Shown here: one piece after another, positions 1-56,801 of the stretch
How the letters are laid out: the number at the start of each line of letters is the position of its first letter
How positions within the stretch are numbered: position 1 is the stretch's first letter
DNA from: a virus
Lineage: Duplodnaviria > Heunggongvirae > Uroviricota > Caudoviricetes
Length of the DNA stretch: 56,801 nucleotides
Virus record (IMG/VR): IMGVR_UViG_2529293216_000012
Direction: 5' to 3' (one strand)
The notes under the pieces: generated by a model
Database searches by the model: none
Told to the model about the DNA's origin: nothing
The model's input: the letters and a program-made list of their open reading frames with translations, nothing else
Translations under genes and position numbers: made by a program

Positions 1-1254
1 ATGCTGGAACAAATGGGCATTGCCGCGAAGCAAGCCTCGTATAAATTAGCGCAACTCTCCAGCCGCGAAAAAAATCGCGTGCTGGAAAAAATCGCCGATG
101 AACTGGAAGCACAAAGCGAAATCATCCTCAACGCTAACGCCCAGGATGTTGCTGACGCGCGAGCCAATGGCCTTAGCGAAGCGATGCTTGACCGTCTGGC
201 ACTGACGCCCGCACGGCTGAAAGGCATTGCCGACGATGTACGTCAGGTGTGCAACCTCGCCGATCCAGTGGGGCAGGTAATCGATGGCGGCGTACTGGAC
301 AGCGGCCTGCGTCTTGAGCGTCGTCGCGTACCGCTGGGGGTTATTGGCGTGATTTATGAAGCGCGCCCGAACGTGACGGTTGATGTCGCTTCGCTGTGCC
401 TGAAAACCGGTAACGCGGTGATCCTGCGTGGTGGCAAAGAAACCTGTCGCACTAACGCGGCAACGGTGGTGGTGATTCAGGACGCCCTGAAATCCTGTGG
501 CTTACCGGCGGGTGCCGTGCAGGCGATTGATAATCCTGACCGTGCGCTGGTCAGTGAAATGCTGCGTATGGATAAATACATCGACATGCTGATCCCGCGC
601 GGCGGGGCTGGTTTGCATAAACTGTGCCGCGAGCAGTCGACGATCCCGGTGATCACAGGTGGTATAGGCGTATGCCATATTTATGTTGATGAAAGTGCAG
701 AGATTGCTGAAGCCCTGAAAGTAATCGTCAATGCGAAAACTCAGCGTCCGAGCACATGTAATACGGTAGAAACGTTGCTGGTGAATAAAAACATCGCCTA
801 TAGCTTCCTGCCCGCATTAAGCAAACAAATGGCGGAAAGCGGCGTGACGTTACACGCAGATGCATCTGCGCTGGCGCAGTTGCAGACAGGCCCTGCGAAG
901 GTGGTGGCGGTTAAAGCCGAAGAGTATGACGATGAGTTTCTGTCATTAGATTTGAACGTCAAAATCGTCAGCGATCTTGACGATGCCATCGCCCATATTC
1001 GTGAACACGGCACGCAACACTCCGATGCGATCCTGACCCGCGATATGCGCAACGCCCAGCGTTTTGTTAACGAAGTGGATTCGTCCGCTGTTTACGTTAA
1101 CGCCTCTACGCGTTTTACCGACGGCGGCCAGTTTGGACTGGGTGCGGAAGTGGCGGTAAGCACACAAAAACTCCACGCGCGTGGCCCAATGGGGCTGGAA
1201 GCACTGACCACTTACAAGTGGATCGGCATTGGTGATTACACCATTCGTGCGTAA
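1..1254 (+). CDS. proA: gamma-glutamyl phosphate reductase (proline biosynthesis), complete 417 aa
   Basis: Full-length ORF; translation recognised as enterobacterial ProA ([20 protein letters not shown]... aldehyde dehydrogenase fold). Confidence 0.96.
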
Positions 1255-1368
1255 ATAAAACCGGGTGATGCAAAAGTAGCCGTTTGATTCACAAGGCCAT
1301 TGACGCATCGCCCGGTTAGTTTTAACCTTGTCCACCGTGATTCACGTTCGTGAACATGTCCTTTCAGG

Positions 1369-1444
1369 GCCGATATAGCTCAGTTGGTAGAGCAGCGCAT
1401 TCGTAATGCGAAGGTCGTAGGTTCGACTCCTATTATCGGCACCA
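1369..1444 (+). tRNA. thrW: tRNA-Thr (anticodon CGU)
   Basis: 76 nt GCCGATATAGCTCAGTTGGTAGAGCAGCGCATTCGTAATGCG...GGTTCGACTCCTATTATCGGCACCA; canonical D-loop, T-arm and CCA; lies directly downstream of proA as in E. coli. Confidence 0.93.
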
Positions 1445-1458
1445 TTAAAATCAATAAG

Positions 1459-2622
1459 TTACACATCATTAGTACCTTCCTTATTTTTTGACTGGGACAA
1501 ATTTGGGACCGATGGGTTCAGGATCGAGTCTATTTGCCGTGCGTGTTCGGTAAGGTGATTAGGTGCAAGGTGAGCATATCGACGAACCATTTCGATAGAC
1601 TCCCAGCCTCCCATTTCCTGTAACACTGACAACGGGACTCCGGCTTGAACCAGCCAACTTGCCCAGGTGTGTCTCAAGTCGTGAAATCTGAAATCATCAA
1701 TACCAGCCCGTCTCAGCGCCGCTTTCCAGGCTGTGTTTGCGTCATACCGCATCTTCCTTACTGTTGGCGCTTTCGTTCCGTCTGGTTTGGTACAGCTTTC
1801 CTTGTACACAAATACCCAACGGTGATGATTCCCGATTTGTTTTTTCAATACGCGACATGCAGTATCATTCAGCGCAACGCCAATTGCGCGGTTTGATTTA
1901 CTCTCTTCCGGGTTTATCCATGCCACCCGGCGCTGCATATCTATTTGTTGCCATTCAAGGTTGATGATGTTCGAGCGTCTTAAGCCTGTTGCCAGTGCAA
2001 ATTCAACAACAGACTTTAATGGCTCCGGACATTCATCAATCAGCCTTTGTGCTTCATGGGGCTCCAGCCAGCGGATCCGTTTATTCTTTGGTTGAGGCAC
2101 TTTAATAATTGGTGCCTTATCCAGCATTTTCCATTCACGCTCTGCGGCTCTTAGTAGGGCCTTTATAAATGAAAGATGCGTAGCCTTCGTTGCAACGGAC
2201 GCTGGTTTTGGCGTGTATTCTGGAACAGGTTTCCCTTTTTTTCTGCATGCTTCTGCCCTGAGTTTCCAGTTTTCCTCATGACGCCGGTTCGTCATTTTCT
2301 GCATTGCTGAATAAATTTTTGATTCAGTAATGTCTCTTAGTTGCATTCCTGCGAAATGTTGAAGCCAGAATCCGATCCGGCTTTTGTCATCGTCCAGCGA
2401 TTTTTTATGTGCTTTCTCTTCAAGCCACCTGACACACGCTTCCTCGAACGTTATATCAGGTATTTCACCAAGTTTGCTGACCCGCCATGCTTCAGCCTTT
2501 AGCTTGTCATGGAGTTCTGTCGCCTGCCTTTTGTCCTTTGTTCCAAGAGACTGTTTAAATCTTTTACCGTTCGGCAATGTGAAACTGGCGTACCATATTT
2601 CACCTCTGCGGAAGAGTGACAT
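1459..2622 (-). CDS. int: phage tyrosine integrase, P22/SfV type (thrW-specific)
   Basis: 387 aa, [21 protein letters not shown]... with C-terminal [16 protein letters not shown]...RYAHL catalytic region; stop 15 bp from the tRNA-Thr 3' end. Confidence 0.93.
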
Positions 2623-2849
2623 TTTCTTTCCTCTGTTATGCCATCACCCGCGCTCACCTGGACAGTATGCAGCGGAGACTGAAGAGCCGCAATGCAGGCT
2701 TGTCGTGTTGTGAGGTAAGGAGATTTATTCTTAGTGGGATCTTTGCGTGTTGCCTGAAGACGCCCTGTGCGTATCCAGTTAATGGCAGTCGGTCTGGATA
2801 TCTTGAGAAAATGACAGGCCTCATCGAGTGTGAGGCTGTATGGCTCCAT
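2499..2849 (-). CDS. xis: excisionase (P22 Xis-like, 116 aa)
   Basis: Internal Met of track ORF 2499..2933 chosen ([31 protein letters not shown]); HTH; overlaps int start as in P22; start overlaps upstream stop (TGATG). Confidence 0.8.
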
Positions 2850-3154
2850 TATTTCACCTCTTGTTGTGACATTGTTGAAAAATGGATACCTGCTCGTTGC
2901 TGCCAGACGATCCAACCGAGAGTCATATCCCATGCCATGTATTCGTTATCGCCGTTTTTTGCTCTCCGACGATCTACTAAGTCACCGAAACGCTTTTCCA
3001 TGAATAATTCATAAGCTTCGCGTTCATCTGGTTCTACTTCCAGAGATAGGAGTGCGATTTCATAAGCACGGCGCTCAATATCGTCTCGCACGTCAAGGCT
3101 GCTGATACGCTCTTTAATTTCTTTAATCAGTTCTTTGTCGGTAAAAGTGGTCAT
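2849..3154 (-). CDS. hypothetical lambdoid early-left protein
   Basis: 101 aa ORF translationally coupled to xis and to the upstream ORF; no family recognised. Confidence 0.55.
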   Translation of the reverse strand: MTTFTDKELIKEIKERISSLDVRDDIERRAYEIALLSLEVEPDEREAYELFMEKRFGDLVDRRRAKNGDNEYMAWDMTLGWIVWQQRAGIHFSTMSQQEVK

Positions 3155-3516
3155 TATGCTCCAGCCTCCGGTGCTTTTGGCATTACTGCCCAGTGAGTGA
3201 TATTGACGTTTTCAAGGTCCCCGACCTGAAATGTCCACTGCCATTCTCCGGTTTCTTTTTGTCCCCAGGTGTACCAGAGAGAACGCCAGCCAATTAGCCA
3301 GCCTTCTCCGTTAGCATCGAATAACAAAACACTTTCATTTGCTGGTGGCAGTTCAGTTGACACTGGTATTACTTTGTTTTCCTGTGCTGCACATTTAGCT
3401 TCAAGCGCATCGAATTTACGCACCAGGTATTCAGCATCTGTTTCATTCACTTTCAGATCTCGCGGTACACATCTCCCACGAAGAAACCCTTCCATTTCGA
3501 AAACATTCATGCGCAT
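3154..3516 (-). CDS. hypothetical phage protein, DUF551-like
   Basis: 120 aa, Trp-rich C-terminal region (WLIGWRSLWYTWGQKETGEWQW) typical of DUF551 early-region proteins of lambdoid phages. Confidence 0.55.
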   Translation of the reverse strand: MRMNVFEMEGFLRGRCVPRDLKVNETDAEYLVRKFDALEAKCAAQENKVIPVSTELPPANESVLLFDANGEGWLIGWRSLWYTWGQKETGEWQWTFQVGDLENVNITHWAVMPKAPEAGA

Positions 3517-4070
3517 TTGCGTAACTCCGATAACTCGTTAAAACGTTCCATAAACATCCCGTAGGCATGGCCCGGTGCCTGTGGAATCACTTTGAACATC
3601 TCTGTTGCCGGGATACCTTCCAGTACAGGCCAGAAAGAGCCATCATCAAGCCCGAGATCGCGGCGTTCGGTTGCCAGCATAATGAGATCGGCATATTTCA
3701 CTGGCGTGCTCATAACAGGAGGTAACCCGTATTTCTCACGTATTACGGCGTCTATTTTTTCTTCCATCCGTTTATAGTCAGGAAGAAGTCGTTTCAGTGG
3801 TGCGGGGATGTCCTGGCAATATGCTTCTGTTGCATCATGCATTAAAGCTTCAAAAGCAAATTCCTGTGGCACCAGCTGGCTGCAAAGCACCGCATGTTGG
3901 GCGACACTGTAGAAGTGTGAAAGATGTCCTGCAAAGCGACAGATATTTGAAAGGGAAACCGCGATATCGTTAATAACGATGTCGTCTTTATTTATCCTGT
4001 CATAATAAAAATGCTTCCCGGAAAAAGTTTTAATAAATGACATTTTGTTCTCCACGTATATGCGCTGCAC
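3507..4070 (-). CDS. HD-domain phosphohydrolase (YfbR-like 5'-deoxynucleotidase family)
   Basis: 187 aa with HD motif context (ALMHDATEAYCQDIPAPLK); overlaps the downstream ORF by 10 nt. Confidence 0.65.
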   Translation of the reverse strand: MQRIYVENKMSFIKTFSGKHFYYDRINKDDIVINDIAVSLSNICRFAGHLSHFYSVAQHAVLCSQLVPQEFAFEALMHDATEAYCQDIPAPLKRLLPDYKRMEEKIDAVIREKYGLPPVMSTPVKYADLIMLATERRDLGLDDGSFWPVLEGIPATEMFKVIPQAPGHAYGMFMERFNELSELRKCA

Positions 4071-4183
4071 CGCGCTGAATTCGGGTAAAAGGAAGCCCTC
4101 ACCGTCCGGCGATTATTGAGTCAATTACATTTCCATAAATGCCCCCGTAGGGGCGGTTAGTTTCTCCACAAAACAGAGAAGAA

Positions 4184-4408
4184 CACCTGTAACCAGGTGA
4201 ATCATTTGATACCGACAAGGGTTTTAGTGAAAGGAGGTGAAATCACCTGTAAGATGCTGAAATAAAACAGGTGATGTATACTTCGGACGGAAAACTCTTT
4301 TTGATACCGACTGCTCAACAAATAGTCAAAAGATCAAAAAACGGCGACACATTTGATACTGCTAATTTACCCTTAAAATCTTCTTCAAAACATCTTCAAA
4401 ACATCTTC
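4184..4408. repeat. Mu-like left-end region: repeated transposase-binding-like motifs and a tandem repeat
   Basis: TTTGATACCGAC at 4205-4216 and 4300-4311, TTTGATACTGC at 4352-4362 (spacing about 95 and 50 bp, like Mu L1-L3); palindrome CACCTGTAACCAGGTG at 4184-4199; AAAACATCTTC-type unit x3 at 4375-4408. Confidence 0.45.
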
Positions 4409-4554
4409 AAACTGCCAAAATGCTCACATAATCGATCTAACTATAATCAGTATGATAATCATCATGAATTACTATTCAATAGCGTGATTATCTTGGGATG
4501 AGTCATATGATCTCTATATGTATTTACAGCACCACCTCATGATAGCGATGGCGC

Positions 4555-5166
4555 TTAACCAACAACATTTTTCTTTACTGTCACTGCCCCTGATTCCTGG
4601 GTGGCGTTATTGCTCGAGTTGTACTTCTCAATAACGCGCAAAATCTCTTTGTCTGTTTCTTCACTTCCCGCCATTCCTATCTTTATTGCATTTTTTAGTA
4701 CGGGACGTAATGGCAAGGCATCAATGATGCTTTCTACCGCATCCTGGCTGATTGTAGATGTATTCATTGCTGCCAGCCTGACAAGGTTATTAGTACCTTC
4801 TCGCCTGATGAATGTAAGGATTAATTGCTTCTCTTGGGGGCTTAGAGAGCTAAGCGCCTGATCAATACCCGAACCTGAATCGCAATTGTTTTCGATTTTT
4901 CCGCATTCATCTTCGTTCTTGCCTGTGGCCAACCATTCGAGTGAACAATTACAGGCTTTAGCTATTAAGGCCAGTTTATCCAAAGGAGGGAAGTTTTTCC
5001 CCTTCCTGTAATTTCTTACTGTGGCTTCAGATAGTCCACAAAGGGTCGCCAGTTCGACGTTTGTCATGTTTCCCATAGCCATAGCTAAGCGTTCTGAAAA
5101 TCGGTTTATTCCTTCCATATCAATAAACCGTTCCGCACTGGATACGGTTTTTTCTGCCTTATCCAT
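4555..5166 (-). CDS. c: Mu c-type repressor (HTH, XRE-like N-terminus)
   Basis: 203 aa; N-terminal HTH (NVELATLCGLSEATVRNYRKG); leftward, divergent from ner-A-B as in phage Mu. Confidence 0.8.
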   Translation of the reverse strand: MDKAEKTVSSAERFIDMEGINRFSERLAMAMGNMTNVELATLCGLSEATVRNYRKGKNFPPLDKLALIAKACNCSLEWLATGKNEDECGKIENNCDSGSGIDQALSSLSPQEKQLILTFIRREGTNNLVRLAAMNTSTISQDAVESIIDALPLRPVLKNAIKIGMAGSEETDKEILRVIEKYNSSNNATQESGAVTVKKNVVG

Positions 5167-5322
5167 ATAACCCCCTATAAAACAAAGAAATTATCGACAT
5201 CGCATTTAATTTCGATATGCTCGCAAAAAACCGTTGATATCGAATTATTTTGCGATTATGATTTACCTAAATCGATAACCGGTTTTGATTATCGGTTCAG
5301 GTAAACATGAGAGGATCACACA
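5167..5322. promoter_or_regulatory. divergent c / ner-A-B promoter-operator region (Mu Pc/Pe-O1-O3 equivalent)
   Basis: 156 bp intergenic with at least five copies of an ATCGA(T/C)A-type motif and the palindrome AACCGGTT; position about 1 kb from the left end matches the Mu operator/enhancer region. Confidence 0.5.
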
Positions 5323-5589
5323 ATGAGGGTATCCAGACAAGCATCGAATAATTTGTTTGTTCGAGAGGGGTGTGACTGGTCTGCTAAAGCGGTATATGCA
5401 GCCCTTGAAAACAAAGGCACAGACCTCCCTGAACTGGAAAGGGAGTTAGGATTAAAAAGCGGATCAATGCGCAATGTGTTTTACCGCCAGTGCCGTAAAT
5501 ACGAAGCCGCCATCGCCGAAAAAATAGGGGTTGAACCTGCTGTAATCTGGCCCAGCAGATACCAGGTGGACGCCAGAGAAGTGGCTTGA
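5323..5589 (+). CDS. ner: Ner-like DNA-binding regulator
   Basis: 88 aa; C-terminal EPAVIWPSRYQ matches the Mu Ner/Nlp signature; immediately upstream of the transposase. Confidence 0.88.
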   Translation: MRVSRQASNNLFVREGCDWSAKAVYAALENKGTDLPELERELGLKSGSMRNVFYRQCRKYEAAIAEKIGVEPAVIWPSRYQVDAREVA

Positions 5590-5599
5590 TGGGGGATGT

Positions 5600-7690
5600 A
5601 TGTGGGTAACAGCAAAAGAATGTGTTGGTCTTCCTGATTTACCAATGATGGAACATAACATTCGCCATCGACTCACAAAAGCAGCTGCGGGAAATGCAGC
5701 CATGTTACGCAAACGTAAGGGGACAAAAGCAATCGAATTTAATATCGATTGTTTGCCTTCTGGCGCGCAACAAGTATTGCGTGAACGTTATGCCCTTCAA
5801 CTGATGACGCAAAAAGCTGATGAATCACCGGCTCCGGTGGTGACAAAGGCCAGACGCTCGCCTGCCGTGGTTGATGCGGTGGAGGCATATCGCGGATCAC
5901 CACAACTGATGGTTGAACGCCTTAATGCCCTGACTGAAAACCAGCGCCAGGTGGCTGATGCACGAATTGCGATCGTCAGCGAAGTGATGAAAGTCGCGCA
6001 ACAACCCGGTTTCAGCTGTGCGAAAGCTATCCGGTTTATCGTTGACAACCTGGCACGTTCGCAACTGGACGAGCGCATTGTGGCAATGGTTGAGACGGCG
6101 AACGCCAAAAAGGGAAACAGCCGTGCGTTGAGTGAAATAACGCTGAAACGCTGGATTGCGGCCTTTAACAAGGCGCAGAACGCCGCTGAACGCCTGCTTT
6201 TACTGGCACCGGGTAAGCGCCAGGAAATAAAAGCCGAAGATATTAACTGGCTGCCCGAATTTCTGGCGCAGTATCGCCAGTCAAACGGCCGACCAATGAC
6301 CGAGGCTTACGAGGATTTTGTCGCTGAATGGCAGCACCGGCACGCTGATGAGCCTTATATGCTCGATATCATGCCGTCTTATGACACCATTCGCCGCGCA
6401 ATGAAGAAACTGCCGGAAGTGGTGAAACAAAAAGGCCGGGTGACCGGCAGTGAATACCGCCAGCTTGAGGGATTCACGCGCCGCGACTGGTCCAGAATGC
6501 CGGTGAATTATGTCTGGATTGGTGACGGTCACGGCATGAAGCTGAAATGCGCACACCCGGTTCACGGTCGGCCATTTGCACCGGAAGTGACCTTTGTTAT
6601 CGACGGTGGCACGCGCTTTGTGGTGGGCTGGAGCCTTGACCTGGCTGAAAATGTTTTCGCCGTAGCCGGTGCCATACAGCACGGCATTCGCCATCACGGC
6701 AAACCGTTTCTGTATTACTCGGATAACGGCTCCGGGGAAACCGCCGACATCCTGGATAAGGAGGTTGTGGGGATACTGCCGCGACTGGGGATTAATCACC
6801 CGACCGGGATTGCCGGTAATCCGCAGGGACGAGGCATTATCGAACGGCTTAACCGCACATTACCGATGCGCATAGCCCGTAAATACCGCACCTATTTCGG
6901 GAAAGGTGCAGATCGCGAGACGTTACGCAAAACCAACCGCGATTTACGCTCGGCATTTACTGCCCTGCAACAGGGCAAACGGCTGAACGCCCGGCAGCAG
7001 TCAGCGATGCGTGATTTACCGTCCTGGTCTGAACTGATTGATGCCATTCGTGACGGTGTTGAGTGGTACAACAACCGGCCGCACGATGAATTACCGGTGA
7101 AGCCGAACGGCAAGCATTACAGCCCGGCGGAGTTCAGAAAAAAACGCCTGGCGGAAGAGGACACGGAAATTGAATGGCTGTCCGATGTTGAGCTGCGGGA
7201 TATGTTCCGGCCGATGGTGGAACGCCCTGTAAGACGCTGTGAAATACGCTGGCTGAATAATATTTACTACGCGCCCGAGCTGCGTGACGAGCATGGTCGT
7301 AAGGTGCTTATCAGCTATGACATTCATGATGCCGAACGAATTACCGTACGTCGCCTGGATGGCAGCGTGATTTGCGAGGCGGTATGGGACGGTAATAAAC
7401 GCGAAGCCTTCCCGGTTAGCGCGGAATACTACAAACAGCAGCAACGCCTTAAAGGCATGCGTAAACGCGCAGAGGAAAAAATCCGTGATGCCGAGGATGA
7501 GGTTGTCAACGTGCTGGAGCACAAGCCGCAGGAGCCCTGGCTGGAAAACATATACCGCCCTGTGGGTAATACGGTGACCGTTCAGCAACCGGTCGCTGAC
7601 GATGAACCTGATGAAGAATACGAGCGTAATTTCCAGCGGGGATTGCAGTTGCTGGAAGCGAAATTAAAAGAAAATGACCCGCTGGCCTGA
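5600..7690 (+). CDS. A: Mu-type DDE transposase A
   Basis: 696 aa; N-terminus MWVTAKECVGLPDLP resembles MuA (MELWVSPKECANLPGLP); size and position match. Confidence 0.93.
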   Translation: MWVTAKECVGLPDLPMMEHNIRHRLTKAAAGNAAMLRKRKGTKAIEFNIDCLPSGAQQVLRERYALQLMTQKADESPAPVVTKARRSPAVVDAVEAYRGSPQLMVERLNALTENQRQVADARIAIVSEVMKVAQQPGFSCAKAIRFIVDNLARSQLDERIVAMVETANAKKGNSRALSEITLKRWIAAFNKAQNAAERLLLLAPGKRQEIKAEDINWLPEFLAQYRQSNGRPMTEAYEDFVAEWQHRHADEPYMLDIMPSYDTIRRAMKKLPEVVKQKGRVTGSEYRQLEGFTRRDWSRMPVNYVWIGDGHGMKLKCAHPVHGRPFAPEVTFVIDGGTRFVVGWSLDLAENVFAVAGAIQHGIRHHGKPFLYYSDNGSGETADILDKEVVGILPRLGINHPTGIAGNPQGRGIIERLNRTLPMRIARKYRTYFGKGADRETLRKTNRDLRSAFTALQQGKRLNARQQSAMRDLPSWSELIDAIRDGVEWYNNRPHDELPVKPNGKHYSPAEFRKKRLAEEDTEIEWLSDVELRDMFRPMVERPVRRCEIRWLNNIYYAPELRDEHGRKVLISYDIHDAERITVRRLDGSVICEAVWDGNKREAFPVSAEYYKQQQRLKGMRKRAEEKIRDAEDEVVNVLEHKPQEPWLENIYRPVGNTVTVQQPVADDEPDEEYERNFQRGLQLLEAKLKENDPLA

Positions 7691-7761
7691 AATAAAAAAA
7701 TAACCCGAGCGGCGACTCAGGTTATTTGATTAAACAAGGTATCAAATGAGAGGTTAATAAT

Positions 7762-8694
7762 ATGACTGATATTAACGATGTAATCAAGACCATTGATGAA
7801 CTTATTGATGGCGGCGTACTGACGCAGTATGCCATCGCCAGAGAGGCGGGAATTTCCGACGGCACATTATCGGCTTTCCGTAAGGGAAAATATAAAGGCG
7901 ATAACGCTGCTGTGGCTGCTTCCCTGCGTTCCTGGTATGAGAACTGGAATAAACAAAGCGCACTGCCGGAACCGCCGCAGTTTGTGGAAACGCAGACAGT
8001 CCAGGAGCTGCGCGCACTGTTTCAGGCGGTTCGTCTGATGGGCTGTATTAACGTTATTGTGGGCGTACCGGGTGTGGGTAAAACGGCCACTGCCCGTAAT
8101 TACTGCCAGGAGCAACCAAACACCTGGATGATCACCCTGTCACCCGCGCACTCCAGCGTCACGGAGTGTCTGCTGGAGCTGGCCGATGCGCTGGGGATTG
8201 ATTACACCCGCGCGAACAAAGGGGCATTATCCCGCGCCATCCGCCGTCGCCTGATGGGAACGCGTGGACTGGTGATTGTGGATGAGGCGGATCATCTTGG
8301 TATTGACGGTCTGGAGCAACTCCGGGCAATTCAGGACGCCACGGGGATCGGGATGGTGCTTATTGGTAACCCGCGCGGATTGTTTAAAGGTGGACGCCGC
8401 GCCTTTGATGATTTATCGCGCCTGTTCAGCCGTCTTGCCCGTACAAAACAACTTCGCAAGGCCAAAAAGGCGGATGTGCTGGCCATTGCCAGGGCGTGGG
8501 GGATCAGTGGTGAGGCCGAGCTGGCCGTCATGCAGGCTATCGCTGAAAAGCCGGGAGCGTTACGCGTTCTGACACATACGCTTAACCAGGCGTGGCTCAC
8601 CGCCAGCGGTGAAGGCGCGGCGCTGACAGAAAAACATATTAATGCGGCCTTTAAAGAGGTTTATACCAACCCTGAATTACTCTCACAGGTGTGA
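7762..8694 (+). CDS. B: Mu B-type AAA+ transposition ATPase / target DNA activator
   Basis: 310 aa; N-terminal HTH, Walker A GVPGVGKT, Walker B LVIVDEADHL; follows A. Confidence 0.9.
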   Translation: MTDINDVIKTIDELIDGGVLTQYAIAREAGISDGTLSAFRKGKYKGDNAAVAASLRSWYENWNKQSALPEPPQFVETQTVQELRALFQAVRLMGCINVIVGVPGVGKTATARNYCQEQPNTWMITLSPAHSSVTECLLELADALGIDYTRANKGALSRAIRRRLMGTRGLVIVDEADHLGIDGLEQLRAIQDATGIGMVLIGNPRGLFKGGRRAFDDLSRLFSRLARTKQLRKAKKADVLAIARAWGISGEAELAVMQAIAEKPGALRVLTHTLNQAWLTASGEGAALTEKHINAAFKEVYTNPELLSQV

Positions 8695-8918
8695 TTATGG
8701 CGGTATTTAATATTCCTGATATTTACGGACGCTTTTACCTGGTTAATTTCGATAACGTGAAGGTGATTTCACTGGCCGAAAATAAAGAATGTGGCGATTT
8801 TCTTTTTGAATTTAATGACCGCACACGAATGGTGATATCTGCCGGACTTGATCGCGAAGGTGCGACAGACGTTTACAGCGGAATATGCCGTTCTGTTGGT
8901 GCGAAACAAGTCAGCTAA
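8691..8918 (+). CDS. small protein at the position of Mu kil (host-killing)
   Basis: 75 aa ORF overlapping the B stop; positional analogy to Mu kil only. Confidence 0.45.
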   Translation: MIMAVFNIPDIYGRFYLVNFDNVKVISLAENKECGDFLFEFNDRTRMVISAGLDREGATDVYSGICRSVGAKQVS

Positions 8919-9185
8919 ATGAGGTGTTATATGAATATGCAATCCTGCGGTAACAAAATGAATTTATTCGACTCCCTGAACAGCGCGCGCCGTCTGACCG
9001 AACTTGCCGGTGCGGTACTGGAACGCAGTAAGCGCTATCCGCAACGTTTTGCACTGAAAACCACGCCGCCGGTAGGCAACGTGCAGGGAACCGGTGAAAT
9101 TGAAATCACCATACAGACCAACGGCCTGCGCCGCCGTGTGAAGGCCACCCGCATCAGCGGCTGCACGGTTTACTGGGAGGTGTGA
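8919..9185 (+). CDS. hypothetical Mu-like early protein
   Basis: 88 aa ORF, contiguous with neighbours; no family recognised. Confidence 0.45.
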   Translation: MRCYMNMQSCGNKMNLFDSLNSARRLTELAGAVLERSKRYPQRFALKTTPPVGNVQGTGEIEITIQTNGLRRRVKATRISGCTVYWEV

Positions 9186-9186
9186 G

Positions 9187-9468
9187 GTGAAAAAAAATCT
9201 CATTGCATGGGCGTGGTCGAGTGGTCTTATTGAGTTTGGTTACGTCCTGCCGGAAGGTGCATTGCCGATAGTTGCCGGAAAGCCTGCCACGGTACGGCAT
9301 GTGATTGAGGTTATGGCGCGTCATGGACGTGATGAACAGGAGCAGTTACTGGTTCCGGGGATACCGGAAGCGGTGACGGAGGAAGAAGCCTTTAATGCCA
9401 TGATTCGGTTCTGCCGTGAGGTCAGACGCCGGGTCAGTTATCCAAACAGAACGAGGACCAGAGGATGA
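9187..9468 (+). CDS. hypothetical Mu-like early protein
   Basis: 93 aa, GTG start one nt after the upstream stop; no family recognised. Confidence 0.5.
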   Translation: MKKNLIAWAWSSGLIEFGYVLPEGALPIVAGKPATVRHVIEVMARHGRDEQEQLLVPGIPEAVTEEEAFNAMIRFCREVRRRVSYPNRTRTRG

Positions 9469-9737
9469 GTAAAGTCGTACGCATTATTTTCGAATACAAG
9501 GAGCACGTTATCCATAAAAACGCTGATGGAACAGTGCGCATGGGGGTAAGTCTGGACATACGTTCAACCGGGATAAAGCAGAAAGGTGATGGACCCGCCA
9601 TGATTTTTGGGGTGGTTATGCTCGCGGAAAGCAGAGACTTTGCTGAACTTGTGGCAATGAAAGCCAGTGCGCTCATGAAAGATATGAGCATGCGTTCCGG
9701 GGTTATTAAAGGTAATGAATTTAATCAGCAGGGGTAA
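9465..9737 (+). CDS. hypothetical early protein, paralog 1 of a tandem pair
   Basis: 90 aa, MSKVVRIIFEYKEHV...; shares its N-terminal motif with the next ORF. Confidence 0.55.
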   Translation: MSKVVRIIFEYKEHVIHKNADGTVRMGVSLDIRSTGIKQKGDGPAMIFGVVMLAESRDFAELVAMKASALMKDMSMRSGVIKGNEFNQQG

Positions 9738-9741
9738 TTCC

Positions 9742-10035
9742 ATGAGCAAAGTACGCGTTATTTTTGAATTTAAGCATGTTTCGCATGACGAAAAACCGGC
9801 AGGCAATGACTGTGTTGAAGTGCATGAAAAGATTGGTGTGGATGTAAAAACAGAACGTGATACGAATAACAGGCCGACGTCACTCTGTGACGTTTATGCA
9901 AGTATTCTCCAGTATCACAGTCCTGAAATTATTCAGTTTCTCTCAGCGGAATTTCAGGCATCTGTACAGGCTTTTGGGGCGGATGCCATCATTAAACGCC
10001 ACCGCGTGCATAAAGCATCAGGCACACTGCAATAA
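9742..10035 (+). CDS. hypothetical early protein, paralog 2 of a tandem pair
   Basis: Internal start of track ORF 9715..10035 (MSKVRVIFEFKHVSHDE) chosen by similarity to the preceding paralog. Confidence 0.5.
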   Translation: MSKVRVIFEFKHVSHDEKPAGNDCVEVHEKIGVDVKTERDTNNRPTSLCDVYASILQYHSPEIIQFLSAEFQASVQAFGADAIIKRHRVHKASGTLQ

Positions 10036-10046
10036 GGAAAAACAAA

Positions 10047-10577
10047 ATGGCTAAACGTGTTACAAAATTAAAGGCCGCAGCCGAGGCTGCACCGCAGACC
10101 CGCGAAGAAGTCAGCCGCGATATCCGTACCCTGGGCGATATTCAGCGAGAGGCGCTGCGGCTGGAAACGGCGATGAATGATGAAGTGGCAGAAATCACCG
10201 CCCGTTATACGCCGCAGATTGAAAACCTTAAAAAAGAAATCAAAGTGCTTTTTAAGGGGATTCAGGACTGGTGCAAAACCAACCGCGATGAGCTGACGAA
10301 CGGCGGCAAAACCAAAACAGCCAATCTGACCACCGGAACAGTATCATGGCGGCTGGGAAATCCATCATGCAGCGTCAGCCGTGATGTGGAAGGTGTGATT
10401 GAAATGCTGCGCCGTATGGGGCTTGAGCGATTCATCCGCACGAAAGAGGAAGTGAACAAGGAAGCGGTCCTGGCGGAGCCGGATGCAGTGAAAGGCATTG
10501 CCGGTATTAAGGTGAATAAAGGCGCTGAAAGTTTTTATGTCGAGCCTTTTGAACAGGACGCCGGACTGAATAAATAA
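10047..10577 (+). CDS. gam: Mu Gam-like (Ku-like) DNA-end-binding protein, host nuclease inhibitor
   Basis: 176 aa; strong resemblance to Mu Gam (RLETAMNDEVAEITARY...DELTNGGKTKTANLTTGTVSWR...ERFIRTKEEVNKEA). Confidence 0.9.
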   Translation: MAKRVTKLKAAAEAAPQTREEVSRDIRTLGDIQREALRLETAMNDEVAEITARYTPQIENLKKEIKVLFKGIQDWCKTNRDELTNGGKTKTANLTTGTVSWRLGNPSCSVSRDVEGVIEMLRRMGLERFIRTKEEVNKEAVLAEPDAVKGIAGIKVNKGAESFYVEPFEQDAGLNK

Positions 10578-10674
10578 CACCGCATTAAATCTTTAAATAT
10601 CACATCGTTTTAAGTATGGCGCTCGCGTCAGGGGACTGCCTGCGCCTGTAAACTGAAAATAAGGAACAGGATAT

Positions 10675-11217
10675 ATGGCATATTTTTATTTCAAATTAGA
10701 CCGTGTGCAGACAAATAAATATTTCACCAAATATCAACAGACTGTTTTACCGCTACGCAACAGTATTCTTCGGGCATTACTGAAAAATACAGGCGCTGCC
10801 GGATTGCGCTTAAAGCCGTTCGCCATGGACGTAATCAGTGAGTTTTATTTTTCTGGTTCTCTGCCTGCGGGCTGGCGTAAGCGCGATGATGTGGCTTTTA
10901 TCGGGGACGGACCGTGCTTTATTGCCAGACCTGATGAGTCATGCCCTGAAGGTCCGGCGATTGCCGCAATGATTGAAACCGCTGAACGTGAGTTAAGAAA
11001 GCGTCCTGATTTCCTTGTCTGGCTCTGTGAAAAGCTGGGGGTAATGAGAATCCCCTCCATGTTTAACACGGACTCCTGGTGGACCCCGTCGCTCTCCCGT
11101 GATGCCCTGTGCGTGGTGTTTAAAGTAGGCGCTTATGGCAGGGAAATAAAAGGGGGTATTCCTGAAGAATGCCAGGAAATTAAACATTCTGAATATGTGG
11201 CGCTGACGGAGGAATAA
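10675..11217 (+). CDS. hypothetical protein (accessory region)
   Basis: 180 aa ORF with an upstream GGA-rich RBS region; no family recognised. Confidence 0.55.
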   Translation: MAYFYFKLDRVQTNKYFTKYQQTVLPLRNSILRALLKNTGAAGLRLKPFAMDVISEFYFSGSLPAGWRKRDDVAFIGDGPCFIARPDESCPEGPAIAAMIETAERELRKRPDFLVWLCEKLGVMRIPSMFNTDSWWTPSLSRDALCVVFKVGAYGREIKGGIPEECQEIKHSEYVALTEE

Positions 11218-11220
11218 TTC

Positions 11221-11754
11221 ATGATTGATGCAAAAGTGCTTGAAGGGGTTAAAAGCTGGCTGCGTTTTTCTGGCCGTCTGACCAGTCGTTCTCTGGCAGA
11301 AAAAATGAATATGCCGCTATCCTCCATGGTTTATTTTCTGCGTGATGCGGTCGATGCCGGGGTGCTGACGGACCGTAACGGTTTTTATGATATTCCGCGT
11401 CCCCGCCCGGTGCAGGCGGTTCGTCGCAAATGCAGCCAGGAAGGTGCGGCTGATGATGTTCAGTGGTGCAGCTTCAGAAAATCCCTGCCGTGGATTGAGG
11501 GGCATGATATTCCGTCGATGGCGTGGGAATTTGCTCAGGGAGTACTGACCTGCGAAACCGTTTATGTGGTGGCTGAAGTTGATGAGCAGGCCATGAAAGA
11601 AGGCGTGCCCCAGTTTGTGATGGCGTATATCGACATTCGCCTGGGCGTCATTATCTGCGGCTTAAGCGGCTGGAACATCACCGGGCGCGTTCTGCGTTAC
11701 CTGATTATTGACCGGACAGCGGCATCGGCAGGGATATCTGCGGAGGTGGCGTAA
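11221..11754 (+). CDS. hypothetical protein with N-terminal winged-helix-like segment
   Basis: 177 aa; starts 4 nt after the upstream stop; N-terminus LTSRSLAEKMNMPLSSMVYFLRDAVDAGVL looks like an HTH. Confidence 0.55.
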   Translation: MIDAKVLEGVKSWLRFSGRLTSRSLAEKMNMPLSSMVYFLRDAVDAGVLTDRNGFYDIPRPRPVQAVRRKCSQEGAADDVQWCSFRKSLPWIEGHDIPSMAWEFAQGVLTCETVYVVAEVDEQAMKEGVPQFVMAYIDIRLGVIICGLSGWNITGRVLRYLIIDRTAASAGISAEVA

Positions 11755-12269
11755 TGTTCTTTAAAACATCAAACCCTTCCGCGCTGGCTGCGTGGCAAAA
11801 ATACCAGCAGGACTGCCAGAAAGTTAAGGATGAGGCAAAACGCCTTGAGGCCGTGCTGAATGTTGCGTGCCGGTCGGTATTTGTATCCGGTATCAGTGGA
11901 TTTTGCTTTAAGGGACTGCGTTTTACGGAGGACAAATATCCTTTTCATCGCGACTTATGGCGAAAACCGACTGCGTCGAATGGCTGGAGCTGCACACCGC
12001 GCACATCACGTATCCCTAAAACCCTGCGTGTTGCCTCTGATGAACTGAACAGTCTGTGGCGTGAATATTCGCCCGTCACGTATGCCAGAACCGATGCGCT
12101 GTTGTTCTGGCTGGGTATTGATTTCTCGGCAATCCTGTTTGGCCCTGTGAAGTGGTTCTGCGTTGACGATGTGATTTACCTTCAGTGCGGCGTAAAACCC
12201 GCAAAACAGAAAATGACCGAAATACTGTCTGATGAGTTTTATGCTGCTGAAAAGCGAGTCAGGGGGTGA
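11754..12269 (+). CDS. hypothetical protein (accessory region)
   Basis: 171 aa; start overlaps the upstream stop; no family recognised. Confidence 0.55.
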   Translation: MFFKTSNPSALAAWQKYQQDCQKVKDEAKRLEAVLNVACRSVFVSGISGFCFKGLRFTEDKYPFHRDLWRKPTASNGWSCTPRTSRIPKTLRVASDELNSLWREYSPVTYARTDALLFWLGIDFSAILFGPVKWFCVDDVIYLQCGVKPAKQKMTEILSDEFYAAEKRVRG

Positions 12270-12272
12270 TGC

Positions 12273-12824
12273 ATGATGAAATTACAACCCATGGGACTAA
12301 AAGGTCGCGCCCCCGCTCATGTCCGTCCGTGGACACCTGAAGAAGATGCGCTGCTGATTGCGCTTTATTCATCCACCCCGGTTAAGGATATTGCTGCCAG
12401 AATAAAAAGAACTGTCTGGGCTGTATATAACCGGACTGGTGTATTGCGCAGTTCATACCCGGAGTTACTGAAATATAAACACCCAAGATTTACACCTGAT
12501 GAAGATAAGTTTATTCGAAAAAATGCCAGAACAATGACCTGCCAGCAAATGGGAGAATATCTCGGACGTAATAAAGATTCTGTCAGATGTCGGGCAGGAA
12601 TGATTGGTGCTGGATTAACAAAGTGCGGAGAGTTACGCCCCGGCACGCGCATATCTGATGATGATGTACGTCTTATACGTGCGCTGCGTGATTCCGATTA
12701 CCCACGCCGTCTGTCATTCCGGGAAATTGGCGAAAAGTTTGGAATATCTGAACATTCTGCTCACGCAGTTTATTACCGTCGCCGGACTGCCGAGGACGCT
12801 GTATTACGGGAGTTAACGCCATGA
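12273..12824 (+). CDS. hypothetical DNA-binding protein with two Myb/SANT-like repeats and a C-terminal HTH
   Basis: 183 aa; RPWTPEEDALLIALY and RFTPDEDKFIRKN repeats, then LSFREIGEKFGISEHSAHAVYYRR. Confidence 0.55.
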   Translation: MMKLQPMGLKGRAPAHVRPWTPEEDALLIALYSSTPVKDIAARIKRTVWAVYNRTGVLRSSYPELLKYKHPRFTPDEDKFIRKNARTMTCQQMGEYLGRNKDSVRCRAGMIGAGLTKCGELRPGTRISDDDVRLIRALRDSDYPRRLSFREIGEKFGISEHSAHAVYYRRRTAEDAVLRELTP

Positions 12825-13006
12825 TAAAGAGACTTGTATTTTTCGCAATTTTCGTTCCGGTGTTGGGGGGTGGTTTTATATTTGCGATTACAGGAAACCT
12901 GTCCATGATGCCAGATATTTGGTTCTTTATCAGGATGTCGCTCTTCCTGTTTATTATGAATCTTCTTATCGACATATATATCCGTATTACTGGAAAACAT
13001 AAATGA
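12821..13006 (+). CDS. small hydrophobic protein (two predicted TM helices)
   Basis: 61 aa, strongly hydrophobic (LVFFAIFVPVLGGGFIFAI / FFIRMSLFLFIMNLLI); overlaps neighbours by 4 nt; AT-rich. Confidence 0.45.
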   Translation: MIKRLVFFAIFVPVLGGGFIFAITGNLSMMPDIWFFIRMSLFLFIMNLLIDIYIRITGKHK

Positions 13007-13377
13007 GAAAAATCACGTCCTTGTCAGAGTTACAGGAGATGAATATGAGTATTGAATTAAGATCGTCTTATGAGTATCGCAAATTTCTTATCGCCGGAGG
13101 CATGAAACCGGAAGATGTGGAAAAAATCGTTTCTTTTATGGATAAGGAATGTGATAAGCGGGATGTGTCAGAAATTATTATGGATGACATGATTCTGGAT
13201 TCAGTCGTGGCGTTAAGTCCGTTATGGATTGTGCATTCTCTTGCGGAAATTGCCAAAGGCACCGATAAACAGGCAGCTGTTGCTGCCCTTCAGACGCTTA
13301 ATGAAATGCGTATATCTCCACGCCCGACATTAATACAGATGATTTTGTCCAGTATGGAGGATAAAGCAAATGAATAG
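13003..13377 (+). CDS. hypothetical acidic protein
   Basis: 124 aa, translationally coupled, AT-rich codon usage unlike the flanking phage genes. Confidence 0.5.
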   Translation: MRKITSLSELQEMNMSIELRSSYEYRKFLIAGGMKPEDVEKIVSFMDKECDKRDVSEIIMDDMILDSVVALSPLWIVHSLAEIAKGTDKQAAVAALQTLNEMRISPRPTLIQMILSSMEDKANE

Positions 13378-13567
13378 TCTACCCGCTGGATGGGCGCGCC
13401 CTCTGATGGCTAAGAAGCATCATTTTTTTAAAACTGGCGATAATATCAGTATATGTAGGCGGTGGTTATATCTGGCTCATAATCGCGAGCCGGATACATT
13501 TGAAAGCCCTGATGACTGTGCCGAATGTCGCAGAAGACTGAATAAGGAGAAAGATAATGGACAATAG
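13370..13567 (+). CDS. small hypothetical protein with Cys pairs (possible zinc ribbon)
   Basis: 65 aa; ICRRW...DDCAECRRR; overlaps neighbours. Confidence 0.4.
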   Translation: MNSLPAGWARPLMAKKHHFFKTGDNISICRRWLYLAHNREPDTFESPDDCAECRRRLNKEKDNGQ

Positions 13568-13853
13568 TTCTCTGTTGTTCTGGTGCTTATATATCACATC
13601 CTTTTTCGGCGCATTTGTTATTACCCGGTGGTTATGTCGAAAAATCATCTGCTTTTTTGATAAAAGACATCTGGTTGAACGGGCGGCTGATGCGCTCATT
13701 CAGCAGGCCATTGTGTTATATAGCGGTGAATTTTTCTGCCGGATAACAACCAGAGATGGCTGGCACATAATGATTATTCCACCAACACACCATGCCCGGT
13801 GGGATGAGGCAGAAAAGGCTTTCCATGTCCGTAAAAAGGTAAATACGGTATGA
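13557..13853 (+). CDS. hypothetical protein with N-terminal TM helix
   Basis: 98 aa; LLFWCLYITSFFGAFVI hydrophobic N-terminus; overlaps the gemA-like start. Confidence 0.45.
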   Translation: MDNSSLLFWCLYITSFFGAFVITRWLCRKIICFFDKRHLVERAADALIQQAIVLYSGEFFCRITTRDGWHIMIIPPTHHARWDEAEKAFHVRKKVNTV

Positions 13854-14359
13854 GAGGAAAACTGATATCCGCCATTCATGTGGCAAAGCGCGAGCTTGCC
13901 CTGGATGATGAGACTTATACATCCGCGCTGCTGGCAGCCACCGGCAAAACCAGCTGCCGGGATATGTCACCGGATGAGTTATCCCGCGTGCTGGATGTTT
14001 TCAAAAAACGCGGTTTTAAAGTGCGTCAGAACCCGGTTAACCGGGCCTTAAAACCGGGTACGGTGACCGCCAAAATTCGCGCCATCTGGAAGGTGATGCA
14101 CCGGCAGGGCTTTATCACCGATGGTGCGGAAACCGCCCTTAACCGCTGGGTGAAATCGCAGACGGCCGCGCAAAACGGCGGCGAAGGTGTGGCAAACTGG
14201 CAGTGGCTGGAGCAACACCCCGCCCTGGCCTCAGATGTGCTGGAGCGTCTCAAGCGATGGCACCGCCGCAAAATGCTGGCCGCGATGGGAATGCCCGAAC
14301 GCACGCTGATGGGGTATGACGCCGTTTGCAGGCAGTATGAAAAATCACTTCCCCGTTAA
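13850..14359 (+). CDS. gemA: Mu GemA/gp16-like regulatory protein (DUF1018)
   Basis: 169 aa; position immediately before mor and similarity to Mu gp16. Confidence 0.75.
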   Translation: MRGKLISAIHVAKRELALDDETYTSALLAATGKTSCRDMSPDELSRVLDVFKKRGFKVRQNPVNRALKPGTVTAKIRAIWKVMHRQGFITDGAETALNRWVKSQTAAQNGGEGVANWQWLEQHPALASDVLERLKRWHRRKMLAAMGMPERTLMGYDAVCRQYEKSLPR

Positions 14360-14363
14360 CTCC

Positions 14364-14394
14364 AAATCCCGCCACAACGCGGGATTTTTATTTT
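14364..14394 (+). terminator. rho-independent terminator-like hairpin between gemA and mor
   Basis: ATCCCGC-cacaac-GCGGGAT 7-bp stem (14366-14385) followed by TTTTTATTTT. Confidence 0.5.
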
Positions 14395-14428
14395 AAACTT
14401 ACCGGGAACGCGAGAACCGGAGGCTGAT

Positions 14429-14854
14429 ATGGCAGAAACTCAGATGAGCATGTTTGGTGGTGACAGTGAGCAACTGCACGCCCTTATCGACCGCCTTGAT
14501 GACATCCCTGATGATGTTCTCAAAAAGAACTGGCCGCGGACCCTGTCAGAACTGGTTGAAGTCACCGGCGCAGAACTTCAGCGTCAGGGGATTGAGCCGG
14601 TACTGGCCGGTAAACTGGCACGCAAGGTGGCTGCGGCTCAGGCAGCCTATATGGGCGGACGGGGTTATTACCTGCCGGTCGGGGAATCTCTCTTTGCCGA
14701 GCTGCGAAACAATGAGATATTTTCGCGCTGGGACCGGGGCGAGAAAATTGAATCCCTTCGCCGCCATTACCGGATGTCAGAAACCCAGATTTATACCGTC
14801 ATACGCGAACAGCGCCGTCTGCATCTGGCAAGAACGCAACCGCCACTTTTCTGA
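14429..14854 (+). CDS. mor: Mor/C-family transcriptional activator
   Basis: 141 aa; C-terminal HTH (YRMSETQIYTVIREQRR) typical of Mu Mor/C; precedes the lysis and late genes. Confidence 0.82.
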   Translation: MAETQMSMFGGDSEQLHALIDRLDDIPDDVLKKNWPRTLSELVEVTGAELQRQGIEPVLAGKLARKVAAAQAAYMGGRGYYLPVGESLFAELRNNEIFSRWDRGEKIESLRRHYRMSETQIYTVIREQRRLHLARTQPPLF

Positions 14855-14925
14855 TATTCCGCAAAGCCTGCCGCCTCTCCTTCACCGTTACGCTGACTCA
14901 GAGAACATCATGAGACAGCGTAACA

Positions 14926-15426
14926 ATGCCAAAACTCCCCGCACCACTGCGTAAAAAGCTGATTGCCCTTGTTCTGGCCGGTGCCGGGACGTTCACGATT
15001 GCCACGCATTACACCGGTTACTGGGAAGGGAAAGAAAACTCCACGTATATCGATCCCACCGGTACACCCACCATCTGTTACGGCCATACCGGCCCGGATG
15101 TGAAACCGGGTATGACCCTGACAGATGAAGAATGCCTGGAACTACTGGAAAAGGACATGAAATGGGCCTTTGCGGCCATTGATCGGCGTGTTCAGGTGCC
15201 GCTTACCCGTGGTCAGACGGTGGCGCTGGCTTCGTGGATCTTCTGGGCCGGTGAAACGAACTTTCGCAACTCCACGCTTCTGCGCCTGATCAATGCCGGG
15301 CAGATGCCCGCGTCCTGTAAGCAGTATATCCGCTGGATTTATTCAAAGGGGGTGAAACTCCCCGGCCTTGAGGCCCGCCGTTCGGCGGATGAATGGTTAT
15401 GTCGCTACGACTTGCCGAAAGTCTGA
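14926..15426 (+). CDS. lys: SAR-type endolysin (T4-lysozyme fold, GH24)
   Basis: 166 aa; N-terminal Gly/Ala-rich weakly hydrophobic segment (LIALVLAGAGTFTIA), then catalytic E-8aa-D-5aa-T triad (EGKENSTYIDPTGTPT). Confidence 0.82.
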   Translation: MPKLPAPLRKKLIALVLAGAGTFTIATHYTGYWEGKENSTYIDPTGTPTICYGHTGPDVKPGMTLTDEECLELLEKDMKWAFAAIDRRVQVPLTRGQTVALASWIFWAGETNFRNSTLLRLINAGQMPASCKQYIRWIYSKGVKLPGLEARRSADEWLCRYDLPKV

Positions 15427-15499
15427 ACCGCTTCTGGCGACCGCTCATGATAGCGCTGCTGTGTGCGGTACTGCTGTTACGGGGTGTCCTGTGGCTGCG

Positions 15500-15889
15500 G
15501 TGAATAATGCCTTACCGGCCCTGATTGCCGGGGCGTGCATGGCGGCGCTGGGGATTATCGCTGTACTGGTTGCCGCTATATGGGGAATGCACCAGAAGAC
15601 GCAGCGCCTTGAAGACAATAATCAGGTGCTTGTGCGTGAGCGGGATGAGGCGCGTCAGGTGCTGGCAAATCAGCAGCACACCCTGCAACTCATTTCACAA
15701 ATCAGTGAGGCGGCCACGAATGAAAAACAACAGAACATTCAGCACAGCGAGGGGCAGCAGAGCGTTGTCCGCCGGTCGCTGGCGGCAGTGCCTGCGGCCT
15801 CTGCCCCTGTTCCTGATGATGTGGCTGATCGGGTGCGCCGGGCCGTCTGTGAAATACGTGCCTGTGAAGCCGGTGCCGATCCCCGCTGA
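15500..15889 (+). CDS. i-spanin (Rz-like), start uncertain
   Basis: Track ORF 15368..15889; N-terminal TM (LPALIAGACMAALGIIAVLVAAIW) then coiled-coil-like periplasmic domain; GTG at 15500 chosen, GTG 15491 or ATG 15389 also possible. Confidence 0.5.
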   Translation: MNNALPALIAGACMAALGIIAVLVAAIWGMHQKTQRLEDNNQVLVRERDEARQVLANQQHTLQLISQISEAATNEKQQNIQHSEGQQSVVRRSLAAVPAASAPVPDDVADRVRRAVCEIRACEAGADPR

Positions 15890-16091
15890 ATGGCTGGCTG
15901 ACTGCCTGGTCCCTCCTGCGCCGGAGCCGTTCACGTTTGGGGCATCGGTCACTTACAACCTGCAACTGCTGGCGGTGATCAAGAACTGCAACGTGGACAA
16001 GGCCAGTATTCGTCGTCTGGAGGCGCGGCGACAACATGAATTTACTGATATGGCCGGAACGCCTGCTGTTCCGGCAGGAAAGACGAAGTAA
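15720..16091 (+). CDS. o-spanin (Rz1-like lipoprotein) in the +1 frame overlapping the i-spanin
   Basis: Internal ATG of track ORF 15525..16091 with GAGG RBS; lipobox LIGC, Pro-rich mature part (VKYVPVKPVPIPAEW...PPAPEP); extends past the i-spanin stop. Confidence 0.5.
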   Translation: MKNNRTFSTARGSRALSAGRWRQCLRPLPLFLMMWLIGCAGPSVKYVPVKPVPIPAEWLADCLVPPAPEPFTFGASVTYNLQLLAVIKNCNVDKASIRRLEARRQHEFTDMAGTPAVPAGKTK

Positions 16092-16101
16092 GGAAAAAGG
16101 T

Positions 16102-16329
16102 ATGGATGATTCAGATCGTGCTCAGGCTGTGATGGAGCGGGGATCAGAACGCGCCCTTTGTAACCGGCTGACACGTAAGCGCCGGGCAATGGATGCTCCG
16201 GGCAGACGTGTCTGCGCGGACTGTGGCGGAGAGATCCCCGCCGCACGTCTTGTTGCTGTGCCGGATGCCATCCGTTGTGTGAACTGCCAGAACATCATGG
16301 AGGCCCGTCATGTGGGTCAGCATCGTTAA
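16102..16329 (+). CDS. TraR/DksA-family C4 zinc-finger protein
   Basis: Internal ATG (MDDSDRAQAVMERGSERAL...CADCGGEI...CVNCQ) with AGGAAAAAGG RBS; four-Cys finger typical of phage TraR-like proteins. Confidence 0.7.
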   Translation: MDDSDRAQAVMERGSERALCNRLTRKRRAMDAPGRRVCADCGGEIPAARLVAVPDAIRCVNCQNIMEARHVGQHR

Positions 16330-16618
16330 AGATTATGTTGTGCCGATCCTTTCGGCGACGGCAACCGCTGGCGGGATATTCATGGCGCTGATGCGCAAAA
16401 CGTTTGTCCCCCGCGAGGCCTTTGAAAAACTCTCCGACCGCGTTGAGAAGGTGGAAACCCGCCTGTCGTCACTGCCGACAGAAGCCGAGGTCAACCGTCT
16501 GAATGTGGAAATCGTGACCCTGCGGGGTGAACTGAAAACCACGAACGCCACGCTCCGCTCTGTCTCCTATCAGAACGAACTGCTGCTGGAGCAGGCTGTA
16601 AGGAAAAAAACGCAATGA
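16310..16618 (+). CDS. DUF2730-like membrane protein, candidate Mu gp25-type releasin
   Basis: 102 aa; N-terminal TM (VVPILSATATAGGIFMALM) then helical domain; last gene of the lysis cassette as in Mu. Confidence 0.45.
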   Translation: MWVSIVKDYVVPILSATATAGGIFMALMRKTFVPREAFEKLSDRVEKVETRLSSLPTEAEVNRLNVEIVTLRGELKTTNATLRSVSYQNELLLEQAVRKKTQ

Positions 16619-16905
16619 GTGATTTCATTACTGAAGATCAGCGTCTGGTCATTCTGCGGTCGCTGGCAGATTACAACGGTGAACTGGGTGAATCCGTGCT
16701 CCAGGACTGTCTGGATGATTACGGCCACCGCGTGTCCCGCGACACCGTTCACACCCACATTGCCTGGCTTGCCGAGCAGGGACTGGTGCGTAAGCGCACG
16801 CTCGTTAACGGTTATTTCATCGCCGAACTGACCGGCCGGGGTCAGGATGTGGCGGAAGGTCGCGCCAGCGTTCCGGGTGTGAAGAAACCACGCGCAAGGG
16901 GGTAA
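16615..16905 (+). CDS. hypothetical Mu-like late protein
   Basis: 96 aa, translationally coupled between the lysis cassette and the packaging genes. Confidence 0.5.
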   Translation: MSDFITEDQRLVILRSLADYNGELGESVLQDCLDDYGHRVSRDTVHTHIAWLAEQGLVRKRTLVNGYFIAELTGRGQDVAEGRASVPGVKKPRARG

Positions 16906-16907
16906 CG

Positions 16908-17489
16908 ATGGACAAGCCGACGCGTGGACGCGTGCGCAAGGTGGATTTGCTCCCCGACAGCATCCGTAAGCCACTGCTGGAAATGCTGCGTGAAAAACGT
17001 CTGACGCAGGTCCAGATACGCGAGGAAATCAACCGTCTGATCCGTGAGGCGGGCCTGCCGGAAGAGCAGCAGCTTTCACCGGCGGCCATCAGCCGGGAAG
17101 CCTCCCGTAATGAGCTGATTGCCCGTAACCTGCGTGATTTACGCGAGCAGACAAAAGCCATGATGGCCGAACTGGGAGACAAGCCAACCGGTGAAACCAC
17201 AGCGCTGATTCTGGAGATGTCCCGCGCCCTGATGTACCGCCGTCTGCGTGCCGCGACCGAATCCCTGAACAGTGACAGCGACGTGGATATGCGTCTTATT
17301 AAGGACATCCTCCTGTCAGCACAGCGTGCGGAAAGTGCCGCCGAGCGCAGCATTAAGCGTGAAAAAGAAATCCGGGCTGCATTTGCTGAAGAGATGGCAA
17401 ACGCCGTCACCGACGAGCTGCGCGGCGTGGACGGGATGAGTGAACAGCTTGAGTCCCGTATTAAGGGGATTCTGTTGGGTAAAGCCTGA
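16908..17489 (+). CDS. Mu gp27-like protein (DUF3486; terminase small subunit candidate)
   Basis: 193 aa, basic N-terminus with HTH-like segment, immediately upstream of the large terminase. Confidence 0.65.
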   Translation: MDKPTRGRVRKVDLLPDSIRKPLLEMLREKRLTQVQIREEINRLIREAGLPEEQQLSPAAISREASRNELIARNLRDLREQTKAMMAELGDKPTGETTALILEMSRALMYRRLRAATESLNSDSDVDMRLIKDILLSAQRAESAAERSIKREKEIRAAFAEEMANAVTDELRGVDGMSEQLESRIKGILLGKA

Positions 17490-26516: not shown

Positions 26517-28015
26517 TTAATTTTGACGGGATCGGTAATGACCGCCGTATACCGCTGATTGAGGTTGAGTTTAATAACTCCATGGCTGTCACCGGCACTC
26601 CGGCACAGCGTCAGTGTGTGCTGCTGTTTGGTCAGGCGAGAATGAAAGAGAATGCCGTGGACGGTGCCGGTGTTCTGGATGTTCCGGTCAGGATCACCCG
26701 TGCGTCTCAGGCAACAGAACTCTGGGGGCGCGGTTCCATGATTGCCCTGATGGTGGCGGAATTTATCGCCATCAATCCTGATGCTGAACTGTATGCCATT
26801 GCTCAGGGGAACGGCACCGGACAGGCAACGGCTGCGGCCATGAATCTGACCGGAACGGTCACCCGTGACGGGATTGTTTATGCCTGCGTGGGGGGGCGGC
26901 GTTATACACTCCCGGCACCAAAAGGTAAGAAAGGCAAAGAACTGACCGACGAGCTGGCCGCGCTGATCAATGCCGATCCTGACGCGCCCTTCACGGCCTC
27001 CTCTGGTGCAGGAAGTGGTGATAATGGCGCAGGTCTGAAAGGGTCTCTGGGGATCACCGCCCGCTTTACCGGTGAATGCTCCGTTCATGATGTGCGCCTG
27101 AACTATCACGACGGGGAAGCAACCCCGGAAGGAATACAGGTCGCTATAGCCTATCCGAAACAAAAAGCGGCTAACCCGGATATCACCCGAAGCGTGGCGG
27201 GGATGGGCGATCGCCAGTACAACTATGTCGTCATGCCCTATAAGGATGATGCAAACCTGAAAATCATCAGTGATGAGCTTCTGAAACGCTGGGGACCGGC
27301 CAAAATGTCTGACGGCGTGCTGTGGCTGGCACATACCGGCACGTTTGGTGAGGTGCAGGCATTCGGGGCAAAACGCAATGATTTTCTGGCGACCTGCACA
27401 TCCATTCCCAAAGCCCCTGAACCGGATTACCTCTGGGCAGCGGCGGTCTGTGCCACCTGTGCACCCTCTCTGGGAGCAGATCCTGCGCGTCCGCTTCAGA
27501 CGCTGGCGCTTCCGTCACGCATGGCCCCGGCTCCGGCCGATCGTCTGACGCGTGAAGAGCGTAACAGTCTGCTGTGGGGAGGGATTGCCACGGTCAGTGT
27601 GGCTGCCGGTGATGTGGTTCAGATCGAACGTCAGGTGACCATGTATCGCCAGAACGTGTACGGCGAAAGTGATCCCAGCTATCTGGATGTGGAAACCATC
27701 TACACCCTCTCCTGGCTGCGTTATTCCCTGCGTACTTTTATCACACAACGTTTTCCGCGCCATAAACTGGCTGATGACGGGACGCCCGTTCGTGCCGGTC
27801 AGAATATCGTGACGCCGGAGATCATGAAGCTTCAGTTAATTTCGCTGGGTGAAGAGTGGGTGGAACTCGGGCTGGTCGAAAATCTGGACACCTTTAAAAA
27901 GAATCTGCTTGTGGAGCGTAATGCGTCAGATCGAAACCGTCTTGACGTGTTATGCACGCCGGATCTGGTTAACCAGTTCCGCTTCCTGGCAGCACAGATC
28001 CGTTTCATTTTGTGA
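26513..28015 (+). CDS. contractile tail sheath protein (Mu L type)
   Basis: 500 aa; C-terminal conserved block ERNASDRNRLDVLCTPDLVNQFRF shared with the second sheath. Confidence 0.9.
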   Translation: MINFDGIGNDRRIPLIEVEFNNSMAVTGTPAQRQCVLLFGQARMKENAVDGAGVLDVPVRITRASQATELWGRGSMIALMVAEFIAINPDAELYAIAQGNGTGQATAAAMNLTGTVTRDGIVYACVGGRRYTLPAPKGKKGKELTDELAALINADPDAPFTASSGAGSGDNGAGLKGSLGITARFTGECSVHDVRLNYHDGEATPEGIQVAIAYPKQKAANPDITRSVAGMGDRQYNYVVMPYKDDANLKIISDELLKRWGPAKMSDGVLWLAHTGTFGEVQAFGAKRNDFLATCTSIPKAPEPDYLWAAAVCATCAPSLGADPARPLQTLALPSRMAPAPADRLTREERNSLLWGGIATVSVAAGDVVQIERQVTMYRQNVYGESDPSYLDVETIYTLSWLRYSLRTFITQRFPRHKLADDGTPVRAGQNIVTPEIMKLQLISLGEEWVELGLVENLDTFKKNLLVERNASDRNRLDVLCTPDLVNQFRFLAAQIRFIL

Positions 28016-28023
28016 GGTAAGGC

Positions 28024-28389
28024 ATGAGCGGAAAACAGTATCAGGGCACGGCCACTATCCGTGTGAACGGTCAGGAATACGAGACGCTTGAGGGGGCTAC
28101 ATTTTCTCCGTCAGGTTTTGAACGTGAAGTGGTGAAAGGCGCGAAAGTCTATGGTTACCGCCAGAAACCACGTGAAGCGACGCTGGACTGCAAATTTCCG
28201 GCAGGCGGAGAAGGCTCACCAGCCGCTGATGAAATCAACAACTGGACTGCGGTCACTATCGAGTTTGTGGCGGATACCGGCGAAGTCCACATGATGACGA
28301 AGGCCTGGAGCAGTGAACCGGCCTCGCTTGACGGTGGCGGGGAGATCTCCGTGAAGTTCGCCAGCGCCACCAGTACCCGTGTTCAGTGA
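28024..28389 (+). CDS. tail tube protein (Mu M type)
   Basis: 121 aa directly after the sheath. Confidence 0.85.
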   Translation: MSGKQYQGTATIRVNGQEYETLEGATFSPSGFEREVVKGAKVYGYRQKPREATLDCKFPAGGEGSPAADEINNWTAVTIEFVADTGEVHMMTKAWSSEPASLDGGGEISVKFASATSTRVQ

Positions 28390-28880
28390 TCAGGAAAAAT
28401 AAAATGACCACACGTAAGAAAAAAACGGCAGTTTCCGAGGCAGCCGTGATGGAGGCAATCCGGGAAGCACTTGAGGGGGCTGATCCACGCACTGCCGGGC
28501 TGACAGAGCAACTGGCAAAGGGATATGTGGATCTGCTTGATGGTCTGCCGTTTGGTGAGACCCGTGAATATCGTGTCACGTTCCGGGAACTGACAGCGAA
28601 AGACAGTATTGACGCAGAAGCAGAAGCCGAGCGCGTGGTGGAGACAAACAATGGCCCGATGCTGATAGCGTCTCCGTCGTTACGCGGTGTTGCACTGCTG
28701 CGCCGTCAGATTGCCGCAGTGGGAGACATTGAAGGTCCGTTGTCACCCCGTCAGATTGGACAGTTAAGCGAGCGCGATCTCTCCCGCCTGATGGCAGCGG
28801 TCAGCCTGCTGGATACCGCGCTTGCCGGAAAGCTGGCAGCTGACCGGGGGCGATCAGGCGCAGTGTCGGGATCAGATTGA
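28386..28880 (+). CDS. tail assembly chaperone (Mu gp41 position)
   Basis: 164 aa between tube and tape measure; a short ORF in another frame (28822..29004) overlaps its 3' end. Confidence 0.6.
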   Translation: MIRKNKMTTRKKKTAVSEAAVMEAIREALEGADPRTAGLTEQLAKGYVDLLDGLPFGETREYRVTFRELTAKDSIDAEAEAERVVETNNGPMLIASPSLRGVALLRRQIAAVGDIEGPLSPRQIGQLSERDLSRLMAAVSLLDTALAGKLAADRGRSGAVSGSD

Positions 28881-29006
28881 AGAAGCGGCAATTATCCTGG
28901 GGATGGTGACAAAAAGCGGTCCGGAATGGGCGCTTAACCTCCCCCTGTCGCAACTTTACCGGCACTGCCGACAGACAGAAAAAATCATCAGAACGAAGCA
29001 GTAAGT

Positions 29007-31082
29007 ATGGCCCGAAATCTCAGAGCATCTCTGATAGTTGATTTGCTCGGCAATATCTCAGCCAAATCCCGCCAGTGGTCACAGGAGCTGGGGGCATTCT
29101 CACGCTCCGGCCAGGCGGGGCTGGGTGGCCTGGGAAATGCTGCCCGCCGTGCCGGGCAGGAAACAGATGTACTCGGAAGCAGGATGCAGCGCACGCTGGC
29201 CGGGGTGCGGGGCAGTATCCGCCATGTCACTTCTGATTTTGACCGTCTTCAGGGCAGTATTACCGGCACCATCGGGCGGATCAGCAATCTTTACGGAATG
29301 CTGGCCGGTGGTGCTGCTGTATATGGCTTTAACCGGGGATTTATTCGCCCGGCAGCGGAGATGGAAACCTATATGATTCGCCTGAACTCCCTTTACAAAG
29401 GGGATCGGGCGAAAACGGATGATGTCCGCAGGTGGGCAATACAGAATGCGAAGGAAACCACCTGGGGGCTGGCTGGCGTCATGCAGGAATATACGTCCAG
29501 TCTGGGCTTTGGTATGAGTGACAGGGAGGCCCGAAATTTTGTCACCATGCTTCAGGATCAGGGGGCCGTGGGCGGCTGGTCACTGTCCGATGCACAGGGG
29601 GCATCCCTGCAACTGAAACAGATGTATGCAAGAGGCAGTATTCAGGCGGCGGATGCAAATATTCTTGCCACCTACGGCATTAATGCCTACCGCGTGCTGG
29701 CTGATCGTCTGGGTGTGGACCAGAAAGTGGTCAGAAAACTTGGTGAAAAAGGGCTGCTTGGGCCGGACAGTATTCGCCTGTTATTTCAGACGCTGGCGGA
29801 ACAGGCCAGGGGAGCACAAAAGGACGCAATGAATTCCTGGAGTGGCCTGACGGCCATGATGGGTGACGTCTGGGACCAGTTTGCCCGGGATGTGATGGAC
29901 AGTGGGCCATTTGAAAAACTGAAGGGTAATCTCAGGGGATTTCTTTCATGGGTTGACAGTGCCAAATCTGATGGCAGTTACCATTCCCTGGCGGAAAGCA
30001 CGGCATCAGCCATGAACCAGGGCTTTGAGTATGCCCGTGATGCAGTGACAGGGTTTTATCAGGCGATCAGAAAGGTACGCGACACGCTTCAGGCTCTGCG
30101 GGATGCGGGCTATGGTGATGCGCTGGATCGCATTGGTCAGGGGGCACAGACTGCCGCGAAATACCTGCTGTACATGTATCTCGCCACCCGTGCCCTGAAA
30201 ATGGCGCGGGCTGTCGGAACGGGGATTATACGTCCGGGTGCTGCATTGCTGGGATACGGATTATCAGCGGCGGCCTTCCTGACTTCACCTTTCCGGCGCT
30301 CTCCTCCGGCCGGAACACCACCAGGCACATCTCAGGGACGAGGGCAACGTTTTATAAACTTTCTTACCGGGGTAAATCCGGCAGCCGTTCAGCCAGTACT
30401 TGTAACAAACTGGCCCACAGGAGGACTGTCCGGCACCGGCGCGACCGATACATCCTCAGGCGGACGTCAGGGGCGGGGCCGCAGGAAACGCGGACCGGGG
30501 CGCGGAAGACCGGTCACGCCTCCCCTGCCACCGTCCCCAGTGCCACCGTCTCCCTCTTCTGGTGGGGCAGGGTTCTGGGGGCGCATGATGGGGCGCGCCG
30601 GTGGGTTACTTTCGTCTGTCGGTAGCCGCATGGGGCTGGGGCGTTTCTCCGGCTTTTTCCGCAGTGCCGGTGGACTGGCCGGCCGGCTGGGTGGAGGTGC
30701 CCTGTGGGCTGGCGCGATGGCAGCCCCGGTTCTGCTGGATGGCAGCGCCAGTGCCACAGACAAGGGAGAAGCGGTCGGCTCTCTTGCAGGCAGTATTGCC
30801 GGTGGTGCGCTGGGGGCGGCAGCCGGACCTGTGGGGATTGCCATTGGTTCTACGGTGGGCAGCTATCTCGGTAACTATCTGGGGGGATGGCTGACTGAAG
30901 CCTGGCAGAAATTACGGGGCAGTGATGATGAAAGCAGTGGACAGGCGGTACAAAAAGCCTCTGCCCGTGTGGAGCTGGTTGCCCCGGAAGGGTGGCAGGC
31001 TCGCAGTATTGATATTGATGACACGTCCGGTCACGGACTGGATGTGAATGTCTGGAACGGAGGGAATTATGGCCTCTGGTGA
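29007..31082 (+). CDS. tail tape measure protein
   Basis: 691 aa; helical N-terminal two thirds, then a Pro-rich and Gly-rich low-complexity C-terminal third. Confidence 0.85.
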   Translation: MARNLRASLIVDLLGNISAKSRQWSQELGAFSRSGQAGLGGLGNAARRAGQETDVLGSRMQRTLAGVRGSIRHVTSDFDRLQGSITGTIGRISNLYGMLAGGAAVYGFNRGFIRPAAEMETYMIRLNSLYKGDRAKTDDVRRWAIQNAKETTWGLAGVMQEYTSSLGFGMSDREARNFVTMLQDQGAVGGWSLSDAQGASLQLKQMYARGSIQAADANILATYGINAYRVLADRLGVDQKVVRKLGEKGLLGPDSIRLLFQTLAEQARGAQKDAMNSWSGLTAMMGDVWDQFARDVMDSGPFEKLKGNLRGFLSWVDSAKSDGSYHSLAESTASAMNQGFEYARDAVTGFYQAIRKVRDTLQALRDAGYGDALDRIGQGAQTAAKYLLYMYLATRALKMARAVGTGIIRPGAALLGYGLSAAAFLTSPFRRSPPAGTPPGTSQGRGQRFINFLTGVNPAAVQPVLVTNWPTGGLSGTGATDTSSGGRQGRGRRKRGPGRGRPVTPPLPPSPVPPSPSSGGAGFWGRMMGRAGGLLSSVGSRMGLGRFSGFFRSAGGLAGRLGGGALWAGAMAAPVLLDGSASATDKGEAVGSLAGSIAGGALGAAAGPVGIAIGSTVGSYLGNYLGGWLTEAWQKLRGSDDESSGQAVQKASARVELVAPEGWQARSIDIDDTSGHGLDVNVWNGGNYGLW

Positions 31083-32418
31083 CGGTCGTGGTGCGTTCCG
31101 TGGTGTGCCGTTCCTCGTCTGGCGTGAGCAGCGCGAACGTGGCGGGCGAAACATTGTCCGTCGGGAATATCCGTTACGGGAAACCGGTGGTGCAGACGAT
31201 CTGGGACCTAAACTGGCTGAATTTACGTTCAGTGTACTTGTGATGGGGGATGATGTTCAGACACAGCGAAATCGTCTGCGTGATGCCCTTCGTGCACCCG
31301 GTGCCGGGGAGCTGCTTCACCCGGATTACGGCACGTTAAATGTGCTGATAAACAGCTTTGAAAGTCGTTATAACGCTGCTGAACAGGGCGTGGTTGAGTT
31401 CACCATTAATGTCACGCCGGTAAGTGATGATACCGCACCTGCTGTCACACAGGACACGGCCGCCATTCTGGAGCAGAAGAGTACCACCGCGCTCGGGAAG
31501 GTTTTTGAAACCCTGGAAGCGGGCTGGACGGTGATTTCTGACGGAATGCACGATGTCCAGGCAATGACCGAAACCATCAGCGATAAGGTGTCCGCCCTGG
31601 AAAATGCCGTTTCCGGCATGGGGATTGTACAGGATATCAGTGCCTTTACTGCCACGTTCACGGCGCTGAAAGGGAATGCCACGGCATTACTGACAGCACC
31701 TTCCCGCATGGCCTCATCTTTTGCGGGGCTTTTCAGTGCCCTGATCACCCTGCCATCGCTGCCGTCACTGTCTTCAGGAGGCCTGAATACCCGGCCCGGT
31801 GGCAGTATCGGCCGGACGACATCCGCCTTCTCTCAGGGAATGCCGCAACTGTACAGGACATTATCTTCCCTGCGTTACGTGCTGGATGAGCAGGATAATC
31901 CGCAGACTCTCATCGGTCTGACACCGGCAGCACAAAAGAATATTCGTCTGATACGGGCGGTAATGCAGAGTGCTGCCGTGGTGGCCCAGGCACAGACCGT
32001 GGGAAAACTGCTGGATCAGGTTCTCAGTCAGGAAACCCTGCCGGACAGTGACGCAGCCCACCGTACCTGGCCTGTCTGGCTGGAAAGTTCAGTTGATCTT
32101 CAGCGCATTAACCGTGACTTAAGCGAAGCGCTCGAACGGCAGGTGATGACACTGTCCGGGCAGGGGTATACCGCCACGGCGCTGACGCTTCGTGATGCCA
32201 GACTGGCACTGACAGAGGATCTGAATACACGGGGAGTTCAGCTACCCGGTGCAACAGTAGTGACTGTACGTACCACCGAGCCTGCACTGGTGACCCTGTA
32301 CCGTGCCACCGGGAACAGTACCGGCTGGCAACGTTTTGTGCGCCGTAACGGTATTGTTGATCCGCTGTTCATTCCCGGAGGCCATTCAGTGGAGGTGATT
32401 AGTGAGCAGCAGGGTTGA
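31069..32418 (+). CDS. Mu N-like DNA circularisation protein
   Basis: Internal ATG with GGAGGG RBS chosen (MASGDGRGAFRGVPF, matching the homolog in the second tail module); track ORF starts at 31048. Confidence 0.8.
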   Translation: MASGDGRGAFRGVPFLVWREQRERGGRNIVRREYPLRETGGADDLGPKLAEFTFSVLVMGDDVQTQRNRLRDALRAPGAGELLHPDYGTLNVLINSFESRYNAAEQGVVEFTINVTPVSDDTAPAVTQDTAAILEQKSTTALGKVFETLEAGWTVISDGMHDVQAMTETISDKVSALENAVSGMGIVQDISAFTATFTALKGNATALLTAPSRMASSFAGLFSALITLPSLPSLSSGGLNTRPGGSIGRTTSAFSQGMPQLYRTLSSLRYVLDEQDNPQTLIGLTPAAQKNIRLIRAVMQSAAVVAQAQTVGKLLDQVLSQETLPDSDAAHRTWPVWLESSVDLQRINRDLSEALERQVMTLSGQGYTATALTLRDARLALTEDLNTRGVQLPGATVVTVRTTEPALVTLYRATGNSTGWQRFVRRNGIVDPLFIPGGHSVEVISEQQG

Positions 32419-33526
32419 ACTGTATCTGGGCGGTGAGATTTTTTCCGGCTGGCTGACGGTGAGTGTTCGTCGCTCTCTTGAACATCTGGCGGGCTCCTTT
32501 GAACTGGGGGTAATGATGCCCGGTGTACGCCTTCCGTCATCCGTCCGTGCCGGTCAGTCTCTGGAATTGCGCATTGACGGTCAGCCTGTGATCACTGGCT
32601 GGCTGGATCAGGTCCGGCAGCGCATCAGCGCCACGCGTTTTCAGATCACGCTCAGCGGACGGGATAAAACCGGTGACCTGGTGGACTGTTCAGCCATTCA
32701 TCCGGGCAGCCAGTGGAGGAACCGCACGCTGGAGCACATTGCTTCAGATTTGTGTGCTCCGTTCGGGGTCACGGTGCGCTGGCAGGTAAATGATGCAACG
32801 GCAGCCCGGCCCTTTTCCACCTTCACACTGGAAAACTCAGAAACCGTGGCAGATGCGCTGACACGGGCCGCGAGACACAGAGGCGTCCTGGTAACCAGTA
32901 ATGCCGCCGGTGAACTGGTTTTCACTCAGGCCGGCAGTCAGCGTGGCGACACGCTGACGCTGGGCGAAAATCTGCTGGATTTGGATCACAACGTGGATCA
33001 CCGTCTGCGCCACAGTGAATACCGTGTACGGGGGCACGGGCGTGGTGGTGGTCATGCCGGGGATGCACTGACAGCCGGAACGCTGGCCGCACCCGTTGGT
33101 ACGGTGACAGACAGTGCCATCCACCGTTACAGACCGAAAATTGTGCTGGCGGATCATGCTGTTGATGCAGACGGTGCACGCCAGAGGGCTGTCCGGGAAA
33201 TGCGCCGGGCGGTTGCCCGCTCTGTGCGCCTGACAGCCACCGTGCGGCACTGGTTTCGGGAGAACGGCCAGTTGTGGGATATCAACCTGCTGACGGCTGT
33301 CACGGCTCCCCGCACCGGAGTGGAAGAGCGTGATCTTCTTGTCTGTCAGGTGGAGTTTTCGCTGGATGCAAATCACGGCGAAACCACCCGTCTGATTCTG
33401 GCACCCCGTGACGGCTTTATTGTTCCGGCAGAGCCGGGAAACAGCGGAAGCGGAAATGCGGGTGACGTGGACGCCTTCGTGCGGGCACAGATGAAAAAAC
33501 AGGGGATTAAATTCAATGATGAATGA
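32402..33526 (+). CDS. Mu P-like baseplate hub protein
   Basis: 374 aa; conserved order N-P-gp45. Confidence 0.82.
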   Translation: MSSRVELYLGGEIFSGWLTVSVRRSLEHLAGSFELGVMMPGVRLPSSVRAGQSLELRIDGQPVITGWLDQVRQRISATRFQITLSGRDKTGDLVDCSAIHPGSQWRNRTLEHIASDLCAPFGVTVRWQVNDATAARPFSTFTLENSETVADALTRAARHRGVLVTSNAAGELVFTQAGSQRGDTLTLGENLLDLDHNVDHRLRHSEYRVRGHGRGGGHAGDALTAGTLAAPVGTVTDSAIHRYRPKIVLADHAVDADGARQRAVREMRRAVARSVRLTATVRHWFRENGQLWDINLLTAVTAPRTGVEERDLLVCQVEFSLDANHGETTRLILAPRDGFIVPAEPGNSGSGNAGDVDAFVRAQMKKQGIKFNDE

Positions 33527-34130
33527 CGAAGTCATCAGCCGCCTTCTGGCCCCCGTGATGCGGGGTGTTCGTCTGCTGTTCGGGCGTGGTGTACTGACCG
33601 GCACAACGGACACGCTGAAAATCCAGAATGTGCAAATCACCGGTATGGATGGTGAAACCTTTGATGACGTTGAACGCCCCCAGCAGTACGGGCAAATCAG
33701 CGTCCCCCTGCCTGGTGCGGAAGTTTTTCTGGCCTGTGCTGGCGGACAACGGGATCAGGCCGTGGTGCTTGTGGTGGAAGACCGCCGCAGTCGCCCGACC
33801 GGACTTACCGCCGGAGATACCGGCGTGTATCACCATGAGGGGCACCGTATACGTCTGACAAAGAACGGCCGGATCATTGTGACCTGTAAGACGCTGGAGA
33901 TTTACGCCGATGAAGGTGTTCAGGTGGATACACCGGAGGCTCACTTTACCGGTAATGTCACAGTGGATAAGAACCTGCATGTCAAAGGCAATGTGTCCAT
34001 TGACGGCACCGGAAGATCACAGGGGACGTTCACGATGTCCGAAGCGGTTATTGCCGGGATCACCTATTCAGGTCATGTGCATCACGATAACGGTGAAGGC
34101 AGCAAAACGGGAGGACCAGAGAATGGCTGA
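33516..34130 (+). CDS. Mu gp45-like baseplate assembly / spike protein
   Basis: 204 aa; overlapping start and stop. Confidence 0.8.
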   Translation: MMNDEVISRLLAPVMRGVRLLFGRGVLTGTTDTLKIQNVQITGMDGETFDDVERPQQYGQISVPLPGAEVFLACAGGQRDQAVVLVVEDRRSRPTGLTAGDTGVYHHEGHRIRLTKNGRIIVTCKTLEIYADEGVQVDTPEAHFTGNVTVDKNLHVKGNVSIDGTGRSQGTFTMSEAVIAGITYSGHVHHDNGEGSKTGGPENG

Positions 34131-34560
34131 TATTGCTGTCGTCTGGGATCAGGGTTGCGGTTCCCTGCAACTGAACGGCGCAGATCTTCTGACGGATAAC
34201 AGCCTGCTGACTGCGGTCATTATTTCACTGTTTACGGACAGGCGGGCGCTGGATTCCGATGAAATCCCTGACGGCACCCGTGACCGTCGGGGATGGTGGG
34301 GAGACAGTTTCCGGGAGCGCCCCGTTGGCTCCCGTCTCTGGCTGTTAAGCCGTGAAAAGACGCTGTCCTCCGTGGTCAGCCGTGCACAGGCCTATGCTGA
34401 TGAAGCGCTGGCGTGGCTGCATAAAAGCGGTGCTGCCACATCCGTGGTATGTCATGCCATGCGTGTGGGGCATGCTCGCCTTTCGCTTTCCGTGAAAATC
34501 ACCCTGCCGGACGGAAGCAGACATCCGATGATTTTTTATGCTGATATGAAGGGGGAATGA
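34123..34560 (+). CDS. Mu gp46-like baseplate protein
   Basis: Internal ATG (MADIAVVWDQ...) overlapping the gp45 stop (ATGGCTGA) chosen over the long track ORF 33910..34560; WWGD motif shared with the minus-strand homolog. Confidence 0.78.
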   Translation: MADIAVVWDQGCGSLQLNGADLLTDNSLLTAVIISLFTDRRALDSDEIPDGTRDRRGWWGDSFRERPVGSRLWLLSREKTLSSVVSRAQAYADEALAWLHKSGAATSVVCHAMRVGHARLSLSVKITLPDGSRHPMIFYADMKGE

Positions 34561-35642
34561 TGCCTTATCAGCCCTTACCACTGGCGCAACTGATCACACA
34601 GACACAACAGGATATCAGCCAGCGCCTGCCCGGTTCGCAGCCGGGCGTGAATGAAACCACCCTGAATGCCATTGCGTATGCACTGGCGGGTCTGTCAGCA
34701 CAGGAGCATGAACATCTGGCCTGGATCTCCCGGCAGATAATTCCGACAGAAGCTGATGAAGCCGAACTCCTGAAACACTGCGCATTCTGGGGTGTCATCC
34801 GTAAACCGGCTTCCCGCGCTGACGGACCGGTACAACTGATGCTGACCACGGATGCAGGGATCACGGAAGGCGTACTCCTTCAGCGAAGCGATGGGGTTGT
34901 GTACCGCATCACCGGCTCTGCGACCGGAAAAGCCGGAACACTGAATGTTAATGTGGAGGCGGAAAGTGCGGGGCGCGCTGGAAATACCCCGACCGGAACC
35001 CGCCTGTCCTTTATCACGCCACAGGCGGGCATCAACCAGACAGCCACGGTCACCGGCACGGGACTCACCGGTGGTGCGGATGTGGAAACGGTGCCGGAGT
35101 TGCTGTCCAGGCTGGTATTCCGGGTACAGAACCCGCCATCAGGGGGAACACAGTATGATTTTGAACGCTGGGCACGGGAAGTACCGGGCGTGACGCGGGC
35201 ATGGTGTAAGCCTGAATGGCCTGAGGCGGGTAGTGTTGGTGTGACTTTTGTTCAGGATAATAACCCTGACATTTTCCCCGGAGAAGGTGATGTGAAGCGG
35301 GTGGCGGATTATATCCGCAGTCATGATGATCCGGCGACGGGCCAGCCCGTTGGTCAGCCACTTGGGCCGACAATCAGCGTGTTTAAGCTGACCAATAAGC
35401 CGGTGGCGTTTGAGATCAGGATTGTACCCAAAACGCCGGAAAATCAGGCTGCCGTAAAACAGGCATTAACAGACCTGCTTTATAACGAATCGCGGCCGGG
35501 TGGACTTGTATTGCCTTCATCATTCTGGCGGGCTGTTGCAGGGGTGAAAGGACTGGAGGATTTTGAAGTTCGCAGCCCGCTGAAGTCCGTGATGGCCGGA
35601 GATACAGAGTTGCTGACCGTGGGGGAAATCACATGGCTGTAA
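34557..35642 (+). CDS. baseplate J-like protein (Mu gp47)
   Basis: 361 aa; overlapping start. Confidence 0.85.
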   Translation: MMPYQPLPLAQLITQTQQDISQRLPGSQPGVNETTLNAIAYALAGLSAQEHEHLAWISRQIIPTEADEAELLKHCAFWGVIRKPASRADGPVQLMLTTDAGITEGVLLQRSDGVVYRITGSATGKAGTLNVNVEAESAGRAGNTPTGTRLSFITPQAGINQTATVTGTGLTGGADVETVPELLSRLVFRVQNPPSGGTQYDFERWAREVPGVTRAWCKPEWPEAGSVGVTFVQDNNPDIFPGEGDVKRVADYIRSHDDPATGQPVGQPLGPTISVFKLTNKPVAFEIRIVPKTPENQAAVKQALTDLLYNESRPGGLVLPSSFWRAVAGVKGLEDFEVRSPLKSVMAGDTELLTVGEITWL

Positions 35643-36193
35643 CCCTGACCCCGCATCAGCGCGCCCTGTTGCAGTTGCTGCCTGACGGGCTGGCATGGGA
35701 TAAGCGGCCGTCATCCGTTCTTGCGGCTTTGTGCCTGGGCCTCAGTCATTCCACGGAGCGTGTTTCCTGGACCGGTAACCAGATGCTGGCAGAACGTTTT
35801 CCTGATTCATCCCGTCTGCTGCTGGAAGACTGGGAGCGTTATCTGGGGTTACCGGAATGTGATATGACCGGCGCAACCATTCAGGAGCGTCAGCGTTATG
35901 CCGGGAATAAATACCGGATGAAACCCTCTCTTAACCGTGAATTTTATATCCGGTTTGCGGCAGAGTTTGGTTATGAAATAGATATTCAGCCATCACCGGA
36001 TTCACAGTGGGTCAGTATTGTCACGATTAACAGTGAAACCGGCTACCGGAATATGAATGTGCTGGATGATATTCTCACGCCGCTGCGTATTTATGAAGGC
36101 GGTGCGCTGGAATGTATTCTGAACCGTTATAAGCCTGCATGGCAGACGTTTATTTACGTATATGCAAACAGTCACGAAGAGGAGAATATTTAA
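35633..36193 (+). CDS. Mu gp48-like tail protein (DUF2313)
   Basis: 186 aa; homolog of minus-strand 38907..39491. Confidence 0.78.
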   Translation: MAVTLTPHQRALLQLLPDGLAWDKRPSSVLAALCLGLSHSTERVSWTGNQMLAERFPDSSRLLLEDWERYLGLPECDMTGATIQERQRYAGNKYRMKPSLNREFYIRFAAEFGYEIDIQPSPDSQWVSIVTINSETGYRNMNVLDDILTPLRIYEGGALECILNRYKPAWQTFIYVYANSHEEENI

Positions 36194-37095
36194 TGTTCCA
36201 TGTTGATAATAATTCCGGCGTGGCGAATATGCCTGCGCTGGCACCGGCGCAGAGTAATACCACCACCTGGTTTACCGAAGGTGACGGACAAAAAGGTATC
36301 AGCTGGATTGGTCAGGACTGGCTGAATATTCTCCAGGCCGAACTGCTGAATATTCTGGCTGAAGCCAGTATTCAGCCGGATAAGGCGCAGTTAAACCAGC
36401 TTACGCTGTCCATTAAAGCCATTATCGCTGCGAATGCCTTTTCCCGGAAAAACAACCTGAAAGAAATTGCTGATGCCGGTGCGGAAGCCCAGCGTCTTGC
36501 CCGTGGTTATCTTGGTCTTGGGGCGCTTGCCACAAAAAACAGTCTTGGTCCCGGTGACGTTAATGCTCTGGCGAAGGATCAGAACCTTGCCGACCTGGAG
36601 AATGCGGGAACCGCCCGTAATAATCTGGATGTTTACAGCAAAAGCGAAGGTGATAACCGTTACCTGCGCAGGGAGCAGAACGGCGCAGACATTCCGGATA
36701 AAGGCGCTTTTATCGATAACGTTGGTTTGGGAGAAGCGGCAAAACGGGATGTGGGGACAGGGGAAAATCAGATACCGGACATGGCCTCTTTTGCCAGTGG
36801 TGATGGATGGATGAAATTACCCAACGGGAAAATCCTGCAATATGGTCGTGGTGCGGTTACGCCGACATTATCGACGCAAACAATGAGAATTACATTCAGC
36901 ATCCCTTTCTCCAAAAAAGCGGACTGCGCCATGCTTACTCATTCTGGTGATGGCGGTGCGCCTTTAGGCGCTGGGCGAGGGTTCGTGATGACTGCAGAAG
37001 GCCCAACGTTAACCGGCTTTAATTCTGCTTACAGAACGTCATCAACCAGCGACACGGTATCGATGAATTACAGTTGGTGGGCTGTTGGTGAGTAA
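36193..37095 (+). CDS. tail fibre protein (Mu S-like)
   Basis: Internal ATG overlapping the gp48 stop (TAATG); N-terminus MFHVDNNSGVANMPA. Confidence 0.75.
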   Translation: MFHVDNNSGVANMPALAPAQSNTTTWFTEGDGQKGISWIGQDWLNILQAELLNILAEASIQPDKAQLNQLTLSIKAIIAANAFSRKNNLKEIADAGAEAQRLARGYLGLGALATKNSLGPGDVNALAKDQNLADLENAGTARNNLDVYSKSEGDNRYLRREQNGADIPDKGAFIDNVGLGEAAKRDVGTGENQIPDMASFASGDGWMKLPNGKILQYGRGAVTPTLSTQTMRITFSIPFSKKADCAMLTHSGDGGAPLGAGRGFVMTAEGPTLTGFNSAYRTSSTSDTVSMNYSWWAVGE

Positions 37096-37106
37096 TTTTA
37101 TTCAGG

Positions 37107-37559
37107 GTGATTTATATGAATGAATATGTTTATAGCGCAAGGCATAATGCTTTTTTCCCTGTGGATATGATTGATAAATATAAATCAGAGGGATGGGATT
37201 TATCAGACGCTAAGGAAGTAAATCAAAATATTATCAGTGAGTTTATGGCTGAACCGCCACAAGGAAAAATCCGTATTGCCGGAGATGATGGGCTGCCTGC
37301 GTGGGCAGATATTCCTCCACCCACGCATGAAGAACTTATTGAAATTACTGAATCAGAAAGACAGCTACTAATTAACCAGGCCAACGAATACATGAACAGT
37401 AAACAATGGCCCGGTAAAGCCGCTATTGGTCGTCTGAAAGGTGAGGAACTGGCGCAATATAATTTGTGGCTGGATTATCTGGATGCACTGGAGCTGGTTG
37501 ATACCTCCAGTGCGCCAGATATTGAATGGCCTACGCCTCCGGCAGTTCAGGCCAGATGA
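37107..37559 (+). CDS. tail fibre assembly protein (Mu U-like)
   Basis: 150 aa; C-terminal motif LDYLDALELVDTSSAPDIEWPTPP typical of tail fibre assembly chaperones. Confidence 0.85.
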   Translation: MIYMNEYVYSARHNAFFPVDMIDKYKSEGWDLSDAKEVNQNIISEFMAEPPQGKIRIAGDDGLPAWADIPPPTHEELIEITESERQLLINQANEYMNSKQWPGKAAIGRLKGEELAQYNLWLDYLDALELVDTSSAPDIEWPTPPAVQAR

Positions 37560-38133
37560 CATCCGGCGCGGTGCTGGTATCTGTTGCCGTCACCGCGTCA
37601 ATGTAATCCAGCACAGCGTTAAGTCTGGTTGTTTCTGCCTGCGTCGGTTTACGTCCGGCCTGCAATTTCAGTTGAATCAGACTGATGGAAGCCATTGCTG
37701 CATCAATCAGTGACTGGCGCTGTGCTTCTGCCGCTTCTACTGCGGCACCGTGTTGTGCCTCAGTATCTGTCACCCATTTTTCACCATCCCATTTATCGAA
37801 TGGCGTTAACGGGGCGATAGTGGTTGTATTTTCAGGATAATCACCCGGAGCTGTGATTTCTTTGGCGTCTCCCGTTTCGGTGTTATAGACGATTTCACCG
37901 CGATGGTCTGGCACATATTCCCATGAGTTTAAATCCATCGAACGGCAGATAGCATAACCCGCCTTATGTATACCAGGTTCATCCAGACAGGAATATGCAG
38001 GGATACCGACACCAATGGCAAGATATTCATTTGAAGTAGAAATATATTCCCGAGTTTTACCATCATAGTTATAGACGGTAATATTCCCCGCCTTCGTGGC
38101 AATAAGCTCGCTATTTAATACGGCGTTATCCAT
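37531..38133 (-). CDS. tail fibre assembly protein of the second (minus-strand) tail module
   Basis: 200 aa; C-terminus LDYIDAVTATDTSTAPDVIWPELPEA; 3' end overlaps the plus-strand assembly gene by 29 bp. Confidence 0.85.
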   Translation of the reverse strand: MDNAVLNSELIATKAGNITVYNYDGKTREYISTSNEYLAIGVGIPAYSCLDEPGIHKAGYAICRSMDLNSWEYVPDHRGEIVYNTETGDAKEITAPGDYPENTTTIAPLTPFDKWDGEKWVTDTEAQHGAAVEAAEAQRQSLIDAAMASISLIQLKLQAGRKPTQAETTRLNAVLDYIDAVTATDTSTAPDVIWPELPEA

Positions 38134-38903
38134 TATGCAGCCCTCACGATATAGTTAAATGCAATATTTCGTGGACGGGTTTCACTCCCGCCAGTATTAC
38201 CGATACTCCCTCGTGAATGAAGTGTCGGTGATGGGATCAGACTCCCTCCTGTATTTGTGGCATCAAGTCCCCGTCCTTGTGTGTATGTCTTTTTGAAAAT
38301 CGTAGCCAGTTCCCATTCATCTTTTGTGTCGTAACCATCATTGGCAACAACAATATGGCGGTGTTTTTCCAGCATCCCTGTCTGAATGCTCAATAAAACA
38401 CGTCCTGCATCAATACCGCGCCCGTCATCCCAGCCACGAATAAACTCACCACGTAAATCAGGCAATTTATTTGTCGGATAAGCCTTTGCCAGTTCCGGGT
38501 ATTCTTCAGCAGAAAAAGCCGCACCGTTGCATTTCAGCCAGCCTGTTGGCGGTGTGGCTGAAGGCCATGGAACAGGCACACCAACAGGTAATGCAGAGCC
38601 TTCTCCCAAACCAAGGTTTTCGAGAGCCGTTTGCACAGTGCCATCCGATTTGATATCGCCAAACGGATTCTTGCGGCTTAACAGCAGCGCGCGAAGTGCG
38701 GTAAGTAACTGGTCGTGCCGCCCCTTCTCCAGGCTGGCACCGGATGCCTCCACCACGCTGCAAAGTTCCTCCTGCAACATGTCAAAGTAGTCATCATCCA
38801 GATCGGTGGCAGGCGTGCCGGTCTGGGGGTTACCACGGGTAAAACCGTTCTTACCCGCGCCGAACTTATCCTTCTGCGCGGTTTTCGTGTCTATACGATG
38901 CAT
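38133..38903 (-). CDS. tail fibre protein with phage tail-collar domain
   Basis: 256 aa; own ATG 4 nt after the gp48-like stop; collar motif [53 protein letters not shown]. Confidence 0.85.
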
Positions 38904-38906
38904 GGA

Positions 38907-39491
38907 TTACTCCGGATATTTAAAAATTACGTAGGTTTGCGACGGGCAGAGTTTGTTAAGCACACACTCGACAACGGTGTCACCCCAGATACGCAGTGCG
39001 GAATCACAGGGATCGCCACATGTCATCCAGGTGGAGTTGGTGGTGGCTGGCATGTTGACCTGCCAGTAATACCGCCATTCCGGCGCATTCACCGCGTCAG
39101 TACAGGCCGATGAGCAGGTGAAAGTGCTTTTGTCGTATCGCGTGATGGTGGCATCTGGTCTGCCCAGGGCAGCAAGCTGTGCAAGATAAAAATCCTCGTT
39201 GATGCCGCCCGCCAGGTTAACCTTCGCATCCAGCCGTTGCTGACGCTGGCGAAGGGTCTGCGTTCCCGCCGGAATACATTCATCCGGCAGACCGCACAGA
39301 CGCTCCCAGCGGTTTATCAGTTCAGTGGTGGTGCGAGGATCCAGCTCCCGCATCAGGGCATCCGCACGCTGATGAACACGGGTTAATGACGGTGCCGCAC
39401 CGGCAATCGCCGGATCGCTGGCTGACCACGCCGGACCGGGCGGCAACAGTGCCGATAACAGGCGGATGTAATCATCGTTTGTCACGTCCAT
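38907..39491 (-). CDS. Mu gp48-like tail protein (second tail module)
   Basis: 194 aa; homologous in length and motifs to plus-strand 35633..36193. Confidence 0.78.
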
Positions 39492-40540
39492 GAAATCGTC
39501 CCCAGTACCGCCAGTTCGTTTTTCGCAATGGAGATATTGTCCACCGGTGCAAGCAACTGATGGCTGTATTCCCCGTTCGCACCGGAAATCGCCTCACTGA
39601 TACGCGATACCTTGAGTTCTCCCTGCGGATAACCATCACGCAGCAGGAACGAACGCAACTCCGCGGTAATGGCAGCCCGTATTTCCGGTGTGTCCGGCGT
39701 CACGCGGATATGAAAATCCACTTTATGCGCCACCGGCCTGAATACATACAAATCAGAGCCTGCCACCGGGGCCAGTGGCTCAATGTGTTGTCTTGCCGCC
39801 GTTTCCGTTGATTCTTCCGGAATGGGATTAATCAGGTCACTGCTGGCAATCATCACACCGACAGTTCCCGTTCCCATCCAGTGACGGTATGTCCATGCGC
39901 GGGTAATGCCGGGCACTTCTTTAGCCCAGACAACATAGTCCCCGTCAGCCCCGCCCTGAGGCGTCCAGTAATACCGCTCAATGACGCGGGCGCGCCACGT
40001 TTCCAGATCTTCAGTATCGAATCCGCCAGTCAGGGTATCTGCAACACCGGAAGACGGCAGACCATTCACCGGCGTGACCAGGATTAATGCCGTACCGTCG
40101 TCAGCGTTACCGACCGCGCCTGCACTTGAGCAGGCGATCGGCACGCGCAGGACACCACCGGAGCTGGTTGCATCAGCAGTTGCCGTGTACTGAACCAGGT
40201 CATCGCGCTGAATCACGCTCCCGGCGGTCACCTTCAGGCCATCGCTGACACCTTCCCAGCGCATATACCCGCTGGCAGCCGTGGCCCCCTTGCGCGGACA
40301 CCGTTTCATCGCAGCATGTCGCGCCAGCCAGGACTCATCGCACAGGTCAGGCAGCATGTTCATTGCCAGATAATCGATGTAACCGTAAACCGTATGCAGC
40401 GCCGCCGCATACACCTTTGCCCGCACGTCTTCATCCATGCGCCGGAGCGTGTCGCTGACGTCCAGCCTGGCGAATAAATCGTTACGGAGCATACTGATAT
40501 TTTCTGCCAGCGTCGGGCGCTGAAATTCACTGTCCGCCAT
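39482..40540 (-). CDS. baseplate J-like protein (second tail module)
   Basis: 352 aa; conserved order. Confidence 0.85.
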
Positions 40541-40955
40541 GCGTTATCGCACTCCACAGATCATCAAAAGAAATCATTACCGGTCCGTCACGACGCCAGA
40601 GGGTGATACTGTTACCCAGCTCATTAATCCCGGTGCGGCGGATATCCAGATCAATACGGGACACCACGCCGTCATCAATCATCCATTGCAGGCATTCGCG
40701 GATATACCCCCTTACTGTCTGCACCAGCTGATTGGTCAGTTTGCTGCGCTGAAGCAGCCACAGTCGTGAGCCGTAACGGTCATTCTGTACCGCAGGCCAG
40801 GTATCCCCCCACCATCCCATCGGGACGTCGGCGTTGTCATCAGGCTCCGCCCGCCGCCAGGTAAACAGGGAAATCACCACGGCGCGGGTCAGCGGATCCA
40901 GCGGTGCGCTGGCGCAGGTGCGTTTACCGTTCACCGTCAGCCACAGTTCCATCAT
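40527..40955 (-). CDS. Mu gp46-like baseplate protein (second tail module)
   Basis: 142 aa; WWGDTW motif as in plus-strand gp46. Confidence 0.78.
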   Translation of the reverse strand: MMELWLTVNGKRTCASAPLDPLTRAVVISLFTWRRAEPDDNADVPMGWWGDTWPAVQNDRYGSRLWLLQRSKLTNQLVQTVRGYIRECLQWMIDDGVVSRIDLDIRRTGINELGNSITLWRRDGPVMISFDDLWSAITHGGQ

Positions 40956-41500
40956 GCCTCCATCGCTTTATCCGGTTTGTCGGTGTTACTGCCCTGACCG
41001 TTCTCTCTGTGACGATGCCCGTTATAGGCAAGCCGCATCGCTGACATGGTAGTGCCGCTGGAGTCGCACAGGTCTTTCACCTGTCCTGTCACTTCCAGGT
41101 CCATTTCAAAACGTGCTTTAGGTGAATTGCGAAACGTGATCGTTTTACCTGCACCGTCCACCACGATCCCCTCCCGGGTCAGCGTCACAGACTGCCCCTG
41201 ATCGTCATAGACAGCCACCTCACCCGTCTGCAACCCTTTCAGGCGGTAGCGCCGGTCCGACACCGTAACAACCACCGCATGAGAACGGTCGCCATCCGGA
41301 AACAACACCACCGCTTCCGCGCCGCTGTTTGCCCTTGCGGTAAAACCGTAGGGTTCAAGATGTTCAACCCCGGCTTTGGGTTCACCGGCAATCAGGGACA
41401 CATCCACGGTCTGACATTTCGTGGCGGCACTGATGCTTTTCACCACTGCCCGCGCAATCAGGCCGAGAAGTTGTCGCTGCATGGCTTCAATCGTCCTCAT
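40952..41500 (-). CDS. Mu gp45-like baseplate spike protein (second tail module)
   Basis: 182 aa; conserved order. Confidence 0.78.
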   Translation of the reverse strand: MRTIEAMQRQLLGLIARAVVKSISAATKCQTVDVSLIAGEPKAGVEHLEPYGFTARANSGAEAVVLFPDGDRSHAVVVTVSDRRYRLKGLQTGEVAVYDDQGQSVTLTREGIVVDGAGKTITFRNSPKARFEMDLEVTGQVKDLCDSSGTTMSAMRLAYNGHRHRENGQGSNTDKPDKAMEA

Positions 41501-42579
41501 CAGAACGGGTCCTCCTGTACTCTGGCTTTTTTCTTTTTCCGCGCGCCGGGGGCTTCGGGTTCAGGCAGATAAGCATCAGGCGGGCCGACACGGATTTCCG
41601 TCAGGGTGCCGTTCTGGTCCTGAGTAAACGTGACTTCCGAGACAAGCAGTTCGGTATTGTCGAAACCACAGACTGGATCGAAGACAATCACCCGCTGGTT
41701 GGGCTGCCACAGCGTACCGTTACCCTGTCGCCAGCCCTGCACCACATAGGTGGTTTCATCCGTCCGCGCCGCCCGTTGTCGGGCTTCAAAGTCAGCACGC
41801 GCAATACAGCCTGCCCCCGTGGCCTGCCCTGTCTGCCTGATATACATCGGACGGTAACGGGCAATAAATGCGTCCTCTGTGCGGGCCCGCAGCGCGGTGG
41901 TGGTGACCTCACCGAAATCATCGTCGTTTCCGGCACGCTGCCCCGCCACCTGGTAAACAGAAAACCGCTCCCGGATACTCTTCTCCGTATCACAGGAAAG
42001 GATGTTTTCCCCAAGTACCAGCGCGGTATGTGCCCGCGTTGAGCCAATACCGCCAATCACCAGCCTGCCGTGCGGATCGTCGTAAGCCAGCGCCTGCTGC
42101 TGACCGAGTATTTTGTTGATAACCTCAATCACCGTTTCACCGTGATCAGGCTGAACATCAGGAATAACACCCGACGGCGCACCGCTGTTCACCACCTCAA
42201 TGCCGAAAGGCGCAGCAAGCGCCTGCGCAATCTGCACCAGCGAGCGTCCGTTAAACTGTGTCGGTTCGGCTGCACAGTCAATCAGGTCAGCCGTCAGACT
42301 ACGTCCGGCAATACCGGTGCTGACCGAACGGGCATCGTAACGAACGGGAGTCGCCTCCACCCAGCCGGTGATCACCAGCTCATCACCAATCAGCACTTCC
42401 ACTTTTGAACCGTTTTTAATGCGCGGCTGAAGCGTGGTGATACCCTCATCTCCCGGCCACTGGCGAGTGATCTCCACACTGAAATCCCGCGCCAGCCGTT
42501 CAATACCGGCACCGATGCGCACCGATGTCCAGCCATTCCACTCCCGGCCATTTACCCGTAGCGTGACATTGTCGTTCAT
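41500..42579 (-). CDS. Mu P-like baseplate hub protein (second tail module)
   Basis: 359 aa; N-terminus MNDNVTLRVNGREWNGW parallels plus-strand P. Confidence 0.82.
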   Translation of the reverse strand: MNDNVTLRVNGREWNGWTSVRIGAGIERLARDFSVEITRQWPGDEGITTLQPRIKNGSKVEVLIGDELVITGWVEATPVRYDARSVSTGIAGRSLTADLIDCAAEPTQFNGRSLVQIAQALAAPFGIEVVNSGAPSGVIPDVQPDHGETVIEVINKILGQQQALAYDDPHGRLVIGGIGSTRAHTALVLGENILSCDTEKSIRERFSVYQVAGQRAGNDDDFGEVTTTALRARTEDAFIARYRPMYIRQTGQATGAGCIARADFEARQRAARTDETTYVVQGWRQGNGTLWQPNQRVIVFDPVCGFDNTELLVSEVTFTQDQNGTLTEIRVGPPDAYLPEPEAPGARKKKKARVQEDPF

Positions 42580-43904
42580 TGCACTGGCACCTTCAGAGGG
42601 ATCACCGGCACAAAGCCGGGATGCGTAATGGCATTACGCCGGATAATGTCCGCGTCACGCGCCGCGTTATCAAACCAGGTCGCCGCCAGCACCAGCGCGG
42701 GTAAAACCTCATCCGGCGTGCGCTGAATGATCCGTGCAGACTGTTCAAGGCGCGTGTTGATATCCGCATTCAGATCTGCTTTCACCCGGCGCAGCGCCAG
42801 AAACAGCGCATCACTGGTTGTACGGGACAACTCCTTATCAATTGCCGTATTCAGTGTGTCGCGAATGTCGGTCAGTTCTTCCCACGTTGGCAGGTCAACC
42901 GTGTTTTTCACCGCCGGTGCATTGTTCAGTGCCGGATGCGTGACAGAAGGCCAGCCGGTGCTCTGCGCGGGTGTTGTTGACTGCCCTACTGTGGCATTCT
43001 GCATCACCGCGGAAGTTGTGGGCGCAGGCAATCGTGTGACGGCATACGCCGCTTCGCTGATTGCGGTCGTACGAAGGGTGCTGGCAACCACGTTACGCTG
43101 CTGCGTCGCCGTGGCGGTAGTTTTACTGTCCGTTTTCCAGACGCCGCGCGGTTGCAGATCGCTGCCGAGGCTGACACCGGAAAGCGTTTTGATCATGGTG
43201 ACCAGGTCGCTGGCGTTACCATAAAGGCGTTTCCCGGTACGCCACATTTTCTGCACCTGCTCAACGAAATTTTTGCCTGACGATGGTGGCGGCAGAAGTA
43301 CCGAGATATCCCCCTGCAACAGCCTGGCGGCATCCGATACGGCAGAATCCACCACTTTCATCGCATCAGAAACATACCCAAGCATTGTGCTGGCATTACC
43401 GACGACGTCGTTCTGCACAAAATCTGCCACGCCATCGATACTGAAACCACTGAAGCTGTCACTGATGCAGTCATCCAGTGCAGAACAGGATGACATCAGC
43501 GTCTGCGCCGTCGCCGCACCTGAAGTGGGGTAAGAGAGTTCTCCCGCTTCGACAAACTTCAGGTCAAAGCGGACAATACGCCCTTCACTCTTCGATGTGC
43601 TGACCCGAACTTCCCCGTCAACACAGACTTTCAGCTCACCGTAAGTCGGATGGACAAGCGTGCCGGGACCGGGTTTATTCAGCGCGTCAATCAGGCGATC
43701 GCGCTGGTCAAAGCAGTCATCTCCCACCACATAAGCTGTGATGGACGGGCGGAAAGTGATTTTCCCCAGGTCTTCGGTATAGGGTTTGTCGCGGTTCGGG
43801 TATTCGTGCGTTTCCACACGACGACCGGTTCCCGCACTTTCTTCTTCAACCTTAAACGGCACACCGCGAAATGACGCGTCCTGAAGTCTGTCTTTCCACG
43901 TCAT
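42576..43904 (-). CDS. Mu N-like DNA circularisation protein (second tail module)
   Basis: Internal ATG at 43904 with GGAG RBS chosen (MTWKDRLQDASFRGVPF); track ORF extends to 43946. Confidence 0.8.
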   Translation of the reverse strand: MTWKDRLQDASFRGVPFKVEEESAGTGRRVETHEYPNRDKPYTEDLGKITFRPSITAYVVGDDCFDQRDRLIDALNKPGPGTLVHPTYGELKVCVDGEVRVSTSKSEGRIVRFDLKFVEAGELSYPTSGAATAQTLMSSCSALDDCISDSFSGFSIDGVADFVQNDVVGNASTMLGYVSDAMKVVDSAVSDAARLLQGDISVLLPPPSSGKNFVEQVQKMWRTGKRLYGNASDLVTMIKTLSGVSLGSDLQPRGVWKTDSKTTATATQQRNVVASTLRTTAISEAAYAVTRLPAPTTSAVMQNATVGQSTTPAQSTGWPSVTHPALNNAPAVKNTVDLPTWEELTDIRDTLNTAIDKELSRTTSDALFLALRRVKADLNADINTRLEQSARIIQRTPDEVLPALVLAATWFDNAARDADIIRRNAITHPGFVPVIPLKVPVQ

Positions 43905-43964
43905 ATAAACTCCGTACATAAAAAATCCCACCGGAGTGGGACTCATTAACAGATTAATTTTTCA

Positions 43965-45800
43965 TTACCTGCCAAAGCGCGTATAGCCAACATCATGGCT
44001 GACATCAAAACCGCTGGATCGCGTTTCCATAACCCGCATACCCGGAGGCGAATTCACAAAAGAGACCTTGATCTCACCATCAACTTTTGGCGCAGAAGCT
44101 TTGTTAATCATGAAGGGATTCGGGCCTGTGGCACCGGAGGCGTTGTTTGACTGAGCCGGATCTACCGCCTGATAAGGTGTGTATCCCCGTGCCGGTATTC
44201 CCGTCCCATAAGCATCATAAGCACCCGCGCCCCACTGCGCAGAGTTAATGGCATCGACCGTGTCACCGGAACTGTCGGTAAACCACTCAATAATTGGCTT
44301 CAGTTTGTCCCACATATCCTGAAACCACTTAACAACCGGTCCCCAGTTATTGATTACCATCCCCAGCGGCGACCAGGCAAAAACCTTCTTCAGAAGTTCC
44401 CAGCCAGCCTCAAAATAAGGACCAATGGTTTCCCAGAGCTTCTTGAAATAAGGTCCGACAACATCCCAGTTAGTGATAATTAATCCCGCAGCCAGGGCTA
44501 TCGCCGTCGCAATCATTCCAATCGGCGTCATCGACATGATCCTGCTGACAATACTGATGGCACCGCCAACGCCCATCAATCCCAGTTTCAGAATCGCAAG
44601 ACCGGCAGCAAGCCCGACGACGCCGCGAATAACCCGGGGATTTTCATCCGCAAACTTCGTGAATTTTTCCCCTAACTCCCCCAGCCATTGCGTGATATTT
44701 TTGGCGTCACCAGAAAATGCGCCGCCAATAGCCGCAAGGCCGTTAGTTGCGGTCCCCGTCATTGCCTCCCACAGGTTGGACAGCGTACCAAGCTGGGCCT
44801 GAACACGTTTATTCAGGCTGGCCTGTTTATTCATCTTCTGCTGGATCTGATCGTAGCCATCCTTTCCTTTATCGATTAGTGCATTGACCACCTGAAGGGT
44901 TTCGGCATCATCACCAAATATTGCCTTAAGTACACCTGTTCGCTTAACGTCGGTCAGTTTTCGCAGCTTTGCCAGTTGCCTGAACATGTTATCAAGACCG
45001 CCAAAACTTCCTTTGCCGTCAGTAAAATCGAGCTGTACCCCGAGTTTCTGGCGGGCCATGATTTTATTGACGTCCCTGATTTTCTTAACGCTTAATCCGG
45101 ACTGGATAACTTTTCGCAGGGCGTTACCTGCCGACTCCCCGTTCATCCCCATCTGATCCATCATGACGCTGATGGGGGCAAGGCTCTGTGCAGCCTGAAG
45201 ACCGTCCTTGTTCACCATCTTCAGAACAGAGCTGGTTTTAGTGAAGAAGGACAACATGTTGGTATCGTCAACACCCAGATAAAACGCCTTCTGGATAGTG
45301 TCGAACAGCCCCATCATGTCTTCTGACGCCGTTCCGGTAGCATCCTGCATCTTTGCAGCAAACTCAGCAGCCGCTTCCGGTGTTTTTTTCAGTTGTACCG
45401 CAAGATAAGCTGTCGCTTTACCCACACCGCCAAGAATGTTTTCTGCCGGGATCCCCTGACGCACCAGCATCTGCATCATGTTCTGGAAATCAGCCGTTGT
45501 ACCGGGTAGCTGGTTACCCAGGCCAATAGCCAGTTTATTGATGTCCTGAAAGCTCTTTCCAACCTCGCCGTTCGCATCCATCATGGCGACTTTCAGCCCG
45601 GTGGCGGCGTTTTCCTGATCGGCATAAGATTTCAGGGAAAGCGTCAGACCCGCTGCCAGTCCGCCACCAAGCGCCAGCCCACCCTGTGACGCTTCTTCCG
45701 CCTGGCGTTTAAATCCCCGGATTTTCTTTTGCATTTTCGACAGCGCGGGAGAAAGCCTGTCGACACCGGTGATCAACGCCTTAAGCTCAAATTCCGCCAT
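43965..45800 (-). CDS. tail tape measure protein (second tail module)
   Basis: 611 aa, helical; hydrophobic Gly/Ala-rich segment; position between chaperone and N-like gene. Confidence 0.85.
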   Translation of the reverse strand: MAEFELKALITGVDRLSPALSKMQKKIRGFKRQAEEASQGGLALGGGLAAGLTLSLKSYADQENAATGLKVAMMDANGEVGKSFQDINKLAIGLGNQLPGTTADFQNMMQMLVRQGIPAENILGGVGKATAYLAVQLKKTPEAAAEFAAKMQDATGTASEDMMGLFDTIQKAFYLGVDDTNMLSFFTKTSSVLKMVNKDGLQAAQSLAPISVMMDQMGMNGESAGNALRKVIQSGLSVKKIRDVNKIMARQKLGVQLDFTDGKGSFGGLDNMFRQLAKLRKLTDVKRTGVLKAIFGDDAETLQVVNALIDKGKDGYDQIQQKMNKQASLNKRVQAQLGTLSNLWEAMTGTATNGLAAIGGAFSGDAKNITQWLGELGEKFTKFADENPRVIRGVVGLAAGLAILKLGLMGVGGAISIVSRIMSMTPIGMIATAIALAAGLIITNWDVVGPYFKKLWETIGPYFEAGWELLKKVFAWSPLGMVINNWGPVVKWFQDMWDKLKPIIEWFTDSSGDTVDAINSAQWGAGAYDAYGTGIPARGYTPYQAVDPAQSNNASGATGPNPFMINKASAPKVDGEIKVSFVNSPPGMRVMETRSSGFDVSHDVGYTRFGR

Positions 45801-45941
45801 GTGTGCGTTTCTCCTGCTCTATCCTGTTTGCCTGACTGACCAGCAAGGGAATTTCACTGATCGGCATATTCAGCAATTCGAAAGGATTAATGCGCCAGTA
45901 GCTGGCGCAGTCAAAGAAGCGATCAGTGAGGTATTCAGCCG

Positions 45942-46211
45942 TCAGGCCTGGAGGAAAAAACCAGCCACAAGCCACGCCGCTGCATTCAGGTCTGCCGGAG
46001 ACATCTGGTCGACAGAGCTTTGCGGCACTTTCGCCAGCCGCACAATGTATTTCGACACCACATGCGCCAGAAGTCTGACTGACTCATCCTGATTCATCTG
46101 GTAGGGATACCCCAGCTCGCGGACATCCTTCCCGGTGGGTTCATCAAACTCCAGTACGGAGAGTGTCTCGCCATGAGCAGTAATCGGTTTCTTTAACTCA
46201 AGCTCTTTCAT
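45942..46211 (-). CDS. tail assembly chaperone (second tail module)
   Basis: 89 aa between tube and tape measure; overlapped at its 3' end by an ORF in another frame (45787..45975). Confidence 0.6.
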   Translation of the reverse strand: MKELELKKPITAHGETLSVLEFDEPTGKDVRELGYPYQMNQDESVRLLAHVVSKYIVRLAKVPQSSVDQMSPADLNAAAWLVAGFFLQA

Positions 46212-46567
46212 TACTGGTAATCCCCTTCTTCACCGTGGAACTCAAGATCAACCGTGCCTTCTTCGGCATTATGGTTCGCTTCGCCGTGCAGCCAGGCAGA
46301 CGACAGTACATAGACCTGACCGTTCGCCAGCTCGGCAGTGATGGTCATCTCATCAGACGAGGTGATTTTGCTTACCGGAAAATTCTTCGGCACCTTGAAG
46401 GTCCCTTTGACATAAGGCGCACGGTGAGTTTCCTTGCGGTCCACTGAACCGTCCAGGCCGATGATGTCATCGTTAACCGTTTTGTTCATGGGCACCTCAA
46501 TGCCGCCGGTCAGCGATAGCTGCTGACCGTCAATTTTGAAATAACAGGTTCCCCCGATACGGGCCAT
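46211..46567 (-). CDS. tail tube protein (second tail module)
   Basis: 118 aa directly after the sheath. Confidence 0.85.
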   Translation of the reverse strand: MARIGGTCYFKIDGQQLSLTGGIEVPMNKTVNDDIIGLDGSVDRKETHRAPYVKGTFKVPKNFPVSKITSSDEMTITAELANGQVYVLSSAWLHGEANHNAEEGTVDLEFHGEEGDYQ

Positions 46568-48063
46568 TATGCAGACTCCTCTGAATACTGAAGACGGAAC
46601 TGATTAACCACGGCAAAGACACGCAGCTGGTTAACATAGTCAGGCGGGAACAGCGTGTTCAGGCGGTTCGGATCGCTGGCATCACGCTCCACAACCAGGT
46701 ACTGCTTAAACAGTTCGTAGTTTTCCACGATCCCCGCACGCTCAAGCTGACGGTAGGTTGCCAGCAGTTCCCCTTTGATCACCGCCGGGGTGACAATCGC
46801 CTGACCGGGACCAAAGCGGGTACCGTCACTGGCAAGCTTGTGACGCCCGTACTTACTGGTAATGACGGATTTCAGTTTGCGCAGTACATACGCGCTGGTA
46901 TGCAGCGTCTCACTGTCGAGGTAACTGTTATCCGCAACCCCGTAAGCGTTTTTCCTGTACGTGGTGACATCACGCTGAATGCGTAGTACCCCGCTTTCGA
47001 CATACGCCGTTGCCACGCCATGAGACAGCAGGGTCTGTTGTTCGGTCATCGTGAACCGTTTCCCCTTCGGCGCAGGCAGCATACCCACCAGCTCACCGGT
47101 CTGCGTGGGACGTGCCGGATCGTTGCGGATAAACACCGCTGCGCGGGCGGTACGGCTTGCCGCCAGCTCGTCGGCAGGCGTCTGGGTCTCTTTTTCGTAC
47201 CCCGCCAGGGTAATGTGCTGCTGGTTAAACTGGTCACCTGCGGTCACCAGTTCTGACAGCGTGCCGATCTTTGCCGTATACACATGACCATACAGCTGAC
47301 GCGCATAGCTCCAGCGACCGCTGGTATCGTTCATCTCGGTCACCAGCGTGTTAACGGAGGCCGTGTCGTTGAACGGCAGGCCGATATAATCAAACGGCTC
47401 ATCCGCCATTGCAGCCACCGCGCCGGTGAGAACCGGAGCACCCGTTCCGGCGGTACCCGTCGCCACGGCAATCTGTACGCCCGCTGGCAGCACTTCGCCC
47501 CCACCAAAGCCGTAGTAATTGAGGCTGACAGGAATTTCATTCCCACAAAGCCCCTTATGACGCGCGGTCAGTGTGACCACGCCTGCCAAAGATGAAGCCG
47601 TAAACGGCAGGGTCGGAACGGCATTGATGGCATCCTGGATACTGCTGGCAATCATCGTGACGTTATCGCCGTTAGTCACCGGTGCCTGCACGCGGGTACG
47701 TCCTACATACACATTCACCGTGCCGGTTTCGGTTGCCGCCCCGGTCACCGTCAGCGTAACTGTTGCCGCCGCACCTGTGGATTCAGGAACGGCAATCACA
47801 TACAGCTCGCCAAACGGGTCAGTCTGGCGATAAGCCTCGACCATACGCGCCAGCTGACTTCCCGCACCACAAATCTGGCGTGCATAGTCTGCCGACGACA
47901 TCAGTACCAGACTGTTGGCAACAATCTCTGCACCGTTATTGGCATGACCAATCAGCAGCGATGCTCCGCTGTCCTGTGCAGTATTCGCCGCCTGGTTATC
48001 CATTTCCGCATAAAACAACGGAACCAGCGTATTCGACGGAATGGTGTTAAAGCTTATCGTCAT
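46567..48063 (-). CDS. contractile tail sheath protein (second tail module)
   Basis: 498 aa; C-terminal block ERDASDPNRLNTLFPPDYVNQLRVF homologous to plus-strand sheath. Confidence 0.9.
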   Translation of the reverse strand: MTISFNTIPSNTLVPLFYAEMDNQAANTAQDSGASLLIGHANNGAEIVANSLVLMSSADYARQICGAGSQLARMVEAYRQTDPFGELYVIAVPESTGAAATVTLTVTGAATETGTVNVYVGRTRVQAPVTNGDNVTMIASSIQDAINAVPTLPFTASSLAGVVTLTARHKGLCGNEIPVSLNYYGFGGGEVLPAGVQIAVATGTAGTGAPVLTGAVAAMADEPFDYIGLPFNDTASVNTLVTEMNDTSGRWSYARQLYGHVYTAKIGTLSELVTAGDQFNQQHITLAGYEKETQTPADELAASRTARAAVFIRNDPARPTQTGELVGMLPAPKGKRFTMTEQQTLLSHGVATAYVESGVLRIQRDVTTYRKNAYGVADNSYLDSETLHTSAYVLRKLKSVITSKYGRHKLASDGTRFGPGQAIVTPAVIKGELLATYRQLERAGIVENYELFKQYLVVERDASDPNRLNTLFPPDYVNQLRVFAVVNQFRLQYSEESA

Positions 48064-48217
48064 CGGTGTTCACCTTTTTATTCACGCGCCGGATATCACC
48101 CGCTGCTTCACGGCGCAGCCAGTAGTTGTTCTCGTCAACATTTCGCCCTTCGGCGGGCAAAAGGTCGCCGCGGGCAGGGTCAGGCACTGACCGCCCTTTA
48201 ACAGGTTTGACAAACAT
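48047..48217 (-). CDS. small gp38-like protein (56 aa), absent from the ORF track
   Basis: Hand-translated: MFVKPVKGRSVPDPARGDLLPAEGRNVDENNYWLRREAAGDIRRVNKKVNTDDDKL; GAGGA RBS; resembles plus-strand gp38. Confidence 0.45.
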   Translation of the reverse strand: MFVKPVKGRSVPDPARGDLLPAEGRNVDENNYWLRREAAGDIRRVNKKVNTDDDKL

Positions 48218-48225
48218 GAGGATCC

Positions 48226-48786
48226 TCAGGAAGGAAGGGTTATTTCGGTGTGATGTTCGATATCGCCGTCAGGCCCGTTACCGGGCTCGAGATAATCAAC
48301 ATCAATCGCCAGCGTTTGCAGTTCATCCAGACTGTTCAGATCATCCTGCTGGCGGGTATCGTCTTCAGTCAGCTCGCTGATGACCGAAAAATCGAACTGA
48401 TAAATCAGCTCATGACGATTCAGATCCAGCAGCGTGCCGCCGTCATAGGTAATCGGGTTACCGCACGCTTCCGGGTTCCAGCCCAGCAAGGCCTTAAAGA
48501 GCATCTGCCGGACATCGTCCACCACATCATACGAAGCAAACTGACCGAGCTCATCACGCCCGTTACTCAGTATGACAACCACGGAGAAGCCCTCTTTCAG
48601 CTCCTGCCAGTAGTCGGTCTGGCTTTTGTTTTCTCCCGGAGAGTCATCACCCGGTACCACATACGCCGCCGGGAGTCTCAGCTTTCCGACCTCCGGCAGA
48701 TTTTTGAACTGTGCCGCGCCTGCCACCCGGTTTTCAAAATACGGGCAGCGGGCACGCAGCGCAGCAATAACAGGCGTCAGTTTCAT
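48226..48786 (-). CDS. tail completion / head-tail joining protein (gp37-like position)
   Basis: 186 aa; upstream of the sheath. Confidence 0.55.
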   Translation of the reverse strand: MKLTPVIAALRARCPYFENRVAGAAQFKNLPEVGKLRLPAAYVVPGDDSPGENKSQTDYWQELKEGFSVVVILSNGRDELGQFASYDVVDDVRQMLFKALLGWNPEACGNPITYDGGTLLDLNRHELIYQFDFSVISELTEDDTRQQDDLNSLDELQTLAIDVDYLEPGNGPDGDIEHHTEITLPS

Positions 48787-49289
48787 CTGCGTCGTCGCTC
48801 AGGCTTCAGTGATTTACGTAATTCTCGCGCCAGAAAATAGCGTGTCCAGCTGCGGTTCTTTTCAAGCGTTTCCACCATAAAGTTATTACGTGGAGCCAGC
48901 CGCCAGCCGCTGCCACCGGATGCACCACGATGATGACTACGACGACGTTTTGCTCCTCCCCGGACACCAAAAAACAGAAACGCCGGATAGAAGTCACCAG
49001 AGATCATCCGGTTCCCCTTCCCGTTGCGCTGGTTAGGGGCAATGCGTGTCATAAAACCGGCTCGCTTTTTACTGGCTCTCGGCACCATGTAACCAATCGA
49101 ACGAGCCAGGCGTCCGGTCTGATAACCGGGGTTTTCACCCGGTGCCGACCGCGCACGGCGCATCACCAGCCGACGGGCATCACGCATATGACGCTGCCCA
49201 ATCGTGACAAACGCCCGCCGGACACGGGCGCGGTTAAAGCGCATCTCGGCGGGCTGCTGAACATCAACGTGAAAAAAGGGAGTCGCCAT
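48783..49289 (-). CDS. hypothetical basic virion protein (head-tail joining region)
   Basis: 168 aa, Arg-rich, translationally coupled. Confidence 0.5.
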   Translation of the reverse strand: MATPFFHVDVQQPAEMRFNRARVRRAFVTIGQRHMRDARRLVMRRARSAPGENPGYQTGRLARSIGYMVPRASKKRAGFMTRIAPNQRNGKGNRMISGDFYPAFLFFGVRGGAKRRRSHHRGASGGSGWRLAPRNNFMVETLEKNRSWTRYFLARELRKSLKPERRRR

Positions 49290-49674
49290 TGCTGCCTCCG
49301 TGACTCTGCGTAAATTCGCCCAGTTCCGTACACTCCAGCAGCAGAAAGCGCCGCGCCCCGTTCAGATCGCGCTGACGTTTCACCCGGTACACACTGTCAT
49401 CACAGACCACCTCATAATCAGCAGTGATCCCGCGGCGGTAGCGAATGGTGATGTAATGGGTGATGGCGTCCCCGGTCTGCGCGGTTTCCTGCCAGGTGGT
49501 GGCACTGGTCTGGATAACCTTCGCCCATGCCCGGAACGCAACCGGGTATTGAGGCTCCACGCCAAAGTTATCCGCGGGCATATCCACCCGCTGGCGGATC
49601 AGGACGCGTTTATTCAGTTCGCCGGGGTCCGGCAGTATGTAGGTTGCGCTGGTCTGCGCCTGACGAATTTTCAT
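49264..49674 (-). CDS. head-tail adaptor / head closure protein
   Basis: 136 aa; position after the connector in an HK97-type head module. Confidence 0.55.
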   Translation of the reverse strand: MKIRQAQTSATYILPDPGELNKRVLIRQRVDMPADNFGVEPQYPVAFRAWAKVIQTSATTWQETAQTGDAITHYITIRYRRGITADYEVVCDDSVYRVKRQRDLNGARRFLLLECTELGEFTQSHGGSNGDSLFSR

Positions 49675-49994
49675 AGTGGTATAAGGCGATAAGGAGCAAC
49701 CAACCAGTTAAAACTCATTGGCAACTCCATTTTCTCAACGTCTGTAACCGTTGAGCGGTTTTCGTAGAAATGGCTGACAAGTAGCAGAAGTGCCAGCTTC
49801 ACATCATCAGATATCACAAGCCCATCAGGATCATCCGCAGGCCTGTCATCTGCGGTTGCATACAACTTACGGTTAAGGAAGTTTTCCGTACGACTCTGAG
49901 CGGCCTTACCAAGCAGTTCAAGCAACTCATCTTCATCAGAGAAATCATCATCCAGACGGAGCTGAAGCTTAATCTCTTCCATTTTTAACAGCAT
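49671..49994 (-). CDS. head-tail connector protein (gp6-like)
   Basis: Internal ATG at 49994 (MLLKMEEIKLQLRLDDDFSDEDELLELL) with AGGAGG RBS, downstream of the post-capsid hairpin; track ORF extends to 50039. Confidence 0.55.
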   Translation of the reverse strand: MLLKMEEIKLQLRLDDDFSDEDELLELLGKAAQSRTENFLNRKLYATADDRPADDPDGLVISDDVKLALLLLVSHFYENRSTVTDVEKMELPMSFNWLVAPYRLIPL

Positions 49995-50072
49995 AAAACC
50001 TCCTGTGCCCGCCAGAACGCGGGCACAAAAAAACCGCATTACGCGGCGTGCTGTATTACGTAAAAAGACTAA

Positions 50073-51302
50073 TCAACCACCAACGCTACCTTTCCCCACC
50101 AGCGCTTTAATGGCAGAGGTGTCTTCCAGGATACAGTCAAAACGATGGAAGGCCAGAAAACCGGTCTGATCATATTCCGCGTAACGCTCAACCAGACGTT
50201 TAAGAATCATGTATCGCACACGACGGATAATGAAGCGATCAAAGTCACCACAGAACATGAATTTTTTACCCGCCCCGATATCATCAATTTCCTGATCAAT
50301 GACATACGGTACATTCAACACTGAAGCAGGTGCCACACCAACAATATCCGGCAACCATAAAGGGCGTCCCTGACCGTCTTCCATCTCACTGATCAGTTTC
50401 AGCGTATTATCGTTAAACGCCAGGCGGAATTTCGGTCCGCGACGATATGCAGGATCAATGCTGTGTTTCAGAGCCAGAATTTCCTGCCACTTCACCGTAT
50501 TTGCCGCGGCAGTCTGTGTTGTGCCGGTCACAGATGCGACCAGCCCTTTGGGTTGTTTAGGCGTACCAGCACCAGTTCCCTGAATCAGATAACGGGCTTC
50601 ACCACGACCAATACGTTCAGCAATGCGACGGGCAAGATAAGCTTCCATATCGATCGCACTGTCCTGCAGCAACTCATTAGACACACGAATTATTTTCGAT
50701 GTCATTTTGAGCGCCCCAAGGCTTCCCATACCGAAATCGGTGTCTTCTTCACCGGCTTCTTCATTTTCGCCCAGCAGAACACCAACTTCGGAAGTACCAT
50801 CAGCTGTTGCCCACTCCATAGTGCGACCGTCAGAAGTGGTAAGAATCTGCGCCACACTGGCGATGCCACCGTAGGATTTCATCTTCTCAACAACTTTCGC
50901 CAGGAATGTTTCTGGTACGGTATATCCGCCCTTTTCATCCTGAGCTACGCCCTGGGCACGAAGTTCACGCAACGCCTTTCGTTCTTCTGATGTCAGCTCA
51001 CTGGCACCGTGACGCATCCACTTATCAAAAACCTGAGCTCGTTTCTCATCCTGTTGTGGATTGTTTTCCGGATCAAGATTCTGACGCTGCTCTTCCTCAT
51101 TGCTTTCAATGTACGCCTGATCCTGACGACGCAGTTCTTCTTCGCGTGCAATTCGTTCATCAAGCGCTTCCAGTTCGGATTTTGCTTTGTTCCACTCAGT
51201 GCGCTGCTCTTCCGTCCATGCGTTATCACCAATTTTTTCATTCAGGGCGCGCATGTCAGTTGCGATAGTATTACGTTTCTGTTTCAGTTCATGCAGTTTC
51301 AT
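50073..51302 (-). CDS. major capsid protein, HK97 family
   Basis: 409 aa; long coiled-coil N-terminal delta-like region then capsid fold; follows the prohead protease. Confidence 0.88.
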   Translation of the reverse strand: MKLHELKQKRNTIATDMRALNEKIGDNAWTEEQRTEWNKAKSELEALDERIAREEELRRQDQAYIESNEEEQRQNLDPENNPQQDEKRAQVFDKWMRHGASELTSEERKALRELRAQGVAQDEKGGYTVPETFLAKVVEKMKSYGGIASVAQILTTSDGRTMEWATADGTSEVGVLLGENEEAGEEDTDFGMGSLGALKMTSKIIRVSNELLQDSAIDMEAYLARRIAERIGRGEARYLIQGTGAGTPKQPKGLVASVTGTTQTAAANTVKWQEILALKHSIDPAYRRGPKFRLAFNDNTLKLISEMEDGQGRPLWLPDIVGVAPASVLNVPYVIDQEIDDIGAGKKFMFCGDFDRFIIRRVRYMILKRLVERYAEYDQTGFLAFHRFDCILEDTSAIKALVGKGSVGG

Positions 51303-51312
51303 GATGTTTCCT

Positions 51313-51915
51313 TTACGCGTTAAGAAGGGTCAGGACGCGTTCACGCGCCATACGTTGATTAATGGCTTTCTGTAGCGCGCCGCTGTTGCGCGCCTCCTGC
51401 CATGCTTTCATGGAGCGAACAGCCGAGTCAGCCTCCTGATAGGCAGGATATGTCACAGGACTGACATCCAGCAGACGGGAAAAGCGGGTTATCTCGCGAA
51501 TAACAACCCCGTCCTCATCCTGATACCACTCCTCGCCGTCACGGGCGACACGGAAAGCAAAAGATGACTGGTTAATATCTCCACGTTGCATCGGGGCCAG
51601 CACCAGATCACGAATGGTCTGTGTCTCCGGAGCCTGGATGTCATAGCGCAATCCGCGCTCATCAACTGAAAGATTCAGCGTGCCTGCTGCACTACGCCCA
51701 AGAATAAAATTAGGATCGTGGTTAAACAGTGCGCGTACATCATCACCAAGCACATCGTCAAAAGCGCCGGGCCGGATGATTTCGCGGAATGAACCAAATA
51801 TCAGCTCAGAACGACAGTCAAACACCGATCCATAACCGATAATGTGCGCAGGGTTATCGTCATGCCGCTCAGCACGCACCTCACCGCTGTAACAACGGAT
51901 TTCACGGTCATTCAT
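51313..51915 (-). CDS. prohead protease, HK97 family
   Basis: Track ORF 51313..51972; internal ATG at 51915 (MNDREIRCYSGEVRAE...) just after the portal stop with GAGGG RBS preferred. Confidence 0.8.
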   Translation of the reverse strand: MNDREIRCYSGEVRAERHDDNPAHIIGYGSVFDCRSELIFGSFREIIRPGAFDDVLGDDVRALFNHDPNFILGRSAAGTLNLSVDERGLRYDIQAPETQTIRDLVLAPMQRGDINQSSFAFRVARDGEEWYQDEDGVVIREITRFSRLLDVSPVTYPAYQEADSAVRSMKAWQEARNSGALQKAINQRMARERVLTLLNA

Positions 51916-53134
51916 TGGTTTTTCCCTCATCATTTTTTGGGGGCTTAAAATCTCCTGCCGGGTTAGCAGCATTCACGCTTACCAGCATCTCATCCAGCCC
52001 TTCAACCGGATTCATATCCTCGAATGCGCGGGCTTCATTACGGCTCATCCATCCATCGGTAATAGCGAAGTGATAGAATTGCGCGCGCTCCTGCGGAGTT
52101 CCGCGTAAAAGCCCCGTCAGATTGAACCTAACGTAATACCCGGCGGCTAACTCAGCGCGGGTAAACAAGCGACGGTTAAGCTCCTGCTCCCAGTTCGTTA
52201 CCCACGGCATCATCGTGTAGCGGACAAACTGAATCGCCTGCGCAGAAATATTGGAGAAGGTGGCTTTTTCGAGGTCATTAATCATGTGCGCAGGAATATT
52301 GAAAATACCGGCAATCATTGAACGGTTCAGTTTCATCATGTCAATGATCTGAGCGTCAACTGGCGACACAGTCAGTGCCTTGTAATCCAGATCGGCTGGC
52401 AGCAGCATGGTTTTGTTTTCCTGGCTGCGTAACGCCTGCGATGCCTTCTGCCACTGATCTTTAAGCCAGCCCCAGCTGTCCTTATTGAGTCCGCTTTTAA
52501 CGGATACTATCCCCGCCGGACGGGCATTACCGCTGAAGAAGCTTTCTGTGTATTTCTGACCGCTCATCCCCATGCCTATTGTTTCGGCATGTTGCATAAT
52601 CGGACTCAGCCCCATCTTCTGATTATTACCCAGCGCACGGATGTGGATCATATCGTCGGGGCTGATCGCAAACGCCCCATATTCGTTGTACAAACCGTAG
52701 GTATATCGGCCACCAGTATTCATCAGCGTCGTTTCCCACGGCATACAGCAATCCAGGGATATGACTTCACCGCGACGATTACGTTTCACCCAGGTATACC
52801 CATTCCCCCAGCCAAGGATGTGACGTTGCTTCAGTTCGCGCCATTTGTAACTGGTTTGCCAGGTATTGGGCTCATCATGAACCAGATAAAACGCCGGATG
52901 ATCGCGTGCGGGCTCAACCTTCCCATTGTGCCTGCGCATAACATGCAACGGCATCTGGGCAAGGCTGGAAGACAGGACATAGATACAGGAATACACCGCA
53001 GCCAGTTTCATCGCAGTTTCAGGACTGACATAAACGTCTGTCCGGAACAGCCCATCAGTATCAACGGCATCCCCGGTTATCGGGGTGGAAGGATTCTCCA
53101 GTGATTTACTTCTGAACAGAGCATCAAGCAGCAC
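51908..53134 (-). CDS. portal protein, HK97 family
   Basis: 408 aa; between TerL and protease. Confidence 0.88.
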   Translation of the reverse strand: MLLDALFRSKSLENPSTPITGDAVDTDGLFRTDVYVSPETAMKLAAVYSCIYVLSSSLAQMPLHVMRRHNGKVEPARDHPAFYLVHDEPNTWQTSYKWRELKQRHILGWGNGYTWVKRNRRGEVISLDCCMPWETTLMNTGGRYTYGLYNEYGAFAISPDDMIHIRALGNNQKMGLSPIMQHAETIGMGMSGQKYTESFFSGNARPAGIVSVKSGLNKDSWGWLKDQWQKASQALRSQENKTMLLPADLDYKALTVSPVDAQIIDMMKLNRSMIAGIFNIPAHMINDLEKATFSNISAQAIQFVRYTMMPWVTNWEQELNRRLFTRAELAAGYYVRFNLTGLLRGTPQERAQFYHFAITDGWMSRNEARAFEDMNPVEGLDEMLVSVNAANPAGDFKPPKNDEGKTNE

Positions 53135-53285
53135 GCGTCCCCCTTCTGGTCATAGCCAGTGCGCCCACCAGCAGTAAACCGCCGGACAGCATCAGAGCCG
53201 GAGCCATACCAAACTGCAGGTAAAACCCGCACGTAAGCAGGCCAAAACCAGCCAGCCCGATAACATCAGCAATTAGTGATTTCAT
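53124..53285 (-). CDS. small hydrophobic protein (53 aa) between TerL and portal, absent from the ORF track
   Basis: Hand-translated: [53 protein letters not shown]; start overlaps the TerL stop (ATGA). Confidence 0.35.
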
Positions 53286-55015
53286 AGAATTAAGAGAGCA
53301 TCGTCCGGATCAAGAGATGAGAGGAAATCGTCGGGTTCTTTGAGCATTGCCCGACCGATCGCCATAATCAGCGCAACCGCACCATCGATTTTGTTTTCCG
53401 CCTGCTCCTTGACAGGCTTCACCACATCATCGTTACCCGGAATGGTTTTGCCGACCACGTTGCCGATACACCAGGTCATGATGGGATTGCCGTCATGATG
53501 AAAGCGCCCCGATTCAATCGCCGCTTCCAGCTCTTTCATCGGATCGGACATGTTGGTGTAGTTCTGAATGATGGTGATGGGGTTCAGGTCTTCATCAGCA
53601 AGGTCATGCGACAGCCCGGTCGCCCCGAAGGGGTCGATGGGTGACTCACTGACCGGGCTGATTTTGTTCGCCGCTTTGGCCTCCTCGAGGATGTACCGAT
53701 AATCCACCTCCGCACCAGCGGTAACAGTCAGAACGCCCATTTCCACCCATTTCTGAAAGCGTTCGGCTGTCCGGCGATCTTCATTTTTCTCGACGCTGTA
53801 CACCGTGTCATACGGTACCCAGAAACGCGGGGCCACACTGTAGTAATGCGTTTTACCGTCAATCTCGCGGGTATAAAGTCGCGCCATGCTGTTCATATCC
53901 AGCTTACGCGCCAGGTCAAAGGCCAGAATGCACGGCTGCCCCTCGAACTGCTCAAGGGTCAGTGATTTATCCTCGCAGCTCTGCCAGCTCACCAGGTTGA
54001 AATACGCCGAACGCGCCGACACCCAGATATTGAGGTGTTTTGTTTTAAAGACGTTTGCCAGACGGGCGTTATTTTTCGCACGCTGCTGCTGACTTAACAA
54101 AAATTCGCGATAAACCGACACGCCAATATTTGGATTGGCTTTTTCCAGCACCTGCGGGTCGATCCAGTCGTCACCTTCATCAACGGTATAGATGATCCCG
54201 AACAGTTCATCGTTGGGTACCGAACCGTTGAGCATCTCGATAACTTCCCGCCGCTTGTCGTAGCACGGCCCCTCAATGTTGTACCCGGCGGTGGTGATGG
54301 CCCACATCAGTGGCTGACGTCGCGCCCCCATCCCGGTAAGCATCGTGGTATAAAGCGCATCGGTGGCGTGCTCGTGATATTCATCCACCACCGCACAGTG
54401 GGGTGATGAACCATCACCAGGGTTACCGATCAGCGGTTCAAACCGCGCACCATCCTCCGGACGGTTCATGTTTGAGGCGTTAACCTCAATCCCGAACGCT
54501 TCCGTCAGCATGGGTGTGCGTTTACACATCAGTCGTGCCGGACGAAAGACTTCCCATGCCTGTTTCTCCGTCGTGGCACCGGAATACACTTCCGCGCCGA
54601 ACTCGTTATCACAGGCAAAACAATACAGGGCGACACCGGCAGAGATTGCCGATTTGCCGTTCTTACGGGGGATTTCGGTATACACCTCCCGGAAGCGGCG
54701 CAGCCGGGAGCCTTTATTGACCCAGCCAAACGCGCAGCAGATCACAAAGAGCTGCCACGGCTCCAGCGTGATGGGCATCCGTTTGAATGCCCACTCACCC
54801 TTGGTGTGCGGCAACAGCTGAATAAATTTCGCGGCCCGTTCAGCCAGGTCCTTGTCGAAGCGGTAACGAAACGACTTACTTTTTTCCGCCATCAGGTCAT
54901 CAAGATGGCGCTGGCAGGCCTGAATCACAAACTGGCAGGCCACAATCTTTCCGCGCACGACATCACGGGCATACTGATTTGCAGCATTTACGTTGGGGTA
55001 AGATTTCCGGCTCAT
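53282..55015 (-). CDS. terminase large subunit (HK97-like)
   Basis: 577 aa; N-terminal ATPase, C-terminal nuclease; preceded by small terminase and HNH genes. Confidence 0.92.
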
Positions 55016-55515
55016 GATTCGATAATTTTCAGAAACGGGTTAGTGGCTTTCTTCTGCCCCGCCAGGCCAATCAGACGCTGGCGGCTGCTGGGGTCGAGTC
55101 CGAGCATTGCCCCCGTACTGCTCATCTCGGACTCCTGTTCTTTTTTGGCGGTCAGCTCCGGATTTTTGACCATGCCGCCCATTGCACCGGTGATGGTGTT
55201 GCCCTGTCTGGCAATATTTTTCACGGCACGTCGCCAGAACTCATAGGCCACGCACCACCGCTCAAGCACCGCGAGGTCAGTCACGCACAGCAGGCCCTGA
55301 CCGCAGAGTTCTTTGGTTGTCAGTTGCCACATGATCGTGGCGAGAGGGAGATCTTCTTCAGCGAACCACTCCGGTGGCTCAACACCTTTGATGGGCGTAA
55401 AAACAGGTTCATCTTTGTTCAGGGCTCGCTTGCCGGGGGTTCCGGCCAGCGCCTTGCGCGCCGTTGGCTTGGGGCGACGCCCGGAACGCCCCGCCGTTCC
55501 AGCCATATGCGGCAC
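55012..55515 (-). CDS. terminase small subunit (P27 family)
   Basis: 167 aa; [30 protein letters not shown] basic N-terminus typical of P27-type TerS. Confidence 0.85.
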
Positions 55516-55631
55516 TCCTGGTTAAATTTCATTTTTCGCGGGTATAAAAAAACGATGGGGCGGGCAGTCCGGAAGACGTCAGGTCACAGGGATTTGACCC
55601 GCCCCTCCCCTCTGGCAGTGGGAACTGGTTC

Positions 55632-55982
55632 TTACTTCAGCCGTTCACGGGCCGTCTTCGCCTTATGACACGGCCAGCACAGGCTCTGCAGATTGCTGTC
55701 GGCATCAGTGCCGCCATGCGCTTTAGGGATGATGTGGTCAACGGTTTTCGCCTCGCGCACCACACCGGCACGCAAACACAACTGACACAGGCCTTTGTCA
55801 CGCTTTAGTACACGCCCCCGGATAACATCCCATTTCGAACCATAACCGCGCTGGTGTCGGGACTGGCCTGGCTTGTATTGCTTCCAGCCCTCGCTTTTGT
55901 GGCTTTCGCAATAACCTGACGGGTCAGTCGTGGTATGGCGGCAGCCGCGAACTCGGCAGGCTTTTGGGGTTCGTGGTGGCAT
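55632..55982 (-). CDS. HNH endonuclease (terminase-associated)
   Basis: Internal ATG at 55982 with GGAG RBS (MPPRTPKACRVRGCRHTT...); Cys/His HNH motif (CQLC...DHIIPKAHGG...CWPCH). Confidence 0.8.
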   Translation of the reverse strand: MPPRTPKACRVRGCRHTTTDPSGYCESHKSEGWKQYKPGQSRHQRGYGSKWDVIRGRVLKRDKGLCQLCLRAGVVREAKTVDHIIPKAHGGTDADSNLQSLCWPCHKAKTARERLK

Positions 55983-56102
55983 ATGTACTCCAATGAAGAA
56001 GCTACCGACATAGCCTCCTCCATTCGTCGTGAAACTATTTTCATCTACCCAGTAATGAATTCTTTGAAGAGTTGTAATCAATACAACTCGCTAATGGAGA
56101 GG

Positions 56103-56124
56103 CTTGTCTCACACGTGAGACAAG
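56103..56124. other. GC-rich hairpin in the HNH-bor intergenic region
   Basis: CTTGTCTCA-cacg-TGAGACAAG, 9-bp perfect stem, in the AT-rich region between HNH and bor. Confidence 0.3.
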
Positions 56125-56507
56125 CTTCCTGTTTGATTTACTGGACACTATAGAAGGACAGAATGCCTTCCTCACTCGAATCACATCAATTAAGGAGGTT
56201 CAACATGTTTCATTCCACAAGTCATCAGGCTGTAATTATGGCAGCATCAGTTTGTGCCACAGACCTTTTCCGCTTCACTTTGAGCCTGATTCATTTCTAC
56301 CTGACCGGCTCGCCTCTATCTTTTTAATCCCCGCTTTATCCAAATTGCATTGCCAGAATGCCGACAACAGACTGACATTCAAATCCTGACTACCTCCAAT
56401 AGTCTGACCGTACACCTATATAGTTTTAATTTTCATCAATCCATTTAACTATCGTTTAATTGTTGTCACATAGGATTCTGCCGTTTTTAACAATGCAGGA
56501 TAATAAG

Positions 56508-56801: not shown

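What the first reader, a model, noticed from the sequence alone, without database searches (positions are those of the whole stretch)
37107..38133. Convergent tail-fibre assembly genes overlapping by 29 bp form the junction of the two phage modules
The plus-strand assembly gene (37107..37559) and the minus-strand one (37531..38133) overlap at their 3' ends over 37531-37559. Each encodes a conserved C-terminal APD-x-x-WP motif on opposite strands, producing an imperfect palindrome TGGCCT-N16-AGGCCA (37527-37554) centred on CCGG. No attachment site, Mu right end or non-coding DNA separates the Mu-like genome from the inverted lambdoid late region. Convergent tail-fibre assembly genes are what one sees in the middle of Mu G-type or P1 C-type invertible segments, but here both fibre genes have their own start codons and no Gin/Cin-type invertase is present. 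Either this is a recombination joint between two prophages, or the relic of an invertible tail-fibre segment that lost its invertase.
Basis: seen in the sequence. Interest (0 to 1): 0.6.

Follow-up and report, generated by a model that had tools for sequence, protein, structure and literature searches.

The report
Invertible tail-fibre cassette shared by two prophages
The overlapping tail-fibre chaperone genes are the ordinary centre of a flip-flop host-range cassette; what is unusual is that a DNA invertase has recombined this cassette's end with the matching site of a second prophage, so two different phage tail modules now face each other across one cassette.

Summary
Two Caudo_TAP genes (37116/37107-37559 +, 37531-38133 -) overlap by 29 bp, each ends in APDxxWP, and the window has no invertase gene. 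The overlap is not the joint between the two phages. The same convergent pair with the same 29-bp overlap sits in intact phages (pro483) and in thousands of E. coli prophages. It is the centre of a 1.89-kb Din-type (Gin/Cin/Pin) invertible segment bounded by 26-bp crossover sites at 36710-36735 and 38601-38626. The true Mu-like/SfV-like joint is the left site. Its outer half matches the Mu-like fibre site and its inner half matches the invertase-proximal site of the SfV-like prophage, with only an 11-bp shared core. That is the signature of serine-invertase strand exchange. The most likely history: a Mu-like phage transposed into an SfV-like prophage at thrW, then one invertase-mediated inversion of about 38 kb between sites of the two prophages. 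Other assemblies carry sister isomers. One 97.8-kb contig has all four sites hybrid and the two cassettes swapped between the phages. None of the four hybrid junctions occurs in 5,426 complete E. coli genomes. Verdict: a real feature, a new variant of a known system, moderately interesting.

The parts
1369..1444 (+). tRNA-Thr(CGT), thrW. This is the attachment locus of the SfV-like prophage; proA lies at 1-1254.
   Evidence: ARAGORN. Window 1-4189 is 100% identical to E. coli O157:H7 FRIK944 328616-332804, annotated proA, tRNA-Thr, integrase.
1459..4187 (-). Left arm of the SfV-like prophage: tyrosine integrase (1459-2622), an HTH gene, yfdT-like, a phage protein and yfdR-like. It is cut off by the Mu-like insertion.
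   Evidence: Pfam Phage_integrase, E 3e-48. Colinear with the FRIK944 prophage up to 332804.
4188..36722 (+). Mu-like prophage from its left end (TGTAACCAGGTGAATCATTTGATACCG...) through repressor, ner, MuA (5600-7690), MuB (7762-8694), head, tail and baseplate to the constant part of the fibre gene. The G segment, gin, com, mom and right end are missing from the window.
   Evidence: Pfam Mu-transpos_C, Phage-MuB_C and CI repressor. The same terminal sequence is the prophage end in strain 7409. Window 27500-36728 is 99.87% identical to the Sp18-like Mu prophage of O157:H7 strain 7409.
36193..37095 (+). Chimeric tail-fibre gene (300 aa). Residues 1-181 are the Mu-like constant part ending ...FIDNVGLGE. 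The C-terminus is the gp53-like receptor-binding domain that is the silent copy in native SfV-like prophages.
   Evidence: Pfam Gp53-like_C. Comparison with the native Mu fibre and the native silent ORF. The exact protein is found on only 4 contigs.
36710..36735 (+). Left crossover site TTATCGATAACG TT GGTTTGGGAGAA. This hybrid site is the real Mu-like/SfV-like joint. The outer half equals the Mu-like S-proximal site and the inner half equals the SfV-like pin-proximal site.
   Evidence: The two homologies overlap only in AACGTTGGTTT, 36718-36728.
36723..38613 (.). The 1.89-kb invertible P-type segment. It holds gp53-like Sv' and tfa147 (rightward), convergent with tfa200 and the Collar-type Sv (leftward).
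   Evidence: 100% identical to the FRIK944 segment. 93-95% identical to the segments of phage pro483 and Citrobacter phage Omnitron. Both orientations of the same segment occur in native prophages (L024 versus L025).
37116..37559 (+). Tail-fibre assembly chaperone, 147 aa (150 aa from the GTG at 37107), cognate to the gp53-like domain.
   Evidence: PF02413, E 1.9e-31. The identical protein is listed in 5,026 collection blocks, always next to the 200-aa partner with the same overlap.
37531..38133 (-). Tail-fibre assembly chaperone, 200 aa (annotated tfaE in relatives), cognate to the Collar-type domain.
   Evidence: PF02413, E 4.8e-32. Annotated tfaE in FRIK944.
37507..37577 (.). The 29-bp 3' overlap (37531-37559) lies inside an imperfect palindrome. 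The palindrome arises because SAPDIEWP and TAPDVIWP are encoded on opposite strands. It is the symmetry centre of the cassette, not a recombination joint.
   Evidence: No T-tract terminator was found.
38133..38903 (-). SfV-like tail-fibre gene (256 aa). Residues 1-101 are the constant part ending ...ALENLGLGE, followed by the Collar-domain C-terminus from the segment.
   Evidence: PF07484 Collar. Identical gene in FRIK944. SfV orf19-21 are 96.9% identical just downstream.
38601..38626 (-). Right crossover site, TTCTCCCAAACC AA GGTTTTCGAGAG on the + strand. It is the native fibre-proximal site of the SfV-like prophage, inverted relative to the left site.
   Evidence: These are the only two matches to the site pattern in the window; 0 are expected by chance.
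38614..56801 (-). SfV-like late region (fibre, baseplate, tail, head, portal, terminase, lysis/iss). It is inverted relative to its own integrase.
   Evidence: Colinear with FRIK944 from the fibre-proximal site down to 344356: 99.9% over 36718-51516 and 99.98% over 51157-56801. In FRIK944 these genes run away from int, as in a normal lambdoid prophage.

Best explanation
The region 36710-38626 is an intact Din-family (Gin/Cin/Pin-type) invertible tail-fibre cassette. It has two 26-bp crossover sites in inverted orientation. They flank two alternative receptor-binding C-termini, each with its own chaperone gene, and the two chaperone genes converge and overlap by 29 bp. That overlap is the normal centre of this cassette family. 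The unusual point is what flanks the cassette. One side is the constant part of a Mu-like phage's fibre gene. The other side is the constant part of an SfV-like prophage's fibre gene. Proposed history follows. (1) A Mu-like phage transposed into the early region of an SfV-like prophage integrated at thrW; this step is shown by the Mu left end at 4188 abutting prophage DNA. (2) A small serine invertase (the Mu-like Gin or the SfV-like Pin, 73% identical to each other) recombined the Mu-like fibre-proximal site with the SfV-like invertase-proximal site. These sites lay in inverted orientation about 38 kb apart. Everything between them was inverted. The hybrid site that results is shown; the enzyme and the single-step path are inferred. 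The result is two tail modules converging on one cassette. The Mu-like fibre is fused in frame to the formerly silent gp53-like domain. Gin, the Mu-type G cassette and pin are predicted to lie together about 36 kb to the right, beyond the window. All sites share the TT central dinucleotide and the reading frame (D/E)N(V/L)GLGE. Any outer half can therefore join any inner half and still give an in-frame fibre. The system thus behaves as a four-site inter-prophage inversion network that can swap host-range cassettes between unrelated phages and scramble both prophages.
For: The cassette is ordinary. Identical gene order and 29-bp overlap, next to an invertase, occur in phage pro483, the FRIK944 SfV-like prophage and P2-like prophages. 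Both orientations occur in nature (L024 d|pD..pC|c versus L025 c|pD..pC|d). The sites are real. There is an inverted repeat at 36713-36736 / 38600-38623, only 2 pattern matches against 0 expected, and they fit the 26-bp Din crossover sites tabulated in PMC4134206. The site is hybrid. The window left site is TTATCGATAACG TT GGTTTGGGAGAA. The native Mu site is TTATCGATAACG TT GGTTTACGGGAA. The native pin-proximal site is TTTTCTTAAACG TT GGTTTGGGAGAA. The flanking homologies switch within 11 bp. The SfV-like late region is colinear with FRIK944 but inverted, and int and thrW are not inverted. Independent assemblies support the structure. The same a|P|c arrangement occurs in a Logan contig of SRR8924463 (L005). 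NCBI contig AAQYMI020000018.1 carries a|pD..pC|b-gin and c|gA..gB|d-pin on one molecule. All four of its sites are hybrid and the cassettes are reciprocally swapped. Four ERR runs carry c|gA..gB|a. L005 and L006 share the same 13 SNPs relative to the window but are different isomers. The Mu-like invertase matches solved Mu Gin (3UJ3) at E 2e-91. The same Mu fibre constant part (181 aa, 100% identical) is fused at GLGE to at least five different C-termini. One of these fusions is followed by a P2-type invertase and sheath genes (L034).
Against: The reciprocal junction of this particular genome (gin | G cassette | pin) lies outside the window and I could not retrieve it. No invertase or enhancer lies within ~30 kb of the cassette in this isomer, so its present flipping ability is unproven. 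The flipped state (Mu constant part joined to this Collar cassette) was not found, although only 4 contigs carry the arrangement. In the sister contig L006 the Mu right end abuts the portal gene (FRIK944 position 348023-348033), which is a different SfV-like position from the one the window's left end abuts (332804). The two genomes are therefore not simple isomers of each other; a Mu-adjacent deletion or an independent insertion is needed. Whether wild-type Din invertases work across ~38 kb has not been shown experimentally, to my knowledge. No hybrid junction occurs in 5,426 complete genomes, so the events are rare.
Confidence: 0.8

Rival explanations
1. RecA-type homologous recombination, not the invertase, made the convergent arrangement. 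In this reading a Mu-like phage that had already acquired the P-type cassette earlier (a|pD P pC|b-gin, as in L006) transposed into an SfV-like prophage carrying an identical P cassette in inverted orientation. A crossover anywhere within the 1.9-kb repeat then inverted the DNA between the two copies. The far junction would then be gin|P|pin.
For: A Mu-like genome with this very cassette next to gin exists (L006). The window's cassette is 100% identical to the SfV-like one, so a crossover inside it would leave no trace. Homologous recombination between prophages causes known large inversions in O157:H7 (own knowledge; PMC5931665 mentions a predicted Sp4/Sp14 inversion).
Against: In the only genome where both prophages are visible (L006 + L018), the SfV-like prophage carries the reciprocal Mu-type cassette, so there is one P copy, not two. 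The a|pD junction itself still requires an invertase-type exchange within an 11-bp core. No complete genome has a Mu-like phage with this junction (0 of 5,426). The isomers c|G|a and pC|b have breakpoints exactly at sites.
Confidence: 0.12
2. First reader's reading. The 29-bp overlap is itself the recombination joint between two prophages, or the segment is a dead relic that lost its invertase.
For: There is no invertase in the window. The overlap is palindromic.
Against: The whole block 36718-38620, including the overlap, is contiguous at 93-100% identity in intact phages and more than 3,000 E. coli genomes. Homology to Mu-like prophages stops at 36728-36743, not at 37.5 kb. Both crossover sites are intact. 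Sister isomers retain gin and pin.
Confidence: 0.03
3. Assembly artefact: a misjoin between a Mu-like and an SfV-like prophage across a repeated cassette.
For: Invertible cassettes are known to create spurious contigs (PMC4134206). The source genome is not among the 5,426 complete genomes.
Against: The same a|P|c path occurs in independent assemblies, with 4 contigs carrying the chimeric fibre. The alternative partners at each site share only 11-14 bp, shorter than assembler k-mers (inference). P and G cassettes are different sequences, each single-copy in L006/L018. The chimeric junctions are reciprocal on one 97.8-kb contig.
Confidence: 0.03

Closest known systems
e14 P segment / Pin, and the identical P-type cassettes of SfV-like and P2-like prophages (e.g. 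phage pro483, O157:H7 FRIK944 prophage at thrW)
   Same: Same cassette at 93-100% nucleotide identity. Same 26-bp sites, same convergent tfa genes with the 29-bp overlap, and the same in-frame switch of fibre C-termini.
   Different: Native cassettes have a fibre constant part on one side and the invertase gene on the other. Here a second phage's fibre constant part replaces the invertase, and the left site is a hybrid with a Mu-like site.
Phage Mu G segment / Gin
   Same: The left flank is a Mu-like S gene constant part whose native site and Gin homologue (3UJ3, E 2e-91) are present in relatives. The logic (Sc + Sv/U versus S'v/U') is the same.
   Different: The window's Mu-like phage has lost contiguity with its own G segment and gin. 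It reads into a foreign cassette and then into another phage's tail genes.
Multiple-inversion systems (Min of plasmid p15B; the three-site P2-like locus of EPEC in PMC4272514)
   Same: More than two compatible crossover sites recombine in several combinations, giving several isomers (for EPEC).
   Different: Those systems lie within one 2-4 kb fibre locus of one element. Here the four sites belong to two different prophages and the inverted DNA is ~20-40 kb of phage genome.
Trans-acting prophage invertases (PinQ of Qin flipping the e14 P segment, PMC12529663; Phi1 invertase proposed to flip Phi4 in EC958, PMC4134206)
   Same: An invertase from one prophage acts on another prophage's sites.
   Different: In those cases both recombining sites belong to the same prophage. 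Here one site from each prophage recombines and the two genomes are fused.
Prophage-mediated large chromosomal inversions in E. coli O157:H7 by homologous recombination (own knowledge: Iguchi et al. 2006; see PMC5931665)
   Same: Inversions with end points in two prophages produce chimeric prophages with mismatched ends.
   Different: Those use kilobases of homology and RecA. Here the exchange maps to an 11-12 bp core of a site-specific recombination site.

Membership tests
Din-family (Gin/Cin/Pin/Hin) invertible tail-fibre segment | Two ~26-bp crossover sites in inverted orientation, matching the family consensus, with identical asymmetric central dinucleotides | tested here: met
   36710-36735 is TTATCGATAACG TT GGTTTGGGAGAA. 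38601-38626 (reverse complement) is CTCTCGAAAACC TT GGTTTGGGAGAA. Compare the crossover-site table in PMC4134206.
Din-family (Gin/Cin/Pin/Hin) invertible tail-fibre segment | Sites lie inside the fibre reading frame, so a constant N-terminus is fused to alternative C-termini | tested here: met
   Both sites encode ...N(V/L)GLGE in the same frame. The predicted flipped products are open.
Din-family (Gin/Cin/Pin/Hin) invertible tail-fibre segment | The segment carries two convergent sets of variable fibre end plus cognate assembly chaperone | tested here: met
   Gp53-like_C + Caudo_TAP rightward, and Collar + Caudo_TAP leftward.
Din-family (Gin/Cin/Pin/Hin) invertible tail-fibre segment | Adjacent small serine invertase gene, which also carries the Fis-dependent enhancer | tested here: not met
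   No serine recombinase anywhere in the 56.8-kb window. It is present next to the same cassette in native relatives and in isomer L006.
Din-family (Gin/Cin/Pin/Hin) invertible tail-fibre segment | Both orientations of the segment occur | tested here: inconclusive
   Met for the same cassette in its native context (L024 versus L025). The flipped state of the double-ended arrangement was not found, but only 4 contigs carry it.
Multi-site inversion network (Min-like) | More than two sites whose halves are found in several pairings | tested here: met
   12 of 16 possible outer|inner pairings are seen across loci: a|gA, a|gB, a|pD, a|pC', b|gB, b|pC, c|pC, c|pD, c|gA, d|pD, d|pC, d|gB. Switching within one clone was not testable here.
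Ordinary prophage boundary (att site or Mu end) | An att core repeat or a Mu terminal sequence at the joint | tested here: not met
   The Mu left end is at 4188. No Mu right-end sequence (...CGCCGCGCTAT) is seen at either candidate joint (36.7 kb or the 37.5-kb overlap), and megablast of the window against the loci holding gin-com-mom-right end gave no window match to that arm.
RecA-type homologous recombination joint | An extended stretch of shared sequence across the breakpoint in both parents | tested here: not met
   The parents share only AACGTTGGTTT (11 bp) at the left joint, and 12 bp at the L006 right joint.

The most novel reading that the evidence does not exclude
The Mu-like and SfV-like prophages form a live, reversible four-site, two-invertase 'inter-prophage shufflon'. 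Large (20-40 kb) inversions between sites of different phages occur repeatedly in present-day E. coli lineages. These inversions swap host-range cassettes between unrelated phages. They also toggle both prophages between intact (inducible) and scrambled (locked) configurations. This would be a natural, directly observable mechanism for horizontal movement of tail-fibre modules and for reversible prophage domestication.
Probability: 0.3. Interest if true: 0.75.

Novelty: new variant of a known kind. Interest (0 to 1): 0.58.

Why it matters
Comparative work since the 1990s (Sandmeier, Haggård-Ljungquist, Arber; own knowledge) inferred that tail-fibre host-range modules move between unrelated phages. 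That work suspected the invertase crossover sites as the exchange points. Here the intermediates are visible. One is a hybrid site with the breakpoint inside an 11-bp core. Another is a contig with all four reciprocal hybrid sites and swapped cassettes. There are several further isomers, and an independent Mu × P2-like exchange. This makes the mechanism testable with PCR or long reads on existing isolates. It also has three practical consequences. First, such inversions break both prophages: the Mu ends are no longer in the inverted arrangement that transposition needs, and the SfV-like late genes are inverted between the att sites. Second, they can confuse prophage prediction and assembly. 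Third, they show that Din sites can be end points of structural variation well beyond the 2-3 kb cassette.

Tried and rejected
(1) A search for the Mu gix sequence with up to 3 mismatches found nothing. The sites are of the pix/cix-like subtype, and the repeat finder and a degenerate pattern found them.

(2) Exact-pattern scans for the hybrid sites found nothing: a|pD in genome contigs and viral contigs, and c|g, d|g and b|p in viral contigs only. These scans have little power, because the native Mu site itself gave only 1 viral hit and genome contigs holds one genome per species.

(3) Look-ups with common proteins returned only complete-genome contexts and did not reach the rare assemblies. 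These were yfdR-like, tfa147 and the Mu repressor. As a result I could not see the start of contig AAQYMI020000018.1 or the far junction of the window's genome.

(4) The predicted pin-side chimeric ORF (d|gA, 139 aa) is not in the protein collection. That search instead yielded the c|gA fibre P0001, which opened up the isomers.

(5) The predicted flipped fibre (Mu constant part + this Collar cassette) was not found at 100% identity. Only variants with other Collar cassettes appeared.

(6) An intrinsic terminator at the overlap was rejected. There is a strong hairpin but no T-tract, and the scan counts are at or below shuffled expectation.

(7) The 13 SNPs between the window and L005/L006 were checked for a methylation-motif error pattern. 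None was seen.

(8) Literature searches found no report of invertase-mediated recombination between sites of two different prophages. The library lacks most subscription-journal papers, so this absence is weak evidence.
Full report
OBSERVATION. A + strand gene runs 37107..37559; the ATG at 37116 gives the 147-aa product annotated in relatives. A - strand gene runs 37531..38133 (200 aa). They overlap by 29 bp. Both are Caudo_TAP tail-fibre assembly chaperones. They are 33% identical and share a C-terminal DTS(S/T)APD(I/V)xWP motif. Because that motif is encoded on both strands, the overlap lies in an imperfect palindrome. The palindrome folds strongly on both strands but has no T-tract. tblastn with three Din invertases finds no invertase anywhere in the window.

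THE OVERLAP IS NOT THE JOINT. The block 36718-38620 is contiguous in many other genomes. It is 100% identical in 41 O157:H7-type genomes, and parts of the query match more than 3,000 E. coli genomes. It is 92-95% identical in Citrobacter phage Omnitron and two P2-like phages (Escherichia phage P2 from O157:H43 str. T22, and pro483). In pro483 the order is fibre, tfa (20278-20721 +), tfa (20693-21295 -, the same 29-bp overlap), silent fibre end, DNA invertase. In the SfV-like prophage at thrW of O157:H7 FRIK944 the order is pinE, silent gp53-like fibre end, tfa, tfaE, fibre, baseplate. The identical 147-aa chaperone is listed in 5,026 collection blocks. In all ten places shown there it sits against the 200-aa partner at the same spacing, in SfV-like and P2-like prophages, and in both orientations relative to the flanks.

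THE CASSETTE AND ITS SITES. The repeat finder reports an inverted repeat at 36713-36736 / 38600-38623. Written outer to inner, the sites are TTATCGATAACG TT GGTTTGGGAGAA (36710-36735) and CTCTCGAAAACC TT GGTTTGGGAGAA (reverse complement of 38601-38626). They are the only two matches in the window to a degenerate site pattern, against 0 expected. They resemble the 26-bp invertase crossover sites tabulated for EC958 prophages and the Mu/P1/e14/p15B consensus (PMC4134206). Both lie in frame and encode ...N(V/L)GLGE. The central dinucleotides are 1,891 bp apart. Native prophages carry the same cassette in both orientations, with halves exchanged exactly at the TT (L024 d|pD..pC|c versus L025 c|pD..pC|d). 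These are therefore functional crossover sites.

THE REAL JOINT. Homology to Sp18-like Mu prophages (99.8%) runs from the left up to 36728-36743. Homology to the FRIK944 SfV-like prophage starts at 36718. The two overlap only in AACGTTGGTTT. The native Mu-like S-proximal site is TTATCGATAACG TT GGTTTACGGGAA. The native pin-proximal site of the SfV-like prophage is TTTTCTTAAACG TT GGTTTGGGAGAA. The window's left site is the outer half of the first joined to the inner half of the second. An exchange confined to the core of a recombination site is what a serine invertase produces. It is not what RecA or an assembler working on repeats would produce.

WINDOW ARCHITECTURE. Window 1-4189 contains proA, thrW, int and four early genes. 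It is 100% identical to FRIK944 328616-332804. At 4188 a Mu-type left end begins (TGTAACCAGGTGAATCATTTGATACCG..., with repeated TTTGATACC motifs). The same end bounds the Mu-like prophage of strain 7409. A CI-type repressor, ner, MuA and MuB follow, then head, tail and baseplate up to the fibre constant part. After the cassette, the SfV-like late region runs backwards. It is colinear with FRIK944 down to 344356, which is the window's end. In FRIK944 the same genes run away from int, as in a normal prophage.

MOST ECONOMICAL HISTORY. Two events suffice. First, the Mu-like phage transposed into the SfV-like prophage at 332804/5. Second, one inversion occurred between the Mu S-proximal site (A) and the SfV-like pin-proximal site (D). 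These sites lie in inverted orientation about 38 kb apart. The distance comprises the 1.4-kb G cassette, about 5 kb of Mu right arm, 29.7 kb of SfV-like DNA and the 1.9-kb P cassette. The model predicts gin, the Mu-type G cassette and pinE together about 36 kb beyond the right crossover site, outside the window.

SISTER ISOMERS. The chimeric 300-aa fibre (36193-37095) is encoded on only four contigs.

- L005 (Logan assembly of SRR8924463) has the same structure as the window.
- L006 (NCBI AAQYMI020000018.1, 97.8 kb) has the Mu fibre, the same cassette, and then gin-DUF6645-com-mom-Mu right end. Its right site is TTCTCCCAAACC AA GGTTTCAGGGAT, which is the SfV inner half joined to the gin-proximal outer half.
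- A protein search with a predicted reciprocal ORF returned P0001. This is the SfV-like constant part fused at GLGL to the Mu-type variable end.
- P0001's contexts include L018, on the same 97.8-kb contig as L006. L018 reads SfV tail, fibre | Mu-type G cassette | pinE, GIY-YIG, AraC, P4-type integrase, as downstream of pinE in FRIK944.

That one molecule therefore carries all four hybrid sites (a|pD, pC|b, c|gA, gB|d), and the two cassettes are swapped reciprocally between the phages. This is the outcome expected from A×D and then B×C inversions plus a local G flip.

- Four ERR runs (L017, L019, L021, L022) carry c|gA..gB|a. Here the two tail modules converge on the Mu-type cassette, which is the mirror of the window.
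- SRR11909393 (L020) carries c|gA..gB|b-gin. Its gin-proximal core is disrupted by a 1-bp insertion.

Across all loci, 12 of the 16 possible half-site pairings are seen. L005 and L006 share the same 13 SNPs relative to the window but are different isomers, which suggests switching within a lineage. None of the four hybrid junctions is present in 5,426 complete RefSeq E. coli genomes. The events are therefore rare.

GENERALITY. The same 181-aa Mu constant part (100% identical) is fused at GLGE to other Collar-type cassettes, P0014 and P0015. In L034 the cassette is followed by a P2-type invertase and P2 sheath and tube genes that are 99.6% identical to a P2-like prophage. That is an independent Mu × P2-like exchange at a crossover site. 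The Mu-like phage with this repressor sits at ten different chromosomal places in ten genomes, so it is an active transposing phage. Repeated insertions near other prophages are therefore plausible.

ENZYMES. The SfV-like PinE and the Mu-like Gin homologue are 73% identical. The latter matches the solved Mu Gin structure at E 2e-91. Cross-reactivity within this family is established: own knowledge for Gin/Cin/Pin/Hin complementation, PinQ acting on e14 in PMC12529663, and trans action proposed in EC958. Which enzyme acted here is inferred, as is whether an enhancer tens of kilobases away suffices.

CONSEQUENCES (inferred).
- The Mu-like fibre now ends in the gp53-like domain with its cognate 147-aa chaperone.
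- The SfV-like fibre keeps the Collar domain with the 200-aa chaperone.
- A flip of the cassette would exchange these ends between the two phages, in frame.
- The Mu right end is inverted relative to the left end, so the Mu-like element should not transpose.
- The SfV-like late operon is inverted between attL and attR, and the whole composite exceeds one head-full.
- Both prophages are therefore locked unless the inversion reverts.

OPEN POINTS.
- The reciprocal junction of this genome was not seen.
- In L006 the Mu right end (...CGCCGCGCTAT) abuts the portal start codon (FRIK944 348023-348033). The position expected from the window's left end is 332805. This needs either a Mu-adjacent deletion or an independent insertion. 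The estimated contig-start position is compatible with the latter, but I could not test it.
- A rival remains possible in which a Mu-like phage that already carried the P cassette recombined homologously with the resident P cassette. I rate it at 0.12.

VERDICT. This is a real feature. The locus is nevertheless an informative natural product of invertase-mediated recombination between two prophages. It is a new variant of the known Din invertible-cassette systems.

Noticed in passing
window 37507-37577: The tfa overlap sits in an extended imperfect palindrome that folds as a strong hairpin on both strands (-32 kcal/mol, z -2.1; -36.7 kcal/mol, z -4.2) but lacks a T-tract. It could act as a bidirectional RNA 3'-end or stability element between the expressed and silent halves of the cassette, or it could be a mere by-product of the shared APDxxWP codons.
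   Followed up: partly
L034 (GCA_053802295.1 DBKYET010000047.1) 1-6403: The same Mu-like fibre constant part (99.8% identical to window 35756-36736) is joined at the crossover site to a P2-like prophage's cassette. A P2-type invertase and sheath/tube genes follow. This is an independent inter-prophage exchange, which probably implies a chromosomal rearrangement.
   Followed up: partly
L020 (Logan SRR11909393) ~11660-11690: The SfV-like fibre is joined through the Mu-type cassette directly to gin. The gin-proximal site core carries a 1-bp insertion (AAACCgAAGGTTT), which should inactivate it. This arrangement cannot arise by inversions alone if the Mu-like phage is nested in the SfV-like prophage. 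It suggests a Mu copy elsewhere on the chromosome.
   Followed up: no
L006 17380-17445 (AAQYMI020000018.1): The Mu right end (...CGCCGCGCTAT) abuts the start codon of the SfV-like portal gene (flank ATGCT). The gene caller extends the portal ORF into Mu DNA (416 aa against 408 aa). This is a different SfV-like position from the one the window's Mu left end abuts (FRIK944 332804).
   Followed up: partly
window 26734-31296: Thirteen substitutions distinguish the window's Mu-like tail region from L005 and L006. Eleven of them also distinguish it from strain 7409, and ten from L017. The next 16 kb has almost none. No methylation-like motif was seen. It looks like a recombination patch from another Mu-like copy.
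   Followed up: partly
window 4188-5166: The left end and repressor region of this Mu-like phage differ from the Sp18-like prophage of strain 7409: 81% identity over the first 175 bp, then no similarity. The tail region is 99.9% identical, so the phage is mosaic. The exact repressor protein is listed in 5,436 collection blocks and lies at ten different chromosomal sites in ten genomes.
   Followed up: partly
window 4140-4190 (FRIK944 332740-333059): The Mu-like phage is inserted in a small SfV-like prophage gene that is already annotated as frameshifted in FRIK944. The predicted 5-bp target duplication is ACACC.
   Followed up: no
window 56508-56801: The window ends exactly at the end of an iss (increased serum survival, bor-like) gene next to the SfV-like lysis genes. 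The window also starts exactly at the proA start codon.
   Followed up: no
L003 9640-10611 (strain 7409 native Mu-type G cassette): The native Mu-type cassette (1.4 kb) holds two alternative fibre ends but only one chaperone gene (173 aa, on the silent strand in that isolate). One orientation would therefore express a fibre end without a co-oriented chaperone.
   Followed up: no
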